Assembly (NCBI GenBank): GCA_965116585.1
Contig: OZ220714.1
Span: forward strand, 159,651 to 223,650
Direction: 5' to 3'
Origin: Gammaproteobacteria bacterium
GTDB taxonomy: Bacteria > Pseudomonadota > Gammaproteobacteria > Eutrophobiales > Eutrophobiaceae
Length of the DNA stretch: 64,000 nucleotides
Part shown: one piece after another, positions 1 to 64,000 of the stretch
Layout: each line of letters opens with the position of its first letter
Position numbering within the stretch: position 1 is the first letter of the stretch
The notes under the pieces: generated by a model
The model's database searches: none
The model's input: only the letters and a program-made list of their open reading frames with translations
Told to the model about the DNA's origin: nothing
Program-made: the position numbers and the translations under genes

Positions 1-888
1 TTGCCATCTATCCCTGGCATCAAGAAGTTCCCGGTGGGTTTGCAGCATTTCCGTCACTGTAACAGGGTCAGCCAGGCCCTGTTCTGCAGCCTGTACGAAG
101 CTGCCGATCAAACCGGAGTACTCTGCTTCTTCCCGCACGCCTGGACGCTCTCCCGATAAAACAACTGAACGGGGACCGTCTTCATCCGGCCATTCTACCG
201 AAATTTGAAGGCGATAATCAGCGTTTCCTCTCATATCCACCGAAATTCCAAGTTCCGTTTCTCCGAGCCAACCCCTAAGCGAAACCTGGAGGGGGTAATC
301 ACCCGGCAGGCTATCCGGCACGGTGAGGCCGGTCAGCGCCCGTCCCCGTGCCCCACAGAGCCAGCGGACCAGGTCATGACAATGGATTCCCAACACAAAA
401 TAAGCTCCCCCACTACGCACCGGGTCACGTATCCAACTCTTGCCGGCAGCCAACCGGTCAATCCCCAGTTGATAGCTGCAATGTACCCTGCGGGGAACAA
501 CCGGGCCGTCTTCAGACCGGCGTAAACGCCGTATCTGGTCGTTGAAACGAAGACGATAACCAAGATGAACAGGGAAATCAGCGGACGGCAGGACAAGTTC
601 AAGTTTCCTCAATTCGTCCCGTGAGATACAGAGCGGCTTCTCAACCATCACTGCCTTTCCCGCCGATACCGCTTTCAGAGCCATGTTGGCATGAAGATCA
701 TTGGGTGCGGCAATCGTGAGCGCATCGACACTGGGCAAGAGGTCTTCCAGGCTGTGATACCAGGAGACAGCCGAACCCGGCGACCGGCGCGAGACCACGC
801 CGACCAGGCGTGCGCCGTGCGCCGACAAGTGTTTTGCATGAATCCTGCCGGCATCTCCCCAGCCGACGACTCCTACTCGCAAGCCCAT
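1..888 (-). CDS. Gfo/Idh/MocA family NAD(P)-dependent oxidoreductase (3' end runs off the window)
   Basis: Not in the ORF track because there is no stop inside the window. Manual translation from ATG at 888 gives MGLRVGVVGWGDAGRIHA...VDALTIAAPNDLHANMALKAVSAGKAVMVEKPLC...LGYRLRF...GIHCHDLVRWL: Rossmann GxGxxG, EKP and H-x-x-D motifs. Confidence 0.85.
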   Translation of the reverse strand, partial: MGLRVGVVGWGDAGRIHAKHLSAHGARLVGVVSRRSPGSAVSWYHSLEDLLPSVDALTIAAPNDLHANMALKAVSAGKAVMVEKPLCISRDELRKLELVLPSADFPVHLGYRLRFNDQIRRLRRSEDGPVVPRRVHCSYQLGIDRLAAGKSWIRDPVRSGGAYFVLGIHCHDLVRWLCGARGRALTGLTVPDSLPGDYPLQVSLRGWLGETELGISVDMRGNADYRLQISVEWPDEDGPRSVVLSGERPGVREEAEYSGLIGSFVQAAEQGLADPVTVTEMLQTHRELLDARDRWQ

Positions 889-930
889 TGCCGAAGAACC
901 CTACTCATCCAGGGATGATGCTTCAGTGGT

Positions 931-2223
931 TCATTGCTCCAGCAAATTCCGGTAGATCTTACCGCCCTTCATCACCAGCAGGATATTGCGCAATGCTTTG
1001 ATGTCCTGCGTCGGGTCCCTGTCCACGGCAACGACATCGGCATATTTGCCTGCTTCCAACGTGCCTGTCTCATCCCCGGCTTCCAGCATCCTGGCAGTTT
1101 CCACGGTCGCCGAGCGCAACGCTTGCAAAGGCGTCATCCCCGCTTCCACGTAGTATTGTGCCTCGCGGGCAGTCGCCGTGGTGCCGTCATTGGGCTCGGC
1201 CGGCATCTGGTCGGTGCCCAGGGCGATGTTGACTCCTTCCTCGATGGCCATTTCCAGTGCTCGCCAGTGCGCCTTACCGGCGGATTCACGCCGTTTCAGG
1301 TACCAGGGCGGGGAACCGATACGCTCGAAAAACGGCGCCGTGGCCGGCTGGCTGACGACGATGGTGGGTACCAGCCAGGTGCCGTGTTCTTTCATCTTCT
1401 TCAGGGTTGGACGATCCAGGAAATAGCCATGCTCTATGCAATTGATCCCGGCATCCACGGCAATGTTCGTCGCCACCGGAGAGCCTGAGTGCGCCGTTAC
1501 CTTCACGCCGAAGCGGTGTGCCGCGTCGATCACCGCACCGATCTCCTCCGGTGTCATCAAAGCCTCGGCCAGGCCGCCGCCGTCTGTGGCTATCCCGCCG
1601 GAGATCGCTATCTTGATCCATTGCGCGCCGGCGCTGATCTGGGTACGCGTACCTTTTATCAATGCCGCGGGGCCGTCATACTTGGTCCTGCCGCTTTGTT
1701 TGGAACCATGCCCGGCGCTGATCGCCAAGGCTTCTCCGGCGCTGTAGATGCGCGGGCCATCCACCTGTCCCTTGTTTATCGCCCGCATCAGCGCCAGGTC
1801 GGCATGGGCACGGTCACCGGTCAGGCGAATCGTGGTCACGCCGGCCTGCAAACTCTCACGCGCGTTCGCCGCCATACGCAGGGCCAGTGCCGCCTCGCTT
1901 TCATCAGCAAGTTCTGCCGCCAGCTTGCCGGGCAGCACCAGACCCAGGTGCACGTGCATGTTCATCAGGCCTGGGATCAACCAGGCGCCGTTGGCGTCTA
2001 TCTGTTCGGCGCCGTCAGGAATGTTAACACTGCCGGCGTCACCGATTGCTGCGATCCGCTCCCCTTCCACCAGGATAACAGCATTCTCAATCGGCGCCGC
2101 ACCATCCAGGTCAACCACTGTGCCGCCAACGATAGCGGTAGTGGCGGCTGCCTGCGCTGTCAGGATAAATGCTGTGAGGAAGATCAGGACTGCAAGACTT
2201 GACAAAGCCCGGTTTACGCTCAT
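931..2223 (-). CDS. Exported metal-dependent amidohydrolase (prolidase/Xaa-Pro dipeptidase-like), paralog 2
   Basis: Signal-peptide-like N-terminus; PGLMNMHVH, AHS, IEHG, LGTD and GKYADVV motifs. Start moved to MSVNRAL (2223), which has an upstream AGGAG. Confidence 0.85.
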   Translation of the reverse strand: MSVNRALSSLAVLIFLTAFILTAQAAATTAIVGGTVVDLDGAAPIENAVILVEGERIAAIGDAGSVNIPDGAEQIDANGAWLIPGLMNMHVHLGLVLPGKLAAELADESEAALALRMAANARESLQAGVTTIRLTGDRAHADLALMRAINKGQVDGPRIYSAGEALAISAGHGSKQSGRTKYDGPAALIKGTRTQISAGAQWIKIAISGGIATDGGGLAEALMTPEEIGAVIDAAHRFGVKVTAHSGSPVATNIAVDAGINCIEHGYFLDRPTLKKMKEHGTWLVPTIVVSQPATAPFFERIGSPPWYLKRRESAGKAHWRALEMAIEEGVNIALGTDQMPAEPNDGTTATAREAQYYVEAGMTPLQALRSATVETARMLEAGDETGTLEAGKYADVVAVDRDPTQDIKALRNILLVMKGGKIYRNLLEQ

Positions 2224-2296
2224 TTCATATCTCCTTGTTCGCAAAATGAGGAGGACGGAATTTTATATAGCCACGCTATTCATTAACCATAGATGG

Positions 2297-3583
2297 TTAC
2301 AGATTATTACGGTAAACCTTACCGCCCTTCATCACCAGCAGGATATTGCGCAAGGCCTTGATGTCTTCCGTCGGGTCACTGCCCACGGCAACGATATCGG
2401 CATATTTACCCATTTCCAGAGACCCGATCTCATCCTCCGCCTCCAGCAGCCTGGCGGGTTCTATGGTTGCCGCGCGCAACGCCTGCAGCGGGGTCATGCC
2501 GGCCTCCGCGTAGTATTGCGCCTCGCGCGCGGTCGCGGTGGTGCCGTCATTGGGTTCGTGCGGCAACTGGTCCGTACCCAGGGCGATATTCACGCCCTCC
2601 TCAATGGCCATCTGCAGCGCCTTCCAGTGCGCTATGCCGGCGGAATTACGCCGTTCGAGGTACCACGGCGGCGAACCGATCGCCTTAAAAAACGGCTCTG
2701 TGGCCGGTTGGCTTACGACGATAGTCGGCACCAGCCAGGTGCCGTGCTCCTTCATTTTCTTGAGGGTCGGCCGATCAAGGAAGTAACCATGTTCTACGCA
2801 ATCCAGTCCGGCATCAATGGCAATGCTTGTGGCTGTCGGGGAACCGGAATGCGCCGTCACCTTCACCCCGAAGCGGTGGGCAGCGTCGATCACCGCGCTG
2901 ATCTCCCCGGGTGTCATCAGTACTGCGTCAAGATCACCCCCGGCCGTGGCTATTCCGCCGGATATAAGGATCTTGATCCATTTCGCCCCGGCGCTGATCT
3001 GCGTGCGCGCCGCTTTGACCAGTTCATCCGGGCCGTCGTAATTTTTCTTCCCATCTTTTTTCGAACCGTGCCCCGCGGTGATAGACAGCGATTCACCGGC
3101 GCTGAAGATACGCGGACCAATGGCCTGGCCCTTGTTGATCGCTCTCATCAAGGCCAGGTCGGCATGTGCCGTATCACCCGGCAAACGTATAGTGGTGACG
3201 CCGGCCAGCAGGGCCTCACGCGCGCTCGCAGCCATGCGCAACGCCAGCGCCGCTTCACTTTCATTGGCCAGTTCAGCCTTCATCTTGCCGGGCAAAATGA
3301 GGCCGAGGTGCACGTGCATGTTCATCAGACCGGGGATCAACCAGGTGCCGCTTGCGTCAACCTGTTCGGCGCCGTCCGGTATTTCCACACTGCCTGCTGC
3401 ACCGATTGCCGCAATCTGCTCCCCTTCGACAAGAATGACGGCATTCTCAATCGGCGCCTTGCCCTCCAGGTCAACTACCGTGCCACCGACAATAGCGGTG
3501 GCGGCAGCCGTATCAGCGGCTTGAACGGATATCGTAAGAAGAAGCAGGAATATAACACCAGACCGAATTTGGGAAATGCTCAT
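2297..3583 (-). CDS. Exported metal-dependent amidohydrolase, paralog 1
   Basis: Same motifs as the neighbour, with long identical stretches (WLIPGLMNMHVHLGL, EHGYFLDRPTLKKMKEHGTWLVPTIVVSQPAT); signal peptide ending VQA. Confidence 0.88.
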   Translation of the reverse strand: MSISQIRSGVIFLLLLTISVQAADTAAATAIVGGTVVDLEGKAPIENAVILVEGEQIAAIGAAGSVEIPDGAEQVDASGTWLIPGLMNMHVHLGLILPGKMKAELANESEAALALRMAASAREALLAGVTTIRLPGDTAHADLALMRAINKGQAIGPRIFSAGESLSITAGHGSKKDGKKNYDGPDELVKAARTQISAGAKWIKILISGGIATAGGDLDAVLMTPGEISAVIDAAHRFGVKVTAHSGSPTATSIAIDAGLDCVEHGYFLDRPTLKKMKEHGTWLVPTIVVSQPATEPFFKAIGSPPWYLERRNSAGIAHWKALQMAIEEGVNIALGTDQLPHEPNDGTTATAREAQYYAEAGMTPLQALRAATIEPARLLEAEDEIGSLEMGKYADIVAVGSDPTEDIKALRNILLVMKGGKVYRNNL

Positions 3584-3626
3584 CTCAGCTACCCCCTGTC
3601 AGGTATGACGCACCTTCCTGTGCAAA

Positions 3627-3656
3627 TCCGGCTTCCGTGTAATGACGGAAGCCGGA
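3627..3656 (-). terminator. Stem-loop (possible intrinsic terminator or mRNA stabiliser) after the TonB-dependent receptor gene
   Basis: 12-bp perfect inverted repeat tccggcttccgt/acggaagccgga with a 6-nt loop; only a short U tract follows on the - strand. Confidence 0.5.
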
Positions 3657-3682
3657 ATTAAGTCCACATGGAAAAAGAAAGA

Positions 3683-5983
3683 TTACTCGCCGTACGTGTA
3701 TCTCACGCGAATACCGTAACTGCGCAGGGACGGCTCAAGGGACACGCCGCCGGCCCAGGCCTTGCGGTAGGCATTCTGGTAATAGTGGCTGTTAAACACG
3801 TTCTCCGCATAGCCGGTGATGGTGAAGTCCGCGTGACGCACACCCGCGCGTACGTTGAAGAAATCATAGCTGGGCACCTGCCAGGGATATTCATTCGGCC
3901 GCAGCAGATCTTCTACCTGAACCCGTTCCACCTTATCCCGGTATGTCCATTCGATACGGGCAAAACCATCGTAATTCGGCGCCAGGTTGAAGGTGTATTC
4001 GGCATCTGCTGACATTGTCCACTCGGGTGACAACGGTGTACGGCTACCGTCCAGGACATGGTTGCACTCTGTAGAGGGCGGTCTGTGGTTACAGACATTA
4101 TCGCGGATAAACACAGTGGCCTTATCAAGCTCCGCATCAAGATAACCCAGGTTGAAATTCACGATGAGATTATCGACGGGCAATGCGGTAACGGACACCT
4201 CCACGCCTTTGGAGAACGCCGATTCGGCATTACTGATGAACGTTCCGCCCGCACTTTCACCTAACTGGGGTACCAGGAAGCTCACGTGCATATCACTCCA
4301 GTCCATGTAAAACACTGCTGCGTTGATCCGCAACCTGTTGTTCAGCAGGTCCGCCTTCATACCTACCTCATAATTCCAAACCACCTCCGGATCGTAGGGA
4401 ATTCCCTCAGTACCGAATCGGGTCACACCACCCGACTTGAAACCCTTGGAGATGGTGGTGTACAGGTTGATATCGTCGGTCATGGCATAGTTCATCGAGA
4501 ACCTGGGAGAGAAGCTGGTGAATTTTTCATCAACAGCAATTGTTGTTACTTCTCCGGCTACTGAGACGAATTCCTGACTCACCGTTCTGGTCTCTTCACT
4601 GTAACGACCGCCGAAAGAAAGGGTCAGGTTTTTCGTGAAGTCCGCTTCTACCTGACCGAACAAGTGCCAACCTTCAATTCCATCCGTATTGTCCGACAGG
4701 CCAATACGTGTCCAGGCCGGAAGGCCGAACGCATTGTCAGAACCGGCATAGGTCTGGCTGAAGATATCTCCTTCATCCTCGGCATACAGTCCTCCGAAGT
4801 TCCAGCGGAAGCGGGAAGATGAGTCGATGCTCTGCAGGCGCATCTCATGGCTGAAGCTGTTGCGCTCAATGTTCCTGAACTCGTTCCAGCCGTCGATACT
4901 GGAACCGTCTACGTCACCATTCAGGTTGAAGTCGGAACTGATATGGCCGGTGATGCTCGTGAACAATACGTCGCCCAACTCATAATCTACCCGTCCTGTG
5001 ATCATGCGGTACGTAGTGCCGACTTCCTGGGGGAAACTGAAGTTTACCTTATTTCTGTTTTCCGGCCAGAAACCGATACCGTCATGCAGGGGCTCGGTCA
5101 GGCCATCTCCGTCAGCATCCTGAAATCTTGCATAATCCCGGCCATAAAGCCGCTCTGCAAAGTAAGAGAATGCCCCGGAAGGCACACCTTCCCGCATGCC
5201 CGTTGTTTCAGAAGCAAGCGTTCCGGTAATATCAACTGCCAGGTCATCAGTAGGTGTGAAGCGGATTCTTGCCCTGGCGTACTTATATTCCGAGTCATTG
5301 CCGCCACCCACTGGATTAACATTCTTAATGTTCCCGTCAGATTCGCTGTACTTGATATTGCCGCGCATGGCCAACATGTCCTTCACTATTGGAATGTTGA
5401 CAACGCCCTCAACATCCTTGGTGTCATAGTTGGAATAATCCACCATGACCGAGCCTGCCAGTTCATTATGAGGCGCTTTCGTGGTGATACTGATGCCGCC
5501 ACCGGTAGCGTTCCTGCCGAAATAGGTGGCCTGAGGGCCGCGTAATACCTCAATACGCTCAACGTCCATGATGGGCGGGTTGCTGGAACTGCCGACAACA
5601 CTGAAATCATCGACATAAAAGGCAAAAGTAGCCGGCCTTAAAGGGGAGTTGACATCCAGGAAGTTGGTGACGCCGCGGATACTCAGTTCCCTGCGAGATT
5701 TGGAGCCGTCCGATTTCCAACTGATGTTGGGTGTACGGGTGACGTACTCGGTCACGTCATTAAACATATACGCTTCAACCGCATCGGCATTGAACGCGGA
5801 GATGCTGATTGGCACATCCTGCAGGTTCTGCTCACGCCGTTGCGCGGTGACCACCACTTCTTCAATCCCGACGCTGTCCTGGGCGACGATGGCGCCGGAC
5901 AGTGTCAGCAGGATGAGACCAGAGCACAGGGCCGAAAACCGCAGCAGGGCGCCCATGCCGGTATTGATAGTTCTGCTCTTCAT
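3683..5983 (-). CDS. TonB-dependent outer-membrane receptor
   Basis: IEEVVVTAQRREQNLQDVPISISA plug start, ERIEVLRGPQATYFGRNATGG, C-terminal beta-strand RSYGIRVRYTY. Start at MKSRTIN with an AGGAG RBS. Confidence 0.92.
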   Translation of the reverse strand: MKSRTINTGMGALLRFSALCSGLILLTLSGAIVAQDSVGIEEVVVTAQRREQNLQDVPISISAFNADAVEAYMFNDVTEYVTRTPNISWKSDGSKSRRELSIRGVTNFLDVNSPLRPATFAFYVDDFSVVGSSSNPPIMDVERIEVLRGPQATYFGRNATGGGISITTKAPHNELAGSVMVDYSNYDTKDVEGVVNIPIVKDMLAMRGNIKYSESDGNIKNVNPVGGGNDSEYKYARARIRFTPTDDLAVDITGTLASETTGMREGVPSGAFSYFAERLYGRDYARFQDADGDGLTEPLHDGIGFWPENRNKVNFSFPQEVGTTYRMITGRVDYELGDVLFTSITGHISSDFNLNGDVDGSSIDGWNEFRNIERNSFSHEMRLQSIDSSSRFRWNFGGLYAEDEGDIFSQTYAGSDNAFGLPAWTRIGLSDNTDGIEGWHLFGQVEADFTKNLTLSFGGRYSEETRTVSQEFVSVAGEVTTIAVDEKFTSFSPRFSMNYAMTDDINLYTTISKGFKSGGVTRFGTEGIPYDPEVVWNYEVGMKADLLNNRLRINAAVFYMDWSDMHVSFLVPQLGESAGGTFISNAESAFSKGVEVSVTALPVDNLIVNFNLGYLDAELDKATVFIRDNVCNHRPPSTECNHVLDGSRTPLSPEWTMSADAEYTFNLAPNYDGFARIEWTYRDKVERVQVEDLLRPNEYPWQVPSYDFFNVRAGVRHADFTITGYAENVFNSHYYQNAYRKAWAGGVSLEPSLRSYGIRVRYTYGE

Positions 5984-6425
5984 TACTCCTCTCCCCCTTT
6001 GATGTGTACGTCTAATGGAGATTAACGGTAACAACCACCTGCTCGCAGGCTTGTGCGACAAGTTTACCCTAACAGAAACGTTGCTTCAATAACAATATTG
6101 TAAATAATTAGCCCGCATATCTCACCAAGTGATGCGAAGATCGCGCCGGATTTTTTGCGTTAGCGGGCGCTCACGACCGAAAGCATAGTTATTCTTCTGG
6201 TTGAGGGAGTATGTGCCCGATAACGCAAAAAAGACCAGCGAGGGCGCATCAAGCGCAGTGTGTAATGGCAACATGGCAGGTAGATTACCACAACTCATTG
6301 ACAGCAAACATTTCTCCGATGGCAACAAGCGACTTGGTGAGATATGCGGGTTAGTTGGCTGTTTACCACACAGTGCCATCCTGTGTGCCGGAGTGGTCAT
6401 TGCCGGCGTTGGTATATTGGTGCAG

Positions 6426-7928
6426 CTACGCTTTTGCGCCGATAAACTTCCTGATGGGCCTGGCTGCCGCCAGCAACAGTATGCCCGCACCGGTTGTTAC
6501 GGCGACGATTTGCAGGTACAGGCCGGGCATATCGTGCAAGGCTTCGGGGTCGAAACGACCTGCCAGCAAGCCCGCGATCAGGTTGCCCAGCGCCGCGCCC
6601 AGGAACCAGATGCCCATCATCTGGCTCAAATAACGTTTCGGCGCCAGTTTGCTGATGGCGCTGAGGCCCACGGGGCTGATGCATAATTCTCCGGTGGTGT
6701 GCAGCAGGTAGGTCAACAACAACCAGGTGGGCAGGACGCTGTCGCCGCCGGCCACCAGGTGCGCGGCCAGGTACATGACAAAAAATCCCAGGCCAAGCTG
6801 GATCAAGCCCACGGCAAACTTGACCGGTATGGACGGGTCGAGATTGCGCCGGCCCAGGTTTAGCCAGAGGGCTGCCACGAACGGAGCAAGGATCAGGATA
6901 AACAAGGGGTTCAGGCTCTGAAACCAGCCGGCCGGGATGACGAAACCCAACAGCTCCCGCTCCGTGTAACGGTGCGCAAACAGGTTCAGGGATGAACCGG
7001 CCTGCTCGAACCCCGACCAGAAAATAGCCACGGCAATGACCAGAATGACGATCACCACAACCTGCTTGCTTTCCGCTTCGGTCAGGTTGCCATACAGGAA
7101 GATATAAGTGAAATACAACGCCACGATAGCAGTAAGCAGGTAGGTGGAAGCTTGCGCCAGGCGTAGCGCGTCGAAGCGGATCACCCCTGCCAGTCCCAAC
7201 AGGACGGTAACAATCACCAGGCCCAGACCGATGCCGACAAATAACCAACCATAACGCGGGGCGTCTTCAATACCCGTGTCGGGACGCCTGTGCGCGGGAT
7301 ACAAACCGGCCTCCTGCAAGCGGTGACGGCTGTAACGATACTGGATCAGCCCCAGCAACATGCCGATCCCGGCCGCAGCAAACCCGTAATGCCAACCGAA
7401 GCGTTCACTCTCGCCCAGGGCGCTGCATATCAGTGGCCCCAGCATCGCGCCCAGGTTGATGCCCATATAAAAGATGGTATAACCCGCGTCCCTGCCGGCC
7501 CCGCCCTGCGGATACAATTCGCCGACAATGGCACTGATATTCGGTTTCAGCAAGCCGGTGCCCAACGCTACCAGCACCAGGCCAACGTAGAAGGTCGGTA
7601 CAGCAGGGATAGCCAGGGTAAAATGCCCGAGCATGATGACGATGCCCCCGTACCACACGGCATCCTGGGCGCCGAGCAGGCGATCCGCGATCCAGCCGCC
7701 GGGCAGCGCCGCCAGGTACACCGCGGCCGCATACAAGCCGTAAATCGCGGTGGCGGTCACGTCATCCATGTCCAGCCCGCCTTCAGCAATGGCGGTAGTC
7801 ATGAACAACACCAGCAAGGCCCGCATTCCGTAAAAACTGAAACGCTCCCACATCTCGGTGAAGAACAGGGTGCGCAGACCGGGCGGATGGACCCCCTTCG
7901 TTGCAATTACCGCTGAAGAATCTTGCAT
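6426..7928 (-). CDS. Proton-dependent oligopeptide transporter (POT/PTR family, MFS)
   Basis: ExxERFxFYG motif (TEMWERFSFYGMR), GTGLLKPN, FYMGINLG, WFQSLNP, GELCISPVG. Confidence 0.93.
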   Translation of the reverse strand: MQDSSAVIATKGVHPPGLRTLFFTEMWERFSFYGMRALLVLFMTTAIAEGGLDMDDVTATAIYGLYAAAVYLAALPGGWIADRLLGAQDAVWYGGIVIMLGHFTLAIPAVPTFYVGLVLVALGTGLLKPNISAIVGELYPQGGAGRDAGYTIFYMGINLGAMLGPLICSALGESERFGWHYGFAAAGIGMLLGLIQYRYSRHRLQEAGLYPAHRRPDTGIEDAPRYGWLFVGIGLGLVIVTVLLGLAGVIRFDALRLAQASTYLLTAIVALYFTYIFLYGNLTEAESKQVVVIVILVIAVAIFWSGFEQAGSSLNLFAHRYTERELLGFVIPAGWFQSLNPLFILILAPFVAALWLNLGRRNLDPSIPVKFAVGLIQLGLGFFVMYLAAHLVAGGDSVLPTWLLLTYLLHTTGELCISPVGLSAISKLAPKRYLSQMMGIWFLGAALGNLIAGLLAGRFDPEALHDMPGLYLQIVAVTTGAGILLLAAARPIRKFIGAKA

Positions 7929-7997
7929 GCCAGTGAGAAGAGTTTGTTATGTATTACCAGGTGAAGAACATTGCCGGTGGCAAGAACAGGGGTGATT

Positions 7998-9725
7998 CTA
8001 CCTCATATATAATGCGACGGCATCTATCGGTATCGGCCCTGCCCGCAACACTTTATCAACAAATTCCCGGGTATTGAAATCCTCACCCAGGCGTTCTTTT
8101 TCCTGTTGCCACAACTTCCTGAAACCGTGAAAACCAAGGAAGTAGCTTGGAATCTGTAACGGGTTGTTCATGACCCGCACCCATAAATTCTGCGCGAACT
8201 GGGGTGGCAGCAAACCGCGCGTGACGGCAAATTCCATCACCTGCTCCTGGTTCCAGCCCTCAACGTGCACCATCACACTGACGTAGGCGCGGGTTGCATT
8301 TTCCAGGCGTTTCCTTAAATGCGCAAGGCGCGTCAGCCTGTTGTGCTCATCCCAGCCGGCGTTCAGCATCAACTCTTCACTGAAAGTGCCCCAGCCCTCA
8401 ACATAGACCCCGTTAGCGAACAACGTGCGCAGCGCCGGCGCATGTCGGGCGGCGACCTTATATTGCAGGTAATGTCCCGGATAGATCTCATGGGCAATGA
8501 TCATGGTATTGAAATGGTCATTGAAGGAACGATAAAACCCTTCTTTCTGTTCCGGGGTTGAAGCATCGGGGATGGAGGGCAGGTAAAACAGCGTATCGGC
8601 GCCGGGGTCGAACGGCCCCGTCGAATAAACACCCCCATAGGCGGCGCCCGAGAAGTGATCCGGGGACAGACCGACATAGATGGTGCGCGGCAGCGGCACC
8701 GTCGCGAGATCATTTTCCAGCAGGAATTTTTCAGCCTTGTCAGTGAGTTCTCTGAACAGGTTCAGAAAGTCCCGACGCGTGTCTGCCCGCGCTTGCTCCA
8801 TCTGTTCCACTACCGCTTGCAGCAAGCTGTGATCATCTGCGGGCAATGGCGTTTGACTGGCATTTTCCTGCCACCATGCCCCGGACTCCAGCGCCATCAA
8901 ACGCCGTACTTCTTCAACCTCTATAGCCGCGTCGTCACGGAGTTGCGCGGGAGTGAGCTCACTGTCAGTGACAATCCTCAATTTACGCGCATAATCTGCC
9001 TGGCCCAGCCGGTCCGGCAGAGCCGCGTTTGGCAACACGTTCTCGCGCACATGGCGCAGCAGGTCATCCATGGCATTGACGGTAGCTTGAACAACCTGGG
9101 CGACCTGTTCCTGCCGGTTTCCCCCGGACCACTCGTGCAGCAGTCCGGGCAGGGTATCCCGGTAAAATGTCCTGGTTCGTCCCAGCACCTCCAGCGCCCG
9201 CCGGGTTCGTTCCGGGCTGCCGTTGTGCAGGTTCAAAACCCCGGCCCCGCACATTGACCGCACTCCCGCCAGACGTTGCAGCACGGCCTCGAACTTCTCT
9301 TCCGGAGTGAACTGTTCCCGTACCAGAATATAGGTCAGGGCCTGGGAAATCACCTCGGCATACCAGCCAGGCTGGTTGACCCGCGCGTTATCATGCACCC
9401 AGCGCTCCAGTTCCCTCCGGGCCTGGCGCCGCAATACCCATTTGTTAACGACCGCAGTCACAGACAGGTTCGGCGAAGCATCAAGCATTTCCAGGGTCTC
9501 ACGGTTAAAATCAATCCACTCCTGCACCCTGTTGCCGGAAATATCCTCGAATTGCCGGGCTGCTCCCTTGAGACCATTGCTCAGCGCCTTGCTTGGGTAG
9601 AACCCGATCCACTCCTCAATGTAATATTCTATCAATTCATCATCCGGAGTTGCCGCCCGCACTGTCCCGGGAGCCATACAAACAGCGAACGCCAGTATCC
9701 AGGAATATAAGTTAATGTTACTCAT
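7998..9725 (-). CDS. DUF885 family exported protein (putative metallopeptidase-like)
   Basis: AHEIYPGHYLQ and YVEGWGTFSE motifs, C-terminal LRAGPIP, signal peptide. Start at MSNINLY overlaps the nirD end by 8 bp. Confidence 0.8.
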   Translation of the reverse strand: MSNINLYSWILAFAVCMAPGTVRAATPDDELIEYYIEEWIGFYPSKALSNGLKGAARQFEDISGNRVQEWIDFNRETLEMLDASPNLSVTAVVNKWVLRRQARRELERWVHDNARVNQPGWYAEVISQALTYILVREQFTPEEKFEAVLQRLAGVRSMCGAGVLNLHNGSPERTRRALEVLGRTRTFYRDTLPGLLHEWSGGNRQEQVAQVVQATVNAMDDLLRHVRENVLPNAALPDRLGQADYARKLRIVTDSELTPAQLRDDAAIEVEEVRRLMALESGAWWQENASQTPLPADDHSLLQAVVEQMEQARADTRRDFLNLFRELTDKAEKFLLENDLATVPLPRTIYVGLSPDHFSGAAYGGVYSTGPFDPGADTLFYLPSIPDASTPEQKEGFYRSFNDHFNTMIIAHEIYPGHYLQYKVAARHAPALRTLFANGVYVEGWGTFSEELMLNAGWDEHNRLTRLAHLRKRLENATRAYVSVMVHVEGWNQEQVMEFAVTRGLLPPQFAQNLWVRVMNNPLQIPSYFLGFHGFRKLWQQEKERLGEDFNTREFVDKVLRAGPIPIDAVALYMR

Positions 9726-10062
9726 CAGCTTGCCGTATTGACAGGATAGCCCCGTTATCCAGGAATACATCACCCCCCTCTCCCACCCGCACCGGCACGG
9801 TGCACACCGGCATCATGTCCGCGTCCTGCGCCTCTCCGCTGGCCAGGTCAATAACCAGGTTGTGCAACGGGCAGGTGACCTGCGCGCCGTGCACGATGCC
9901 CTGGCTGAGCGGGCCCTGGCGATGCGGGCAACGGTCTTCCAGCGCGTAGATCTGGTCGTCTTCGGTACGAAATACGGCGATCCTGCATCCGGGAGAGACG
10001 ACGACACGGGCGCCGGCAACCGGTATCTCCGCTATCTTGCCAATCGCCGTCCAGTCGGCCAT
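9718..10062 (-). CDS. nirD: Nitrite reductase (NADH) small subunit, Rieske-type
   Basis: IAVFRT...EDRCPHRQGPLSQGIVHG..VTCPLHN; the start ATG overlaps the nirB stop (TGATG). Confidence 0.9.
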   Translation of the reverse strand: MADWTAIGKIAEIPVAGARVVVSPGCRIAVFRTEDDQIYALEDRCPHRQGPLSQGIVHGAQVTCPLHNLVIDLASGEAQDADMMPVCTVPVRVGEGGDVFLDNGAILSIRQADE

Positions 10063-12506
10063 CACGCCAACTCCGCTGCGCCGAGTTCCCTGAGTGGCGC
10101 AAACTCGTGTTTGTCGTGACCTAGCACCCGCTCCTCCCACGGGTCGGTTTGATAAAACGTTTGTGAATGGACGAAGCGCTCATATAGCGCCTGGCGATTG
10201 GCCGCATCATCGACGACCGCATCCCGGATCGAAGCAACCCCCACGCGCCTGGCCCACTTGTAGATCCGTTCCAGGTAATGGCCTTGTTCCCGGTACAGTT
10301 GGATGACGGCGGTCACGAGTTCCAGGGCGGCGTCCTCGTTATCGACGTGCCCCAATAACTCCGTGCCCTGCACGTCCATCCCGGCGGCGCCGGCGAAGTG
10401 TACGTCATACCCGGATTCCACGCACACGATGCCTACGTCCTTGCAGGTGGCCTCGGCGCAGTTCCTGGGGCATCCGGACACGGCCATTTTTATCTTCGCA
10501 GGCGTCCACGACCCCCACAGGAACTTTTCCAGGCGCACCCCCAGCCTGGTGGAATCCTGGGTCCCGAAGCGGCACCATTCCTTGCCCACGCAGGTCTTGA
10601 CCGTGCGGATGGCCTTGGCGTAGGCATGGCCCGACACCAGGCCGGCCCGGTTCAGGTCGGCCCAGACCGCAGGCAGGTCTTCCTTGTTAATGCCCAGCAT
10701 ATCGATACGCTGGCCGCCCGTGACCTTGACGGTGGGGATGTCGAACTTGTCAACCACGTCCGCAATGGCGCGCAACTCGCCGGAGGACGTCATGCCGCCC
10801 CACATCCTTGGCACCACGGAATAAGTGCCGTCCTGCTGGATGTTCGCGTGCACCCGTTCGTTGATGAAACGGGACTGGCTGTCATCCACGTATTCACCCG
10901 GCCAGGTTGCCAGCAGGTAGTAGTTCAGGGCCGGGCGGCATTTGGCGCAGCCCCCGGAACTCTGCCATTCCAGCGCCTGCATCAGGTCCGGAATGGTCTT
11001 CAGTTGCTGCGCGCTGATGAGGCGGCGCACGTCCGAATGGCCCAGGTCGGTGCACCCGCACAAGGGGGTTACCGTTGCCGGCTGGTAGGAATCGCCCAGT
11101 CTCAGCAACAGCAGTTGTTCCACCAGGCCGGTGCACGACCCGCAGGATGCGGACGCCCGGGTGCAGGCGCGCACTTCTTCCAGCGTGCCCAGCTTGTGCT
11201 CGTCAATGGCTTGTTTAATCGTCCCTTTTGTGACGCCGTTGCAGCCGCAGATCTCCGCATCATCCGGCAGGGCCGCCACGGCCGCGGTCGGGTCCTGGGA
11301 CGCGCCCTCCGCATAACCGGGGCCGAAGATCATATAATCACGAATCCCGGAAATGTCCGTCCTGTCCTTGATCATCTGGAAGTACCAGCCCATGGAAGAA
11401 GTGTCTCCGTACAGGACCGTGCCGACTAATTGATCGTCCTCAATAACGAGCCGCCGGTAGATACCCTGGTTCGGGTCGCGCAGCACGATCTCCTCCCGGT
11501 TATCGCCGTCGGCAAAGTCGCCGGCGGAATAGAGATCGATCCCGGTCACCTTTAATTGTGCCGCAGTGACACGGTTCTCAAAACGCTGCTCCTCGTCACC
11601 AAGCAGGGTACAGGCGGCAACGTTTGCCATTTCATACAACGGCGCCAGCAGCCCGTACACGGCGCCGTCAAATTCCGCACATTCACCCACTGCCAGGATA
11701 TCGGGGTCTGAGCTGCGCATGTGCTCATCTACGGTGATCCCGCGTGCGACTTGCAAGCCCGCGTTTTCAGCCAACCACACATTGGGTCGAATGCCTACTG
11801 CCATGACGATGAGGTCGGCCTGTATGGTGGAACCGTCCCTGAACTGCACCCCTGTTACGTGCTCGTCGCCGGTAATGGCTTTGGTATGCCTGCCCGTCAA
11901 CACCCGGATGCCCAGAGCCTCAATCGCGCGTTGCAACAGGTGGCCCGCGGTGGCATCGAGTTGTTTGTCCATAAGCGTGGCGTTACGATGCACCACCGTC
12001 ACTTCCATACCCCGGTTGCGCAACCCCGCGGCGGCCTCCAGGCCCAGCAGTCCGCCGCCGATGACCACCGCCTGCCGCCGGGTTTCAGCCGCGGCCAGCA
12101 TGGCCTTCACGTCGTCCAGGTCCCGGTAGGAGACGATGCCTTGCTTGTCATTTCCCGGTACCGGCAGCATAACCGGTGACGACCCGGTGGCGATCAGCAG
12201 CTTGTCGTAAGGCTCGGCGATGCCGTTGGTGGCCTTGACGACCTTGTTCTGCCGGTCTATTTCGGTGACCGGGCAGCCCCGGTAGAGAATAAAGTTATGC
12301 TTGAAGTACCAGTCATCCCCGTGGATGATGGTTTTCTCGAAAGATTCCTCACCGGACAACACCGGAGAGAGCATGACGCGGTTATAACTGACCCGGGGCT
12401 CGGCATTGAAAATGGTAACGTTGTAGGCATCAGGGTCTCTTTCATTGAGCTTTTCCAGGACGCGTCCGGGCGCCATACCGTTGCCTACGACTATCAACTC
12501 TTTCAT
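10062..12506 (-). CDS. nirB: Nitrite reductase (NADH) large subunit
   Basis: VVGNGMA FAD motif, GGGLLGLEAA, two BFD-like [2Fe-2S] motifs (ICGCNGV, CGSC, GCAKC), VKTCVGKEWCRFG and SGCPRNC siroheme motifs. Confidence 0.95.
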   Translation of the reverse strand: MKELIVVGNGMAPGRVLEKLNERDPDAYNVTIFNAEPRVSYNRVMLSPVLSGEESFEKTIIHGDDWYFKHNFILYRGCPVTEIDRQNKVVKATNGIAEPYDKLLIATGSSPVMLPVPGNDKQGIVSYRDLDDVKAMLAAAETRRQAVVIGGGLLGLEAAAGLRNRGMEVTVVHRNATLMDKQLDATAGHLLQRAIEALGIRVLTGRHTKAITGDEHVTGVQFRDGSTIQADLIVMAVGIRPNVWLAENAGLQVARGITVDEHMRSSDPDILAVGECAEFDGAVYGLLAPLYEMANVAACTLLGDEEQRFENRVTAAQLKVTGIDLYSAGDFADGDNREEIVLRDPNQGIYRRLVIEDDQLVGTVLYGDTSSMGWYFQMIKDRTDISGIRDYMIFGPGYAEGASQDPTAAVAALPDDAEICGCNGVTKGTIKQAIDEHKLGTLEEVRACTRASASCGSCTGLVEQLLLLRLGDSYQPATVTPLCGCTDLGHSDVRRLISAQQLKTIPDLMQALEWQSSGGCAKCRPALNYYLLATWPGEYVDDSQSRFINERVHANIQQDGTYSVVPRMWGGMTSSGELRAIADVVDKFDIPTVKVTGGQRIDMLGINKEDLPAVWADLNRAGLVSGHAYAKAIRTVKTCVGKEWCRFGTQDSTRLGVRLEKFLWGSWTPAKIKMAVSGCPRNCAEATCKDVGIVCVESGYDVHFAGAAGMDVQGTELLGHVDNEDAALELVTAVIQLYREQGHYLERIYKWARRVGVASIRDAVVDDAANRQALYERFVHSQTFYQTDPWEERVLGHDKHEFAPLRELGAAELA

Positions 12507-12618
12507 CGCGGTTTCCTGACGAGGGATGGAAGCAAGCATAGCATAAAGTACGGAAAGTTAAACGAGCGAGCGCCGGCAACCTGATAGAGACCAGGCTGTG
12601 GTAAAATCCCCGCATCCA

Positions 12619-13383
12619 ATGAGCACTCTGAGCGACAAACACGCGGTGGTTACCGGCGGCAGCAGGGGTATAGGCGCGGCCATTGCTGTCGAACTGGACC
12701 GCCTGGGCGCCAGGCTTACCCTCATGGGCCGAACGCAAAGCAGCCTGCAGGCCATGGCCGAAAAACTGGAGCTGGCCAATGCCGTCAGCGTGGATGTGAG
12801 CGATGCACAAGCCGTGGAGGCGGGCTTCCGGCAGGCGGCAGACAGGTTCGGTCCGGTCGATATCCTGGTGAATAATGCCGGCGGCGTGCACAGCAGCCCG
12901 TTCACGCGTATCGGCACTGACAACTGGGATCGAACACTGGCCGTGAACCTGAACAGCGTGTTTTACTGTAGCAGGCAAGTGTTGCAGGGCATGCGGCAAG
13001 CAGACTGGGGGCGCATCATCAATATCGCCAGCAGCGCGGGCTTGAAGGGTTATGCTTATGTTGCGGCCTATTGCACGGCCAAGCACGGCGTGGTCGGCCT
13101 GACCCGGGCGCTGGCGCAGGAAGTGGCTGCGAGCGGCATCACCGTGAATGCGATCTGTCCGGGCTATGTCAATACGGACTTGCTCAGCGAGTCCATAAGC
13201 AGGATCATGGACAAGACCGGCATGAGCCGGGAAGACGCGGTAGCGAACCTGAAATCAAACAATCCGCAGGGCCGGTTTATCGAACCCGATGAGGTAGCCG
13301 CCGCGGCAGCTTGGCTATGCCTGCCCGGCAGTGAATCCGTCACCGGCCAGGCCCTGGCCATTGCCGGTGGTGAGGTGATGTAA
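12619..13383 (+). CDS. Short-chain dehydrogenase/reductase
   Basis: [12 protein letters not shown] and YCTAK motifs. Confidence 0.9.
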
Positions 13384-13385
13384 CC

Positions 13386-14195
13386 ATGAACATAACAGAA
13401 TTCAAGCCGGAACATTTTGACTGGTCTTGTACGGATGGCATTGCCACGCTGACCCTGAATCGTCCGGAACGGAAAAATCCCCTGACTTTCGCTTCCTACG
13501 CGGAACTGCGTGATACGTTTCGCCTGCTGGTTGAAGCCGATGAGGTCAAGGTAGTCATTATTACCGGCGCCGAGGGGAACTTCTGCTCCGGTGGCGACGT
13601 GCGTGACATCATCGGGCCGTTGACGGAAATGAACATGAAAGACCTGCTGAAATTCACCCGTATGACCGGCGACCTGATCAAGGCCATGCTCCATTGCCCG
13701 CAACCAATCATCGCCGCGGTGGATGGGACCTGCGTGGGAGCAGGAGCCTGTATCGCCATGGCCAGCGATCTGCGTATCGCCACGCCCGCGGCAAAAACTG
13801 CGTTCCTGTTCACCCGTGTCGGACTGGCCGGTTGCGACATGGGCGCGTGCGCCATGCTGCCCCGGATCATCGGCCAAGGGCGCGCCGCGGAACTGCTTTA
13901 CAGCGGCCGTTCCATGAGCGCAGAAGAAGGCCTGCGCTGGGGATTTTACAACTCCCTGGTCACGGCGGATGCCCTGGCGGACGAGGCGCGCAAGCTGGGC
14001 GCACAACTTCTGCGCGGGCCGGCGTTCGCGCACGGCATCACCAAGACCATGCTGCGCCAGGAATGGAACATGAGCCTGGAACAGGCTATTGAGGCTGAGG
14101 CCCAGGCCCAGGCCGTGTGCATGCAGACCGGGGACTTCCAGCGCGCCTACCGCGCGTTTATCAACAAGGAAAAACCCGTATTCAAAGGTGACTGA
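13386..14195 (+). CDS. Enoyl-CoA hydratase/isomerase family protein
   Basis: [31 protein letters not shown]. Confidence 0.9.
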
Positions 14196-15346
14196 TGGCG
14201 GACCGCAGCTTTCTCGACTGGCCTTTTTTTTCGGAACAACATAAACGACTGGCCGTGGCGCTGGATGACTGGGCGCAGCAATCCCTGCCGCGCCAACATC
14301 CGGCGGACGTGGATGCGGCGTGCCGGGAACTGGTGAAACTGCTGGCCACGGGCGGCTGGCTCAGCCATGCCGCGCCGGCGCCCGGCACTAACAAGGCGCC
14401 GGACGTCAGGTCGTTATGCCTGATCCGCGAGACCCTGGCGCGCCATACCGGCCTGGCGGATTTCGCCTTCGCCATGCAGGGGCTTGGCAGCGGCGCCATC
14501 GCCTTGTACGGCAACCGGCAACAACAGGAGGATTACCTGCCGGCGGTACGCGATGGTGAGAAAATTGCCGCATTTGCCCTGTCCGAACCTGAAGCAGGCT
14601 CTGACGCGCTGTCAATGACCACACGCGCGGTAACAGACGGGAACGATTACGTCATTAACGGCGAGAAGACCTGGATCTCAAACGGCGGCATCGCCGACTT
14701 CTACACCTTGTTTGCCCGCACCGGCGAGCAAGCCGGCGCCGGCGGCATCAGCGCGTTCATCGTGGATGCCGGCACGCCGGGACTGGCGATCGCAGAACGC
14801 ATCGAAGTCATTGCACCCCACCCCCTGGCGCGCCTTGAGTTCAGGGATTGCCGGGTGCCGGCGGCGAACCTGCTGGGCAAGCCGGGCGAGGGCTTCAAGG
14901 TTGCCATGGCGACCCTGGACGTATTCCGCGCCAGCGTAGGCGCCGCGGCACTGGGTTTTGCCCGGCGCGCGCTGGATGAAACCCTGCAACACACCGGCAC
15001 ACGGCAGCTTTTCGGCAAAACACTGGCTGCCATGCAGATGACCCGCGCCAGCGTTGCCGACATGGCCGTCGCCGTGGATACTGCCGCGCTGCTGGTCTAT
15101 CGCGCCGCCTGGACCCGGGATTGCCGCGCCGACCAGGTAACCCGGGAAGCCGCCATGGCCAAGCTGCATGCCACTGAAGCCGCGCAGCAGGTGATAGACC
15201 AGGCCGTGCAGTTATTCGGCGCCCGCGGCGTCACCCGCGGCACGACAGTGGAACAACTCTACCGTGAAATTCGCGCCCTGCGCATCTACGAAGGCGCTTC
15301 GGAGATTCAGAAACTGATCATCGCGCGCGAAACGATGGGGAATTAA
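14195..15346 (+). CDS. Acyl-CoA dehydrogenase
   Basis: [31 protein letters not shown]; start overlaps the upstream stop (TGATG). Confidence 0.92.
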
Positions 15347-15472
15347 GAATTAGGAATTAGGAATTAGGAATTAGGAATGGGTGCATTCTGCAAGTTAATC
15401 ATCTTGATGAGCAAGAAACCGGAATAATTTCTACATTATCAATTCCTAATTCGTAATTCCTAATTCTTAATT
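15339..15472. repeat. Inverted heptamer tandem-repeat element A: (GGAATTA)n...(TAATTCC)n
   Basis: About 6 GGAATTA-type units at 15339-15379 and about 4 complementary units at 15441-15472. Confidence 0.9.
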
Positions 15473-15481
15473 ATAAAAGTT

Positions 15482-16774
15482 ATGAAAGTCGCACTCAAAT
15501 CCCTGGGTTGCCGCCTGAACGAAGCCGAACTGGAACACTGGGCTGCGGGTTTCCAGGCGCAGGGACATAGTCTGGTGGGCGCTACGGATGATGCCGACCT
15601 GCTCGTCATCAACACCTGTGCGGTGACCCGCGAGGCGGCAAAAAAGTCCCGGCAACTGATCCGGCGCACACAGCGGCGTAACGCCCGCGCCAAGCTGGTG
15701 GTCAGTGGTTGTTACGCCAGCCTGCAACCCGGCGCAACAGCACAGTTGCCGGGCGTGGACCTGATAGTCGGCAATGCGGAAAAGGATAACCTGGTCGATA
15801 TCGTCAAGCGCCGGCTTGCGCTTGACGCGCTGCCCGCCACAGCTACCGAACCGGGTGAGAATGCCTTGTTTACCCGGGGGCGTAACCGGGCTTTCATCAA
15901 GGTACAGGATGGTTGCCGGCACCAATGCACGTTCTGCATCGTCACCGTGGCGCGCGGCGCCGAACGCAGCCGGCCGCTGCAGGAAATCGTGGCGGAGGTC
16001 AACAGGATGCGCTCGGACGGGATTATGGAGGTCATCCTTACCGGTGTGCACGTCGGCGGGTACGGACATGATCTCGGTACGGATTTGCCGGGGCTGATCA
16101 ACGCCGTGCTCAATGAAACCGACATCCCAAGAATACGCCTGGGTTCGCTGGAACCCTGGAACATCCCTGATAATTTCGTCACGTTATTTGACAACCCCAG
16201 GTTTATGCCGCACTTGCACCTGCCCTTGCAGAGCGGTAGCGACAGCGTACTGCGGCGCATGGGCCGGCGCTGCAAGCGTGCGGAGTTTGCGCGCCTGGCG
16301 CGAACGCTCAGGGCCCACGTGCCAAACCTGAATATCACCACCGACATCATTGTCGGCTTTCCCGGAGAAACCGACGGGGAATGGCAACAGACCCTGGAGT
16401 TCTGCCGGGAAACCGGGTTTTCGCATATCCATGTCTTTCCCTACTCGGCCCGCACCGGCACCCGGGCCGCGACACTGCCGGGGCAGGTGCCCCCAGAGGT
16501 AATAAAACCGCGCTGCCGGGAGTTGCACCGGTTGGGGCAGCAGTTGAAACACGACTACATGCGGCGCCACCTGGGACAGCGCTTCGAAGTACTGGTGGAA
16601 AGCGACATCGGGGAGCTCAACGGACACCCGATACGTTTCGGTTACTCCCCGAATTATCTGCGTACCGCCATCCCGGTATCAGGCCCAGCGCCATATCCCA
16701 ACAGTATTATCACAGTGCAGGCCGAGGGCTATGATGAGGGCAGCGCTACGCTGACAGGGACCTTCAATTCCTGA
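15482..16774 (+). CDS. mtaB: tRNA t6A37 methylthiotransferase MtaB (radical SAM)
   Basis: SLGCRLN, INTCAVT, SGCYA UPF0004 cysteines; RAFIKVQDGCRHQCTFC; HVFPYSARTGT. Confidence 0.9.
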   Translation: MKVALKSLGCRLNEAELEHWAAGFQAQGHSLVGATDDADLLVINTCAVTREAAKKSRQLIRRTQRRNARAKLVVSGCYASLQPGATAQLPGVDLIVGNAEKDNLVDIVKRRLALDALPATATEPGENALFTRGRNRAFIKVQDGCRHQCTFCIVTVARGAERSRPLQEIVAEVNRMRSDGIMEVILTGVHVGGYGHDLGTDLPGLINAVLNETDIPRIRLGSLEPWNIPDNFVTLFDNPRFMPHLHLPLQSGSDSVLRRMGRRCKRAEFARLARTLRAHVPNLNITTDIIVGFPGETDGEWQQTLEFCRETGFSHIHVFPYSARTGTRAATLPGQVPPEVIKPRCRELHRLGQQLKHDYMRRHLGQRFEVLVESDIGELNGHPIRFGYSPNYLRTAIPVSGPAPYPNSIITVQAEGYDEGSATLTGTFNS

Positions 16775-16790
16775 TTATTCCGCGCAAATT

Positions 16791-17255
16791 TTACTTGTAG
16801 AGGACTATCTCCCCTTCCAGGTTTACCAAATCAGCATAAACTGTATTGACTTTTTCCAACTCCCTGCCGATGTCGTCCACGCTTGAGAAAGCGCCGAGCA
16901 GGGGTGGGTTTTTCAGCAGGATATGGCCCTGGTACATCCGTTTTTCAATGGCCCTCGCCTGTTCGGGTGGGACGCGCAGTTTCCATATTCCGGCCTTGAG
17001 ACGGCCCAGTTGTTTACGCACGTCGTTGCGCGCCTGCTCGAGTTTTTCGTACTCGGTACGCATACTCGCCCGGCGCGCTTGCTCAACGGACAATACGTCA
17101 ATATCCGGTTCCTGTTGCAATTGCGCGCTAGCCTGTAGCTGAGTGTTTTGTCGTGTTGCGGCGTCTTGCGTTTCTTTGTCGGTGTCGTTCAGCAACGGGT
17201 AGAGCAGGACACCGGCGCCTGACAACAGGGCAAGAATAAGCAGTTTTCTGTTCAT
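16791..17255 (-). CDS. Hypothetical membrane-anchored coiled-coil protein
   Basis: N-terminal hydrophobic segment followed by a helical charged region; fills the gap between genes. Confidence 0.6.
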   Translation of the reverse strand: MNRKLLILALLSGAGVLLYPLLNDTDKETQDAATRQNTQLQASAQLQQEPDIDVLSVEQARRASMRTEYEKLEQARNDVRKQLGRLKAGIWKLRVPPEQARAIEKRMYQGHILLKNPPLLGAFSSVDDIGRELEKVNTVYADLVNLEGEIVLYK

Positions 17256-17358
17256 TTCAGTTATTTATCCGGGCGTACCGGAACCAGGTCAGGAAGCTCT
17301 TTACCTGGTTTCTCAATTCAGGTTGAATATCATATAGATCGTTTAACCTTATGTTTTT

Positions 17359-17943
17359 TTGAAAAAAGTACTTGATTCCGATTTGTCGATAGGATATAAG
17401 TTCCGGTCGAGAACTGCAACCGGGGGAATAACCGTGTTGTTACAACTGGCAAAAAACATGATGGGCAAGCGTCTGCCCGAGGCGCACAAGGCCGCACGAA
17501 CAGATAACGAAGATCTTCCCATTACTGATGCCCAAACGGGTTTTATTCACCACCGCCAGGGCATACCGTTACATTACAAACGCTTCCTGCCCGGCCGCGG
17601 AGATAACCCCTCGGCGGATGAGCGTGGCCGCGTGGGATTGTTGTTTGAAACCCGTGAACGCCTTAAGGCAGGCACGTTCATTGAGGTTGTCATCACCCTG
17701 CAAGGCAAGCCGGAAAAAATCCGTGGCAAGGTGGTCATGGTGCGTGAACGGGACGGCTATTATGAAATAGGCCTGTGGCTGGTGCGCCATGCAGACGCCA
17801 CTCGTATGCGTATCCTGGAACAGTCCTGCTATATCGAAGACTACATAAAGGAAAAAAAATTCCGCGAAGGCCCTTTTGCGCTCAACCGCGACGGCGCGGC
17901 ACAGGAATGGATCAGGAAATACGCCGCAGATTTGCCAGGGTGA
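17359..17943 (+). CDS. PilZ-like domain protein (start uncertain, possibly 17458)
   Basis: GLLFET..LKAGTFIEVVI...RGKVVMV...YEIGL barrel pattern plus a C-terminal RILEQSCYIEDY...AAQEWIRKYA helix seen in stand-alone gammaproteobacterial PilZ proteins. Confidence 0.6.
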   Translation: MKKVLDSDLSIGYKFRSRTATGGITVLLQLAKNMMGKRLPEAHKAARTDNEDLPITDAQTGFIHHRQGIPLHYKRFLPGRGDNPSADERGRVGLLFETRERLKAGTFIEVVITLQGKPEKIRGKVVMVRERDGYYEIGLWLVRHADATRMRILEQSCYIEDYIKEKKFREGPFALNRDGAAQEWIRKYAADLPG

Positions 17944-18289
17944 GGGAATTGGGAATTAGGAATTAAGAATTAGGAATGGATGTGTCGCCTGCGGCGACTG
18001 TTGTGTGACTGGATTCCTGCCACCGCTCAACGCCACACAGGGGCAAGCTTGCACAGGAATGACGAATGGAGCATGTTATAATACTCAATTCCTAATTCCT
18101 AATTCCTAATTCCTAATTCCTAATTCCTAATTCCTAATTCCTAATTCCTAATTCCTAATTCCTAATTCCTAATTCCTAATTCCTAATTCCTAATTCCTAA
18201 TTCCTAATTCCTAATTCCTAATTCCTAATTCCTAATTCCTAATTCCTAATTCCTAATTCCTAATTCCTAATTCTTAATTCCTAATTCCC
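17944..18289. repeat. Inverted heptamer tandem-repeat element B with a 29-unit (AATTCCT)n arm
   Basis: Left arm 17944-17978; palindrome gtcgcc-tgc-ggcgac at 17984-17998; right arm 18087-18289 has 26 perfect AATTCCT units, then AATTCTT, AATTCCT, AATTCCC. Confidence 0.95.
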
Positions 18290-18903
18290 AACAAAACCCC
18301 CGTCCCACCCAGACCGCAATAACCGCCCGGGTTTTTGGCCAGGTATTGCTGGTGGTAATCTTCGGCATAATAGAAAGCCGGGGCGTCGATGATCTCGGTG
18401 GTGATGCTGCCGTAACCGCTTTTTTCCAGTAGCGCCTGGTAATTGTCCCGGCTTGCCAGGGCCGCGCGTTGCTGTTGTTCCGAATACGTGTAAATTCCCG
18501 AGCGGTATTGTGTCCCCACGTCATTGCCCTGGCGCATGCCCTGGGTGGGGTCGTGCGCCTCCCAGAATACCCGCAATAACTCGTGATAGGAGACGGCGCC
18601 AGGGTCATACACCACCAGCGTTACTTCGTTATGGCCGGTCATGCCGCTGCATACTTCCTGGTAAGTGGGGTTGGGCGTCAGGCCGGCCGCGTAGCCGACT
18701 GCCGTCGTGTAAATTCCGTCAAGCTGCCAGAACTTCCGTTCCGCACCCCAGAAGCAGCCCAGTCCGAACAGGGCTTGCAGCATTTCCTGGGGAAAAGGAG
18801 GTTGCAGTGGGCGGCCGTTGACGTAATGCCTGTCAGGGACCGGCATCGGTACGGCGCGCCCGGGCAAGGCCTGGCTCCTGTCCGGGGTTCTTGTCTTGTT
18901 CAT
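18274..18903 (-). CDS. msrA: Peptide-methionine (S)-S-oxide reductase
   Basis: GCFWG active site, [39 protein letters not shown]. Confidence 0.96.
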
Positions 18904-19115
18904 GGCAAGCAGTCCAATGGTTTGGTTGTAAAACCAGTTTAATATTCGTGTAGTGAGATTGAAAGCGCGCATGAGCACCATCAACATGAGCACCATCAAC
19001 ATCTTTCCAGGCGCGTAAATTTCTGTTAGACTGGGCGCTCAAGTTGAAAAATATAACCCGCTGGGCCGTATAAAACAATCAAACAGGCCCTAAAAAAACG
19101 ATAGGGAGAGTATCA

Positions 19116-20477
19116 TTGAACTATGCTGCGACTGCCAGAAGGCCTGAACTCGTCCCGAGTTCAAAATTCAAGGTGTATACTGAAAAACACCTTGCTCAGA
19201 TTCACCAGTTGGACGTCCTTCCCGACGAGTTGCGTCACGATATCAGCGTAGTTGCCAAAGTATTACCTTTCCGGGTCAATCAGCACGTGCTTGAGCAGCT
19301 TATTGACTGGGATAATGCCGAGACCGATCCGATGTTCCTGCTCACTTTCCCCCAGCGGGAAATGCTGGAGCCAAAGGCATTCAAACGCATGGCAACACTG
19401 CTGGATTCGGGTGCTGACTCCAAAGCCATAAACGCCCTGGTAACCAGGATTCGTGCAGGGCTGAACCCGCATCCCGCCGGACAGATGGAACTGAACGTGC
19501 CGAGACTGGATGATGAACCCTTGAGCGGGATGCAACACAAATACCATGAGACCGTCCTGTTTTTCCCATCCCAGGGTCAGGTCTGCCACTCCTATTGCAC
19601 CTTCTGCTTCCGCTGGGCGCAATTTGTGGGCGATAAATCCCTGCGCTTCTCGGCCAATGAGGCAAACGGCCTCTACGCTTACCTGAAGCGGCACAAGGAA
19701 GTTTCCGACCTGCTGGTAACCGGCGGCGACCCCATGGTAATGAAGACCCATCACCTCAAAAGTTACCTGGAACCCCTGCTGGACCACTCGGTGCACCACG
19801 TGCAGACCGTGCGTATCGGCAGCAAGGCGCTGACTTACTGGCCGCACCGGTTCGTGACCGATGATGACGCCGACGACCTGTTGCGCCTGTTGGAAAGACT
19901 GGTGAAAGCAGGCAAACACGTGGCGTTCATGGCCCATTTCAACCATTGGCGGGAACTGGAATCCTATATGACCCGGCGCGCCATCCAGCGCATTCGCGAC
20001 ACCGGCGCGGAAATCCGCTGCCAGGGGCCGTTACTTGACAAAATCAACAATGATGCGCTGGTCTGGTCCAGGATGTGGCGGGAACAGGTGCGTCTGGGCC
20101 TGATACCGTACTATATGTTTGTAGAGCGCGACACCGGTGCCCGGCGTTACTTTGAAGTGCCGCTGGCGCGTGCCCTGGAGGTATTCCAGCAGGCGTTCCA
20201 GTCCGTGTCGGGGTTGGCGCGCACCGTGCGTGGGCCTTCGATGAGCGCATCGCCGGGCAAGGTGCAGGTGCAGGGCGTGACGGAAATCAATAATGAAAAA
20301 GTATTTTTACTGCGCTTCCTGCAAGGCCGCAACGAAAACTGGACGCAACAGCCTTTCTTCGCCGAGTTTGATGAGCAAGCGACCTGGCTGGACGGCCTGA
20401 AACCGGCATTCGGCGCGGACCAGTTTTTCTTCGAGGAAGAATACCGGCAGATATCCGGCCAACGCCTGGCGGGTTAA
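19116..20477 (+). CDS. KamA-family radical SAM enzyme (lysine 2,3-aminomutase-like)
   Basis: QHKYHETVLFF, CHSYCTFCFR (CxxxCxxC), TGGDP, AHFNH, PYYMF and PGK (putative PLP lysine). Confidence 0.85.
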   Translation: MNYAATARRPELVPSSKFKVYTEKHLAQIHQLDVLPDELRHDISVVAKVLPFRVNQHVLEQLIDWDNAETDPMFLLTFPQREMLEPKAFKRMATLLDSGADSKAINALVTRIRAGLNPHPAGQMELNVPRLDDEPLSGMQHKYHETVLFFPSQGQVCHSYCTFCFRWAQFVGDKSLRFSANEANGLYAYLKRHKEVSDLLVTGGDPMVMKTHHLKSYLEPLLDHSVHHVQTVRIGSKALTYWPHRFVTDDDADDLLRLLERLVKAGKHVAFMAHFNHWRELESYMTRRAIQRIRDTGAEIRCQGPLLDKINNDALVWSRMWREQVRLGLIPYYMFVERDTGARRYFEVPLARALEVFQQAFQSVSGLARTVRGPSMSASPGKVQVQGVTEINNEKVFLLRFLQGRNENWTQQPFFAEFDEQATWLDGLKPAFGADQFFFEEEYRQISGQRLAG

Positions 20478-20504
20478 CCGCCAGGCGTTGTACCCTTTCC
20501 GGAA

Positions 20505-21134
20505 CTAGTGGGGAATGGTAGCCAGGGCATTCTGCCAGGCAGTCGAACTCAGGACATCCCCCGACCAGCGCATTATTTCGGCATAATCACCCACTGGAAT
20601 ACCTGCCGCCTGTGCGTGCGGCACCAGCCATGACGCGACAGCATGGTCGGCCAGGGTAACCGAGTCGCCGACCAGCGCGCTGCGCCCCTTGAGATGATCG
20701 TTCAGCACCGTGCCGAACCGGGCAAACTCCTGTGCGCCATGTTCCAGTCGCGCCGGATCCGCAGCGCCCATCTGCATAAGCTGTTTGACCAGGTTCTCAA
20801 AGGTAAATATACCGCAGGTCGGCGCAAAATGGCATTCATTCCAGAACAGCCACTGCATCATGCGCGCCCGGGTGGGCACGTCTTCCGGAACCAGGTCATT
20901 CGCTGCCCCGGTGCGCGCCAGGTACAGCATGATGGCGCCTGACTCCCACAATACGTAATCACCGTCAACCAGGGTTGGGATCTTGTGATTCGGATTCAGC
21001 GCGATGAAATCGGGACTCATATGCGCGCCGCTCATCAGGTCCAGGGTAACCAGTTCCAGGTCAATGCCGACCTGGTTGGCCACAGCCTGGCAGCGCAAGG
21101 AGTTGGGTGAAGGAGGGAAAATATAGAGTTGCAT
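20505..21134 (-). CDS. Glutathione S-transferase family protein
   Basis: LNPNHKIPTLVDG, LWESGAI, TLAD. Confidence 0.92.
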   Translation of the reverse strand: MQLYIFPPSPNSLRCQAVANQVGIDLELVTLDLMSGAHMSPDFIALNPNHKIPTLVDGDYVLWESGAIMLYLARTGAANDLVPEDVPTRARMMQWLFWNECHFAPTCGIFTFENLVKQLMQMGAADPARLEHGAQEFARFGTVLNDHLKGRSALVGDSVTLADHAVASWLVPHAQAAGIPVGDYAEIMRWSGDVLSSTAWQNALATIPH

Positions 21135-21225
21135 TGTCGTACCTCTCAGGTTTGATAGTTCTCTGGAACCATTGCACAGGATGCCCCTGACAATGGCGGT
21201 TTTTGAAACGTGTTCATGATATTCC

Positions 21226-22827
21226 TCACGGCATCTTTACGTAGCTACCGGGCGCGTCTTCAATGATGGACTGACTACCCGCTCCGGGGTGGCGTGCGGG
21301 AATTTTTTCTCCCGCGTATTGCTCCAGCCAGGCCTGCCAGTCCGGCCACCAGGAACCGGTGTGGGCTTCAGCCCGGGCGCGCCAGTCGGCGGCAGGAACG
21401 TCAACCTGCTGCCCGGTAAGATAACCGTACTTGTTGGCGGCGGGCGGGTTGATGATACCGGCAATATGCCCGGATTTACCCAGCACGAAGCGCACCGGCC
21501 CGGACAGCAGTTGCGCACCCAGGTAAGTGCTTTCCCAGGGCGCGATGTGGTCTTCTTCGGTGGAGATGAAATAGGCCGGGACGCTGATTTTGCTCACGTC
21601 TATGGGAATGCCGGCGACGCTGAAACCGCCCGGTTCCTTGAACCTGTTTTCCAGGTACATGGTGCGCAGGTAGGTGCTGTGCATCTGCGCCGGCAAGCGG
21701 GTCGAGTCGGCATTCCAGTAGAGCAGGTCAAACGGCGGCGGTTCCTTGCCCAGCAGGTAGTTGCGCACGTAAAACGACCAGATCAGGTCATTGGCGCGCA
21801 ACATATTGAAGGTGGCGGCCATTTCTTTGCCGTCGTGGTAGCCGCGCTCAGCCATGGCCTTATCCAGGCTTTCCAGTTGTTGCTCATCAATGAACACGCC
21901 CAGGTCGCCGGGGATGGAGAAGTCGATCAAGGTGACGAAGAAGGTTGCCGAGGCGACGCGCGTGTCCCCTGTTTCCCGCATATAGGCCAGGGTCGCGGCC
22001 AGCAGGGTGCCGCCGATGCAATAACCGACCACATTGACCTGGGAGGCGCCCGTGGCTTGTTCCACCGCGCCGATTGCCGCCAGCGCACCTTCGGTTACAT
22101 AGTCGGCAAAATCCTTGTGTCCCAGCTTCTCGTCGGGGTTCACCCAGGAAATGACAAATACCGTGTGCCCCTGGTCAACCAGCCACTTGATCAGGGAGTT
22201 CTGCGGTTGCAGGTCCAGCACGTAATACTTGTTGATCCAGGGCGGAATGATCAGCAGCGGCAGTGTGTTGACCTGCGGCGTCGCAGGTTCGAACTGCAAC
22301 AGTTGCAGCAGATCGTTCTGGAACACCACCTTGCCCGGCGTAGTGGCAACGTTCCTGCCCAGATCAAACGCGCTTTTGTCCGTCATACTGATGCGCAGTT
22401 GCCCTGCTTCGCCGTCAAAGTCGTCGATAAAGTTCTGTAGTCCCTTGAGCAGATTGTCCCCCTTGGATTCCAGGGTCGCCTGCATGACTTCCGGATTGGT
22501 GAGCAGGAAGTTTGACGGCGACATCGCATCCACGAATTGCCTGGTATAAAAGCGCGCTTTGCGTGCCGTTTCCTCATCCAGTCCGTCCACGTCGGCGATG
22601 GCGGACTGTATTACGTCGGCAGTCACCAGGTAAGATTGCTTGATAAGGCTGTAGACCGGATGCTCGTCCCAGGCCGGGTGCTTGAAACGCCGGTCACCGT
22701 CATCGGGTTGCCGGACCGGGGTGCTCTCCCCTCCCAGGAACGCTTTCGTGGTGTTAAGCCACAGGTCAGAATAAGCGTTCCAGGCGCGGGTCTGTGTTTC
22801 GAACAACTTTTGTAAATTATCCATCAT
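21226..22827 (-). CDS. phaC: Class I poly(3-hydroxyalkanoate) synthase
   Basis: [12 protein letters not shown], lipase box [38 protein letters not shown]. Confidence 0.95.
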
Positions 22828-24008
22828 GCGACCTCAAATAATCCTGCGGCGCCCATGCCGCCGCCGACGCACATGGTGCACACCACGTAGCGGACGTTGC
22901 GGCGTTTGCCTTCTATCAAGGCATGGGCGACCATGCGGTTACCGGACATGCCGTAGGGATGCCCAATGGCGATGGCGCCGCCGTTCACGTTGAGCAGTTC
23001 ATTGGGGATGCCCAGCTTGTCGCGGCAATACACGACCTGCACGGCAAAGGCCTCGTTCAGTTCCCACAGGCCAATGTCATCCATGCTCAAGCCGGCATTT
23101 TTCAGCAGCCTGGGTACGGCATAAACCGGCCCGATGCCCATTTCGTCGGGTTCCAGTCCGGCGACGGCGATGCCGCGATAGATTCCCAGGGGTTCGATGT
23201 TTTTGCGCTCGGCCAGGCGGCTGTCCATGACCACACAGGCGGCGGCCCCATCCGAGAGTTGGCTGGCGTTGCCGGCGGTGATGCAGCCTCCCTCAAGCAC
23301 GGGCGCCAGGCCCTGCAAACCGGCCAGGGTGGTCTCGGGACGGTTGCCCTCATCCTGTTCCAGCAACGTCTCCCGGTAGCTTACCGCACGGGTTTCCTTG
23401 TCAATAACGGCTTTGGTACTCGCCAGGGGCGCCAGTTCCTCGACAAATTTCCCGGCCTGCTGAGCGGCGGCTGTGCGTTGCTGGCTTTGCAGTGCGTAGT
23501 CATCCTGAACCTCACGGCTGACCCGGTAGCGTCGGGCCACCGTTTCGGCAGTCTGCAACATGGGCATGTAGGCCTGTGCGTTCATGCTCGTCACGGTCTC
23601 ATCAGTGCTTTTTTCTACCAGCCCGAATGCGTCATTCTGCACCAGGCTGATGGATTCCAGGCCCGCCGCAACCACAACCGGCGTATTGTCCATCACCACC
23701 TGCTTGGCCGCATTGGCAATGGCGATCATGCCGGATGAGCACTGCCGATCCAGCGCCATGGCGCCGGCGCTTGTCGGAAGCCCTGCTGCCAGCGCGCTGG
23801 TCCTGCCGATATTCCAGCCGGTCGTGCCCATTTGCATGGCACAGCCGAGTATCACGTCATCAACCTCCCCTGGCTCCAGTCCGGCCCGTTGCACGGCCGT
23901 GCGGATGACGTGTCCGCCCAGAGTGGGCGCTTTGGTGTTATTGAAGGCCCCGCGCCAGGCTTTGCCGATAGGCGTGCGCGCGGCGGCGGCGATGACAGCT
24001 TCTTTCAT
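22824..24008 (-). CDS. Acetyl-CoA C-acyltransferase (thiolase)
   Basis: [33 protein letters not shown]; 4-bp overlap with phaC. Confidence 0.93.
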
Positions 24009-24054
24009 GGTGTTAACTCAGTGAAAAATCAGTACATTCTTACTTAGTTCAGGC

Positions 24055-24702
24055 TTAATTCAGGTCGGGAAACAGCCAGGGTTGCTCCTGTGCCCGTTGT
24101 TGTTCATACGCCCGTATCAGGTCGCTGTGCTCCAGGGTTAAACCGATATCGTCCAGGCCCAGCAACAGCCGCTCCTTGAGATCGGGTTCGATAGCAAAGC
24201 CGTACACGTCTCCCGCCGGCGTGCCGACCGTCTGTTCGTGCAGGTTTACATTTAACCTGTAGCCTTCCTGCTGCGCCACTTCCCGGAATAACCGCTCAAC
24301 CTGTTGGGGATCGAGCACAACAGTCAACAAGCCGTTCTTGCCGGCGTTGGTATAAAAAATGTCGCCGTAACTCGGCGCGATGACGCAGCGGAAACCGTAC
24401 TCATACAAGGCCCACACGGCATGCTCCCTGGATGAACCGCAACCGAAATTCTTGCGCGCCAGGAGGACCTGTGCGCCCTGATAACGGGGCAGGTTCAATA
24501 CAAAGTCCTGCCGTAACGGGCGCCGGCTGCAATCCTGCTCGGGCTCTCCAACGTCAAGATAACGCCAGGCATCAAACAGGTTAGGACCAAAACCACTGCG
24601 CCGAACGGACTTCAGGAACTGCTTGGGGATGATGGCATCCGTATCAACGTTGGACCGGTCCAACGGCGCCACCAGGCCATGAATTGTCGTAAATGCTTGC
24701 AT
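24055..24702 (-). CDS. leuD: 3-isopropylmalate dehydratase small subunit
   Basis: [33 protein letters not shown]. Confidence 0.97.
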
Positions 24703-24713
24703 GATTAACTTGA

Positions 24714-24920
24714 TTTATCCGCAGATTAACGCAGATTAGCGCAGATGTTTTTTTTGCAATGAATAGTCCACAGATCAAACAAACGGTTCTTTCTTACAAG
24801 AAGTTGTATCTCTGTACTCAGGATGACAAACAGAAAAACTTGAAAACACTTAACAACATCTGCGTTAATCTGCGTCATCTGCGGATGAATCACTTTAATC
24901 CACGTCATCTGCGGATAAAT
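24714..24920. repeat. Inverted 9-10-mer tandem-repeat element (CGCAGATTAA-type) between leuC and leuD
   Basis: tttatccgcagattaacgcagattagcgcagatgtt (24714-24749) pairs with aacatctgcgttaatctgcgtcatctgcggatgaa (24855-24889); a further partial arm at 24903-24920 lies in the leuC 3' end. Confidence 0.85.
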
Positions 24921-26313
24921 ACTCACGCACGTCAACAAAGTGGCCGGCGATGCCCGCGGCCGCGGCCATGGCGGGGCTCACCAGGTGGGTGCGGCCGCCG
25001 GCGCCTTGCCGGCCCTCGAAATTGCGATTGGACGTGGAAGCGCTACGTTCACCCGCTTCCAGGCGGTCGTTGTTCATGCCCAGGCACATGGAACAACCCG
25101 GTTCGCGCCATTCAAAACCGGCGTCCAGAAACAGGCTGTCCAGTCCCTCGGCCTCTGCCTGGCGCTTGACCAGGCCGGACCCGGGCACGACCAGGGCCTG
25201 CTTGACAGTCTTCGCCACGCGCCGGCCGGCAACCACCCGGGCCGCCTCCCGCAGGTCTTCTATACGGGAGTTGGTACAGGAACCGATAAAGATCTTGTCC
25301 GGACTGATGGCATTGATGGGGGTTCCCGGTTGCAAGTCCATGTAGGACAATGCGTTCACTATGCCTTCGCGTTTCACCGGGTCCGACTCCTGTGCCGGGT
25401 CGGGCACCTGCCCGTGCACGGCGGCCACCATCTCCGGCGAGGTGCCCCAGGTGACACAGGGCGCCACCCGGGCCGCGTCGATCTCGACCGTCCGGTCGAA
25501 CACCGCGTCCGGGTCGCTGCGCAACCCTTGCCACACCTTGACGGCCCGCTCCCAGTCATCCCCCACCGGCGCAAACGGCCGTCCCCTGACGTAGTCAATG
25601 GTCTTCTCATCCACCGCCACCAGGCCGGAGCGGGCGCCGGCTTCGATAGCCATATTACACAAGGTCATACGCCCTTCCATGGACAGGGCGCTGACCCCCG
25701 CGCCGCTGAATTCAATGGCGCAACCCACACCGCCGGCGGCGCCTATCCTGCCGATGATATACAAGATCAGGTCTTTTGCCGTCACCCCCGGCGCCAGCGT
25801 GTTACTGACCCTGATCAGCATGTTCTGCATTTTTTTTGCCACCAGGGTCTGGGTGGCCAGTACGTGCTCCACCTCGGAGGTGCCGATGCCCATGGCCAGC
25901 GCCGCCAGCGCGCCGTTGGTAGTAGTGTGCGAATCACCGCAGACGATGGTCATGCCGGGCAAACAGGCGCCCTGCTCCGGGCCGATCACGTGCACAATGC
26001 CCTGGCGTTCGTCAAACAGTTCAAAATAGGGAATGCGCCATTCCCGGACGTTTTTCTCCAGGGTCTCCAGTTGCTTGCGCGCGACGGGGTCGGCGATGGT
26101 TGTCCGGTTGTGGGTGGGCACGTTGTGGTCGGGCACGGCCAGGTTGGCATTACGCCGCCAGGGTTCTCGACCGGCAAGTTGCAGTCCCTCAAACGCCTGC
26201 GGGGAGGTCACTTCATGAACCAGTTGGCGGTCTACGTAGAGCAGACAGGCGCCGTTGCCGAAGTCCTTGACCACGTGTTCGTCCCACAGCTTGTCGTAAA
26301 GTGTTTTTGCCAT
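24895..26313 (-). CDS. leuC: 3-isopropylmalate dehydratase large subunit
   Basis: [53 protein letters not shown]. Confidence 0.97.
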
Positions 26314-26422
26314 CATACCCACAGTATGCCACATGCAGCGCGTGAGTCACAGGGACAGAATGAATCCCGCTCCCCGGAATATACAAAAAATGTGTGTTTC
26401 CGGAATTGGGTTTTTGGGTACA

Positions 26423-27787
26423 ATGGATGCCATATTAACAGTGGCCCGTATAACTCCCGTGACTCGATTTTTCCCATTTGCCGGTCTTCTTCTTATCCTG
26501 GTGTGCGCCGGAGGGAGTTTGCGCGCCGAGGAAAATGATGCCTACGAAGTCATCGACAGGGAATTGCTCAAGGAAGACGATGAGGAAACCCGGCCTGCGG
26601 CACAGGACGACGCGGCAAGCAGCGCAACTTCCACCGCCGGGGAAGCTGTGGAACTACCTGGGGAAACACTTGAGGAACCAGCCGGGGAACCGGTTACCGC
26701 GCAGGAGGACGCGGACGCCGATGCCTTGGACTCCGCTTACGCCGCGTTGCAAAACCAGGAGTACGATATAGCTTACGACCTGTTTTACACCTTCGCCTCC
26801 GGGGACAATGCGCAGGCCCAGTATGAACTGGCCGCGCTCTATCATCGCGGCGCCGGCGTGGAGGCGGATATTGCCAGGGCGGCGCGCTGGTACGCGCGCG
26901 CCGCTGAACTGGGCTATGCGGACGCCCAGTACCGGTTGGGCAATATGTTCCTGATGGGGGAAGGCATGCGCCAGAGCGATTCGGAGGCGGTACACTGGTA
27001 CGAACAGGCGGCGCAGCAAGGCCATGCCGATGCAAAAAGCAATCTTGCCAGCCTGCGGCGCATCAGTTCGGCCAAGACCCGGCAGGAACTGGAACAGGAA
27101 GCCGCATCCTTGCCGCCGCTTGAGGTCGAACGCAAACCTGAGCCCGGAGAAAAACCGAAAAAACGCGGTTTCTTCAAACGCTGGTTCGGCAAGGACAAGA
27201 AAACCGAACCGGCGGCAACGGCCGGTGCAGAGGTTTCCGAGTCACAGCCGCCCGCGTCCGAATCGTCCGCGGCGCCCGACACAACGGCGCCGCCCACCGC
27301 GCCCGTCGCGCGCCCTGCCCCGTTGGCAAATTCCACCGCGGTATCCAACTACGAACTGGGCCTGGCCTACGCCCTGGGAGACACCCTGGAGCAGGACCAG
27401 GAGCAAGCCTTTGAGTATTTCCGCAAGTCTGCGCAAGAGGGTTACGCCCCCGCTCAATACCGCCTGGGCGCAGCTTATGCCAACGGTGACGGCACGGAAC
27501 AGGACCCGGAGCAGGCGCTGGAGTGGTACCGGAAGTCTGCCCTGCAGGGCCATATTCCCGCCCAACGCAGCCTGGCGCTGGTTTACCTCAACGGCCTGGA
27601 AGACCTGACGCCGGACAAGCCCCTGGCCCTGACCTGGTACACCTTGCTGGCCGAAGACGGCAACCAGATGGATCTGCATCGGCGTGACAGCCTGCTGGAG
27701 GAACTGCCGGAGGAGGACGTGGACAGGGCTGAGGAATTGGCGGACGAAATGCGGGAAGAACTGGCGGGGACTACGGAAAGGCAATAG
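26423..27787 (+). CDS. Exported Sel1-like repeat protein (start uncertain)
   Basis: Repeated AQY.LG..Y..G.G...D...A..WY..AA.QG units in two blocks; hydrophobic N-terminus; acidic and Pro-Ala-rich linkers. Confidence 0.85.
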   Translation: MDAILTVARITPVTRFFPFAGLLLILVCAGGSLRAEENDAYEVIDRELLKEDDEETRPAAQDDAASSATSTAGEAVELPGETLEEPAGEPVTAQEDADADALDSAYAALQNQEYDIAYDLFYTFASGDNAQAQYELAALYHRGAGVEADIARAARWYARAAELGYADAQYRLGNMFLMGEGMRQSDSEAVHWYEQAAQQGHADAKSNLASLRRISSAKTRQELEQEAASLPPLEVERKPEPGEKPKKRGFFKRWFGKDKKTEPAATAGAEVSESQPPASESSAAPDTTAPPTAPVARPAPLANSTAVSNYELGLAYALGDTLEQDQEQAFEYFRKSAQEGYAPAQYRLGAAYANGDGTEQDPEQALEWYRKSALQGHIPAQRSLALVYLNGLEDLTPDKPLALTWYTLLAEDGNQMDLHRRDSLLEELPEEDVDRAEELADEMREELAGTTERQ

Positions 27788-27856
27788 GGCACCTCTAAAA
27801 ATTAGAGGTGCCCTAGTACTCTTTCAATTTAATTCTGATCGATCGATGGGTCAAGA

Positions 27857-28120
27857 TTAATCGAGTGGTGGTAATTGATAGACGGGTATGGCCAAGGCCA
27901 GGCTGCGGGGGCTGCCAGGTTGTTTATGGATGAGTCCTTTCTCGTTCAACTGGGTCAACATGCGGTGGACAGACGGGGGGGTGACTTGGAAGTAACGTTG
28001 TAAATCGGCCTGTGCGGGGGCTTGGCCGTTGACTTTGGTGTAGTAGTGGATGAAGGCGAGGTACTGGCCTTGCAGATAGGTGTAGTGGGGGGGTATTTTT
28101 TGCGTGTCAGGGATCGACAT
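27857..28120 (-). CDS. LexA-N/MarR-like winged-helix DNA-binding protein (IS passenger)
   Basis: YTYLQGQYLAFIHYYTKVNGQAPAQADLQRYFQVTPPSVHRMLTQLNEKGLIHKQPGSPRSL. This is the real 87-aa part of track ORF 27857..28600. Confidence 0.75.
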   Translation of the reverse strand: MSIPDTQKIPPHYTYLQGQYLAFIHYYTKVNGQAPAQADLQRYFQVTPPSVHRMLTQLNEKGLIHKQPGSPRSLALAIPVYQLPPLD

Positions 28121-28171
28121 GGCGGGTATTTTATGATCTATTATAGCCTTTAACAAGAGAGGGCTAAGGTC

Positions 28172-29296
28172 ATGCAGGTACGGTACAGAGTCGTACTGAC
28201 GGAGGCGGAGCGGGACTATCTGGAGCGGTTCACGGGTCAGGGGAAGCCCTCGGCCCGGGCCATGAAGCGGGCGCAGGTGTTGCTGTTGGCGGACGGGGGG
28301 TCTCGGCAGGGGGTGGAGATTGTCGAGGCATTGGGGGTGAGCAGCTCGACGGTGTACCGGGTGAAGCGGGATTTTGTGGAGTACGGGTTGGCGGCGGCGT
28401 TGTCGGAAGGGTCTCGTTCGGGACAGCCGCGCAAGACGGAGGCGCATGAGGATGCGTTGCTGGTATCGATTGCGTGCAGCACCCCGCCGGCGGGTCGGTG
28501 TCGCTGGACGCTGTCGTTGTTGGCGGCGCGCTGGGTGGCGTTGACGGATATGGAGGCGGTGTCGCTGGAGTGCATACGGCAGCGGTTGAAGGCGAATCAA
28601 TTAAAGCCCTGGCAGCGGAAGATGTGGTGTTTGGGGCAGCTGGATGCGGCGTATATTGCGCAGATGGAGCAGATACTGGATGTGTACGCTGAGCCGTTCT
28701 GTCCTGAGAGACCACTGGTGAACGTGGATGAGGCGGGCAAGCAGTTGGTGGGGGAGGTACAGGCGGGCCGGCCAATGACCCCGGGGCAGGTGAGCAAGGT
28801 GGATTATGAATACGAGCGCAAGGGGGTGGCTAACATTTATCTGTGTTTTGACCGGCACCGTGGCTGGCGTCATGCCAAGGTGACGAAGACCAAGAAGGCG
28901 GCTGATTTTGCCGAGTTGATGCGGGAGTTGGTGGATGTGCACTACCCCGATGCTGAGTGCATCCGGGTGGTGCTGGATAATTTGAACACGCACCGGCCTG
29001 CTTCGCTGTACCGGGCCTTCCCGGCGCCGGAGGCGCGGCGGGTGTTGCGCAAGCTGGCATTTCATTACACGCCCAAGCATGCCAGTTGGTTGAACATGGT
29101 AGAGATTGAGATTGGCAACATGAACCAGCAATGTCTGGACCGTCGTATTGACAGCATGGACTTGCTGCAATCAGAACTGGCGGCCTGGCAACAGCAACGC
29201 AATGAAGAGAAAGCCAGCATCAACTGGATGTTTGATGTTGATCAGGCCCGGACCAAACTACACCGGGCTTATGACAAGCTAACCGGTCAGAATTAA
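28172..29296 (+). CDS. IS630-family transposase
   Basis: N-terminal HTH (RAQVLLLAD, RWTLSLLA); catalytic VDE...VLDNLNTH...YTPKHASWLNMVEIE; uninterrupted 374 aa. Confidence 0.95.
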   Translation: MQVRYRVVLTEAERDYLERFTGQGKPSARAMKRAQVLLLADGGSRQGVEIVEALGVSSSTVYRVKRDFVEYGLAAALSEGSRSGQPRKTEAHEDALLVSIACSTPPAGRCRWTLSLLAARWVALTDMEAVSLECIRQRLKANQLKPWQRKMWCLGQLDAAYIAQMEQILDVYAEPFCPERPLVNVDEAGKQLVGEVQAGRPMTPGQVSKVDYEYERKGVANIYLCFDRHRGWRHAKVTKTKKAADFAELMRELVDVHYPDAECIRVVLDNLNTHRPASLYRAFPAPEARRVLRKLAFHYTPKHASWLNMVEIEIGNMNQQCLDRRIDSMDLLQSELAAWQQQRNEEKASINWMFDVDQARTKLHRAYDKLTGQN

Positions 29297-29607
29297 ATTG
29301 AAAGAGTACTAGCAGCATAGGGATATGCTGCCATTTAATCATGACGTTCATCCTGAACGTCACCCTTCGGGCAGCTTGTGCTGTGCCAATCGGCTGTCCT
29401 GCCGATTGGTCACGCAAGTGATTGAAAATGAAGGAAACGGAAAATCGCACATTCGTTTCCGTCTCTAAAAATGCCAAGGATGGCATTTTTAGAGGTTACT
29501 AATAATCAAAGCAGGAAGCGCCTGATGCAGACCCCTGCTTGCGCAGGAGTGGTTCCTTCGATATAGCCTCCTGCTTGCTCTCTACCACCCATGCCTGTGC
29601 GGGCGTG

Positions 29608-30984
29608 TCACTCCAGGGAGCGTAATGCCTCGATTGCCTGGCTCAGCTTCCTTACCGGGGTTACCTTGAGTTTTCCCGGCGTTTTTTTGGGGGCGTTGGC
29701 AGCGGGGATGATAGCCCTGTCAAAGCCGTGTTTCTGTGCTTCCTTAAGGCGTTCCAGGCCCTCTTGCACGGGCCTGATCTCACCGGTGAGGCCGACCTCA
29801 CCGAAGACGACCAGCTTGTCTGCCGGGGGTTGATTATGCAGGCTGGACAGCACTGCCACCAGGACGGCCAGATCCGCGGCCGTCTCATTCAGCCTGACGC
29901 CGCCGGCCACGTTGACGAACACGTCCTGGTCATACGTGGCCACCCCGGCGTGCCGGTGCAGGACAGCCAGTAACATGGATAAGCGGTTTTGCTCCAGACC
30001 GACCGTTACCCGGCGCGGTTGCTGGCCGTGGCACGGGTCCACCAGGGCCTGCACTTCCACCAGCAGTGGGCGGCTGCCCTCGCGGGTAACGAGGATGGCA
30101 GTGCCCGGCGCCGGTTCGCCGTGGTTCGACAGGAAGATGGCGGACGGGTTGCTGACTTCGCGCAAGCCCTTGTCGGTCATGGCGAACACGCCGAGCTCAT
30201 TCACCGCGCCGTAACGGTTCTTGACCGCGCGGATCATGCGGTAGCGGCTATTGTTGTCGCCCTCAAAATACAACACCGTATCCACCATGTGTTCCAGCAC
30301 CCTGGGCCCTGCCAGGGCGCCCTCCTTGGTGACGTGCCCCACCAGGAAAACCATGGTTTGTGTCTGTTTGGCATAGCGTACCAGCCTGGCTGCACACTCG
30401 CGCACCTGGGCGACCGAACCGGGCGCGGACTGCAATGTTTCGGAAAAGACCGTTTGGATGGAATCCACCACGAGCACCCGCGGCTGATGTTCCCCGGCGG
30501 CGCTGAAGATGTGTTCCAGCAGGTTCTCGGCCAGCACGTGCAAGCCCGCTGCGGGCAGTCCCAGCCGGTTGGCGCGCAGGCTGACCTGCTCTACCGATTC
30601 TTCCCCGGTGACGTACAAGGTGTTGAGGCCGCCGTCCCGGCTTAACGCGGACAGGGCTTGCAACAACAAAGTGGATTTGCCGATACCCGGGTCGCCGCCC
30701 AGCAATACTACCGACGCGCTGACCAGGCCGCCGCCCAGGGAACGGTCCAGCTCCCTGGAACCGGTTGACATGCGCGGTTGTTGCGCCAGGTCAACCTCAT
30801 CCAGTTTGCGGATGTCCGCGCGCGCGGACAGGTGGGACTGAAACCGCCCGGCGCCCGGCGACTGCTCCGCCGCGGCGACCTCGCTCAACGTATTCCAGGC
30901 GTTACACTCCGTGCATTGTCCGGTCCACTTGGGCGCGTGCGCGCCACATTCACTGCACTGGTATTGGATTTTAGTTTTTGCCAT
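29608..30984 (-). CDS. radA: DNA repair protein RadA/Sms
   Basis: Zn finger CSECG...CTECNAWNT, GDPGIGKST, KNRYG, GEVGLTGE. Confidence 0.97.
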   Translation of the reverse strand: MAKTKIQYQCSECGAHAPKWTGQCTECNAWNTLSEVAAAEQSPGAGRFQSHLSARADIRKLDEVDLAQQPRMSTGSRELDRSLGGGLVSASVVLLGGDPGIGKSTLLLQALSALSRDGGLNTLYVTGEESVEQVSLRANRLGLPAAGLHVLAENLLEHIFSAAGEHQPRVLVVDSIQTVFSETLQSAPGSVAQVRECAARLVRYAKQTQTMVFLVGHVTKEGALAGPRVLEHMVDTVLYFEGDNNSRYRMIRAVKNRYGAVNELGVFAMTDKGLREVSNPSAIFLSNHGEPAPGTAILVTREGSRPLLVEVQALVDPCHGQQPRRVTVGLEQNRLSMLLAVLHRHAGVATYDQDVFVNVAGGVRLNETAADLAVLVAVLSSLHNQPPADKLVVFGEVGLTGEIRPVQEGLERLKEAQKHGFDRAIIPAANAPKKTPGKLKVTPVRKLSQAIEALRSLE

Positions 30985-32056
30985 GTTCCACAAACTCCAG
31001 GCGTTTGTGCACGCCGCACAGCACTTCATAGGGGACGGTGCCGGCGCCGGCGGCGGTCTCTTCCACGGGCAAACCGTTACCCCACAGCAATACCGGGTCG
31101 CCGGGCCGGGCATCCGGGCAGCCGCGCAGGTCCAGCGTGATCATGTCCATGGACGGTTTTCCTATCAGCGCGCAGGCCTGGTCCCTGACCAGGATGCGCG
31201 TGCCGGCCCCGGCATGACGCGGGTAGCCGTCGCCATAGCCCGCGGCCACTACGCCTACCGGCATGGGTTCCGGGCAACGCCAGCTTGCGCCATAGCCCAC
31301 GGGTTCGCCGCGTTGCAGGTGTTTCACGGAAATCAGCGCAGAGACCAGCGTCATTGCGGGTTTCAGGCCCAACCCGGAGCCGGTCTGCCCGTCCAGCGGG
31401 GACACCCCGTACAACATCAGGCCGGGGCGGACCCAGTCCAGGCAGTAGTCTCGCCGGCTTATCAGCGCCGCGGAATTTGCCAGGGATTTCTCGGCACGGC
31501 AGGATTCGGTCGCTTTGAAAAAGACCTCTGCCTGCCGCTGCGTCATGGGGTTATCAAGTTCATTGGCGCAGGCCAGGTGGCTGATGCAACGGACGTTGTC
31601 AGCCACACCCCAGTGCCGGCGCAGTCTTTCCCACACCTCAGGCACCTGTTCCGGCGCAAAACCCAGGCGATGCATGCCGCTGTCCACCTTGAGCCAGACC
31701 TTGACGGGTACGCTGAGACCGGCCTGGTCCAGCAGTTCCAGTTGAAACGGGTGGTGCACCACGATATCGAGACGCAGGCGCTGTATCTCGGCCAGTTCAT
31801 TGGCGTCGTAAGGGCCTTCCAGCAACAGGATACGTTGCCTGAGCCCCGCCTGCCTTATTTGCCGGGCCTCCTCCAGGCAGGCGACACCGAATGCATCGGC
31901 GTGCTTGAGTGTGCGCGCCACCCGGCTGATGCCGTGCCCGTAGGCGTCGGCCTTGACGATGGCCATGACTTTGCTGTCAGGAGCATAATCCCTGGCCCGG
32001 GCCAGGTTATGGCGTAGCGCGGCCAGGTCTATGATCACCCTGGCGGGGCGGCTCAT
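30971..32056 (-). CDS. alr: Alanine racemase
   Basis: AIVKADAYGHG PLP motif, DSGMHRLG, VRPGLMLYG, GYGDG. Confidence 0.96.
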   Translation of the reverse strand: MSRPARVIIDLAALRHNLARARDYAPDSKVMAIVKADAYGHGISRVARTLKHADAFGVACLEEARQIRQAGLRQRILLLEGPYDANELAEIQRLRLDIVVHHPFQLELLDQAGLSVPVKVWLKVDSGMHRLGFAPEQVPEVWERLRRHWGVADNVRCISHLACANELDNPMTQRQAEVFFKATESCRAEKSLANSAALISRRDYCLDWVRPGLMLYGVSPLDGQTGSGLGLKPAMTLVSALISVKHLQRGEPVGYGASWRCPEPMPVGVVAAGYGDGYPRHAGAGTRILVRDQACALIGKPSMDMITLDLRGCPDARPGDPVLLWGNGLPVEETAAGAGTVPYEVLCGVHKRLEFVEHGKN

Positions 32057-33447
32057 TCATCCATGCCCGACATATATGAAGGTTCTTCGATATGGTTCTC
32101 AAAGCGGGTGAACTGGCCGAGGAAAGCCAGTTTCACCATGCCGATGGGGCCGTTACGCTGCTTGCCGATGATGATCTCGGCGACACCCTTGTCCGCAGAG
32201 TCTTCGTTATAGACCTCATCGCGGTAGATGAACACGATAACGTCGGCATCCTGTTCAATGGCGCCGGATTCACGCAGGTCGGACATGACCGGACGTTTGT
32301 TGGGGCGCTGCTCCAGGCTGCGGTTCAACTGCGACAGAGCTACCACGGGGACGCTGAGTTCCTTAGCCATGGCTTTTAACGACCGCGAAATCTCGGAAAT
32401 TTCAGTGGCCCGGTTCTCTATTGTGCCGGGGATCTGCATCAATTGCAGGTAATCGATGATGATCAGGTCCAGGTTGTGCTCCCTGGTCAGGCGCCGGCAC
32501 CGGGCCCGCAATTCCGCCGGAGTCAGCGCCGGCGTGTCATCGATAAACAGTTTTTTTCCGTCCAGCAGTTTTACCGCTGAGCTAAGCCGCGGCCAGTCAT
32601 CTTCATGCAATTGGCCGGTGCGCACCTTGTGTTGGTCCACCCGTCCCAGTGATGACATCATGCGCATGGCCAGTTGTTCGCCCGGCATTTCCATGCTGAA
32701 AACCACTACAGACAGCTCCTCCTTGATGACCGCGTGCTCGGCGATATTGACGGCAAACGCGGTCTTGCCCATGGAGGGCCTGCCGGCGATGATGATGAGG
32801 TCGGAATTCTGCAAGCCGGCGGTGCGTTCGTCAAAATCCTCGAAGCCGGTGGCAATGCCGGTGACCGGCGTTTGCTTGCGGTAGAGCTCATCCACCCGCT
32901 CCAGGGCGCCGCTCAGCAGGGTCGTGATGTTTTCATACGCACGTTTCCCTCTGGCTTCGCGCTCGGCAATCTCGAATATGGTCTGCTCGGCAGAATCAAG
33001 CACCTGTTCGCTGCTCATGCCCCTGGGATTGAACACCGTTTCATTAATCTCTACGGTCGCGGAGATCAGGCGCCTGAGGATGGAACGCTTGCGCACGATA
33101 TCCGCATAAACGGCGACATTGCTGGCGGAGGGGGTGTTATCGGCCAGCGCGGCCAGGTAGGACAGGCCGCCGGCGTCATCCAGTTTTTGGTGGGATTCCA
33201 GCCATTCGGCCACCGTCACCAGGTCAAACGGCTTGCCCTCAGCATCCAGGTCATGGATGGCGTCGAAGATGATCTTGTGATCCTGGCGGTAAAAATCATC
33301 AGCCCGCACACGCTCCACGACCTTGATCAGCGCATCCCGGTCCAGGAACAGGCTGCCCAGCACCGATTGTTCGGCTTCAATGGAATGGGGCGGGATTTTC
33401 AGCGCCCGCGTTTCCGGGTCTGGCGTGCTGTATGCGGGTTCAGGCAT
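32053..33447 (-). CDS. dnaB: Replicative DNA helicase
   Basis: PPHSIEAEQSVLG, AGRPSMGKT, IDYLQL, SDLRESGAIEQDAD, KQRNGP. Confidence 0.98.
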   Translation of the reverse strand: MPEPAYSTPDPETRALKIPPHSIEAEQSVLGSLFLDRDALIKVVERVRADDFYRQDHKIIFDAIHDLDAEGKPFDLVTVAEWLESHQKLDDAGGLSYLAALADNTPSASNVAVYADIVRKRSILRRLISATVEINETVFNPRGMSSEQVLDSAEQTIFEIAEREARGKRAYENITTLLSGALERVDELYRKQTPVTGIATGFEDFDERTAGLQNSDLIIIAGRPSMGKTAFAVNIAEHAVIKEELSVVVFSMEMPGEQLAMRMMSSLGRVDQHKVRTGQLHEDDWPRLSSAVKLLDGKKLFIDDTPALTPAELRARCRRLTREHNLDLIIIDYLQLMQIPGTIENRATEISEISRSLKAMAKELSVPVVALSQLNRSLEQRPNKRPVMSDLRESGAIEQDADVIVFIYRDEVYNEDSADKGVAEIIIGKQRNGPIGMVKLAFLGQFTRFENHIEEPSYMSGMDE

Positions 33448-33473
33448 TCATTCGTTCCCGAAGGGACACCTGC

Positions 33474-33938
33474 TCAGGCCGCATCCTGTTCCTGTTCTGC
33501 GATGATTTTCAACTTGAGACGGGCGTTTATGTCCGCATGCAAGTGCAGTTCTACCTCGTATTCTCCCAACGCCCTGAACGGCCCATCCGGCAACCTGACT
33601 TCATGCTTGGTGAGTTCCCCGCCGGCTGCCTGTGCCGCGTCGGCAATATCGCCGACACCCACTGAACCGTACAGCCGTTCATCGTCAACGACCTTCCTGG
33701 CCAGGGTCAGTTCCAGGGTATTGAGCGTCTCCGCCCGGGCCTGGGCACGGGCAAGCGTATTGGCTTGCGCTTTTTCAAGCTCTGCCCGTTGCGCCTCAAA
33801 CTTCTCTGCATTTTCCGGCGTGGCCGGCACCGCTTTTTTGCTTGGAATCAGATAATTCCGTCCGAAACCCGGCCTCACGTTGACCTGTTGGCCCAACTCG
33901 CCCAGTTTTTCGATTTTTTCCAGTAATATCACCTGCAT
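33474..33938 (-). CDS. rplI: 50S ribosomal protein L9
   Basis: MQVILLEKIEKLG...VRPGFGRNYLIP, LYGSVG. Confidence 0.97.
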   Translation of the reverse strand: MQVILLEKIEKLGELGQQVNVRPGFGRNYLIPSKKAVPATPENAEKFEAQRAELEKAQANTLARAQARAETLNTLELTLARKVVDDERLYGSVGVGDIADAAQAAGGELTKHEVRLPDGPFRALGEYEVELHLHADINARLKLKIIAEQEQDAA

Positions 33939-34053
33939 CGGATTACTCCCCAGTGTCATTCAAGTCCGTGGCGGACTCGTTCGTGGTTTTTTTCAAATAT
34001 AGCACAATCAGGCAGGCGCCTGTAACAATTAGCGGCGCCCGTGCAGCATGTCC

Positions 34054-34962
34054 CTATGGCTCCTTGTCCGTCACCTGTGCCGGCGTCCAACCCAGGCACG
34101 CGTTCACAAGGCCGACGCAGGTGACAAATAACAGGACATACGGGGGCAATACAAAGAAAGTCCCATACAGGCCAAACGAGCCAATCCTGGGAATACCCCG
34201 TGTATAAAAATAATAATGCAGCACCGACAAGCCCTGGAAGAGGTACAGGATTAACAGCAGGATCGCCGTATCCCGGATCATCATCGGTACCAGGGTCGGC
34301 ACCACCAGCAAGCACAACAGGCTGAGCAGGGTGGCAAACACCAGCGTGCGCGGCAGCCTCAAGGCATGAAACTCTTCCCTGAAGCCACCCGGGTTGAACA
34401 GCGCCGACTGCCACCAGCGCGCGATCAGCAAGGTGACGATCAGGCTGATCACAAAACCAGAGGCGAAAATTGCCGACAACAGTGAGCTGATGAACCCGTT
34501 TGCCTGCTCAAGCTGTGCCGGGTCCAGTTCGGACAAGCCAAAGTCCTGCAAGCGTTGAAACAGGTCCTGCCACCAGTTCTGCAGGTCTTCCAGCATGATG
34601 TGCAGCAGTGCGGTAAAGAACACGCCCGCAGTCCCGGCAGACAGTACCATCAGGCCCTGGGACGGGTACTTGCGCAGCATGTGGGAGCAGAACAGCACCG
34701 GCGCCCAGACCGTAATCAGGAACGCCAGCGGCAGCGCCGGTGACACATTCGACACCAGTGCAAGCAGCATGATCAGCCCCAGGCTGAGCACGGTTACCTG
34801 CACACCGGCAACAACACCTCTGCGCAACGTCACCAGCGCCAGCGGGGCGCCGCTGAGGAAATAGGAAAATACGGGAAGGACTGTTCCCAGCGCAGTCAAT
34901 ACAGTGATTGTCAGGGCTGCATGAATGCGTGTTTTCAGCAGGAAGTTACCAAGTGCCTTCAT
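34054..34962 (-). CDS. DUF2232/YybS family membrane protein
   Basis: Multi-TM protein with ARWWQSALFNPGGFREEFHALRLP; canonical position between rpsR and rplI. Confidence 0.85.
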   Translation of the reverse strand: MKALGNFLLKTRIHAALTITVLTALGTVLPVFSYFLSGAPLALVTLRRGVVAGVQVTVLSLGLIMLLALVSNVSPALPLAFLITVWAPVLFCSHMLRKYPSQGLMVLSAGTAGVFFTALLHIMLEDLQNWWQDLFQRLQDFGLSELDPAQLEQANGFISSLLSAIFASGFVISLIVTLLIARWWQSALFNPGGFREEFHALRLPRTLVFATLLSLLCLLVVPTLVPMMIRDTAILLLILYLFQGLSVLHYYFYTRGIPRIGSFGLYGTFFVLPPYVLLFVTCVGLVNACLGWTPAQVTDKEP

Positions 34963-35077
34963 GTCATGTGCTTGCCTCAGGCGCCCCCGTTGGAGAGCCG
35001 GGACCAGGCGTTGCAAGCCTGCCTCTCATGAGTTCCAGGCGTGTAACACGCTGCAACCGGCGCGCGCCGACCGCGGC

Positions 35078-35302
35078 TTAATGGGCGTCGCTGTACGGCA
35101 GCAATGACAGGTATCTTGCTCTCTTGATTGCCGTAGCCAACTGCCGCTGGTACCTTGCCTTGGTGCCGGAGATCCTGCTTGGCACAATCTTGCCTGTTTC
35201 CGTGACATATGCTTTCAAGGTATTGATATCCTTGTAATCAATCTCTTCTATGCCTTCTGCAGAAAATTTGCAGTAACGTTTTCTTCTGAAATATCTTGCC
35301 AT
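35078..35302 (-). CDS. rpsR: 30S ribosomal protein S18
   Basis: IDYKD...[31 protein letters not shown]. Confidence 0.98.
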
Positions 35303-35374
35303 CTTTCACCCGGTTCGTCGTAGCTGTTCTTGAAGTGCTGTGTCTCCCGGTTCACCGGGACGTTCCACTGCCTG

Positions 35375-35902
35375 TCAAGCGTCTGTTTCGGTTTCTGTTG
35401 CGGCCGTTGTTTCGGCTTCCGTCTCGTCTGTTGCCGCAGGCGTCTCGGCCCCGTCCGTAGCCGCCTCGGTGGCTGCCCCGGGGTCGGGTTCGGCCTCGGT
35501 CTCCTCTGCTTCCGCAGACGCGCTGTCGTCAGTGGCAGGGCCAGGCTCGTGCTTGCGCTCGTGCTCGTGCTCCTGTTCCTGCTCCCTGGATTTCACCAGC
35601 GGGGAAGGTTCCGTGGCCGCCGTGTCCCGGCGAAAGATAAGGTCCCGGATCACCGCGTCATTGAACCTGAACGCGTTGTTTAACTGGTCCAGGGCGGCCT
35701 GGTCACACTCGATATTCATTAACACATAGTGTGCCTTGTGGACCTTGTTGATAGGGTAAGCCAACTGGCGCCGGCCCCAGTCTTCCAGGCGGTGTATGCT
35801 GCCCTGGCCGGACTCGATCATGGCGCGATAGCGCTCGATCATGGCAGGGACCTGCTCACTCTGGTCCGGGTGGACCAGAAATACAACTTCATAATGTCTC
35901 AT
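35375..35902 (-). CDS. rpsF: 30S ribosomal protein S6 with a long acidic tail
   Basis: [39 protein letters not shown]. Confidence 0.98.
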
Positions 35903-35908
35903 GATTAA

Positions 35909-35950
35909 TCCTCATGGGTGGAGCCTCCCGTCATGGCGGTGAGGCAAGGA
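35909..35950 (-). promoter_or_regulatory. S6:S18 autoregulatory leader RNA (putative)
   Basis: On the - strand: tcctt-gcctc-accg..cgg-gaggc-tcca-CCC-atg-AGGA, i.e. a hairpin with a CCC bulge and anti-SD pairing directly before rpsF, matching the known S6:S18 leader layout. Confidence 0.6.
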
Positions 35951-35962
35951 TCAGGAAGGCGC

Positions 35963-35991
35963 AGTATATAGCAGCAATGCCGCAGATGCAA
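35963..35991 (-). promoter_or_regulatory. Sigma70-type promoter for the rpsF operon
   Basis: TTGCAT-17 nt-TATACT on the - strand. Confidence 0.6.
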
Positions 35992-36014
35992 ACTTCGGGG
36001 TTACAACATCGGGG

Positions 36015-36950
36015 TTACTCCATGGCATAGCCAAAGTGCTGTTTGAATAAATCCGCAAATTCCTGTTGCTCAAACCGGTGGTTCTGTGTGCCGCGCACTT
36101 CGATTTTGATTTTCCCCAGCAGGGAGGCAATGCGTCCGGTAGTCTCCCAGTCCAGGTCGCGCATCAGGCCGTGGATCAGGCCGGCGCGGTAAGCATCGCC
36201 GCACCCGGTGGGGTCAATCGGGCGCTCAGTGCGCGCCGGGGGAATGTCGATTTGCCCGGTGCGGGTGTGGATAATCGAGCCGGACGCGCCGCGGGTAATG
36301 ATCAGGCTGTCCACCCTGTCCAGCACACTGCTGCGCGTCAAGCCGGTCTTGTCTTCAACCAGTTGCCACTCGTAGTCGTTGAAGACCAGCCAGGTCGCAT
36401 ACTCAAAACTGTCCAGCAGTTCATCCCGGGACAACACGGTCACGTTCTGTCCCGGATCGAAGATGAACGGAATATCCGCCTCGGCAAACTGCTGCGCATG
36501 CTGCAACATGCCCTCCTTGCCGTCCGGCGCAACGATGCCGATGCTGATATTCTGCGCCATGCCCACTTTGTTCTCGTGGGAACAGGCCATGGCCCCCACC
36601 TGGAAGGTAGTAATCTGGTTGTTGTCCCGGTCCGTGGTGATGAAACACTGTGGTGTGTAAGCGCCGTCAATCACGCGCAGGTGGCGCAGGTCCACCCCGT
36701 TCTGCTCCAGCCAGTTCCGGTAGGCGTCAAAATCAATCCCCACCGTACCCATGGGCAGGCAATCCGCCCCCAGCAACCCCGTGTTGTAAATGATATTGCC
36801 ACCACAACCACCAAACTCGCGCCGCAACTCGGGCACTACAAAACATACGTTCAGGATATGAATCTGGTCCGGCAGGATATCCTCCCGAAACCGCCCCGGA
36901 TACGCCATCAACTGGTCGTAGGCAAACGAACCGCAGATGAGGGCGGTCAT
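36015..36950 (-). CDS. PfkB-family carbohydrate kinase (adenosine kinase-like)
   Basis: GSFAYD, FGGCGGN, FDPGQ, DPTGCGDAYRAG. Confidence 0.9.
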   Translation of the reverse strand: MTALICGSFAYDQLMAYPGRFREDILPDQIHILNVCFVVPELRREFGGCGGNIIYNTGLLGADCLPMGTVGIDFDAYRNWLEQNGVDLRHLRVIDGAYTPQCFITTDRDNNQITTFQVGAMACSHENKVGMAQNISIGIVAPDGKEGMLQHAQQFAEADIPFIFDPGQNVTVLSRDELLDSFEYATWLVFNDYEWQLVEDKTGLTRSSVLDRVDSLIITRGASGSIIHTRTGQIDIPPARTERPIDPTGCGDAYRAGLIHGLMRDLDWETTGRIASLLGKIKIEVRGTQNHRFEQQEFADLFKQHFGYAME

Positions 36951-36999
36951 GTTTCAGTTCCCGGGCAACAGTGGATAGACGCCTGCAACCATGGCCGGA

Positions 37000-39882
37000 T
37001 CATAACATTTCCGCCTGTCTGGCTGCAGCCGTTGCCGGTACGTTATATTTCCCCAGTATCGGCGCCAGGTATTGGCCGGTGTGGGAATGGGGGCGCCGGG
37101 CGATGTCTTCCGGGGCGCCGGTGGCGATGATCTCGCCGCCGCCGTCGCCGCCTTCGGGGCCGAGGTCGATGATCCAGTCCGCGGTCTTGACCACGTCCAG
37201 GTTGTGTTCGATGACGACCACGGTGTTGCCGTGGTCGCGCAACTGGTGCAGCACGCGCAGCAACTGTTTGACGTCATGGAAATGCAGGCCGGTGGTGGGT
37301 TCGTCCAGTATGTACAAGGTCTGGCCGGTGTCGCGTTTGGACAGTTCCCGGGACAGTTTCACCCGTTGCGCTTCGCCGCCGGAGAGGGTGGTGGCGTTCT
37401 GGCCCAGGCGGATATAGGACAGGCCCACGTCCAGCAGGGTTTGCAGTTTGCGCGCGATGACGGGGACTGCGGAGAAGAATTCCCTGGCATCTTCCACTGT
37501 CATTTCCAGTATTTCATGGATGTTTTTGCCCTTGTACTGCACTTGCAGGGTTTCCCGGTTGTAGCGCTTGCCCTGGCACAGGTCGCACATTACGTAGATG
37601 TCCGGGAGGAAGTGCATTTCCACCTTGATCAAGCCGTCCCCCTGACAGGCTTCGCAGCGTCCACCCTTGACGTTGAAGCTGAAGCGGCCGGGCTTGTAAC
37701 CCCTGGTGCGCGCTTCCGGGGTGGCCGCGAACAGTTCCCGGATCGGGGTGAATAACCCGGTATACGTTGCCGGGTTGGAGCGTGGGGTGCGCCCGATGGG
37801 GCTTTGATTGATGTCTACCACCTTGTCGATATGCCTGAGACCGGAGATGGACTGGTAGGGCGCGGGCCGGGCGCCGGCGCGGTTGATCTCGCCGGCGGCA
37901 ATCCGGTACAAGGTGTCATTGATCAAGGTGGACTTGCCGGAGCCGGAAACGCCGGTAACGCAGGTCATCAAGCCCAACGGGAGTTCCAGTTGCACCGACT
38001 TCAGGTTGTTGCCGGTGGCGCCGTTGAGGATGATCACCTGCTCCGGGTCGGGCTTGATGCGCCGCGCCGGCAGCTCGATGCGTTGGCGCCCGGACAGGTA
38101 AGCGCCGGTCAGTGAATCCGCACAGCGGGCAACGTCTTCGGGACTGCCCTGCACGACCACCTCACCGCCGTGCACACCGGCGCCCGGCCCCATGTCGATA
38201 ACATGGTCGGCCGCGCTGATGGCCTCTTCGTCATGCTCGACGACGATCACCGTATTGCCCAGGTCGCGCAGTTGTTTCAGGGTCGCCAGCAGGCGCTTGT
38301 TGTCGCGTTGGTGCAAGCCGATGGACGGTTCGTCCAGCACGTACATGACGCCGACCAGTCCGGCGCCGATCTGGCTGGCCAGGCGGATACGCTGGGCCTC
38401 ACCCCCGGACAAGGTCTCGGCGCTGCGGTCCAGGGTCAGGTAATCCAGCCCCACGTTCACCAGGAAGCGCAACCGGTCCACCACTTCCTTCAATATGCGC
38501 ACGGCGATCTCGCCGCGCCGGCCCGGAATCACCAGGCGCTGGAAGAAGGTCTGTGCCTGCAGCACCGGCAAGGCTGTGATGGTGGGCAGGTTGAAGTTAT
38601 TGACGTACACGTGCCGGGCCGCTTCGTTCAGGCGCTGCCCGTCACAGTCAGGACAGGGCTGGCTGCTCTGGTAGCGGTTCAGGTCTTCCCGGATCATGGC
38701 GGATTCGGTTTCCCGGTAACGCCGCTGCATGTTTGGAATAACACCCTCGAAAGTATGGCTGCGCCGCACGATGCCGCGCTTGCTGTGCAGGTACTCAAAC
38801 CTGATTTCCTCGGCGCCGCTGCCGTACAGGATGACCTGTTTTACCGGTTCGTCCAGCGCGCCATACGGTGTCTCGATATTGAAACCATAGTGCTTGCCCA
38901 GCGATTTGATCAACTGGAAGTAATAGGCGTTGCGCCGGTCCCAGCCGCGGATGGCGCCGTCCGCCAGGCTCAGGCTGCGGTCCTGCACGATCTTGTCGGC
39001 GTCAAAAAACTGGATAACACCAAGGCCGTCACAACGGCCACAGGCGCCCACCGGATTATTGAACGAGAACAAGCGCGGTTCCAGCTCGCTCAGGCTGTAA
39101 CCGCATTCGGTGCAGGCGAAACGTGTGGAGAATACCAGGTCGTCAGCCCCGTCCTCCTCACCTTCCTCAGCCATGGCCGCCACGCACACCAGTCCGTCCG
39201 ACAGGCGCACCGCCGTCTCCAGGGATTCGGCCAGGCGCAGGCCGATGTCCGGGCGCACCCGAAAGCGGTCCACCACCACTTCAATCGTGTGTTTTTTGCG
39301 CAGTTCCAGCGCCGGCACGTGGTCCAGGTCCAGCACCTTGCCGTTCACGCGGGCGCGTACGAAACCTTCCGCGCGGATACGCTCCACGACCTGTATATGT
39401 TCCCCCTTGCGCTCCTGCACCACCGGCGCCAGCAGCATCAAGCGGCGCCCTTCCGGCTGTTCCAGTACCAGGTCTACCATCTGGCTGATGGTCTGGGCGG
39501 CCAGCGGGGTCTGGTGTTGCGGGCAACGCGGCTCCCCCACCCGGGCAAACAGCAGGCGCAGGTAATCATAGATTTCGGTGATGGTGCCGACAGTGGAGCG
39601 CGGGTTGTGCGAGGTCGATTTCTGCTCGATGCTGATGGCTGGGGAGAGCCCTTCTATATGATCCACGTCCGGCTTTTCCATCATGGACAGGAACTGCCTG
39701 GCGTACGCGGACAGGGATTCCACATAGCGGCGCTGGCCGTCGGCATAAATGGTGTCGAACGCCAGGGACGACTTGCCCGAACCGGACAGGCCGGTGATCA
39801 CAATCATCCGATCCCGCGGGAAATCCAGGTTGATATTCTTCAGGTTATGGGTCCTGGCGCCCCTGATCCGTATCGTGTCCAA
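37000..39882 (-). CDS. uvrA: Excinuclease ABC subunit A
   Basis: GARTHNLKN, two Walker A motifs [13 protein letters not shown] twice, Zn fingers. Confidence 0.98.
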
Positions 39883-40023
39883 CTTATTTGCCCGACAATG
39901 AATTAACCTGCTAATATAAGCGATGCCGGGCGCAAGTCCAACCCGGATGTATAACCGGGGAAACAGGCAGGCGTGCCGGCTTTGTGTTTATTCATCAATT
40001 CAAGCTTAGAAAGGAGAGGAGTT

Positions 40024-40494
40024 ATGGCCAGAGGAATCAATAAAGTCATCCTTATCGGGAACCTGGGAAACGACCCGGACGTAAGGTACACGTCGGGCGG
40101 CTCGCCTATCGCCAACGTCAGTCTGGCGACCACGGATTCGTGGCGGGACAAGGAATCGGGTGACCAGCAGGAACGCACCGAATGGCATCGCGTCGTTTTT
40201 TTCGGCCGGCTGGCGGAGATAGTATCGGAATATTTACGTAAAGGCTCCAAGGTCTATGTCGAAGGCCGCTTGCAGACGCGTAAATGGCAGGATCGGGACG
40301 GGAATGACCGCTACACCACCGAGATCGTGGGCAATGAGATGCAGATGCTCGACAGCAAGGGCGGCGGTGAGAACATTAGCCGCGCCCCGGCGCCGGCACA
40401 GGCGCCAAATCCGGCTGCCGGCAGCGCGCCGGCGCCGCGCAACAAGCCGCCCGGTAACGATGGGGAATTCGTTGACGACGATATTCCGTTTTGA
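40024..40494 (+). CDS. ssb: Single-stranded DNA-binding protein
   Basis: [21 protein letters not shown]-terminal DDDIPF; divergent from uvrA. Confidence 0.98.
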
Positions 40495-40517
40495 CGGGCT
40501 CAGCCAACCCTGATGCT

Positions 40518-40558
40518 GCGGGCGTCCAGCGCCGACTGTTAAACGACGCCCGCATTTG
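40518..40558 (+). terminator. Possible terminator after ssb
   Basis: gcgggcgtc...gacgcccgc 9-bp stem with a long loop, followed by attt. Confidence 0.35.
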
Positions 40559-40599
40559 GTTATAATGTACCGATTATGTCCCGATCATACTGATGCGCG

Positions 40600-43416
40600 A
40601 TGGATCTACAAAAACACTTCCTGATTATTTTTGCCTCCATGCTGGCGCTGCTGCTGCTGGGCCTGTTCCTCTACAATGAAACCATCCGGTACGAAGATAA
40701 AATTGCAGAGGCCTCTGCCCGCAGGTACCAGTCCTTCCTGCTGGCTGACGAATTGCGGCAGAGTTCCGATGACCTGACCCGCATGGCCAGAACCTATGCG
40801 GTCACCGGCGACCCCAAGTTCAAGGAATATTTCGACAGGATACTGGCCATCAGGGGTGGCGAAGCGCCGCGCCCCGTGGATTATCATAAAATCTACTGGG
40901 ATTTCGTCGTGGCTACAGGCATGCCGCCACGTGTGGATATGCCGCCCAAGTCGTTACGGCAATTGATGAAAGAAGCGGCATTCACCGAGTCCGAATTTGC
41001 CTTGTTGCAGGAAACGGAAAACGAATCCAATCAACTGGTTAACCTGGAGAACCAGGCCATGAATGCCATGGAAGGCATTTTCGAAGATGCGGCCGGGCGT
41101 TTCAGCAAAGGCGCGCCGAACCGAGAACTGGCCCGCGATTTGTTGCATAGCGATGCGTATCACCGCGCCAAGGAAAAAATCATGGCGCCGCTGGAAGATT
41201 TTTTCGAGATCATTGACCACAGGACTTCCGGAGAGATTGCGCTCTATATCGACAAACAACAACGGGTAAACCTGGTATTGATGCTGACCCTGGGCCTGGC
41301 CAGCATACTGGCGCTGGTTTCCCTGGCGCTGGGTGGATGGTGGAGCCTGCGCCGAAAGTCCGCGCAAAGTGGCAAGTCACGGCTGGCGCAACGGCTGGCT
41401 GCCAGTGGTTATACTCCCGCGGACGCCGCCGGCAAGGGTTCAGCGCGTGATGCGCTGGTGCGCAAACTGACCACCAAAGTCGAACCGGCGGTACAAGCCG
41501 GCAAGGAAGTAATGGTGGAGTCCACTTCCCTGCAGGTTTTCCTCGGTACCTTCTGGCAAAACTGGCCACTTATCATTGCCGCCATCATTATTACCTTTCT
41601 GACCCTGGGGCTTTCCGGATGGTTCCTGAGTGAAAACCGGATTCAAGCCGAAAGCAAGGTGCGCGATGAATTGAAGTTTACCCTGGATTCCACCCGGGAC
41701 GCAGTGTTGGACTGGTTGGAGCAAACCAGCCAGGAAACAATTGAATTTGCCGACACGATCAGCCAGGAAGTGGTACGGGAATCCTCCCAATGGATAAATG
41801 AAGCGGATGATGACAAGCTGTCGCCCGTGCTGGCTGGTACGCTCTCCGGGGATGGGGACAACGAGCTTGGCTTGATTGACCTGGAACTGCATATGCTGGC
41901 CGAGCAGGCAACCATTGCCCAGCCTGACTTGTTTGATAATTACCTGATCGTTGATCCCAACGGCATTGTGCTGTCCAGTAATCGGGGAGATCTGATAGGA
42001 AAATACTTTGTCTTCCCCGATGGCACGATGGAACGCTTGCAGGCTGAGAAAACGGTCGTCAATTTCCCGCATCGGGACGCAAAAAACGAACTGTTGTCAA
42101 GCCATATCGTTTTCGGCTCGTTAATCGGAGAGAGCAAGGGAGCGGTCTTCATCATGACTTCTCCACAGCGCATGCTGGCCAAAGTCCTGCGGCGCGGCTA
42201 TTCCGGCAATTACGGCGAGGTTTACCTGGTTGACGCACAAGGCCGTTTTATCAGCGAACCACGCTGGAAAGAACAGATTTTTGATCGGGGCTGGGCTGTA
42301 TCGGAAACGCGCTCCGTGGTGGGCCTGTACGCAGTACCGCAGGGCAAACTCTCCGAGACTGGCAAGCTGCCCCTGTCCGTGCGGCGCGTGATTACCGGCG
42401 ACAGTGGCGGTGAGTTGCAGGAGTACAATAACTACCTGGACGAGAAGGTGGTCGGATACTGGAACTGGAACAATACCTATGGTTTCGGCATTATCAACGA
42501 GTTCAGAAGTGACGACGCGTTTGCAACGTCCAGGGCTTTCACCACGCAGACCATGGTGGGCAGCGGGTTAACAGCCGCCCTGATCCTGGCGCTGACCCTG
42601 ATGTCTATCTGGAGCCGCAGCACGGTTACCAAGGCCAGTGAGAAGTTACAGATCGCCTTCAAGACGATCAAATCCCATAATGACAAGCTCGCCCAGGACC
42701 TCAGGATCGGCCAGAAAGTGCAAATGGATATGCTGCCGGATCCCATTCAGGGACAGGGGTTTGCCCTGGAAGCCTTCCTGAAACCGGCACAAAGCGTGTC
42801 AGGCGACTTTTACGATTATTCCTTGATACAGGATAACAAGATCTATTTCTGTGTGGGCGACGTGTCCGGGAAAGGCATACCGGCCTCCCTGTTCATGTCA
42901 ATGAGCAAGGCGTTGCTCAACAAGATGCTGGACCAGACTGACCAGACCAAGGATATTGTTACCCGGGTCAACACCGAACTGTCCCAGAACAACGAAAGCA
43001 ATATGTTCGTCACCCTGATTGTCGGGATTATGGACTTGCGTAGTGGGCAGTTGCTCCTCACCAATGGCGGGCATAACCTCCCTTACATCAAAAAACATAC
43101 CGGTGAATTGATTTGCCTGGAGGAAGTTCAGGGGCCGCTGGTGGGTACTTTTGAAGGCATTGAGTTCGAGCAGCAATCCCTCACCATGGAGCAAGGCGAC
43201 ATGATATTGCTTTACACTGACGGGGTGACCGAGGCACAGAATATACGGGACGAATTCTATGAAGATGATCGGCTGAAGGACTTGCTGGAAAAAAACCGGT
43301 TTGACACTGCCAAGGACATGACCAGCGCCATTTTCAGAAACGTCGTCAGGTTCATCGGCCGGGCCGAACAATTCGACGATATTACCATCCTGACCTTTCA
43401 ATACACCGGCAAATAA
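40600..43416 (+). CDS. Membrane-bound SpoIIE/RsbU-type PP2C phosphatase with two extracytoplasmic sensor regions
   Basis: Four hydrophobic segments; C-terminal VSGDFYD, VGDVSGKG, YTDGVTEA and FDDITIL PP2C motifs. Confidence 0.9.
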   Translation: MDLQKHFLIIFASMLALLLLGLFLYNETIRYEDKIAEASARRYQSFLLADELRQSSDDLTRMARTYAVTGDPKFKEYFDRILAIRGGEAPRPVDYHKIYWDFVVATGMPPRVDMPPKSLRQLMKEAAFTESEFALLQETENESNQLVNLENQAMNAMEGIFEDAAGRFSKGAPNRELARDLLHSDAYHRAKEKIMAPLEDFFEIIDHRTSGEIALYIDKQQRVNLVLMLTLGLASILALVSLALGGWWSLRRKSAQSGKSRLAQRLAASGYTPADAAGKGSARDALVRKLTTKVEPAVQAGKEVMVESTSLQVFLGTFWQNWPLIIAAIIITFLTLGLSGWFLSENRIQAESKVRDELKFTLDSTRDAVLDWLEQTSQETIEFADTISQEVVRESSQWINEADDDKLSPVLAGTLSGDGDNELGLIDLELHMLAEQATIAQPDLFDNYLIVDPNGIVLSSNRGDLIGKYFVFPDGTMERLQAEKTVVNFPHRDAKNELLSSHIVFGSLIGESKGAVFIMTSPQRMLAKVLRRGYSGNYGEVYLVDAQGRFISEPRWKEQIFDRGWAVSETRSVVGLYAVPQGKLSETGKLPLSVRRVITGDSGGELQEYNNYLDEKVVGYWNWNNTYGFGIINEFRSDDAFATSRAFTTQTMVGSGLTAALILALTLMSIWSRSTVTKASEKLQIAFKTIKSHNDKLAQDLRIGQKVQMDMLPDPIQGQGFALEAFLKPAQSVSGDFYDYSLIQDNKIYFCVGDVSGKGIPASLFMSMSKALLNKMLDQTDQTKDIVTRVNTELSQNNESNMFVTLIVGIMDLRSGQLLLTNGGHNLPYIKKHTGELICLEEVQGPLVGTFEGIEFEQQSLTMEQGDMILLYTDGVTEAQNIRDEFYEDDRLKDLLEKNRFDTAKDMTSAIFRNVVRFIGRAEQFDDITILTFQYTGK

Positions 43417-43516
43417 GGAGGGATGCTTCTGCCCGTCATTCCTGCACATCAAGCCGGGGGCGCCGGGGATGGGAAGCGGGACGTTATAAATACCAGGCAG
43501 TGCCCAGGGACACAAG

Positions 43517-44005
43517 TTACAACTTGGACTTGATGATCACCACGATATTGCCATCCTGCGAGCCATAGTATTCAACCCGATCGTTGAGGCTTTTTACCAG
43601 GTGGATGCCCAGGCCGCCCACCTTTTCCTCCTTTTCACCCCCTGCTGTTCCCGCTGCCTGTGCGTCGCCAGCTTCCGTTCCGGATTCCGCTTCAGCGTCC
43701 TCACCCCCAAGTCGGGGCGCCGGCGCATCCCTGACCAGGTCAAAGGGCGGCGCCTTGTCCTGCAAGCTGATCTTGACATCCGATCCCATATCTTCCACAT
43801 CAATGATAACCGTACCGCCTTCATTATCCTTGTAACCGTGCATAAAGGAATTAACTATCAGTTCCTCCAGCGACAGTTCCAGTTCAAAGATTTTTCCATC
43901 AGCCAGCTTCCTCTCTTCACAGTAGGCTCTGAAATCAGAGGAAAATTCTGTCAGTTCCGAGAGGTCGGATAACACCCATTTATGGGCCTCTTCAACTGTT
44001 TTCAT
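43517..44005 (-). CDS. RsbW-like anti-sigma factor/serine kinase (HATPase_c_2)
   Basis: LEELIVNSFMHGY N-box, D.APPFD, GGLGIHLVK G2 box. Confidence 0.85.
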   Translation of the reverse strand: MKTVEEAHKWVLSDLSELTEFSSDFRAYCEERKLADGKIFELELSLEELIVNSFMHGYKDNEGGTVIIDVEDMGSDVKISLQDKAPPFDLVRDAPAPRLGGEDAEAESGTEAGDAQAAGTAGGEKEEKVGGLGIHLVKSLNDRVEYYGSQDGNIVVIIKSKL

Positions 44006-44190
44006 TGATCTGTGTCTCGGGTAAAATTATACAAGGCTGGCATTTTGGAATTTTACAGTATAGTATTGTCCGGAAATATCAAATCACAAATCATTCTCCT
44101 GGACTATTGTATAATATTTGCGCTTAGATTACAATATGTTTCAGCAATTAATCCACTGGCTGAGAGCCAGCAACCACAGCAGAGAAAATA

Positions 44191-44532
44191 ATGAGCGATA
44201 TTGAAACAGTAAATCAGGATGGTATCGTTATCCTTAACCTGAAGGGACGGGTTGACGCGACTAATTCCGGGCAAGTGCATGACAAGGTCATGGAAGAGAT
44301 TAAGAATGGTTGCAACAAGATGATCATTAATTTTGCAGACGTGAACTATATCTCCAGCGCGGGTTTGCGCGTGCTGATCTTTGCCACAAAAAGCTTTGCC
44401 AAGAGTTCCGGCTCGTTCTCAGTGTGCTCCCTGAATGAGAATATTATGAAAATATTCGAAATCAGCGGATTGATGAACCTGTTCACCATCCACGCTGACC
44501 TGGAAACCGGGATCAGTTCAATCGGTGGTTGA
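44191..44532 (+). CDS. STAS-domain anti-anti-sigma factor (RsbV-like)
   Basis: LKGRVDA, YISSAGLRVL phosphoacceptor serine motif, IFEISG. Confidence 0.9.
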   Translation: MSDIETVNQDGIVILNLKGRVDATNSGQVHDKVMEEIKNGCNKMIINFADVNYISSAGLRVLIFATKSFAKSSGSFSVCSLNENIMKIFEISGLMNLFTIHADLETGISSIGG

Positions 44533-45027
44533 GCAACGCCGCCTGAGTTCGTAAACAGGCGGGGCGCCGTCTGCGGCGCCTTGGTATTTCACGCTGAAGT
44601 CGGACAATCCCAACAGCGCGTCCTGTCCATCCTTGCCGTCCGGGAGCTGAAACGCATCTATCCCGCAGCGCTGCATGAAAAATAACTGGTCCCGCAACAC
44701 CTCCCCCACCGCGCGTAACTCTCCCCGGTAACCGTGGCGCTCGCGTAACAGGCGGGCATGGCTGTAACTGCGCCCGTCGGTAAATTTCGGAAACTCCAAC
44801 GCCACGAGTTCAAATAACTCCAGCGAACCGGACAAATCCTCAAGGCTGTCAGCGCCATTCAGGCAGACCGCGAGTTTGCCGTTATGCCGGGACAACGCTT
44901 CCCTGTGGCCGAGCCAATAATCCAGGGGCACTATCCAGTCGCCATCAGGCAATGGCTGTTCCGGCGCCGGCGCAACCGCCCGTTGCCAGGTATCTTCCAG
45001 CACTGTGCCGTGCTTAATAACCCGCAA
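44518..45027 (-). CDS. DUF934 protein (sulfite-reductase associated)
   Basis: FPKFTDGRSYSHARLLRER..Y.GELRAVGEVLRDQLFFMQRCG. Confidence 0.9.
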   Translation of the reverse strand: MRVIKHGTVLEDTWQRAVAPAPEQPLPDGDWIVPLDYWLGHREALSRHNGKLAVCLNGADSLEDLSGSLELFELVALEFPKFTDGRSYSHARLLRERHGYRGELRAVGEVLRDQLFFMQRCGIDAFQLPDGKDGQDALLGLSDFSVKYQGAADGAPPVYELRRRCSTTD

Positions 45028-46708
45028 CCGCCGCCCGCTCCGCTACTGGTTCCGTGCCAGGGCTGTAAACCCGCGTCTTGAACGGTTCCAGGCCCACACG
45101 CAGGTAGGTGTCCAGAAACTGCTCCTCCCCTTCGCGTTGCTCAAGATAGACCTGTAACACCCGGTCGATAGTCTCCGCGACGTCCTGCTTGGCAACTGCG
45201 GGGCCCAGACGGTCGCCCAGGCGCGCATTGTTGCCGGCCGAACCGCCCAGGGTCAATTGATAGAATTCCTTGCCTCGTTTGTCCACACCGAGTATGCCGA
45301 TATGCCCCACGTGATGGTGGCCACAAGCGTTCATGCAGCCGGACATCTTGATCTGGAAGTCCCCGATGTCATGCAGATAATCCAGTTCGGCAAAGCGCGC
45401 ATTGATCTGCCCGGCCACGTCGATGGAACCGGCATTGGCCAGGTTGCAGAAGTCCAGTCCGGGGCAACAGATCATGTCCGTCAGCAAACCAATGTTGGGT
45501 GTTGCCAGGCGTTCTTTCTTCAATGCGTTCCAGAGCGGGTAGAGGTCCGCCTGCCTGACGTGAGGCAGGACCAGGTTTTGATCATGGGTGACCCGTATTT
45601 CCGCATGGCTGAATTTATCTGCCAGGTCGGCGATATAATTCATCTGCGTATGAGTCGCATCACCGGGCGCCGCGCCGGGGTGTTTGAGTGACACGCAGAC
45701 GGCGCGATAGCCGGGCGCCTTGTGCGCCTTGACGTTGCGTTGCACCCATTGGTTGAACTCTTTTTGCAGCACCAGCCGCTTGGCGAAGGTATCATCCTGG
45801 GCGGCATCGGCAGCAAATTCCGGGGCCGTGAAGAAGCGGCTGACCCGGTCTATCTCGGCCTGGTCCAGTAACAGCGCAGTATCCTTGATCTCCTGCCATT
45901 CTGCTTCCACCATGGCGGTAAACTTGTCCGCGCCCACCGCGTTAAGCAGGATCTTGACCCTGGCCTTGTGCATGTTGTCACGCCGTCCCAACCGGTTATA
46001 CACCCGCAGGATGGCCTCCAGGTAGGACAGCAGGTGCTGTTTCTCCAGGTACTCCCGGATACAAACACCCAGGTACGGCGTGCGCCCCAGGCCGCCACCG
46101 ACCAGTATCCGGCAACCCACCTGACCGGCTTCGTTACTGACCAGGTAAATGCCAATGTCGTGTATCTGCACCGCGGCGCGGTCGGTCTGTGAACCGGAGA
46201 CGGCTATCTTGAACTTGCGCGGCAGGAAGGAAAACTCCGGGTGAAAAGTGGACCATTGCCGGATGATTTCACAATACGGACGCGGGTCTTCCAGTTCATC
46301 CTCGGCAATGCCGGCAAAGTGGTCGGAAGTGATATTACGGATGCAGTTACCGCTGGTCTGGATCGCGTGCATCTGCACACTGGCCAGGTGTTGCAGGATA
46401 TCGGGCACGGTTTCCAGCCTGGGCCAGTTGAACTGAATATTCTGCCGGGTGCTGAAATGCCCGTAACCCTTGTCATACTTCTCGGCGATATAGGCCAGCA
46501 TGCGCAACTGCGTGGAGGACAGCAGGCCATAGGGAATGGACACGCGCAGCATGGGCGCATGCCGCTGGATATACAAACCGTTCATCAGCCGCAACGGACG
46601 ATACTCGTCTTCACTGAGCTTGCCGTCCAGGTAGCGTTGCGTCTGGTCGCGAAACTGCGCGACGCGCTCATCTACAATCTGCTGATCGTATTGGTCATAT
46701 TGGTACAT
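45014..46708 (-). CDS. cysI: Sulfite/nitrite reductase hemoprotein (Pseudomonas-type CysI)
   Basis: MYQYDQYD, RLMNGLY, QTSGNCIRN, CCPGLDFC, SGCMNACGHHH; adjacent to DUF934. Confidence 0.9.
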   Translation of the reverse strand: MYQYDQYDQQIVDERVAQFRDQTQRYLDGKLSEDEYRPLRLMNGLYIQRHAPMLRVSIPYGLLSSTQLRMLAYIAEKYDKGYGHFSTRQNIQFNWPRLETVPDILQHLASVQMHAIQTSGNCIRNITSDHFAGIAEDELEDPRPYCEIIRQWSTFHPEFSFLPRKFKIAVSGSQTDRAAVQIHDIGIYLVSNEAGQVGCRILVGGGLGRTPYLGVCIREYLEKQHLLSYLEAILRVYNRLGRRDNMHKARVKILLNAVGADKFTAMVEAEWQEIKDTALLLDQAEIDRVSRFFTAPEFAADAAQDDTFAKRLVLQKEFNQWVQRNVKAHKAPGYRAVCVSLKHPGAAPGDATHTQMNYIADLADKFSHAEIRVTHDQNLVLPHVRQADLYPLWNALKKERLATPNIGLLTDMICCPGLDFCNLANAGSIDVAGQINARFAELDYLHDIGDFQIKMSGCMNACGHHHVGHIGILGVDKRGKEFYQLTLGGSAGNNARLGDRLGPAVAKQDVAETIDRVLQVYLEQREGEEQFLDTYLRVGLEPFKTRVYSPGTEPVAERAAVAGY

Positions 46709-46895
46709 GATGCTGCAAACAGCCCTGAGATAACAAAAGGCTGGCAAGGATAGCAGAGAGGTCTTATGAAGAAAAGTGCTTAATTTGACTATCTATATGC
46801 AGAACAGTTATATAGAGACTCGAGGTTCAAAGACTGACCCGGCAGGGCCAGGTCAAGAATCTGCTGATAAAGGCTCCTGCTTGCTCTCCCCCCGA

Positions 46896-48941
46896 TTAAT
46901 CCTCCTCATCCCTGGGTTTGTGCGCCGCGATCAGTTCTTTCTGGGTCTTGGCCGGTACCGGGTCGTAGTGGCTGAAGCTGAGCGAATAGGAACCCACCCC
47001 GCCGGTCATGGACTTCAGTTGGGACTGGTAATTGTCCAGTTCACCCAACGGCACGGTGGCGGTGATGGTGGACATGCCGCCGGCCAGGGACAAGGTGTTG
47101 CTGATACGCCCGCGCTTGCCGGAGATGTCCGCATTGATGTCACCCATGGCTTCATTAGGCGCGGTGACGTTGATGTCCACAATCGGCTCCAGCACCACCG
47201 GCCTGGCCTTGTGAAACGCGTCAAGAAACGCCTTCTTGCCGGCGGCGATGAATGCCACTTCCTTGGAATCAACCGGGTGATGCTTGCCGTCATACACGGT
47301 CACCCTGATGTCCTGCATGGGGTTGCCGGACAAGGCGCCCTGCTCCAGCGCCTGTCTAATGCCTTTCTCCACCGCCGGGATCAGTGGTTTGGGGATCACG
47401 CCACCCACGACTGCGTCCACAAACTCAAAACCTTCGCCGCGTGACATCGGTTCGACTTTCAGGAACACCTCGCCGAACTGGCCGGCGCCGCCGGTCTGTT
47501 TCTTGTGCCGGTGATGGCCTTCCGCCCTGGCGCTGATGGTTTCCTTGTAAGCGATCTTCGGTGGCCGGGTCGTGACCTCCACGTGGTAACGATCCTTCAG
47601 TTTCTCCAGCATGATACGCAGGTGCAGCTCGCCCATGCCGCGGATGACGGTTTCGTTGGTGCTGGCGTTGTGTTCCATCCGAAAGCTCTGGTCTTCCGTC
47701 TCCAGCTTGCGCAGGGAGTCTGAGATCTTCTGCTCATCGCCCCTGCTCTTCGCCTGAATGGCCAGGCCGTACATGGGCGCAGGCATGTTGACGGCTTGCA
47801 GGTGTACCTGGTCTTCGTCATGGGAATCGTGCAACAAGGCATCGAAATGAATCTCATCGATTTTGGCCACGCCGCAGATATCACCGGGTACACCCCGGCC
47901 AATTTCCTGATGCTCCTTGCCTTGCAGTTGCAACAGGTGCCCGACCTTGAACGGCTTGCGCCCGGCGCCGATATATAACTGGCTGTCCTTGGTTACCGTT
48001 CCCTGGTGTATCCTGAATATACCCAGCTTGCCCACAAACGGATCGATGTTGACCTTGAAGACATGGGCAATCACATGCCCGTCCGGGTCCGGAGAGACAT
48101 CCAGCCGTAGCGCAGCGTCACCCTCGCCCTTGAATACCGGAGGCGGGTTGCCCTCGCCCGGGTTCGGCATCAGCCTGGCAAACACGTCCAGCAATTCGCC
48201 CAGGCCCGCGCCGGTTTCCGCAGAGACAAAACACACCGGGATGAGGTGGCCCTCGCGTAACGCCTGCTCGAACGGTTCATGCAGTTGTTGCGGACTGATA
48301 TCCGCTCCCTCCAGGTATTGCTCCATCAGTTCCTCGTCCAGTTCAACCACCTGGTCGATGATATTGACGTGTGCTTCCGCTACCGAGAAAAAGTCGGTGG
48401 CGCCACCTTCGGCCTGAAAAAAGCAGTCCACCACTTTGCTGCCGCCCTCGGCGGGCAGGTTCAGGGGCAGGCATACGCTGCCGTAGGCCTCCCTGAGTTG
48501 TTGCAGGATGTCCTCGAGGTCCACGCCTTCGGCGTCAATCATGTTCACGATCAACAGGCGGTCCATGCCACGCTCCGCGGCCTGCTCCATCATCCTGCGG
48601 GTGACCATCTCCACCCCGGCCTGGGCATTGACAACCACTGCACAGGTTTCCACTGCCGGCAACACGGCCAGGGCGCGACCGATAAAGTCCGGGTAGCCCG
48701 GCGTGTCGATCAGGTTGATGTGGCTGTCGCCGTGATCCAGGCTGACCACGGCGCTGTCCAGCGAATGCTGGTGGGCTTTTTCCTGCGGGTCGAAATCACA
48801 TACCGTAGTCCCCCGCGCCACCGTGCCAATCTGGTTGATGGCCCCGGCCTTGTGCAACAGCGCCTCCACCAGCGTCGTCTTGCCCGCGCCACTCTGGCCG
48901 GTGATAGCAATGTTACGGATATTTTCAGTTATATAGGACAC
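46896..48941 (-). CDS. fusA2: Elongation factor G paralog (EF-G2/EF-G-like)
   Basis: RNIAITGQSGAGKTT, DTPGYPDF, GMGELHL, HKKQTGGAGQFG, HPVDS; lies outside the str operon. Confidence 0.88.
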   Translation of the reverse strand: MSYITENIRNIAITGQSGAGKTTLVEALLHKAGAINQIGTVARGTTVCDFDPQEKAHQHSLDSAVVSLDHGDSHINLIDTPGYPDFIGRALAVLPAVETCAVVVNAQAGVEMVTRRMMEQAAERGMDRLLIVNMIDAEGVDLEDILQQLREAYGSVCLPLNLPAEGGSKVVDCFFQAEGGATDFFSVAEAHVNIIDQVVELDEELMEQYLEGADISPQQLHEPFEQALREGHLIPVCFVSAETGAGLGELLDVFARLMPNPGEGNPPPVFKGEGDAALRLDVSPDPDGHVIAHVFKVNIDPFVGKLGIFRIHQGTVTKDSQLYIGAGRKPFKVGHLLQLQGKEHQEIGRGVPGDICGVAKIDEIHFDALLHDSHDEDQVHLQAVNMPAPMYGLAIQAKSRGDEQKISDSLRKLETEDQSFRMEHNASTNETVIRGMGELHLRIMLEKLKDRYHVEVTTRPPKIAYKETISARAEGHHRHKKQTGGAGQFGEVFLKVEPMSRGEGFEFVDAVVGGVIPKPLIPAVEKGIRQALEQGALSGNPMQDIRVTVYDGKHHPVDSKEVAFIAAGKKAFLDAFHKARPVVLEPIVDINVTAPNEAMGDINADISGKRGRISNTLSLAGGMSTITATVPLGELDNYQSQLKSMTGGVGSYSLSFSHYDPVPAKTQKELIAAHKPRDEED

Positions 48942-49022
48942 CAATGACACCTCCTCAGCTTGTTATTGTTCCTCTAACCGGAGTGTAATACTAACACATC
49001 ATCAGCGCGCATAGGAACCCGC

Positions 49023-50117
49023 TCAGCCCGGCAAATGCGCCCTCCCCAGGTACTCGTGCGACTGCATTTCCACCAGCCTGCTGGCGGTGCGCGCAAATTC
49101 CCGCGCCAGGCGTTTGCCGCCGTACAACCGCTGTGCCGGCGCCTGCGCGCTGACCAGCAATTTCACGTTGCGGTCATAGAACTCATCCACCATGCTGATA
49201 AACCGCTTTGCCCGGTCATTGTCCATATCATCCATGTGTGGAATGTCCTGCACGAAGACCGTCTGGAACTGCCGCGCAATCTCGATGTAATCAGCCACGC
49301 CACGCGGGCCGTCACAGAGTTCGGGGAAATCAAACCAGACTACGCCGGAAGCCAGTTGCCTGCATTGGAGTGTCCGGCCCGCGATCTCAATCACGGCATC
49401 GGTGTGCGCAGACCCGGAAGCAATCCTGGCAAAGCTCTGCGCCAGTTTTTGTGCGCTGTCCGCATCCGCAGGATAATGGTAAACACTGGCCTGGTCCAGG
49501 TAGCGCAGGCGGTAATCCGTGCCGGTATCGAGGTTGAGCACGCACGTATGCTGCTTGAGCAATTCGATGGCCGGCAAAAACCGTTCCCGTTGCAGCCCGT
49601 TCCAATACAGTTTGTCGGGCTGTTCGTTGGACGTGGCAACCAGGGTAACCCCCAGGCTGAACAACTCATGCAACAAGCCGCTCAACAGCATCGCATCGGT
49701 GATGTCGGAGACGTGGAATTCATCAAAACAAATCACGCTGGTGTTGCCGGCCAGCTTACGCGCCACCGTCTTCAGCGGCGCTTCCACCTCAGTGAGTTGC
49801 TTCAATTCCGCATGCACCCACTGCATATAACGGTGAAAATGCACGCGCAACTTGTCGTCAAACGGCAGGCTTTCATACAGCATATCAACCAGCCAGGTCT
49901 TGCCGCTGCCGACACTGCCCCACAGGTAAAGCCCCGTCACCGGCCGTGCAGAATGCCCGGCAAGCCGGGCAAAGAACCGGCTCAGGCGACTTGCCGAGCG
50001 CGCCGCCACCAAGGCATCGTATAACGTCTGTATCTGCTCCACCACCAGCGCCTGCGCCGGATCTGGCATAACCCGCCCCTGATCGAGGTCGGATTGGTAA
50101 CGTTGTATGGGAAACAT
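49023..50117 (-). CDS. zapE: Cell division ATPase ZapE (AFG1 family)
   Basis: GLYLWGSVGSGKT, RVHFH, CFDEF, ATSN, GLQRERFLP, RTASRLVEMQ. Confidence 0.93.
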   Translation of the reverse strand: MFPIQRYQSDLDQGRVMPDPAQALVVEQIQTLYDALVAARSASRLSRFFARLAGHSARPVTGLYLWGSVGSGKTWLVDMLYESLPFDDKLRVHFHRYMQWVHAELKQLTEVEAPLKTVARKLAGNTSVICFDEFHVSDITDAMLLSGLLHELFSLGVTLVATSNEQPDKLYWNGLQRERFLPAIELLKQHTCVLNLDTGTDYRLRYLDQASVYHYPADADSAQKLAQSFARIASGSAHTDAVIEIAGRTLQCRQLASGVVWFDFPELCDGPRGVADYIEIARQFQTVFVQDIPHMDDMDNDRAKRFISMVDEFYDRNVKLLVSAQAPAQRLYGGKRLAREFARTASRLVEMQSHEYLGRAHLPG

Positions 50118-50123
50118 GAGGAA

Positions 50124-51161
50124 TTAATCATACCCCAGGTGCTCCAGACCCGCGCGGCAGGCGCTGGTGATCGCAGCTTTATCATCTTCACCGAGCTCAT
50201 TGAACTTCGACCTTGTCTGGCGTGGCACCCTGCTTGCTTCGGCCAGCCAGGTTTCATTTTCCAGGGATGGGTCGATGAAGCGGATCAGCCTGTGCAGTTG
50301 CGCTTCCGGCGCGTCCAGCACGTCTTCAAACCTGACTGTCAACAGGCGTTCAGCAGGGAAATTTGCAAAAAAGCGCCGGGTCATGTCGATCTGCACCTGC
50401 CAGAAAGCCGCATAGTCCGGGAGCCTGGCCTGGTCATAGGGCAACCACGCGGACCTGATGAAACGGTTTGCCAGGATTTCCAGACGCGGGCCGAGCCACT
50501 CCCAGCGGCGTTGGTTGGACATCATGCGTAACGGATCCACACCCACCCCGCGCAACAGCATGACGTTTGCCAGCACCGTCCGGAACAGGTAATGCCGACT
50601 CATGGAGATCGCAGTTTCTCGCCCGTCGCGAATAATATGGATGAAGCGGGCGTCGGGAAACTCCCGTATCAGCACCGGCACAAGCAGCAACGAACTCCCC
50701 GAGCGTTCCACCCAGACCCTGCGCTCGAAGCGTTGGCACAACCACTCGAACAAATACCTGAAGTGCCGGGCCGGCGCTTGCCCGGGCTGCGCTTTCACCA
50801 CGGCTTCAAGTTCGGCAAACAACTCCTCATGGTGCTCAGTGATGTGCGGCAGTGTGGCGCACAGCAACGGTGGCACGTTCTGACGAGTGTAGCGGGACGC
50901 GGAGTCGGCAAATGGATACAGCAACTCCGGGTACTGTTCCCTCACCATCAGCCTGGTACGCTTGCTGTGCCTGCCGTAGAAATTCCACATCTGCTCCCCG
51001 CTGCGCTGCTGCCAGATCCGCCATTTCAATTCAAGAAAACCGAAAAACTCGCTCAGGCTGAGAATATCGGGATGCCGGTTGAGGACGTTGGAAATCATGG
51101 TGGAACCGCAACGTCCGGTGCCGACCACAAAGACCGGAGGGATATTCGGCAATGACCTCAC
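50124..51161 (-). CDS. PAPS-dependent sulfotransferase
   Basis: VVGTGRCGST 5'-PSB motif, IIRDGRETAISM 3'-PB motif, VRFEDV; 4-bp overlap with the upstream P450. Confidence 0.9.
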   Translation of the reverse strand: MRSLPNIPPVFVVGTGRCGSTMISNVLNRHPDILSLSEFFGFLELKWRIWQQRSGEQMWNFYGRHSKRTRLMVREQYPELLYPFADSASRYTRQNVPPLLCATLPHITEHHEELFAELEAVVKAQPGQAPARHFRYLFEWLCQRFERRVWVERSGSSLLLVPVLIREFPDARFIHIIRDGRETAISMSRHYLFRTVLANVMLLRGVGVDPLRMMSNQRRWEWLGPRLEILANRFIRSAWLPYDQARLPDYAAFWQVQIDMTRRFFANFPAERLLTVRFEDVLDAPEAQLHRLIRFIDPSLENETWLAEASRVPRQTRSKFNELGEDDKAAITSACRAGLEHLGYD

Positions 51162-52528
51162 CCGGTAAGCCCTTGGTAAGACGGCGCGTCAGGGCGTTTG
51201 CGCAAGGTAACCGGCATCCCGTGTTTCAACCGGTACAACACCAGGGTGCTTACCTCGGGAAACTCATCCGATACCAACTCAACACGCCAGCGCTGACAGA
51301 CAGTCGCCAGGGTCAATACGCCTTCCATCCTGGCAAAGTTCTGGCCAATACAACTGCGCGGCCCTCCACCGAAGGGAAGATAGGCGCGTTTTGTACGATC
51401 CTGTGCCCGGGTTTCCAACCAGCGTTCCGGTTTGAATTGCCCGGCTTGCGGATAATATTTCTCATCCAGGCGCGGCGCCAGGATCAGCGGTTGTACCACG
51501 GTACCTTGAGGAACGTGGTAGCCGCCGATGGTGCAGTCTTCCAACGCACGCCGCCCCAGCATGTGCAGGGAGGAACTGAGGCGCAGGGATTCATCGAAGA
51601 CGGCGCGGGTGTATCCCAGCTTTGCATAATCCGCTACCATCGGTGGGCCGCCCTGCAGTACCTCAGCGATTTCCTGTTCCATTTTTTCCCGCACTGCCGG
51701 GTTGCGACTGAGATGATAAAAGCACCAGCTCATGGCAGTGGCGATCGTTTCATGACCGGCCATGATCTGCATATATGCCTCATCTCTGACTTCCTCATCT
51801 GTCAATGGCTGTTCAATGCCTTCCTCATCAGTGGCATGGACCAGCAATGACACCAGATCGCCGCGTGCCTGGCCTTTTTCCCGGGCCTTTCTGATAATAT
51901 CTTTAATTGTTTCATCCAGTTTTTTGAAATACGGATTATGGCGACGGAGCCATGGCAGGGTAAATCGCAGTATCAGTTTGCCAAACGGCATATTGGTAAG
52001 GATGACGCTCCGTTCCAGCGCGATCAGGACTTCCTTGATGACATTCGGGTCAAATTCCACGTCGCTCCCGAAAAAGGTTTTGGCAATTACGTTCTGGGAA
52101 TGAGACAGCATGAGCGCTTCAATATCGGCATCATCCCCGTTGCGCCAGTCCTGCTGCAATACAACGGCTTGCTCGATCATTTTCTCCGCATAGCCTTCCA
52201 GCGCTTTCCTGAAAAAAACCGGTTGTATCAGCTTGCGCAGACGTTTATGGGCAGCTCCATCAGAGGTAATACTGGTTGGATTTTCAAATCCTGCCTTGAA
52301 AGCAGGCCCTTTTTCAAATGATGCAGCCTGTTTGACCAGCACCTGATCGATCAGGTCTGCATCGAACACAATACAAAAACGCATGAAGAACATACGAAAA
52401 CAAACTATCTCTCCATAGCGTTTACGTAGTGACAGGTAGAACCCCAGGGTATCCTGCAACCGGCGTAACAGGCTGACAAAACCAATGCCACCCGGACCAG
52501 GTGGAAGTTTTTTGGTATCGGTCATCAT
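51158..52528 (-). CDS. Cytochrome P450 (paralog A)
   Basis: PPGP hinge, AGHET I-helix, ESLR, PERW, PFGGGPRSCIG heme motif. Confidence 0.95.
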   Translation of the reverse strand: MMTDTKKLPPGPGGIGFVSLLRRLQDTLGFYLSLRKRYGEIVCFRMFFMRFCIVFDADLIDQVLVKQAASFEKGPAFKAGFENPTSITSDGAAHKRLRKLIQPVFFRKALEGYAEKMIEQAVVLQQDWRNGDDADIEALMLSHSQNVIAKTFFGSDVEFDPNVIKEVLIALERSVILTNMPFGKLILRFTLPWLRRHNPYFKKLDETIKDIIRKAREKGQARGDLVSLLVHATDEEGIEQPLTDEEVRDEAYMQIMAGHETIATAMSWCFYHLSRNPAVREKMEQEIAEVLQGGPPMVADYAKLGYTRAVFDESLRLSSSLHMLGRRALEDCTIGGYHVPQGTVVQPLILAPRLDEKYYPQAGQFKPERWLETRAQDRTKRAYLPFGGGPRSCIGQNFARMEGVLTLATVCQRWRVELVSDEFPEVSTLVLYRLKHGMPVTLRKRPDAPSYQGLTG

Positions 52529-52690
52529 TCCATACTCAATATCTTGTGCAACACACTCAACTATGACAGGCGGACCTGCATAGCATGCCATTGGTCTGGT
52601 ATTATGCAGTCTTTACTCCATTGGGTAAAGTTTTTATAATCAAGGCGTTCCCAGTCAGTTCCGGTCTTCACATCGGCGTCCGGCTGACGA

Positions 52691-52706
52691 GGGGGGGGGG
52701 GGGGGG
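52691..52706 (+). repeat. G16 homopolymer in the divergent P450 intergenic region
   Basis: 16 consecutive G, ending 17 nt before the P450 B start codon. Confidence 0.9.
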
Positions 52707-52723
52707 ACTCATTAATCAATCTA

Positions 52724-54112
52724 ATGTACATGAGTGAGCTCAAATCAGTGCAGGTGGAGCGACCAGTGAATAAACGACTACCCCCAGGGCCGAAAGACTT
52801 GGGCCTGTTACGCCTGGTAAAGATTTTCTCCAACAAGTTCCAGCTATTTGAGCAGCTCAGGAAGGACTATGGTGAGGTCGTGTACTACAGGGTACTGCGT
52901 TTCAGGCATTGTTTGTTGTCTGATCCCGACCTGATACGTGAAGTGCATGTTGCCAGGCGTTCATCTTTTCATAAAGCACCCTTCCAAAAGAATCTACTGA
53001 TTTTTTCCAATCCAACCTCGGTGACGGCCGACGGGCAAGACCACGTCCGGCAACGCAAGCTGATCCAGGGATCATTTCGTCATGCGCGCATCATGGAATA
53101 CGCCAGGGAAATGAATGTGGAAATTAACGCATTGCAGTCTCAATGGCGCACCGGAGATACGTATGACCTTGCTCATGAAATGCATAAACTGGCATTGAAC
53201 ATCGTCTGTGCCACTTTTTTCGGGCGCGACATCAATATTCCAACCTCGCTTACTGAAGATACGCTGAAAACGCTGCAATGGACCGGCAAGTTGACGATAC
53301 TGCCATTCGGGTTAGGGAAAATTGTGGCGCGGCTGCCCCTGCCCGGCAACCGCTTTCGGGAGCGGACATGCAAGGCAATGGATAAACTGATTTACAAGGT
53401 GATAGAAAAAGCTCGCAACGATGAACAGCGCACAGACCTGATCTCACAACTGACACGCGCGACTGACGAAGAGGGGAAGGAACGCCCGCTGACCGATGAG
53501 GAGGTACGGGACGAAGCTTACGTGATGATAATGGCCGGACACGAAACCTCGGCAAACTCGCTTGCCTGGACGTTTTATCATTTGAGCCAAAATCCGGCTG
53601 TGCGGTTACGGCTTGAGGCTGAAGTCGACGAGGTGCTTGGTGATCGGCCACCAACGCCGGACGACTACAAAAGACTGCCCTACACCATGGCAGTGTTTAT
53701 GGAATCACTGCGCGTTGCGGCGCCAACTTATTGCGGCATGCGCAGGGCAATCGAAGACTGTGAAATTGGAGATTATTTTATCCCCAGGAATACGATAATG
53801 TGTCTCTTCTGGCGCGGGGCGCACATGAACGAGAAGTATTTCCCACGGGCGTCGGAATTTCGACCGGAACGGTGGCTGGAAGATACGGTGGAAGGTCAGG
53901 ATAATGACGCTTACTTTCCGTTTGGTGGCGGCAAGCGCACCTGTCCGGGCGCGACCTTTGCCAAGATGGAAGCCGTCCTTGCCATCGCCGTCATAGTCCG
54001 GCGTTGGCGTATCAATCCCGTGTCCGATGACTATCCGGCAGTCTCAACACTGGCCTTCTACAGGTTCAAGCACGGACTCCCGGTCACAATCGAGAAACGA
54101 CAGATAACATGA
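52724..54112 (+). CDS. Cytochrome P450 (paralog B)
   Basis: PPGP, AGHET, ESLR, PERW, PFGGGKRTCPG. Confidence 0.95.
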   Translation: MYMSELKSVQVERPVNKRLPPGPKDLGLLRLVKIFSNKFQLFEQLRKDYGEVVYYRVLRFRHCLLSDPDLIREVHVARRSSFHKAPFQKNLLIFSNPTSVTADGQDHVRQRKLIQGSFRHARIMEYAREMNVEINALQSQWRTGDTYDLAHEMHKLALNIVCATFFGRDINIPTSLTEDTLKTLQWTGKLTILPFGLGKIVARLPLPGNRFRERTCKAMDKLIYKVIEKARNDEQRTDLISQLTRATDEEGKERPLTDEEVRDEAYVMIMAGHETSANSLAWTFYHLSQNPAVRLRLEAEVDEVLGDRPPTPDDYKRLPYTMAVFMESLRVAAPTYCGMRRAIEDCEIGDYFIPRNTIMCLFWRGAHMNEKYFPRASEFRPERWLEDTVEGQDNDAYFPFGGGKRTCPGATFAKMEAVLAIAVIVRRWRINPVSDDYPAVSTLAFYRFKHGLPVTIEKRQIT

Positions 54113-54152
54113 GCAGCCCCGTATTACAGGACTGCTTGTGCGGGGCGCCGTA

Positions 54153-55341
54153 ATGACCACACTGGAAGTACCTGCTGCTTACCGTCCCGGTTATGCACGC
54201 GCATGCCAGGTTAACCCGGAACTGGCGCGCCTGTATATCAAACATACCACTGTTGGCGACCCGCTTGCTGATGCGCTGATGCAAGCCCTGTCCGGGCTGA
54301 GCCCGCAGGAGGAGAACCGTCTTATCATGGCCGGGATGCACAATGACAAGCGCGTGCTGGCGCAGGCGCCTGCGCCCCTGGTCGATTTTTTTGAAGAGCT
54401 GAAACAACCCCCTCCGTGGTTTGACCCGCAGCGATTCGATGCCGGTTGCCGTACCTTTCATACGCATTCGGATTTGTTCATGCCCGCGTTTTTCCTGGTG
54501 ACAGTGCTGAACGCGACCAGCCTGATTGCCAAGTCATTCTACGCCACCGGCCGCGTGATGAGCGGTTTTGGCGCGCGTCGCATCCGCCAGAACGTCCGGC
54601 ATTTTGTGGAAATCATGCTGCCCGGCGCCCTGGAAGACCAGGGGGACGGATGGCGGTTATCCGTGCGCATCCGCCTGGTGCACGCCCGTCTCAGGAAGTT
54701 GATCAAAGAAGGAGGGGGGGGGAAATGAATGGGACGAGGCTGCATGGGGTACACCAATCAGTGCCGCAAACCTGGGGCTGGCCTCAGCCAATTTCTCCGC
54801 CACCATGTTGTTGTTCGCGCGTAAACTCGGTGCACTGATGGACCGGGAAACACGCGACAGTTTCATGCAGATATGGCGTTACGCTTCCTACCTGATCGGC
54901 ACTCCCGAAGCCCTGCTGTTTGAGGGAGACGAAGCAAAAACCCGTGAGTTCCAGCGCATTACCGACCTGTGTGAACCACCACCGTCCAAAGAATCAAAAA
55001 TCATCGCCAACGCACTGGTACATGGCCTGCCGGAAATAGCCGGCAAAATTCATCCGGCCGAGCAGGAAAAAATGATGAAACACGTATTCCGGGTGGCGCG
55101 CGCGGTACTGGGGCACAAGTTGTCAGACCAGCTTTCATTCCCCCCCTGCAATACCATAGGGTTCTTGCCAACCCTGCGCCTGCTGCGCCAGACCTACGGT
55201 CTATCCCACAAGGTCGCCCCGGACTTTGCCGACAAGTGGCGCGGTCAGAACTTTGTATTTTTGCTCGAAGCCTCCATGCTGGATGATGTCAGGTATCAAC
55301 TGCCGAACCATGTGCGGGTAGAGCATTCTATTGAGTATTAA
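54153..55341 (+). pseudogene. MpaB/DUF2236 (Lcp-like) heme oxygenase, frameshifted at a G9 tract
   Basis: ORF1 has GDPLAD, PPWFD, IAKSFYATG and VRIRLVHARLR. A second frame continues EWDEAAWGTPIS...WRYASYLIG. One extra G in 54714-54722 separates the two halves (phase variation or sequencing error). Confidence 0.8.
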
Positions 55342-55442
55342 CCTGTCATTTAACGGACAATAATGCTCCAACAAGGCCTGGCGGGGACAATCTTCATCCT
55401 GCCCATCCGTCCCCGAAATTTACACAGAAAAAGAGTATCAGG

Positions 55443-55886
55443 CTATCCCACCAATAATATCCTGGTCATTTCACCCATTAAAACCATCAGGACGGCCGTG
55501 CTCAGGCCGAATACCGTCAGACGGTGCCAAACTTGGTTATAAGTCACATGAATCAAGCTGTGGATGATGCGCAGCGCAACATAGGCCCAGGCCAGACTGA
55601 CAGTGAGACTATTGGCGCCCCCGGCAAGGTACAGCAGGATACAGACCAGGTAATACAGCACCGGCATCTCGAACAGATTGACAATGTTGCGGTTTGCCTG
55701 GGAGACATACGGCGGCACGGTATCAGGCTCGCCTACGGTGTATTCCGAGAGATCGACACCTTTGTTCAAGGACGGACTCAAGCGCCGGCAGGCCACCAGC
55801 GCCAACATGATGGCGGTCCACCAGGCCAGCGCGATCATGGGGTAGAACAGTTCCATGCCGGAATGGTACAGAATGGGATTATTCAT
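55443..55886 (-). CDS. MAPEG family membrane protein
   Basis: NIVNLFEMPVLYY, AWAYVALRIIHSLIH, R...F; AGGAGA RBS. Confidence 0.85.
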   Translation of the reverse strand: MNNPILYHSGMELFYPMIALAWWTAIMLALVACRRLSPSLNKGVDLSEYTVGEPDTVPPYVSQANRNIVNLFEMPVLYYLVCILLYLAGGANSLTVSLAWAYVALRIIHSLIHVTYNQVWHRLTVFGLSTAVLMVLMGEMTRILLVG

Positions 55887-55950
55887 GGTATATCTCCTGT
55901 GGATTGTCGTTGGTGTACACTATAGCCTTAAAAACCTGGTGGGGGTACAG

Positions 55951-56667
55951 ATGAGTACATTCGTTTTAATCCACGGCGCATTTTCCGGTGGCTGGAGTTG
56001 GGATGCGGTGCGGGGACCATTGACACAGGCCGGACACGAGGTGATTACCCCCGACCTGCCCGGCCAGGGGGATGATCAAACTCCTCTGTCTGAAGTGGGC
56101 CTGGACAGTTATTGCCAAAGGGTCATTGAAGTCCTGGACCGGCAGGCAGAACCCGTGCTACTGGTGGGTCACAGCCTGGGGGGTATCTCCATCTCCCAGG
56201 CTGCAGAACACCGGCCTGACAAGGTCAAAATGCTGGTTTACGTCGCCGCGTTCCTGCTGCCGCACGGGAGTTCGCCCAAACATTTCTGGAGCAACCAGTC
56301 CATCACCTCGCCGGTCATGAGCCATTGCGACGTCAGCGCGGACGGCGTAGTCAGCTTTCGCAAGGAGCATATCGCCGAACTTATCTACAATACCTCAGCG
56401 CCCGCCGCGGCGCAGAAAGCCGCCCACCGGCAACGCCCCATGGCGCGCAAACCCCTGGGGACACCCCTGCAACTGAGCGAGGAGAACTTCGGGCGGGTGC
56501 CGCGGGTGTATTTCGAAGCGCTGGAAGACCGGGCAGTGCCCATCGAATGCCAGCGCCAGATGGTGCAGGCCCTGCCGTGCGAGAAAGTCGTTACGTTTGC
56601 CACCGACCATGCACCCATGGCCTCCGCCCCGGAGCAGTTCGTCACGGAACTGCTGGCGCTGGCATAA
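55951..56667 (+). CDS. Alpha/beta hydrolase (methylesterase/salicylate esterase-like)
   Basis: FVLIHGA, DLPG, GHSLGG nucleophile, EDRA and TDHAP catalytic Asp/His. Confidence 0.9.
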   Translation: MSTFVLIHGAFSGGWSWDAVRGPLTQAGHEVITPDLPGQGDDQTPLSEVGLDSYCQRVIEVLDRQAEPVLLVGHSLGGISISQAAEHRPDKVKMLVYVAAFLLPHGSSPKHFWSNQSITSPVMSHCDVSADGVVSFRKEHIAELIYNTSAPAAAQKAAHRQRPMARKPLGTPLQLSEENFGRVPRVYFEALEDRAVPIECQRQMVQALPCEKVVTFATDHAPMASAPEQFVTELLALA

Positions 56668-56680
56668 CCCGCATGCCTGA

Positions 56681-57889
56681 CTAGAGCAACCAGTGCGTCG
56701 TCGGCAGATTCAGGCGCAGCTTGCCGTAAACGTCCTTGATGATCCCCTCGTGCATGGCTTCGTGCATGGACATGGCGTTAATGTCGCGCTGGTAGCGTTG
56801 CATGCGGCTGCGCTCATGCAGGGTTGAACCACCGGAGTCCTGGAACAGGAGATTCACCACCTCCCGGCACATGTGCATAGCCTGCACGCCATACAGCCTG
56901 ATACGCGCCCGGTCTGCGGCGCTCAATATCCGGGTATTATTGATGGCGGCCTCGTAACACAGGTCACAGGCATGGTCGGTCAACAACCTGGCCGCGGCCA
57001 GTTTTGCCGTGGCGTCGGCCAGCGTTTGATGGGTTGCGGGCAGGTGTTTTTTGGGGACTTTGTCGGTATAGACCATGGGCCGGTCCGAACGGGTCTGCAA
57101 CAACTCCTCGTAATATTCCAGCGCACCGGTTGCCGCGCCCAGGGTGGTGCCGGCGCTGAGTGACAGTACCAGCAAGGGCGCGAACGGCGCCCGGTACAGC
57201 AAGGGCCGCCACGTTCCCAGCTTGTGCGCCAAAGCGGTTTCCGCCTTCAGCACCCTGTGTTCCGGCACAAAGCATTCATCATTTTTCAGGCGCACACTGT
57301 TGCTGCCGGTCGCGCGCAGGCCCGTTACGTGCCAGTCATCGTTGCGCGCGATGTCTTCCGGCGGCACCAGGAAAAACGCCTTGTCGTGGCCGGGCGGCAG
57401 GCCGGGCAGTTGCACACCCAGCACAAACCAGTCCGCATGATGGCAGCCGGAACCAAACGGCCAGATACTGTTCTTCAACAGGTAACCGCCGTCGACGCGG
57501 GTCGCCGTGCTGCGATCCGGCAGGATGCCACTGAGGCCGGCATTGGGGTCGGCGCCGAACACGTCCTGCTGGGCCTGTTCCGGAAACAGCGCCACTACGA
57601 AGGTATGGCAGCACATCACGCTGTACACCCAGCTTGAGGAAGGACAGCCTTTGGCAAGCTCGGCGGCAATGCGCCAGAAATAACGGGGATGCAGTTCATA
57701 GCCGCCAAAGCGCGCCGGCGTGTAGGCGCGCAACAGATCAGCATCCTTCATGGCGCGGAACGATTCCGCATGGATATGCCGCTGTTGCTCGGCCGCGCCC
57801 GCCCTGGCGTCCAGGTCAACGGCGATAGCCCTGGCCCGATCAATCAGGGTTGCAGCCAGCTCCCGTTGATCATCCGGGACGGTGTTCAT
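56681..57889 (-). CDS. Two-component flavin-dependent monooxygenase, oxygenase subunit (acyl-CoA dehydrogenase fold, HsaA-like)
   Basis: P.RFGGYE, CPSSSW, WPFGSGC, DDWHVTGLRATGS, FVPEHR, MQRYQRD. Confidence 0.85.
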   Translation of the reverse strand: MNTVPDDQRELAATLIDRARAIAVDLDARAGAAEQQRHIHAESFRAMKDADLLRAYTPARFGGYELHPRYFWRIAAELAKGCPSSSWVYSVMCCHTFVVALFPEQAQQDVFGADPNAGLSGILPDRSTATRVDGGYLLKNSIWPFGSGCHHADWFVLGVQLPGLPPGHDKAFFLVPPEDIARNDDWHVTGLRATGSNSVRLKNDECFVPEHRVLKAETALAHKLGTWRPLLYRAPFAPLLVLSLSAGTTLGAATGALEYYEELLQTRSDRPMVYTDKVPKKHLPATHQTLADATAKLAAARLLTDHACDLCYEAAINNTRILSAADRARIRLYGVQAMHMCREVVNLLFQDSGGSTLHERSRMQRYQRDINAMSMHEAMHEGIIKDVYGKLRLNLPTTHWLL

Positions 57890-57897
57890 GCCGCGGT

Positions 57898-58134
57898 TCA
57901 GAGCGCGTTGTGCGAACCGTCACAGAGATGGCCGTTGCCACTGCGCTTGCAACCGCACAACCACTGCGTTGCGGTCTCCGCCACCTCAAAGCGCACCGGC
58001 GTAAAGTCAGTGCCGGAATGTGACCCGTCACAAAACGGCTGATTGGCAGAACGACCGCACTTACACCAGAAATAAACCCCGGTCTCAAGCTCAATCGCAT
58101 AAGGATACTTCTGCGGGCAATCCGGATCAGTCAT
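57898..58134 (-). CDS. CDGSH iron-sulfur protein (two CDGSH motifs, MiNT/CISD3-like)
   Basis: WCKCGRSANQPFCDGSH and LCGCKRSGNGHLCDGSH. Confidence 0.92.
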   Translation of the reverse strand: MTDPDCPQKYPYAIELETGVYFWCKCGRSANQPFCDGSHSGTDFTPVRFEVAETATQWLCGCKRSGNGHLCDGSHNAL

Positions 58135-58198
58135 GATATCCCCCCCGTTGTTGGCTGTTCGACCGGAAAATCATCTCATAATGGAAGGGTTTGGGCAA

Positions 58199-58360
58199 GG
58201 AATTGAGAATTAGGAATTGGGAATGAGGTCAAGTGGAGCGTTGTCATTAAATACACAGCCGCCGCAGGCGGCACATTCATTCCTAATTCTTAATTTTTAA
58301 TTCCTAATTCTTAACCCCATTCCTAATTCCTAATTCCTAATTCCTAATTCCCAATTCCCA
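58199..58360. repeat. Inverted heptamer tandem-repeat element C
   Basis: GGAATT(A/G) arm at 58199-58225, palindrome gccgcc-gca-ggcggc at 58258-58272, two TAATTCC arms at 58279-58360. Confidence 0.9.
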
Positions 58361-59108
58361 ACCCCCTTCTTCTGATCTCAAACAGACACACCCCCGTAGC
58401 AACAGACAGATTCAGGCTTTCCACCGAGCCGTGCATCGGAATTTTTACCAGGTGATCGCAGTGCTCTCGGGTGTTGCGGCGCAGGCCAGCGTGTTCCGAG
58501 CCCATGACTAGGACCAGGGGGAAGTGGACGTCAAGCTCGTACAAGCTGGTCCCGGTGCTGCCGCTGGCGCCGATGACCTGACAGCCGGCGTCGCGTAACC
58601 GGCGCAAGCTGCGCGCCAGGTTGGTGACCGTGATGATGTTGATACTTTCCATGGCGCCGCTGGCTACCTTGCTCACGGTGGCGTTCAGGGGTGCGCTGTG
58701 GTCTTTGGGCAGGATCACGGCTGCCGCGCCGGCCGCGTCTGCGCTCCTGATGCAGGCGCCGAGGTTATGCGGGTCCAGTACCCGGTCCAGCGCCAGGATG
58801 AGCGCGGGCTGTTCCGTCAGTCCGGCACACAGGTCATCCAGGGTCATACGTTGTTCCCGGCTGTCCGTCCGGCATCTTGCCGCGATGCCCTGGTGCTTGC
58901 CGGCGCCGGTCAACCTGTCAAGTTTTGGCCGGGCAATGGGCTGAACCGAAATGGAATTGCGCTCACATACGCCCAGCAAGTCATCCAGTTTTGCGGAGCG
59001 CCCCCTGCCGGTGGCGATATACACCTCCAGCACGTCATGGGAACGTCGCGCCAGCACATGCCGGACGGCATGGTAGCCACAGATGAACTCGATATTTTTC
59101 GTCCGCAT
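58344..59108 (-). CDS. rlmB: 23S rRNA (Gm2251) 2'-O-methyltransferase
   Basis: HQGIAA, DPHNLGACIRSADAAG, MGSEHAG, IPMHGSVESLNLSVA. Confidence 0.95.
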   Translation of the reverse strand: MRTKNIEFICGYHAVRHVLARRSHDVLEVYIATGRGRSAKLDDLLGVCERNSISVQPIARPKLDRLTGAGKHQGIAARCRTDSREQRMTLDDLCAGLTEQPALILALDRVLDPHNLGACIRSADAAGAAAVILPKDHSAPLNATVSKVASGAMESINIITVTNLARSLRRLRDAGCQVIGASGSTGTSLYELDVHFPLVLVMGSEHAGLRRNTREHCDHLVKIPMHGSVESLNLSVATGVCLFEIRRRGLGIGN

Positions 59109-61243
59109 TACCCGACGTATTCAAAATCGATTTTCTTCTCATCCACTTTAACGGCCAGTACGCTGATTCTGATCCGGTCGCCCAGGAAGAATTTCCGGCC
59201 CGAACGTTCGCCTGACAGCGAATGGGCAATGGGATCAAAGTGATAGTAATCAGTGGGCAGCGCGGAGATATGTACCAGGCCCTCAACGTAAATATCATCC
59301 AGTTCGACAAACAGGCCGAAGCCGGTGACACCGGAGATAATCCCGTTAAACACCTGGCCGGTCTTGTCCAGCATAAACTCACACTTCATGCGGGCGCTGA
59401 CGTCACGCACCGCCTCCTCGGCCCGCCGCTCGGTCATGGAACAATGCGCACCTAGCTGGTGTACGTCGTTTTTGTCGTACTCATAAGCTGCATTTTCCAC
59501 GATGTGGCGCAGCGCGCGGTGCACCAGCAGGTCGGGATAACGCCGGATCGGCGAGGTAAAATGCGTGTAGTGCTCGAAGGACAGGCCGAAATGACCCAGA
59601 TTCCTGCCCTCGTACACGGCCAGTGGCATACTGCGCAACAACACCGTCTCGATCAGGTGTTTATCTTCCCGGGTTCTGACCTGTTCCAGCAGGTTGGCAT
59701 AATCTCCGGCCGTGGGATCCAGGCCGCCCCCCAGTTCCAGGTTGAAATCGGCCAGGAACTTGCCGAGGTCGTTGAGTTTTTCCTGGTTCGGCGTGCCGTG
59801 ATTGCGAAACACACAGGGAACCTGCTGCTCCAGCAGGAACTGTGCCACCGAGACATTGGCCGCCAGCATGAATTCCTCGATGATTTTGTGGGCGTCATTG
59901 CGTTCCAGCGCGCGGATATCGCTCACCCCGCCCTGCTCATCAAAATACATCCTGATTTCGCTGGAAGAAAAATCCAGTAACCCCTGCTGCTGCCTGTGTG
60001 CATTCATGAGCCGGAACAACTCGTGCATGTCCCTGAGGTGCGGCACAAGGGAGTTATATTTTTCCTGCCCATTATTTTCGGGCGCATTGTTACCGGCCAG
60101 GATGTCGCTGACCTGGTTGTAGGTAAGGCGGGCGCTGGAGCGGATCACGGCCGGGTACAGACGGTATTTTTTGATTTGTCCAAGCTTGTTGATACGCATA
60201 TCGCATACCATGGCCAGCCGGTCGATATCCGGTTTCAGGGAGCAGAGATCGTTGGAAAGCAGTTCCGGCAACATGGGCACAACCCGGTTGGGGAAATACA
60301 CCGAATTGCCCCGCTCATGGGCAACCCGGTCCAGGGCCGTCCCCGGTTTTACATAATGTGACACGTCCGCAATGGCAACCACCAGACGCCATTGCCGGGC
60401 CTGTTTCTCACAGTAAACCGCGTCATCGAAATCCCGGGCGTCTTCGCCGTCTATGGTCACCAGCGGCAGGTCACGCAGGTTCTCCCTGCCCTTAAGCGCC
60501 TGTTTCTGTTGCAGGCCGGCCAGTTCGTCAGTCACGTCGTCCGGCCACTGGTGGGGAATTTGGTAGGCGCGTATGGCTATTTCCGTGGCCATGTCAACGG
60601 AGCCGGCATGGCCCAGCACCTCGATTACCTTGCCCATGGGTTGGGTGTGCTTGTCGGGCTGGTGCGTGATCTCGACGACGACAAATTCGCCGGACTTGGC
60701 CTTTTTGCGCTTTTGCGGCGGCACCAGGACATCCTGGTGCAGATGTTTGTTGTCGGGGACGACAAACGAGACGTTGTCTTCCTTGTAGAAGCGCCCCACT
60801 ACCGAGTGGTTGACATGCTCAAGCACCTCAACGATAATTGCTTCCCGGCGATTGCGCCGGTCATAACCACCGTAACGCACCACGACGTGGTCGCCGTGCA
60901 ATACGCCACGCATCTGCTTCATGGACAGAAACAGGTCCTCACCGCCTTGATCAGGCCGGAAGAAACCGTAACCATCGCCGTGGCCGATGACGCGCCCGGC
61001 CACGAGGTCCATCTTGTCCAGCAGGCCATAGCCCTCGCGGCGGTTGCGGATAAGCTGGCCATCGCGCAACATGGCCTTGAGGCGCTTGCTCAGCGCCGAG
61101 CGCTCGGCAGAACTGGTGACCTCCAGGGCCTGTGCAATGTCCGTCAGTTGCAGCGGCACTCCCGAACGTTGCAAAAACTCCAAAATCTCAGTTCGTTCGG
61201 GGATTGAGACAAGGTACTTCTCACTACTTTTTTTCTTTCCCAT
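59108..61243 (-). CDS. rnr: Ribonuclease R
   Basis: N-terminal HTH, DGYGF, TIDGEDARDFDDA, IEEFMLAAN, YTHFTSPIRRYPDL, S1 domain. Confidence 0.97.
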   Translation of the reverse strand: MGKKKSSEKYLVSIPERTEILEFLQRSGVPLQLTDIAQALEVTSSAERSALSKRLKAMLRDGQLIRNRREGYGLLDKMDLVAGRVIGHGDGYGFFRPDQGGEDLFLSMKQMRGVLHGDHVVVRYGGYDRRNRREAIIVEVLEHVNHSVVGRFYKEDNVSFVVPDNKHLHQDVLVPPQKRKKAKSGEFVVVEITHQPDKHTQPMGKVIEVLGHAGSVDMATEIAIRAYQIPHQWPDDVTDELAGLQQKQALKGRENLRDLPLVTIDGEDARDFDDAVYCEKQARQWRLVVAIADVSHYVKPGTALDRVAHERGNSVYFPNRVVPMLPELLSNDLCSLKPDIDRLAMVCDMRINKLGQIKKYRLYPAVIRSSARLTYNQVSDILAGNNAPENNGQEKYNSLVPHLRDMHELFRLMNAHRQQQGLLDFSSSEIRMYFDEQGGVSDIRALERNDAHKIIEEFMLAANVSVAQFLLEQQVPCVFRNHGTPNQEKLNDLGKFLADFNLELGGGLDPTAGDYANLLEQVRTREDKHLIETVLLRSMPLAVYEGRNLGHFGLSFEHYTHFTSPIRRYPDLLVHRALRHIVENAAYEYDKNDVHQLGAHCSMTERRAEEAVRDVSARMKCEFMLDKTGQVFNGIISGVTGFGLFVELDDIYVEGLVHISALPTDYYHFDPIAHSLSGERSGRKFFLGDRIRISVLAVKVDEKKIDFEYVG

Positions 61244-61254
61244 TCACATATCCA

Positions 61255-61283
61255 TTGACAGCCCTTGCCCGTAACGGTAGAGT
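61255..61283 (+). promoter_or_regulatory. Sigma70-type promoter directed at tRNA-Leu
   Basis: TTGACA (61255-61260), 17-nt spacer, TAGAGT (61278-61283). Confidence 0.65.
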
Positions 61284-61314
61284 CCGTCGTTTCAAAAAAC
61301 CTGATTGTACACCA

Positions 61315-61534
61315 AGTAACCTCTAAAAATGCCATCCTTGGCATTTTTAGAGACGGAAACGAAAAAATGCGATTTTCCGTTTCCTTCGTTATTAATCACT
61401 TACGTGACCAATCGGCAGGACTGCCGATTGGCGCAGCGCAAGCTGCCCGAAGGGTGACGTTCAGGATGAACGTCACGATTAAATGGCAGCATATCCCTAT
61501 GCTGCACGGGCACCTCTAATTTTTAGAGGTGCCC
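61315..61534 (-). mobile_element. MITE copy 2 (intact, 220 bp)
   Basis: Flanked by a 4-bp direct repeat ACCA (61311-61314 and 61535-61538); reverse complement of copy 1; made of consecutive hairpins. Confidence 0.9.
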
Positions 61535-61544
61535 ACCAGATCAT

Positions 61545-61631
61545 GCCGAGGTGGCGGAATTGGTAGACGCGCTAGCTTCAGGTGTTAGTGGGGGTAACCC
61601 CGTGAAGGTTCAAGTCCTTTCCTCGGCACCA
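61545..61631 (+). tRNA. tRNA-Leu (CAG)
   Basis: Acceptor stem gccgagg/cctcggc-ACCA, D-loop TGGTAGAC, anticodon arm ctagc-tt-CAG-gt-gttag, long variable arm, GGTTCAAGTCC T-arm. Confidence 0.97.
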
Positions 61632-61637
61632 GCTGTT

Positions 61638-61727
61638 GAATTAAGAATTAGGAATTAGGAATGAACGTGCCGTCTGGTGCGGCAGTTTTTATTGCTCCAA
61701 TTCATTAACTCCTAATTCTTAATTCCC
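61638..61727. repeat. Inverted heptamer tandem-repeat element D
   Basis: gaattaagaattaggaattaggaatg, then gtgccgtctggtgcggca, then taactcctaattcttaattccc; lies between convergent tRNA-Leu and purA. Confidence 0.85.
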
Positions 61728-61730
61728 ACA

Positions 61731-63026
<1,296 letters not shown>

Positions 63027-64000
63027 CTAAATCTTCCTGACCTGCCAACGTCCGGATACCAGCACGATCTCCCGGTCGCAGACGGTCGTGTCCGGCTCAG
63101 CCGCGGCAGCCTCCCCCGGTAACCGGTAGATCACGATTTCCCCCTGTTCCCTTAAACTGTCCACCAGTTCATACAACCCGGGAACGTCGGAGTTGGGCGC
63201 GTAGATGCCTTTTTTCGGCGCGTGCGCCGGCGGCGCCAACTCAAACAGCTTTAACGCATCCGTGCTGAAACCGGTTGCGGGGCGCGCCCGGCCGAATGCT
63301 TCACAGACCCCATCGTAACGCCCGCCGAAAGCGATACCCTCACTCTCGCCCGGCACGTAGGCGACAAACGTCATGCCGGTGTGGTAGTGATAACCCTGAA
63401 ACTCGGTTACGTCAAAATACAGCGGCGCACCGTTGACCTGGCGTGCAGTGAGCTGTGCAATCTGCTCCAGTTCATCCACGTAGCCGCGTAAAGTCGCACC
63501 GCAGGGTTTCAGGATGGTCCTTACTTCCTCCAGTATGCCGGCATCCCCCTCCAGTTCCATCAGCCTGAGCAGGGCCGTGCCGTACTCATTGTCCAGGCGC
63601 CATTCATTGAGCATGGTTTGCAATTCATCAATTGCTTTTCTCTGCACACAACTGACCAGCAGGCTCTCGCGTTCCGGGTCCAGTTGCATGGGGTTGGTCA
63701 GGCCTTGCATGATACCGATGTGGCCAACGTCAACGTGCACATCGTGCAGTCCGGCGAGTTGCAGTGTCCTGAGCATCAGCGCCAGGATTTCGGCGTCGCT
63801 CTCTATGCCTTTGTGGCCGTACAGTTCCGCGCCCACCTGCAACAGCGCACGCGCCGCGCCGGGCCCGCCGGGCAAGGTGCGCAGCACGGCGCCGATATAA
63901 CACAGCCGGCTGGGCTGCTTGCGTTTCAGGTTGTGCACCTCGATGCGCGCCACCTGGGGGGTGGTATCCGCGCGTATACCCATCAGTTTGCCGCTTAACT
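63027..64000 (-). CDS. hisZ: ATP phosphoribosyltransferase regulatory subunit (5' end outside the window)
   Basis: GIRADTTPQVARI, QVGAELYG, YHYHTG, GGRYD, RPATGFS; directly upstream of purA. Confidence 0.93.
   Translation of the reverse strand, partial: LSGKLMGIRADTTPQVARIEVHNLKRKQPSRLCYIGAVLRTLPGGPGAARALLQVGAELYGHKGIESDAEILALMLRTLQLAGLHDVHVDVGHIGIMQGLTNPMQLDPERESLLVSCVQRKAIDELQTMLNEWRLDNEYGTALLRLMELEGDAGILEEVRTILKPCGATLRGYVDELEQIAQLTARQVNGAPLYFDVTEFQGYHYHTGMTFVAYVPGESEGIAFGGRYDGVCEAFGRARPATGFSTDALKLFELAPPAHAPKKGIYAPNSDVPGLYELVDSLREQGEIVIYRLPGEAAAAEPDTTVCDREIVLVSGRWQVRKI

Follow-up and report, generated by a model that had tools for sequence, protein, structure and literature searches.

An accessory island pairing an MpaB/Lcp-family oxygenase gene with a sulfotransferase and two cytochromes P450: a candidate oxidation and sulfation cassette

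The window, a stretch of 64,000 nucleotides from a gammaproteobacterial genome, carries at 50124-55886 an accessory island of five genes for a sulfotransferase, two cytochromes P450 (P450A and P450B), an MpaB/Lcp-family haem oxygenase and a MAPEG protein; its conserved core is the MpaB-sulfotransferase pair, which travels together across phyla. The most likely function is the oxygenation of a hydrophobic metabolite and its subsequent O-sulfation for export, a reading that, taken as a whole with the horizontal acquisition of the island, is modestly favoured. The theme of hydroxylation followed by sulfation is already known, whereas a literature search found no paper on the MpaB-sulfotransferase pairing.

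Extent of the Island and Insertion Site

The features of the region are the following:

50124..51161, minus strand: PAPS-type sulfotransferase, 345 aa, Sulfotransfer_3 subfamily (Pfam PF13469)
51158..52591, minus strand: cytochrome P450 A, 477-aa ORF (Pfam p450, 266 bits)
52691..52706, plus strand: G16 homopolymer between the P450 genes, 17 nt ahead of the first ATG of P450B
52724..54112, plus strand: cytochrome P450 B, 462-aa ORF (Pfam p450, 259 bits)
54138..55341, plus strand: MpaB/Lcp-family (DUF2236) haem oxygenase gene, frameshifted, in two pieces relative to the orthologue of the genus member G006
54714..54722, plus strand: G9 tract in the MpaB gene, site of the frame break
55443..55886, minus strand: MAPEG-family membrane protein, 147 aa (Pfam PF01124, 74.5 bits)
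55855..56667, plus strand: alpha/beta hydrolase, conserved neighbour outside the cassette, with DNA matches beside zapE in island-less genus members
56681..57889, minus strand: HsaA/HpaH-like flavin-dependent monooxygenase (ACAD fold; Pfam Acyl-CoA_dh_2), conserved neighbour outside the cassette
57898..58134, minus strand: CDGSH iron-sulfur protein, 78 aa, with two CDGSH motifs, conserved neighbour outside the cassette

DNA comparison within the genus showed that zapE, the hydrolase, the HsaA-like gene, the CDGSH gene, rlmB and rnr are kept without the island, and the CDGSH gene adjoins zapE even in two genomes (G005 and G010) in which the whole segment from the sulfotransferase through the HsaA-like gene is missing. 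The acyl-CoA-dehydrogenase-fold protein encoded at 56681..57889 is conserved in the genus and is nearest to HsaA/HpaH-type flavin monooxygenases, scoring 217 bits against the NCBIfam HsaA model, under its cut-off of 450. The original prediction had listed MAPEG, an esterase, a flavin monooxygenase and a CDGSH protein as accessory enzymes of the system: all four genes are real and MAPEG lies in the island, while the last three represent conserved genus synteny and were rejected as cassette members due to their conservation between zapE and rlmB in many island-less genomes.

The island was probably acquired horizontally, at a variable spot between zapE and the array of hydrolase, HsaA-like, CDGSH, rlmB and rnr genes. 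Among the 22 other genus genomes a close P450A relative is found in G006 only (57% identity), the next best match being 33% identical in a search of 40 relatives; the sulfotransferase subfamily occurs in 4 of 126 genomes of the family, including this one, and in 0 of 400 other genomes of the phylum (E<=1e-30). The G006 cluster has a different location, beside gatBAC/mreBCD. The MAPEG gene is present in 2 of 23 genus genomes, this one and G006, where its product is 63% identical and its gene shares a contig with the cluster; in this lineage MAPEG has been inherited together with the island. The lower GC content noticed earlier in the P450 genes is borne out by GC3 values of 0.561 (P450A) and 0.598 (P450B), against 0.70-0.79 in the flanking core genes, and a Pfam search of 50124-58134 agreed that PKS, NRPS, terpene cyclase, ferredoxin and regulator domains are absent. 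The cassette locus was present in none of the RNA runs.

The Sulfotransferase and the Two P450s

The predicted PAPS sulfotransferase is a clear member of Sulfotransfer_3, with 90.9 bits against PF13469 (cut-off 27) and 2576 homologues at E<=1e-5; among the control genomes, this Pfam family has matches in Caulobacter vibrioides and Bacteroides thetaiotaomicron only. Its AlphaFold model (pLDDT 87.3) was matched by Foldseek with probability 1.0 to TPST1/2, CurM-ST, OLS-ST, Stf9 and Stf1, at 12-16% identity. An APS kinase is present in this genome, which can therefore make PAPS. The gene stops 6 nt ahead of the zapE start and its GTG start overlaps the TGA stop of P450A by 4 bp, as had been noted (GTGA at 51158-51161).

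P450A likely starts at M23, giving 455 aa, the length of its database cluster, while the database cluster of P450B is 448 aa. P450A displays the haem loop FGGGPRSCIG and the I-helix motif AGHET, and P450B the haem loop FGGGKRTCPG. The two divergent genes are paralogous, as originally described (E 1e-141, 46% identity across 445 residues), and both products carry the motifs PLTDEEVRDEAY..IMAGHET and VSTL..YR.KHG.PVT. They nevertheless belong to two distinct clades and have different sets of orthologues: G006, P0122, P0123 and P0124 group with P450A, and P0171 (85%) and the L052/G545 gene (75%) with P450B. The best family models are those of the terpenoid oxidases CYP170A1 and PtlI, at 201-213 bits and far under the curated cut-offs of 700-800, and the best scores against solved structures are to 7wzl, CYP170A1, CYP97 and CYP3A4.

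The G16 tract between the P450 genes, which the earlier description had missed, varies across data sets (G16 here, G15 in X2 and X4, G8 in X6). G or C runs of at least 9 number only 12 in the 3.81-Mb genome.

The MpaB Gene and Its Frameshift

P450B is followed by an MpaB/DUF2236 gene, as predicted, but the gene is not intact: it is read in frame 0 over 54138-54728 (N-terminal piece) and in frame +1 over 54703-55341 (C-terminal piece), and the frame breaks at the G9 tract. The pieces are 68% and 77% identical to the intact 399-aa G006 orthologue, and PF09995 is matched by the C-terminal piece only, with 22.3 bits, just below the cut-off of 23. The G9 tract is unchanged in the contigs of runs X2, X4 and X5, and two further read sets from this organism confirm the frameshift. 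In X6, 4 nt are missing at 54711, which brings the gene into frame; a relative about 98.7% identical has it in frame. The MpaB step, the "cleave" part of the system first proposed, is thus off in this strain as a result of the reading-frame break at the G9 tract. Since a near-identical relative has the gene in frame, the cassette here has either been truncated or been turned off through slippage in the homopolymer.

The assignment to the MpaB/Lcp family is supported by a phmmer match of the G006 orthologue (residues 46-282) to LcpK30 (5O1L, E 3e-10), by conservation of the His aligned with LcpK30 H198, located in RLVHARLR, and by an Atlas structure match to MpaB-family clusters with TM 0.90.

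Conservation of the MpaB-Sulfotransferase Pair

Sulfotransferase loci were examined in this genus, in an Alphaproteobacteria MAG, on a metagenome contig and in the order of a Nitrospirales-labelled MAG. An MpaB of a dedicated clade belongs to the cluster at 17 of these 21 loci, most of which come from two lineages and are therefore not independent; it is absent at L016, L053, L054 and L055. In the tree, support of 100/99 separates the 17 sulfotransferase-linked MpaB rows from 12 further MpaB rows, MMPL-linked or other. The two genes are separated by at most 11 nt or overlap by 7 nt at L017, L018, L042, L044, L049, L050 and L052, while P450s of the A/B family are found at 7 of the 21 loci, leaving 14 without a P450. 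In L052 a P450B-type gene (75% identical), MpaB and the sulfotransferase follow each other in one operon; this order is at odds with the two-branch model of the original prediction, with P450 plus sulfation on one side and P450 plus cleavage on the other, since elsewhere MpaB is coupled directly to the sulfotransferase.

The original prediction hinged on the co-occurrence of P450, sulfotransferase and MpaB genes in relatives, which was found. Contigs of equal size across the database match lists, an indirect indication that on Mb-sized contigs does not prove adjacency, number 16 for sulfotransferase and P450 and 17 for sulfotransferase and MpaB; 6 match in all three lists, contigs of 8,662 and 12,609 bp among them. 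P0123 (A-type, 71%) and P0171 (B-type, 85%) are both on 7,171-bp contigs, so the twin-P450 layout exists elsewhere. In addition, cysD and/or cysNC adjoin the cluster in L043, L048, L049 and L054, exporters (MatE, RND+MFP, MFS, SMR) at 7 of the 21 loci, and Acyl_transf_3 at 4 of the 21.

Proposed Function and Alternative Explanations

The core would consist of a cytoplasmic haem-b oxygenase of the dedicated MpaB/Lcp clade and a PAPS-dependent Sulfotransfer_3 enzyme; in this genome a rearrangement would have split the pair and coupled each half to its own P450, with P450A translationally coupled to the sulfotransferase, P450B preceding MpaB, and MAPEG completing the island. MpaB, P450A and P450B may add oxygen to a hydrophobic compound, probably one resembling an isoprenoid or lipid and already made by the cell; the sulfotransferase would then use PAPS to O-sulfate a hydroxyl so formed, and the amphiphilic sulfate ester would be exported. 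Relatives supplement the pair with exporters (MatE, RND, MFS or SMR), with membrane acyltransferases and with cysD/cysNC of their own. Carbonyls, the products of C=C cleavage by the characterised MpaB/Lcp enzymes, are not sulfate acceptors, so the hydroxyl must derive from a P450, from a reductase or from some other chemistry of MpaB. The terpenoid-oxidase matches of the P450s and the presence of an MpaB paralogue beside a sterol-sensing RND transporter point to a hydrophobic substrate, and none of the analyses run ties the cassette directly to isoprenoids. Oxidation followed by sulfation is the most economical reading; the lack of a scaffold synthase, the APS kinase of this genome and the cysD/cysNC genes beside the clusters of relatives also agree with the original prediction.

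The same lack of scaffold genes would suit a phase I/II-like detoxification in which the P450s and MpaB oxidise incoming xenobiotics or host/algal hydrophobic compounds, conjugation is carried out by the sulfotransferase and perhaps by MAPEG, which is GST-like, and the conjugates leave through efflux pumps. A MAPEG gene inside the island, the RND+MFP, MFS, MatE and SMR pumps at 7 of 21 loci, the likeness of the P450s to E-class enzymes of broad substrate range (for example CYP3A4 and BM3), and the patchy, accessory distribution in the genus speak for this unlikely role; however, the tight association, across phyla, of a single MpaB clade with a single sulfotransferase clade suggests one defined substrate, the dedicated cysD/cysNC and membrane acyltransferases of relatives look biosynthetic, and MAPEG occurs at just 2 of 21 loci. 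The adjoining exporters, which suit a charged end product, also weigh against sulfation of a P450-made hydroxyl as a leaving group for elimination or cyclisation to an unsulfated product, as in the CurM/OLS sulfotransferase domains, retinol dehydratase and LGS1. Foldseek ranks CurM-ST (4gbm) 3rd (E 2.5e-7), OLS-ST (4gox) 12th, and retinol dehydratase and LGS1 at 26-36, but with 11-14% identity and TM 0.36-0.59; TPST, Stf9 and Stf1, makers of stable sulfate esters, score equally well and a conserved ACP or thioesterase partner is absent, which makes this activation improbable.

The sulfotransferase has its top matches, in sequence as in fold, in TPST1 and TPST2, which would be consistent with RaxST/TPST-like tyrosine sulfation of a peptide or protein, the haem enzymes acting on the same peptide. 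Yet only the PAPS loop, 33 residues long, is matched in sequence (E about 1e-3) and the 21 loci showed no precursor peptide, peptidase-ABC exporter or RiPP enzyme, so that this substrate is very improbable. Finally, with MpaB broken here and in pieces at L043, the cassette may be in decay and not functional. That it is a non-functional remnant, in which MpaB was lost to the frameshift after acquisition and the rest is drifting, agrees with the persistence of the lesion in the assembly and in the contigs of X2, X4 and X5, and with a region in flux, as indicated by the hydrolase being mostly deleted in organism C; such a fate is nevertheless improbable, as the sulfotransferase, both P450s and MAPEG retain full-length frames and catalytic motifs, the sole lesion, a single base in the G9 run, could revert via slippage, and the relative at about 98.7% identity is in frame.

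Comparison with Known Systems

The oxidation and sulfation reading has a close parallel in the cyp128-stf3 pair of Mycobacterium tuberculosis (sulfated menaquinone S881 pathway), which resembles the cassette in arrangement and logic: a P450 gene lies immediately upstream of a PAPS sulfotransferase gene, a scaffold synthase is missing, and an existing lipid is hydroxylated and then sulfated. In contrast, the conserved partner here is an MpaB-family haem oxygenase, with a P450 at just 7 of 21 loci, and the best solved folds are TPST and CurM-ST, the mycobacterial Stf9 and Stf1 being lower. A gammaproteobacterial host would carry ubiquinone, unlike M. tuberculosis with its menaquinone.

LcpK30 (PDB 5O1L/5O1M) and fungal MpaB' belong to the same Pfam family as the cassette MpaB (PF09995, MPAB_Lcp_cat), in which the residues aligned with LcpK30 R164, an Arg close to the haem, and H198, its proximal ligand, are conserved. 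However, Q and N replace K167 and T168, the protein has about 400 aa with no secretion signal obvious by eye, and its gene, which bears a frameshift in this strain, is coupled to that of a sulfotransferase; rubber is surely not the substrate. The CurM/olefin-synthase ST domains (4GBM, 4GOX) and the TPSTs (5WRI, 3AP1) are the closest solved folds of the sulfotransferase (probability 1.0, TM by target 0.57-0.60), whereas identity is 14-16% and the enzyme stands alone, neither a PKS domain nor in a peptide substrate context.

Within the genus, a paralogous module comprises ispH, an MpaB of the same family (about 40% identity), an HAE3/HpnN-like RND transporter with a sterol-sensing domain, a LolA_like protein and a 423-aa protein, with this genome's copy at G000:C1:2974471-2980549 and the MpaB, RND and LolA-like association found at 12 loci. 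The MpaB of this uncharacterised module forms a separate clade (100/99) with no sulfotransferase, and the module is genus-conserved whereas the cassette is accessory.

Organization of the Locus and Limits of the Island

The core of the system encoded at this locus is a pair of genes, one for an MpaB/Lcp-family (DUF2236) protein and one for a sulfotransferase, whose pairing is robust and undescribed and whose copy in the window is broken. In the window the pair is accompanied by two cytochromes P450 (P450A and P450B) and a MAPEG gene, in the following arrangement.

Genes of the region (window coordinates)
49023–50117, minus strand: zapE/AFG1
50124–51161, minus strand: Sulfotransfer_3 sulfotransferase
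51158–52591, minus strand: P450A
52724–54112, plus strand: P450B
54138–55341, plus strand: MpaB/Lcp-family gene
55443–55886, minus strand: MAPEG (PF01124, 74.5 bits, above the cut-off of 23.4)
55855–56667, plus strand: alpha/beta hydrolase
56681–57889, minus strand: acyl-CoA-dehydrogenase-fold protein (HsaA-like flavin enzyme)
57898–58134, minus strand: double-CDGSH protein, 78 aa
beyond the CDGSH gene: rlmB, then rnr

A synteny comparison of 14.5 kb of DNA against 24 relatives showed that zapE, the hydrolase, the HsaA-like gene, the CDGSH gene, rlmB and rnr form a conserved arrangement in the genus; the esterase (hydrolase), flavin monooxygenase and CDGSH genes, which the original prediction had counted among the members of one tailoring system, are conserved neighbours present also where sulfotransferase and P450 are lacking. 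The content of the interval following zapE (50118–55942) differs among relatives: in the closest ones (G005 and G010) zapE is followed directly by the CDGSH gene, with about 0 kb between them; in G003, G013, G015 and G001 there is about 1 kb in addition to the hydrolase and the HsaA-like gene; in G008 the interval holds about 14 kb. This interval is therefore a variable hotspot, in which the island corresponds to 50124–55886. Among the genus relatives the island genes are found only in G006, on another contig by gatBAC/mreBCD, in the order MAPEG, MFS, RND, MFP, P450 (58% identity), sulfotransferase (69%) and, on the opposite strand, MpaB; of 23 genus genomes, MAPEG was found in two, namely those of the window and G006.

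The search for a mobility signature gave no integrase, and the flanking direct repeats are only chance-like matches of 14–31 nt; the closest tRNA, Leu(CAG) at 61545–61631, is 5.7 kb from the island. A scan for sigma-70-like promoters returned 3 sites, with 4.1 expected by chance, and Rfam, applied to 48000–62000, returned only the tRNA-Leu and two sub-threshold matches on a repeat at 58.2 kb. This repeat (58186–58369, between the CDGSH gene and rlmB) consists of ATTCCTA/AATTCC-type units and has inverted arms, and similar stretches occur elsewhere in the genome and in relatives; read depth in the bin 58186–58500 is more than 100-fold above that of the neighbouring bins, with many joints. Another repeat of about 94 bp (61314–61407), which looks like a REP/MITE-type element, lies about 140 bp ahead of the tRNA-Leu(CAG) and has many copies in the genome and genus with 87–96% identity.

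The Sulfotransferase

The sulfotransferase reaches 90.9 bits against PF13469 (Sulfotransfer_3), above the cut-off of 27, and its N-terminal GTGRCGSTM loop, which binds the 5'-phosphosulfate, is almost invariant among 41 homologues. The predicted structure (pLDDT 87.3, pTM 0.86) is matched by Foldseek to PAP-bound sulfotransferases with probability 1.0; the nearest solved folds, at 12–16% identity, are TPST1/2, the sulfotransferase domains of CurM and olefin synthase, and the mycobacterial Stf9 and Stf1. On the basis of sequence and model, the protein is a predicted PAPS sulfotransferase with no close characterised relative. PAPS supply in the cell can be ascribed to the single APS kinase gene (234 bits) that the genome carries.

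The subfamily is rare in reference genomes and common in metagenomes. In particular, it was found in 4 of 126 genomes of the family, every one belonging to the genus of the window, and in none of 400 other genomes sampled from the phylum at E ≤ 1e-30; in metagenomes, 2576 homologues were retrieved at E ≤ 1e-5, more than 100 of them with at least 49% identity, and the only name that their sources give is "sulfotransferase". Of the control genomes, Caulobacter vibrioides and Bacteroides thetaiotaomicron alone matched PF13469. The genome of the window encodes six further Sulfotransfer_3 genes; three genes of this family, unrelated to the island, lie within 5 kb (G000:C1:3609143–3614154, in the window's own genome, with open frames of 223–690 aa).

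The Conserved MpaB–Sulfotransferase Pair

The search for homologous loci gave 3 loci in genome contigs with the single sulfotransferase as query and 1 in metagenome contigs with an alignment query; as these were too few, genomes were then surveyed by taxon. The resulting 21 loci comprise the window, three genus loci (G006, G009 and G012), an alphaproteobacterial MAG (L014), a Nitrospirales-labelled MAG (L016), a metagenome contig (L017) and 14 more, which came from 11 of the 121 genomes surveyed in the order to which L016 belongs. An MpaB gene is present in the cluster at 17 of the 21 loci; in most cases it immediately precedes the sulfotransferase, the two being separated by 11 nt at most or overlapping by 7 nt. 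The exceptions are L016, with an MMPL-linked MpaB 4 kb away, L055, with a distant MpaB-family ORF of 221 aa, and L053 and L054, where a GPP34–P450 fusion takes the place of MpaB. The other components are less frequent: an A/B-family P450 in 7 loci, an adjoining exporter (MatE, RND+MFP, MFS or SMR) in 7, a membrane Acyl_transf_3 protein between MpaB and sulfotransferase in 4, and adjoining cysD and/or cysNC in 4.

In a maximum-likelihood tree of 29 MpaB proteins, in which the window protein was included as a read-through with X at the frame break, the 17 sulfotransferase-linked proteins are split from the 12 others with support 100/99. The MpaB of L016 had been considered as sulfotransferase-linked and was rejected, since the tree puts it in the MMPL-linked clade. 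Across three database searches, at least 16 sulfotransferase/P450 pairs, at least 17 sulfotransferase/MpaB pairs and at least 6 triples have longest contigs of equal size, an indirect proxy for linkage of the families; likewise, by the same proxy, the P450 homologues P0123 (A-type) and P0171 (B-type) share a longest contig of 7,171.

The neighbourhood of P450, sulfotransferase and DUF2236 genes that the original prediction had proposed to seek in relatives does exist, since all three are found in the G006 cluster and in the L052 operon (genome G545), whose order is P450 (75% identity to P450B), MpaB and sulfotransferase. Set beside this operon, the window layout looks like a rearranged version of it, enlarged by the P450A–sulfotransferase couple. 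In L048 (13700–14077) and L052 (8824–9186) the cluster has a DUF1499 gene next to it. The GPP34/GOLPH3-like domain fused to a P450 (about 670–690 aa) was observed at G000:C1:587717–588967, L053:10557–12596 and L054:10705–12723; P450 frames of such length are found repeatedly across the genus, and in the two distant genomes of L053 and L054 the fusion gene comes directly after the sulfotransferase homologue.

MpaB-family genes are also present in 15 of 22 other genus genomes. Twelve loci (L020, at G000:C1:2974471–2980549 in the window's own genome, L021, L023–L031 and L033) contain a paralogous MpaB in a genus-wide module. Its other members are an HAE3/HpnN-like RND transporter, which bears a sterol-sensing domain, together with a LolA-like protein and a 423-aa protein with no assigned family; the module adjoins ispH in 9 of the 12. 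These associations suggest a link of the MpaB family with hydrophobic cargo in these bacteria.

Frameshift of the MpaB Gene and Poly-G Tracts

In the window the MpaB gene consists of an N-terminal part of 196 codons in frame 0, with the stop at 54728, and a remainder of 212 codons in frame +1 from 54703; the frame is interrupted at a G9 tract (54714–54722). Aligned with the intact 399-aa G006 orthologue, the two pieces follow one another end to end, at 68% (N) and 77% (C) identity, and the G tract is absent from the G006 gene at the frameshift site. Against PF09995 (cut-off 23) the C-terminal piece scores 22.3 bits and the N-terminal piece has no match, while the G006 orthologue reaches 59.4 bits.

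The G006 orthologue matches the rubber oxygenase LcpK30 with E 3e-10 and retains the histidine aligned to H198, the proximal haem ligand of LcpK30; the positions aligned to K167 and T168 are substituted. The candidate haem histidine, H184, is invariant in 42 homologues and falls in the RLVHARLR motif of the window's N-terminal piece. The frameshift occurs about 15 codons past it; by itself, therefore, the N-terminal piece cannot make up a complete enzyme. Rubber oxygenases in the functional sense are secreted and act on extracellular polyisoprene; by eye, the N-termini of the window and G006 proteins show nothing resembling a signal peptide. A second, independent break of a sulfotransferase-linked MpaB gene is found at L043 (8194–9464, genome G647), where it is split in three frames beside an intact sulfotransferase, cysD and cysNC.

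A second tract, G16 (52691–52706), is located between P450A and P450B, 17 nt ahead of the first ATG of P450B; of only 12 G or C runs of at least 9 in the 3.81-Mb genome, two are in the island. Neither the tracts nor the frameshift was part of the original prediction. The region 48500–58500 was compared with public sequencing runs as contigs, which drop minority variants. In X2 and X4 (same organism, different samples) the G9 is unaltered and the upstream tract is G15, one G shorter; in X5 (organism B, low depth) the G9 region is identical to that of the window. In X6 (organism C, a relative about 98.7% identical), with 92 differences in 6.9 kb, 4 nt are missing at 54711, which restores the MpaB frame, and only G8 is found upstream of P450B. 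It follows that the frameshift is genuine and of recent origin. Both tracts differ in length among close strains (G16, G15 and G8, with a 4-nt change at the G9 site), a property of phase-variable (contingency) loci, which carry a long homopolymer in coding or promoter sequence and further show mixed tract lengths in a single population and reversible ON/OFF switching; the locus is a candidate for this class. In X6, most of the alpha/beta hydrolase gene is also absent (window 55965–56685, a 719-nt skip with 186 other letters between), and the MAPEG region has no coverage at ≥90% likeness.

Other long homopolymers of the genome (G000:C1) include G17 (3528752–3528768) and G14 (3532343–3532356), which have identical duplicated flanks, are 3.6 kb apart and precede an ATG by 3 nt, as well as C20 (3467472–3467491), C13 (3299131–3299143) and G11 (3571481–3571491). 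Genome-wide, G/C runs of 8–10 are depleted and those of 11–20 form a tail; such runs may be contingency loci or hotspots of assembly error.

The Cytochromes P450 and the Absence of a Scaffold Enzyme

P450s are recognized by the Cys-ligand loop FxxGxRxCxG, the ExxR motif and the I-helix (A/G)Gx(E/D)T. P450A and P450B score 266.2 and 259.3 bits against PF00067 (gathering cut-off 22.8), have the loops FGGGPRSCIG and FGGGKRTCPG, respectively, and both keep ESLR and the I-helix MAGHET; the shared motifs quoted in the original prediction are present in both proteins. The predicted overlap of P450A with the sulfotransferase is confirmed, the P450A stop and the sulfotransferase GTG start being combined in GTGA, as is the AT-richness of the P450 genes, whose GC3 is 0.56–0.60 compared with 0.70–0.79 in the flanking core genes (the sulfotransferase has 0.73). 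The true start of P450A is probably Met23, because the database cluster measures 455 aa.

The two proteins, among about ten P450 genes of the genome, share 46% identity across 445 residues. In the P450 tree they occupy distinct clades, and each is closer to orthologues from other sources (P0122, 79% to P450A; P0171, 85% to P450B), so a recent tandem duplication was rejected. The best NCBIfam models are albaflavenone monooxygenase and pentalenene oxygenase (193–213 bits, with cut-offs of 700–800), and the best solved structures are 7wzl, CYP170A1, CYP97 and CYP3A4; these matches faintly hint at terpenoid-like substrates. No NCBIfam model covers the sulfotransferase, MpaB, MAPEG or CDGSH proteins, and the neighbouring flavin enzyme best matches the oxygenase components HsaA and p-hydroxyphenylacetate hydroxylase, under their cut-offs.

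As originally predicted, no PKS, NRPS, terpene synthase or similar enzyme is encoded within 45014–63983 according to Pfam, and no scaffold enzyme was found among the Pfam-checked neighbour ORFs of the related loci (for L042–L055, 64 of 174 called ORFs). Within this Pfam coverage the cassette has no scaffold enzyme of its own, unlike a scaffold-bearing secondary-metabolite cluster.

Proposed Function and Alternatives

We lean, with moderate confidence, towards a cassette of the oxygenate-then-sulfate kind, whose substrate would be a hydrophobic metabolite of the cell itself: a pre-existing molecule would be oxygenated, the product would then be sulfated, and the sulfate ester would be exported, the MpaB step being off at present in the window strain through a frameshift that may be reversible. 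The genes, the frameshift, the co-occurrence, the clade structure and the folds are direct observations; the class of substrate, the sequence of reactions, the export and the reversibility are deduced from them. Known MpaB/Lcp enzymes yield carbonyls and not hydroxyls, so either the P450s would provide the acceptor for sulfation or the MpaB clade would perform other chemistry. The same succession of oxygenation and sulfation could serve the detoxification of xenobiotics, which we consider rather unlikely. Improbable, too, is a use of sulfate as leaving group. To a similar slight degree the cassette could be a decaying remnant, of which the broken MpaB gene would be a sign; the P450 signatures are kept and X6 has the frame restored. 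Less probable still is the sulfation of peptides, as performed by enzymes of the TPST type; the sequence match to TPST1 is confined to the PAPS-loop region (residues 6–38 of the sulfotransferase).

Beyond oxygenation and sulfation of a cellular metabolite, a bolder proposal, which we regard as doubtful, is that the cassette, to which P450s, acyltransferases, exporters and cysDNC would be optional additions, produces a new class of exported sulfated molecules derived from lipids or isoprenoids. It would be horizontally shared among marine Gammaproteobacteria, Alphaproteobacteria and relatives of the Nitrospirales-labelled MAG, would employ an Lcp-family enzyme for chemistry other than rubber cleavage, and in the window strain would be switched by slippage in two poly-G tracts, one within the MpaB coding sequence and the other preceding P450B.

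Comparison with Known Systems

Literature searches for DUF2236 together with sulfotransferase found nothing; for MpaB and sulfotransferase the pairing was not found, the match being a review on the evolution of plant phytohormones. In the pertinent passage of a bioRxiv preprint, DUF2236 serves only as the name of the family, and among the papers matched for marine sulfated P450 clusters none seemed relevant from title or abstract.

To our knowledge, the sulfation of small molecules in bacteria is limited to a handful of pathways (among them mycobacterial sulfolipids, sulfomenaquinone, Nod factors, RaxX and curacin), and for the MpaB/Lcp-family haem oxygenases two activities have been characterised, both consisting of C=C cleavage in isoprenoid chains. 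One MpaB clade is locked to one sulfotransferase clade across distant bacteria, and public data contain over 2,500 homologues of the sulfotransferase; this small, portable gene set offers a place to seek a sulfated metabolite and a reaction of the Lcp fold that are both new. The window strain, a natural MpaB-off variant beside an MpaB-on relative, offers a ready-made comparison. Among known systems, cyp128-stf3 would be similar in the outline of its working; kinship with it would mean, by the P450 nomenclature rule, more than 40% identity to CYP128A1 and, for the sulfotransferase, orthology to Stf3. In contrast to cyp128-stf3, the conserved partner of the sulfotransferase in the cassette belongs to a different haem enzyme family.

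Follow-up and report, generated by a model that had tools for sequence, protein, structure and literature searches.

MITEs are usually treated as decayed ISs whose interiors drift. Among small inverted-repeat elements, the Correia elements (CREE/NEMIS) of Neisseria and the ERIC/IRU elements of enterobacteria are co-transcribed and form RNA hairpins that can affect the fate of the transcript; Correia elements generate a TA duplication, carry inverted repeats of ~26 bp, and fold mainly into one long hairpin by end-to-end pairing. MITEs derived from the IS5 family are known, for example from Porphyromonas gingivalis (PMC4596501), and an 'IS1106_IS5' MITE class is named in PMC11602168; in the accessible portions of these two papers, no conserved structured cargo is described for such MITEs. 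The TwoAYGGAY motif (Rfam RF01731; Weinberg 2010, PMC2864571, available in part) is presented in the accessible text of a 2026 preprint (10.64898/2026.09.22.753630) as a pair of neighbouring hairpins that have AYGGAY loops and share a basal stem; that text proposes it as a binding platform for Csr/Rsm, takes its copy number to suggest mobility, and regards the question of how mobility and regulation are connected as unresolved. CsrA itself, according to the available part of PMC4383904, binds a short hairpin hosting GGA, and such motifs usually occur in pairs.

The window analysed here, a 64,000-nucleotide stretch of a gammaproteobacterial genome (G000), carries an element that is very probably a non-autonomous MITE of an IS5-group IS, an explanation that we extend to the whole of its make-up, including a ~150-bp five-hairpin unit and a repeat nested within it. 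As far as IS5-derived MITEs are characterised in the accessible portions of the papers above, the element is like them in being short and non-coding, with ends matching those of IS5-family ISs, a short duplication, many intergenic copies, and mobilisation that would occur in trans; it differs in having an interior that is unrelated to the partner IS yet conserved, holding to ~150 nt and five covarying hairpins, in 27 of the 150 other families sampled from the class. With the Correia and ERIC elements it shares the general plan of a small inverted-repeat element with hairpins, whereas its 4-bp duplication, 16-bp repeats, five local hairpins and conserved GGA loops set it apart from the Correia elements. 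The TwoAYGGAY family differs in the order of its hairpins, and its Rfam model finds no match here; the element's means of mobility are explicit (inverted repeats, a duplication and an IS5-group partner). Like the sRNAs CsrB, RsmY and RsmZ, the element shows GGA in short hairpin loops, but those sRNAs have genes of their own, with a promoter, a terminator and many GGA sites, whereas the element is a transposon with two such loops and no recognisable promoter, found in both orientations. No published description of the element was found in the literature, which cannot be searched by sequence and whose supplementary sequence files may hold one, nor did we find a paper linking MITEs with CsrA.

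At the window locus the long form of the element occupies positions 61315..61534 on the minus strand (220 bp; score of 126 bits with covariance model R2) and is flanked by the two copies of an ACCA target-site duplication (61311..61314 and 61535..61538). The motif ACCTCTAAAAAT, which the initial annotation had found to be shared by the two ends, indeed lies in both, and the full terminal inverted repeats, GGGCACCTCTAAAAAT and AGTAACCTCTAAAAAT, are 16 bp long and imperfect: they agree at 13 of the 16 bases and share a 12-base core. The left repeat, GGGCACCTCTAAAAAT (61519..61534, minus strand), is the same as the ends of IS5-group relatives and forms the outer arm of hairpin H1; the right repeat, AGTAACCTCTAAAAAT in the plus-strand reading, lies at 61315..61330 (minus strand). 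In the sister species G010 and G005 the site is empty, with a single ACCA between a conserved tRNA-Leu promoter and the tRNA gene. The promoter-like site in both species reads TTGACA, 17 bases, TAAAGT; its counterpart in the window (TTGACA, 17 bases, TAGAGT; 61255..61283, plus strand) has been parted by the insertion from the tRNA-Leu (CAG) gene (61545..61631, plus strand), which begins 10 bp from the element, and the window copy is oriented antisense to the tRNA-Leu transcript. An 84-aa ORF (61265-61519) crosses the window copy. A promoter and terminator scan of 60900-61800 gave no site within the element, and a by-eye search for an internal promoter likewise gave nothing convincing. A 166-nt contig assembled from an RNA library covers 61241-61407, spanning flank and element, and starts upstream of the promoter-like site; it may derive from DNA, and strand, ends and level are not readable from such contigs.

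The 220-bp form, taken in the initial annotation as the unit, is a rare composite: the canonical unit is ~150 bp long and has five hairpins, and the window copy consists of this common form plus an unrelated ~71-75-bp repeat nested in H3. Top-strand positions 55-127 of the long form, a stretch of ~73 bases in its middle, are the nested repeat; short copies lack them and have a TCGA joint instead. On the minus strand of the window, H1 (61508..61534) is followed by H2 (61486..61505; GCAGCATA-GGGA-TATGCTGC in the minimum-energy fold, with GGA in the loop), by the nested repeat (61406..61483, boundaries approximate), by the inner part of H3 (61396..61407; TCAC-GTAA-GTGA), whose outer stem the nested repeat has split, by H4 (61355..61384; GGAAACGGAAAA ... 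TTTTCGTTTCC in the minimum-energy fold), and by H5 (61321..61352; CTCTAAAAATGCCA-AGGA-TGGCATTTTTAGAG, again with GGA in the loop), the 3' arm of which falls within the right inverted repeat. H1 and H5 are built alike: in each, a terminal repeat pairs with its own inverted copy in the interior. The nested repeat belongs to a separate family, with four small hairpins including cUUCGg; its relatives occur elsewhere in 20 of the 23 genomes of the genus (~150 copies in all), and some are nested at differing places within another MITE family. The RNA-like feature of this family, a UNCG tetraloop, is on the strand whose loops have UCC. GGA loops are thus present on both strands of the window copy, as had been described, but those on the opposite strand are the nested repeat's own, and the idea of one unit depositing GGA modules in either orientation is not supported. 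For annotation, the 220-bp 'structured RNA' of the window is two nested repeats and not a single RNA gene.

The claim of two copies, each with a 4-bp duplication of its own (ACCA for the window copy, AATA for copy 2), holds, coordinates included. Copy 2 lies on the plus strand between AATA at 27783..27786 and AATA at 29501..29504; the insertion is within the stop codon of the ORF at 26333-27787, which it turned from TAA into TAG. The left part of copy 2 (27787..27815) comprises H1 and the TA target of an IS630-family IS, which is 1494 bp long with its own TA duplication (27816..29309, plus strand) and encodes a 374-aa transposase (28172-29296); the right part (29310..29500) holds H2, the nested repeat and H3-H5. 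A degenerate left-end fragment, with H1 and the start of H2, lies at 34015..34049 on the plus strand (positions 193665-193699 of G000; 86% over 35 bases). Exact matches to the left repeat number 39 in this genome and 66 in G005, which has several hundred candidate copies of the element; with no occurrence here of the reversed control pattern, the abundance of repeat ends in this genome is far beyond chance. The 220-bp long form is rare, with three copies in this genome and one in G014. A perfect 4-bp duplication flanks 48 of the 61 short copies collected from 11 genomes of the genus and 28 of the 38 two-ended elements of this genome, and all intact copies inspected in this genome have a 4-bp duplication at their flanks. 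Deletion derivatives of 27, 44 and 66 bp have retained both ends and have duplications of their own. The inverted repeats, the 4-bp duplications, the empty site and the many copies together bear out the proposal of a non-autonomous transposon.

A guess that the element is mobilised by the IS5 family is also upheld: in sister species, ISs of the IS5 group (NF033581) have ends that match at 13-14 of 16 bases and 4-bp AT-rich duplications, and distant relatives carry GGGCACCTCTAAAAAT exactly. The 346-aa transposase of G005 matches NCBIfam NF033581 (IS5 family) with an E-value of 9.9e-84 and has DUF772 and DDE_Tnp_1 domains; matches to it, full-length copies and fragments together, number 15 in G018, 23 in G020 and 17 in G001. 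Of ten IS copies whose ends were examined, all eight that come from G018 and G020 have the termini AGGAACCTCTATTAAT ... GGTTCCC, and perfect duplications flank six of the eight (TATA, TAAA, TTAA, TTAA, ATAA and TTAT). Relatives of the transposase with 52-57% identity in other lineages have ends that read GGGCACCTCTAAAAAT exactly (16/16), with TTAA or ATAT duplications, and copies of the element in other families of the class are flanked by TTAA, TTAG or CTAG. A transposase of this kind, supplied in trans, would recognise the 16-bp terminal inverted repeats GGGCACCTCTAAAAAT and AG[T/G]AACCTCTAAAAAT and would insert the element at AT-rich sites, duplicating 4 bp.

This genome gave no match to the transposase, and no pairs of matching ends 0.5-4 kb apart. 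Since the matching transposase is absent, the copies in this genome are probably stranded, and mobilisation by an IS5-group IS rests on the matching ends and duplications in other genomes, where the ISs within the genus match at no more than 13-14 of 16 bases. Two ISs of this genome, found by a DDE_Tnp_1 search, were considered as partners and set aside: a single-copy IS, which is unrelated, and a 1.77-kb multi-copy IS, which has other ends. A distant BLAST search of plasmids with a ~150-bp copy returned nothing, and at the protein level plasmids yielded generic 'IS5 family transposase' names alone, below 60% identity.

All eight of the stems listed from the window copy are present in its minimum-energy fold. 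The GGGCACC-first strand folds at -114.5 kcal/mol (z -12.24, with none of 200 shuffles as good), and the opposite strand does just as well (-111.1 kcal/mol, z -12.25). The initial annotation held that differences between copies avoid the stems or keep pairing; in the long copies the signal is weak (of 14 differences between copy 1 and copy 2, eight are unpaired, and one of the six in stems keeps its pair), and strong support comes from the wider family. Within the genus, both-sided changes occur in 17 of 57 pairs and 99.1% of cells pair, which none of 500 shuffles reaches. When 16 copies from other genera are added, both-sided changes rise to 41 of the 57 pairs, in an alignment that was fitted to the covariance model, and 98.3% of cells pair, versus 80.3% after shuffling. 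A MAFFT alignment of the same genus and other-genus copies misaligned H1 and H5, so that RNAalifold paired the two ends, and the model-guided alignment A4 was used instead. Among 150 other families sampled across the class, 27 contain a full-length match to covariance model R2. No Rfam family matched any of 21 genus copies, the window copy among them, at E <= 10, nor any of the 16 other-genus copies at E <= 1.

The stems also differ between strands in how they change. Parsimony gives 48 changes of the G:T type versus 10 of the A:C type, and for H2-H5 alone 42 versus 3, with H1 symmetric at 6 versus 7; cell-based counts of wobble pairs give 144 G:T versus 11 A:C, and a second count 69 versus 9. 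The bias falls on the GGGCACC-first strand, which is the one that bears GGA. In alignment A4, GGA is kept in the loop of H2 in 30 of 31 copies and in the loop of H5 in 30 of 31, and both loops have it in 10 of 10 class-level copies. The two loops read ANGGAN, where N is A, G, C or T; across families the stems all vary, as do the loop bases around GGA, yet GGA itself does not change. The heavy covariation, the near-invariant GGA of two loops and the excess of G:T wobble on the strand that bears it are compatible with an RNA role.

What keeps the interior constant is a question on which several explanations differ. The five-hairpin core may be conserved for a function that its GGGCACC-first strand has in single-stranded form, the simplest case being RNA made by read-through from adjacent genes; judged from sequence comparison, we consider this a real possibility that falls a little short of an even chance. 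A property at the level of DNA, without any RNA role, is rather less probable. Template switching during replication or repair may keep the arms of near-palindromes complementary, as known for quasipalindrome correction from work in E. coli; alternatively, hairpin or cruciform DNA could aid the transposase or a host DNA-binding protein, with the GGA loops as centres of protein-binding palindromes. The terminal-repeat design of H1 and H5, the symmetric wobble of H1 and the equal folding of both strands of the window copy all suit such an account, as does the fact that the 27- and 44-bp derivatives, each a single hairpin, still transpose or persist with duplications. Gene orientation suits it too, being random: in tandem gene contexts 16 copies are sense and 13 antisense, a count from which one spurious row among 17 sense cases has been dropped, which uses the gene calls of a crude caller, and for which p = 0.58 was computed on 17:13. 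Template switching, however, predicts perfect pairs and no strand bias, whereas H2-H5 show the 42 to 3 excess of G:T-type changes, and the constancy of GGA amid varying loop bases and stems also speaks against an account in DNA alone. Orientation relative to the replication strand is unbiased (17 versus 23), so single-stranded lagging-strand DNA is no explanation for the strand signal. The same absence of a lagging-strand bias counts against the reading as a palindromic element of REP/BIME or IS200/IS605 type, which a Y1 (HUH) transposase would move in the form of single-stranded DNA; hairpins at both ends and a strand-specific wobble signal would agree with that reading. To our knowledge, elements of those types have neither target duplications nor terminal inverted repeats, and the present element has both in nearly every copy; by its regular 4-bp duplications and matching IS5-group ends this reading is already refuted.

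Of the readings in which the single-stranded molecule is RNA, the most specific would make the element primarily a dispersed CsrA/RsmA-binding module, whose co-transcribed copies offer two GGA hairpins to a CsrA dimer and serve as a sponge or place their neighbours under Csr control; this we hold to be unlikely, as we do, to the same degree, the narrower proposition that the GGA loops of H2 and H5 bind a CsrA/RsmA-type protein. The class-level reading of H2, ACAGGGAUGU, agrees with the CsrA SELEX consensus, RUACARGGAUGU, and the common reading of H5, CAGGAUG, is that of the CsrB repeat. GGA in short, paired hairpin loops, the arrangement described in the available part of PMC4383904, is found in H2 and H5, where it is near-invariant across the class-wide sample, and the wobble bias lies on the same strand. 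This genome has a CsrA gene (G000 1265884-1266039), and the Rfam models for CsrB, RsmZ and RsmY gave no match above cut-off. Against this stand the 13 of 29 tandem-context copies that are antisense to their neighbours, the distance of ~95 nt between the GGA sites of the 150-bp form, which exceeds the optimal spacing, and the weakness that selection on any one copy of a multi-copy sponge would have. CsrA is, moreover, about equally common with and without the element (23 of 27 element-bearing and 99 of 123 element-free genomes), and since 122 of 150 genomes have it, class-wide co-occurrence with the element is uninformative. Membership of the TwoAYGGAY family (RF01731) is very improbable, despite a general likeness: both are multi-copy, multi-hairpin and found in Pseudomonadota, both have GGA loops, and the accessible text of the preprint reports three extra hairpins, a copy number that varies greatly and an expansion termed 'mobile-element-like' (10.64898/2026.09.22.753630). 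RF01731 itself did not match the window copy and 20 genus copies at E <= 10 or the 16 other-genus copies at E <= 1, and its three hits in the whole genome are below cut-off (33, 28 and 24 bits versus 43), none at a MITE copy; the GGA hairpins H2 and H5 are separated by H3 and H4 and not adjacent on a common basal stem, and the loop is ANGGAN, which is not always AYGGAY. Other points that count against an RNA role are the equal folding of both strands of the window copy, its position antisense to the tRNA-Leu transcript and the unbiased orientation relative to the replication strand. Given the random gene orientation and the lack of an Rfam match, an RNA or CsrA role for the GGA-bearing strand is plausible but unproven.

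Together, these comparisons describe an element that is known in kind as a MITE, and in which the conserved five-hairpin interior with GGA loops would be the variant feature. It reverses the usual picture of MITEs, in that the interior is conserved, with compensating stem changes, a wobble bias on one strand and GGA loops across at least 27 other sampled families, a pattern which implies that something other than the transposase constrains the cargo. That an IS5-borne MITE carries a ready-made two-site CsrA/RsmA-binding RNA module, spread through many families of Gammaproteobacteria, is an improbable reading, slightly more so than CsrA binding as such; if true, transposition would rewire or buffer the Csr/Rsm post-transcriptional network, and the element would explain mechanistically how mobility and repeat RNAs with GGA hairpins are connected, a point that the accessible text of the TwoAYGGAY preprint leaves open (10.64898/2026.09.22.753630). 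With its partner enzyme and its ends both defined, and with natural derivatives as short as 27 bp, the family is a clean system for separating RNA function from DNA mechanics as the cause of hairpin conservation. Should CsrA binding prove to be the constraint, transposition would be a way to spread binding sites or decoys for this regulator across the transcriptome.

The 220-bp element of the window (61315-61534, minus strand, between ACCA flanks at 61311-61314 and 61535-61538) and its second, IS-interrupted copy (27787-29500, plus strand, AATA flanks) are insertions with 4-bp duplications, as the initial annotation had described them. The genome search for copy number and target duplications that it proposed returns 67 matching pieces in the genome holding the window (G000; 3.81 Mb, one contig), and at the ends of every intact copy inspected there is a 4-bp AT-rich direct repeat, each copy having its own (TGGT, ATTA, ATAA, TAAA, TAAA, ATAC, ATAA, AGAA, ATCT, TTAA, TGAA, TTCA and AGTA). 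A scan for ends finds 38 two-ended elements in G000, of which 28 have a perfect duplication; among the 38 are derivative forms of 27, 44 and 66 bp, which are barely more than two ends. Exact matches to the left end, GGGCRCCTCTAAAAAT, number 39 in G000, 66 in the sister-species genome G005 and 24 in G007, while its reversed control occurs 0 times. Across 11 genomes of the genus, 61 short copies were collected, and 48 have a perfect 4-bp duplication. What did not hold up is the 220-bp stretch as the transposing unit: the long form has only three copies in G000 (the two in the window and 1803508-1803725), and the common form, of about 150 bp, lacks the ~73 bases (top-strand 55-127) that make up the middle of the long one.

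The 27-bp elements consist of the two terminal repeats only (GGGCACCTCTAAAAATTAGAGGTTCCT) and lie outside the window at G000 positions 144214-144240, 869074-869100, 2382279-2382305, 2402301-2402327, 2598317-2598343, 2651781-2651807 and 2875690-2875716, among others; most of them have a perfect 4-bp duplication of their own. The presence of eight near-identical 27-mers at separate sites suggests that this substrate is itself mobile, which, if true, would make it an unusually small transposable unit. A 1.77-kb multi-copy IS of G000, present in 10 copies with ends CCCGCATATCTCACC... and a YTAG duplication, is found at 1561007-1562781 and 3602858-3604632, outside the window, in the same TTAG of the right terminal repeat in two different MITE copies. 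The two insertions are independent, and the shared site is due to the target preference of the IS.

The element in the window adjoins a tRNA-Leu (CAG) gene (61545-61631), the sole Rfam match in the region, and sits between that gene and its promoter-like site at 61255-61283, with ~250 bp separating the two in G000 after the insertion. At the orthologous locus of G010 and G005, the two closest species having it, the conserved tRNA-Leu promoter is separated from the gene by sequence with a single ACCA and no element; this is the empty site. The leader has been hit twice, by the 220-bp element in G000 and, elsewhere in the leader, by a 27-bp mini-element in G005; neither is present in G010. The second window copy carries, between the first two hairpins, a complete 1494-bp IS (27816-29309), perfectly inverted at its ends and flanked by a TA duplication of its own; the 374-aa product of this IS matches the IS630 family (NF033545, E 2.5e-63). 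The insertion point of this copy (27783-27787) is the stop codon of a 484-aa ORF (26333-27787), which has changed from TAA to TAG; because the stop is rebuilt from the duplicated TA and the element's first G, the protein is unchanged.

The chain of stems that the initial annotation read from the GGGCACC end is reproduced in the 220-nt fold of that strand (-114.5 kcal/mol, z -12.24; 0 of 200 shuffles as good), and the opposite strand has an equally stable fold (-111.1 kcal/mol, z -12.25). The chain is made of two parts. The extra ~73 bases of the long form sit within H3, the third of the five hairpins (H1-H5) of the ~150-bp unit, and fold into small hairpins of their own, including one capped by a cUUCGg loop. 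At other places in the genome, related sequences of 76-86% identity are nested at differing positions in copies of another MITE family. This nested ~75-bp repeat of four hairpins (window 61406-61483; G000 392350, 609067, 1423865, 2157391 and 2980648) has matches in 20 of the 23 genomes of the genus, at most 25 per genome. Twelve distinct copies share a plan of (T)TCATTG, a UCCC-loop hairpin, CCC-UNCG-GGG, a small covarying hairpin and a UGUCCU-loop hairpin, the N of the UNCG loop being T, A or G; in these twelve, neither inverted ends nor a duplication were seen. The repeat is a family of its own that inserts into other MITEs, and the window copy is a composite of the canonical 150-bp five-hairpin unit and this second family. 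The GGA loops on the "other strand" belong to the nested repeat, where they read UCC on its UNCG strand, so the earlier picture of one unit offering GGA loops in either orientation fails.

G000 has no two matching ends at a spacing of 0.5-4 kb, and the DDE_Tnp_1 genes of that genome are ruled out as the partner, all being in unrelated elements. A 1.27-kb IS in G005, with ends GGGCACCATCTATTAAT and AGGCAACCTCTATAAAT, encodes a 346-aa protein matching NF033581 (IS5 family, E 9.9e-84) and containing DUF772 and DDE_Tnp_1 domains; the same type is multi-copy in three sister species (15 matches in G018, 23 in G020 and 17 in G001, full-length copies and fragments counted together), and its transposase has no match in G000. 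Ends were examined in ten IS copies. Those from G018 and G020, eight in number, have AGGAACCTCTATTAAT at one end and GGTTCCC at the other, and a perfect duplication flanks six of these eight (TATA, TAAA, TTAA, TTAA, ATAA and TTAT). The in-genus IS ends agree with the element ends at 13-14 of 16 bases, and relatives of the transposase from other lineages (52-57% identity) have ends that are exactly GGGCACCTCTAAAAAT, with TTAA or ATAT flanks. Given the shared ends and duplication type, the element has the end sequences that are standard for this IS5 subgroup: it is an IS5-group MITE, its genus copies and the genus IS have end sequences and duplication length in common, and G000 has lost, or never had, the partner enzyme. 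The suggestion of possible IS5-family mobilization is thereby supported; a transposase bounded by the element's ends, which the initial annotation had said to look for, is found in sister species and, with exact ends, in other lineages, but not in G000. We infer that one of these particular enzymes moved these particular copies. IS5-family MITEs are already known (PMC4596501; PMC11602168).

Outside the genus, the element ends are GGAACC...GGTTCC, directly flanked by TTAA, TTAG or CTAG; inside it, MITE and IS both have one extra base per end and AT-rich duplications (ATAA, TAAA, TTAA). Judged from these sequences, cut position or target preference would seem to have shifted jointly in IS and MITE.

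The covariance analysis proposed earlier bears out the five-hairpin structure. Fifty distinct short copies of the genus, easily aligned, have a standard pair in 99.1% of cells and both-side changes in 17 of 57 pairs; 0 of 500 shuffles reach any of five measures, and controls with slid partners give 0-3 both-side pairs. The mean minor-allele share within the genus is 0.042 in paired versus 0.115 in unpaired columns. With a short copy as query, BLAST has matches (E ≤ 1e-5) in 34 of the 121 genomes that represent the taxonomic family and in 14 of the 34 sampled genera; in sixteen other-genus copies (71-78% identity to the query), the same five hairpins are formed by stems of largely changed sequence. 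A genus-only covariance model finds all 16 at full length (81-107 bits) and gives genus copies 159-181 bits on one strand versus 25-51 bits on the other. In a 31-sequence model-guided alignment, which was fitted to the structure and is therefore biased towards it, both sides change in 41 of 57 pairs (7-13 with slid partners) and 98.3% of cells pair, versus 80.3% in shuffles (0 of 500 as high). A second covariance model has matches at E ≤ 1e-6 in 27 out of 150 other families of the class, each represented by one genome (26 out of 149 without G263, which is unpublished), and several of these 27 genomes have at least 20 full-length matches above 100 bits each. Among ten class-level copies from ten different families, eight have a perfect 4-bp duplication (TTAA, TTAG, CTAG, ATAA or TCAA) and GGA is retained in the loops of both H2 and H5 in all ten.

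The core is also marked by strand. Non-Watson-Crick stem cells on the GGGCACC-first strand, which carries the GGA loops of H2 and H5, are G:T in 144 cases (21 columns) versus A:C in 11 (6 columns), and 69 versus 9 in the wider alignment. Parsimony on a FastTree tree gives 48 changes involving G:T versus 10 involving A:C (p = 4.5e-7 for equal expectation, indicative only, as the tree is poorly resolved and the copies are related); this bias lies entirely in H2-H5 (42 versus 3), the terminal palindrome H1 being symmetric (6 versus 7). Since copies occur in both orientations with respect to replication (17 versus 23) and to genes, a mutational bias should cancel out. GGA is kept in 30 of 31 sequences in the H2 loop and in 30 of 31 in the H5 loop, while neighbouring loop letters vary. 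We infer that the H2-H5 core is under constraint acting on one strand.

An RNA-level role of some kind for the core is a serious possibility, to which we give nearly, but not quite, even weight. The CsrA SELEX consensus has ACA and UGU as the stem around the GGA loop, and the class-level H2, ACAGGGAUGU, is one that we take to fit it. CsrA is encoded in G000, where CsrB, RsmZ and RsmY have no match above cut-off. Putative binding of the CsrA type specifically is unlikely in our estimate. CsrA is about equally common in genomes with the element (23 out of 27, the other four being 62-90% complete) and without it (99 out of 123). Also weighing against an RNA role are the orientation of copies in tandem gene contexts (16 sense versus 13 antisense, one spurious sense row having been dropped from 17; another 11 are flanked by divergent and 10 by convergent genes, 51 in all, by our own codon-usage gene caller), the position of the window copy antisense to the tRNA-Leu transcript, and the Rfam comparison that had been proposed, in which the window copy and 20 genus copies had no hit at E ≤ 10 and the 16 other-genus copies none at E ≤ 1. 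A purely DNA-level cause, whether template-switch correction of palindromes or hairpin DNA used in transposition, fits H1 and H5, both built from the element's own ends, but leaves the strand bias and the invariant GGA unexplained, and we consider it somewhat unlikely; the probability that is left falls to the core having no function.

MITEs are described in one review (PMC10969869) as AT-rich and intergenic, with transcripts whose stable stem-loops possibly act as small RNAs or terminators. Our literature text search found no paper linking MITEs with CsrA; supplementary sequences of MITE census papers could contain the element. TwoAYGGAY are known multi-copy hairpin elements with GGA loops, for which a 2026 preprint (10.64898/2026.09.22.753630) gives extended structures and median copy numbers of 11-23, up to 202. 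Membership in TwoAYGGAY is rejected, as its RF01731 model fails on this MITE family and the hairpin order differs; unlike TwoAYGGAY, this family has an explicit means of mobility. Three G000 sites outside the window (431463-431602, 1395119-1395236 and 3548751-3548868), none of them a copy of this MITE, match RF01731 below the cut-off, at 33, 28 and 24 bits, and could represent a genuine but diverged relative of TwoAYGGAY. The interest of the present family lies in its conserved, strand-marked cargo and in its breadth across the class.
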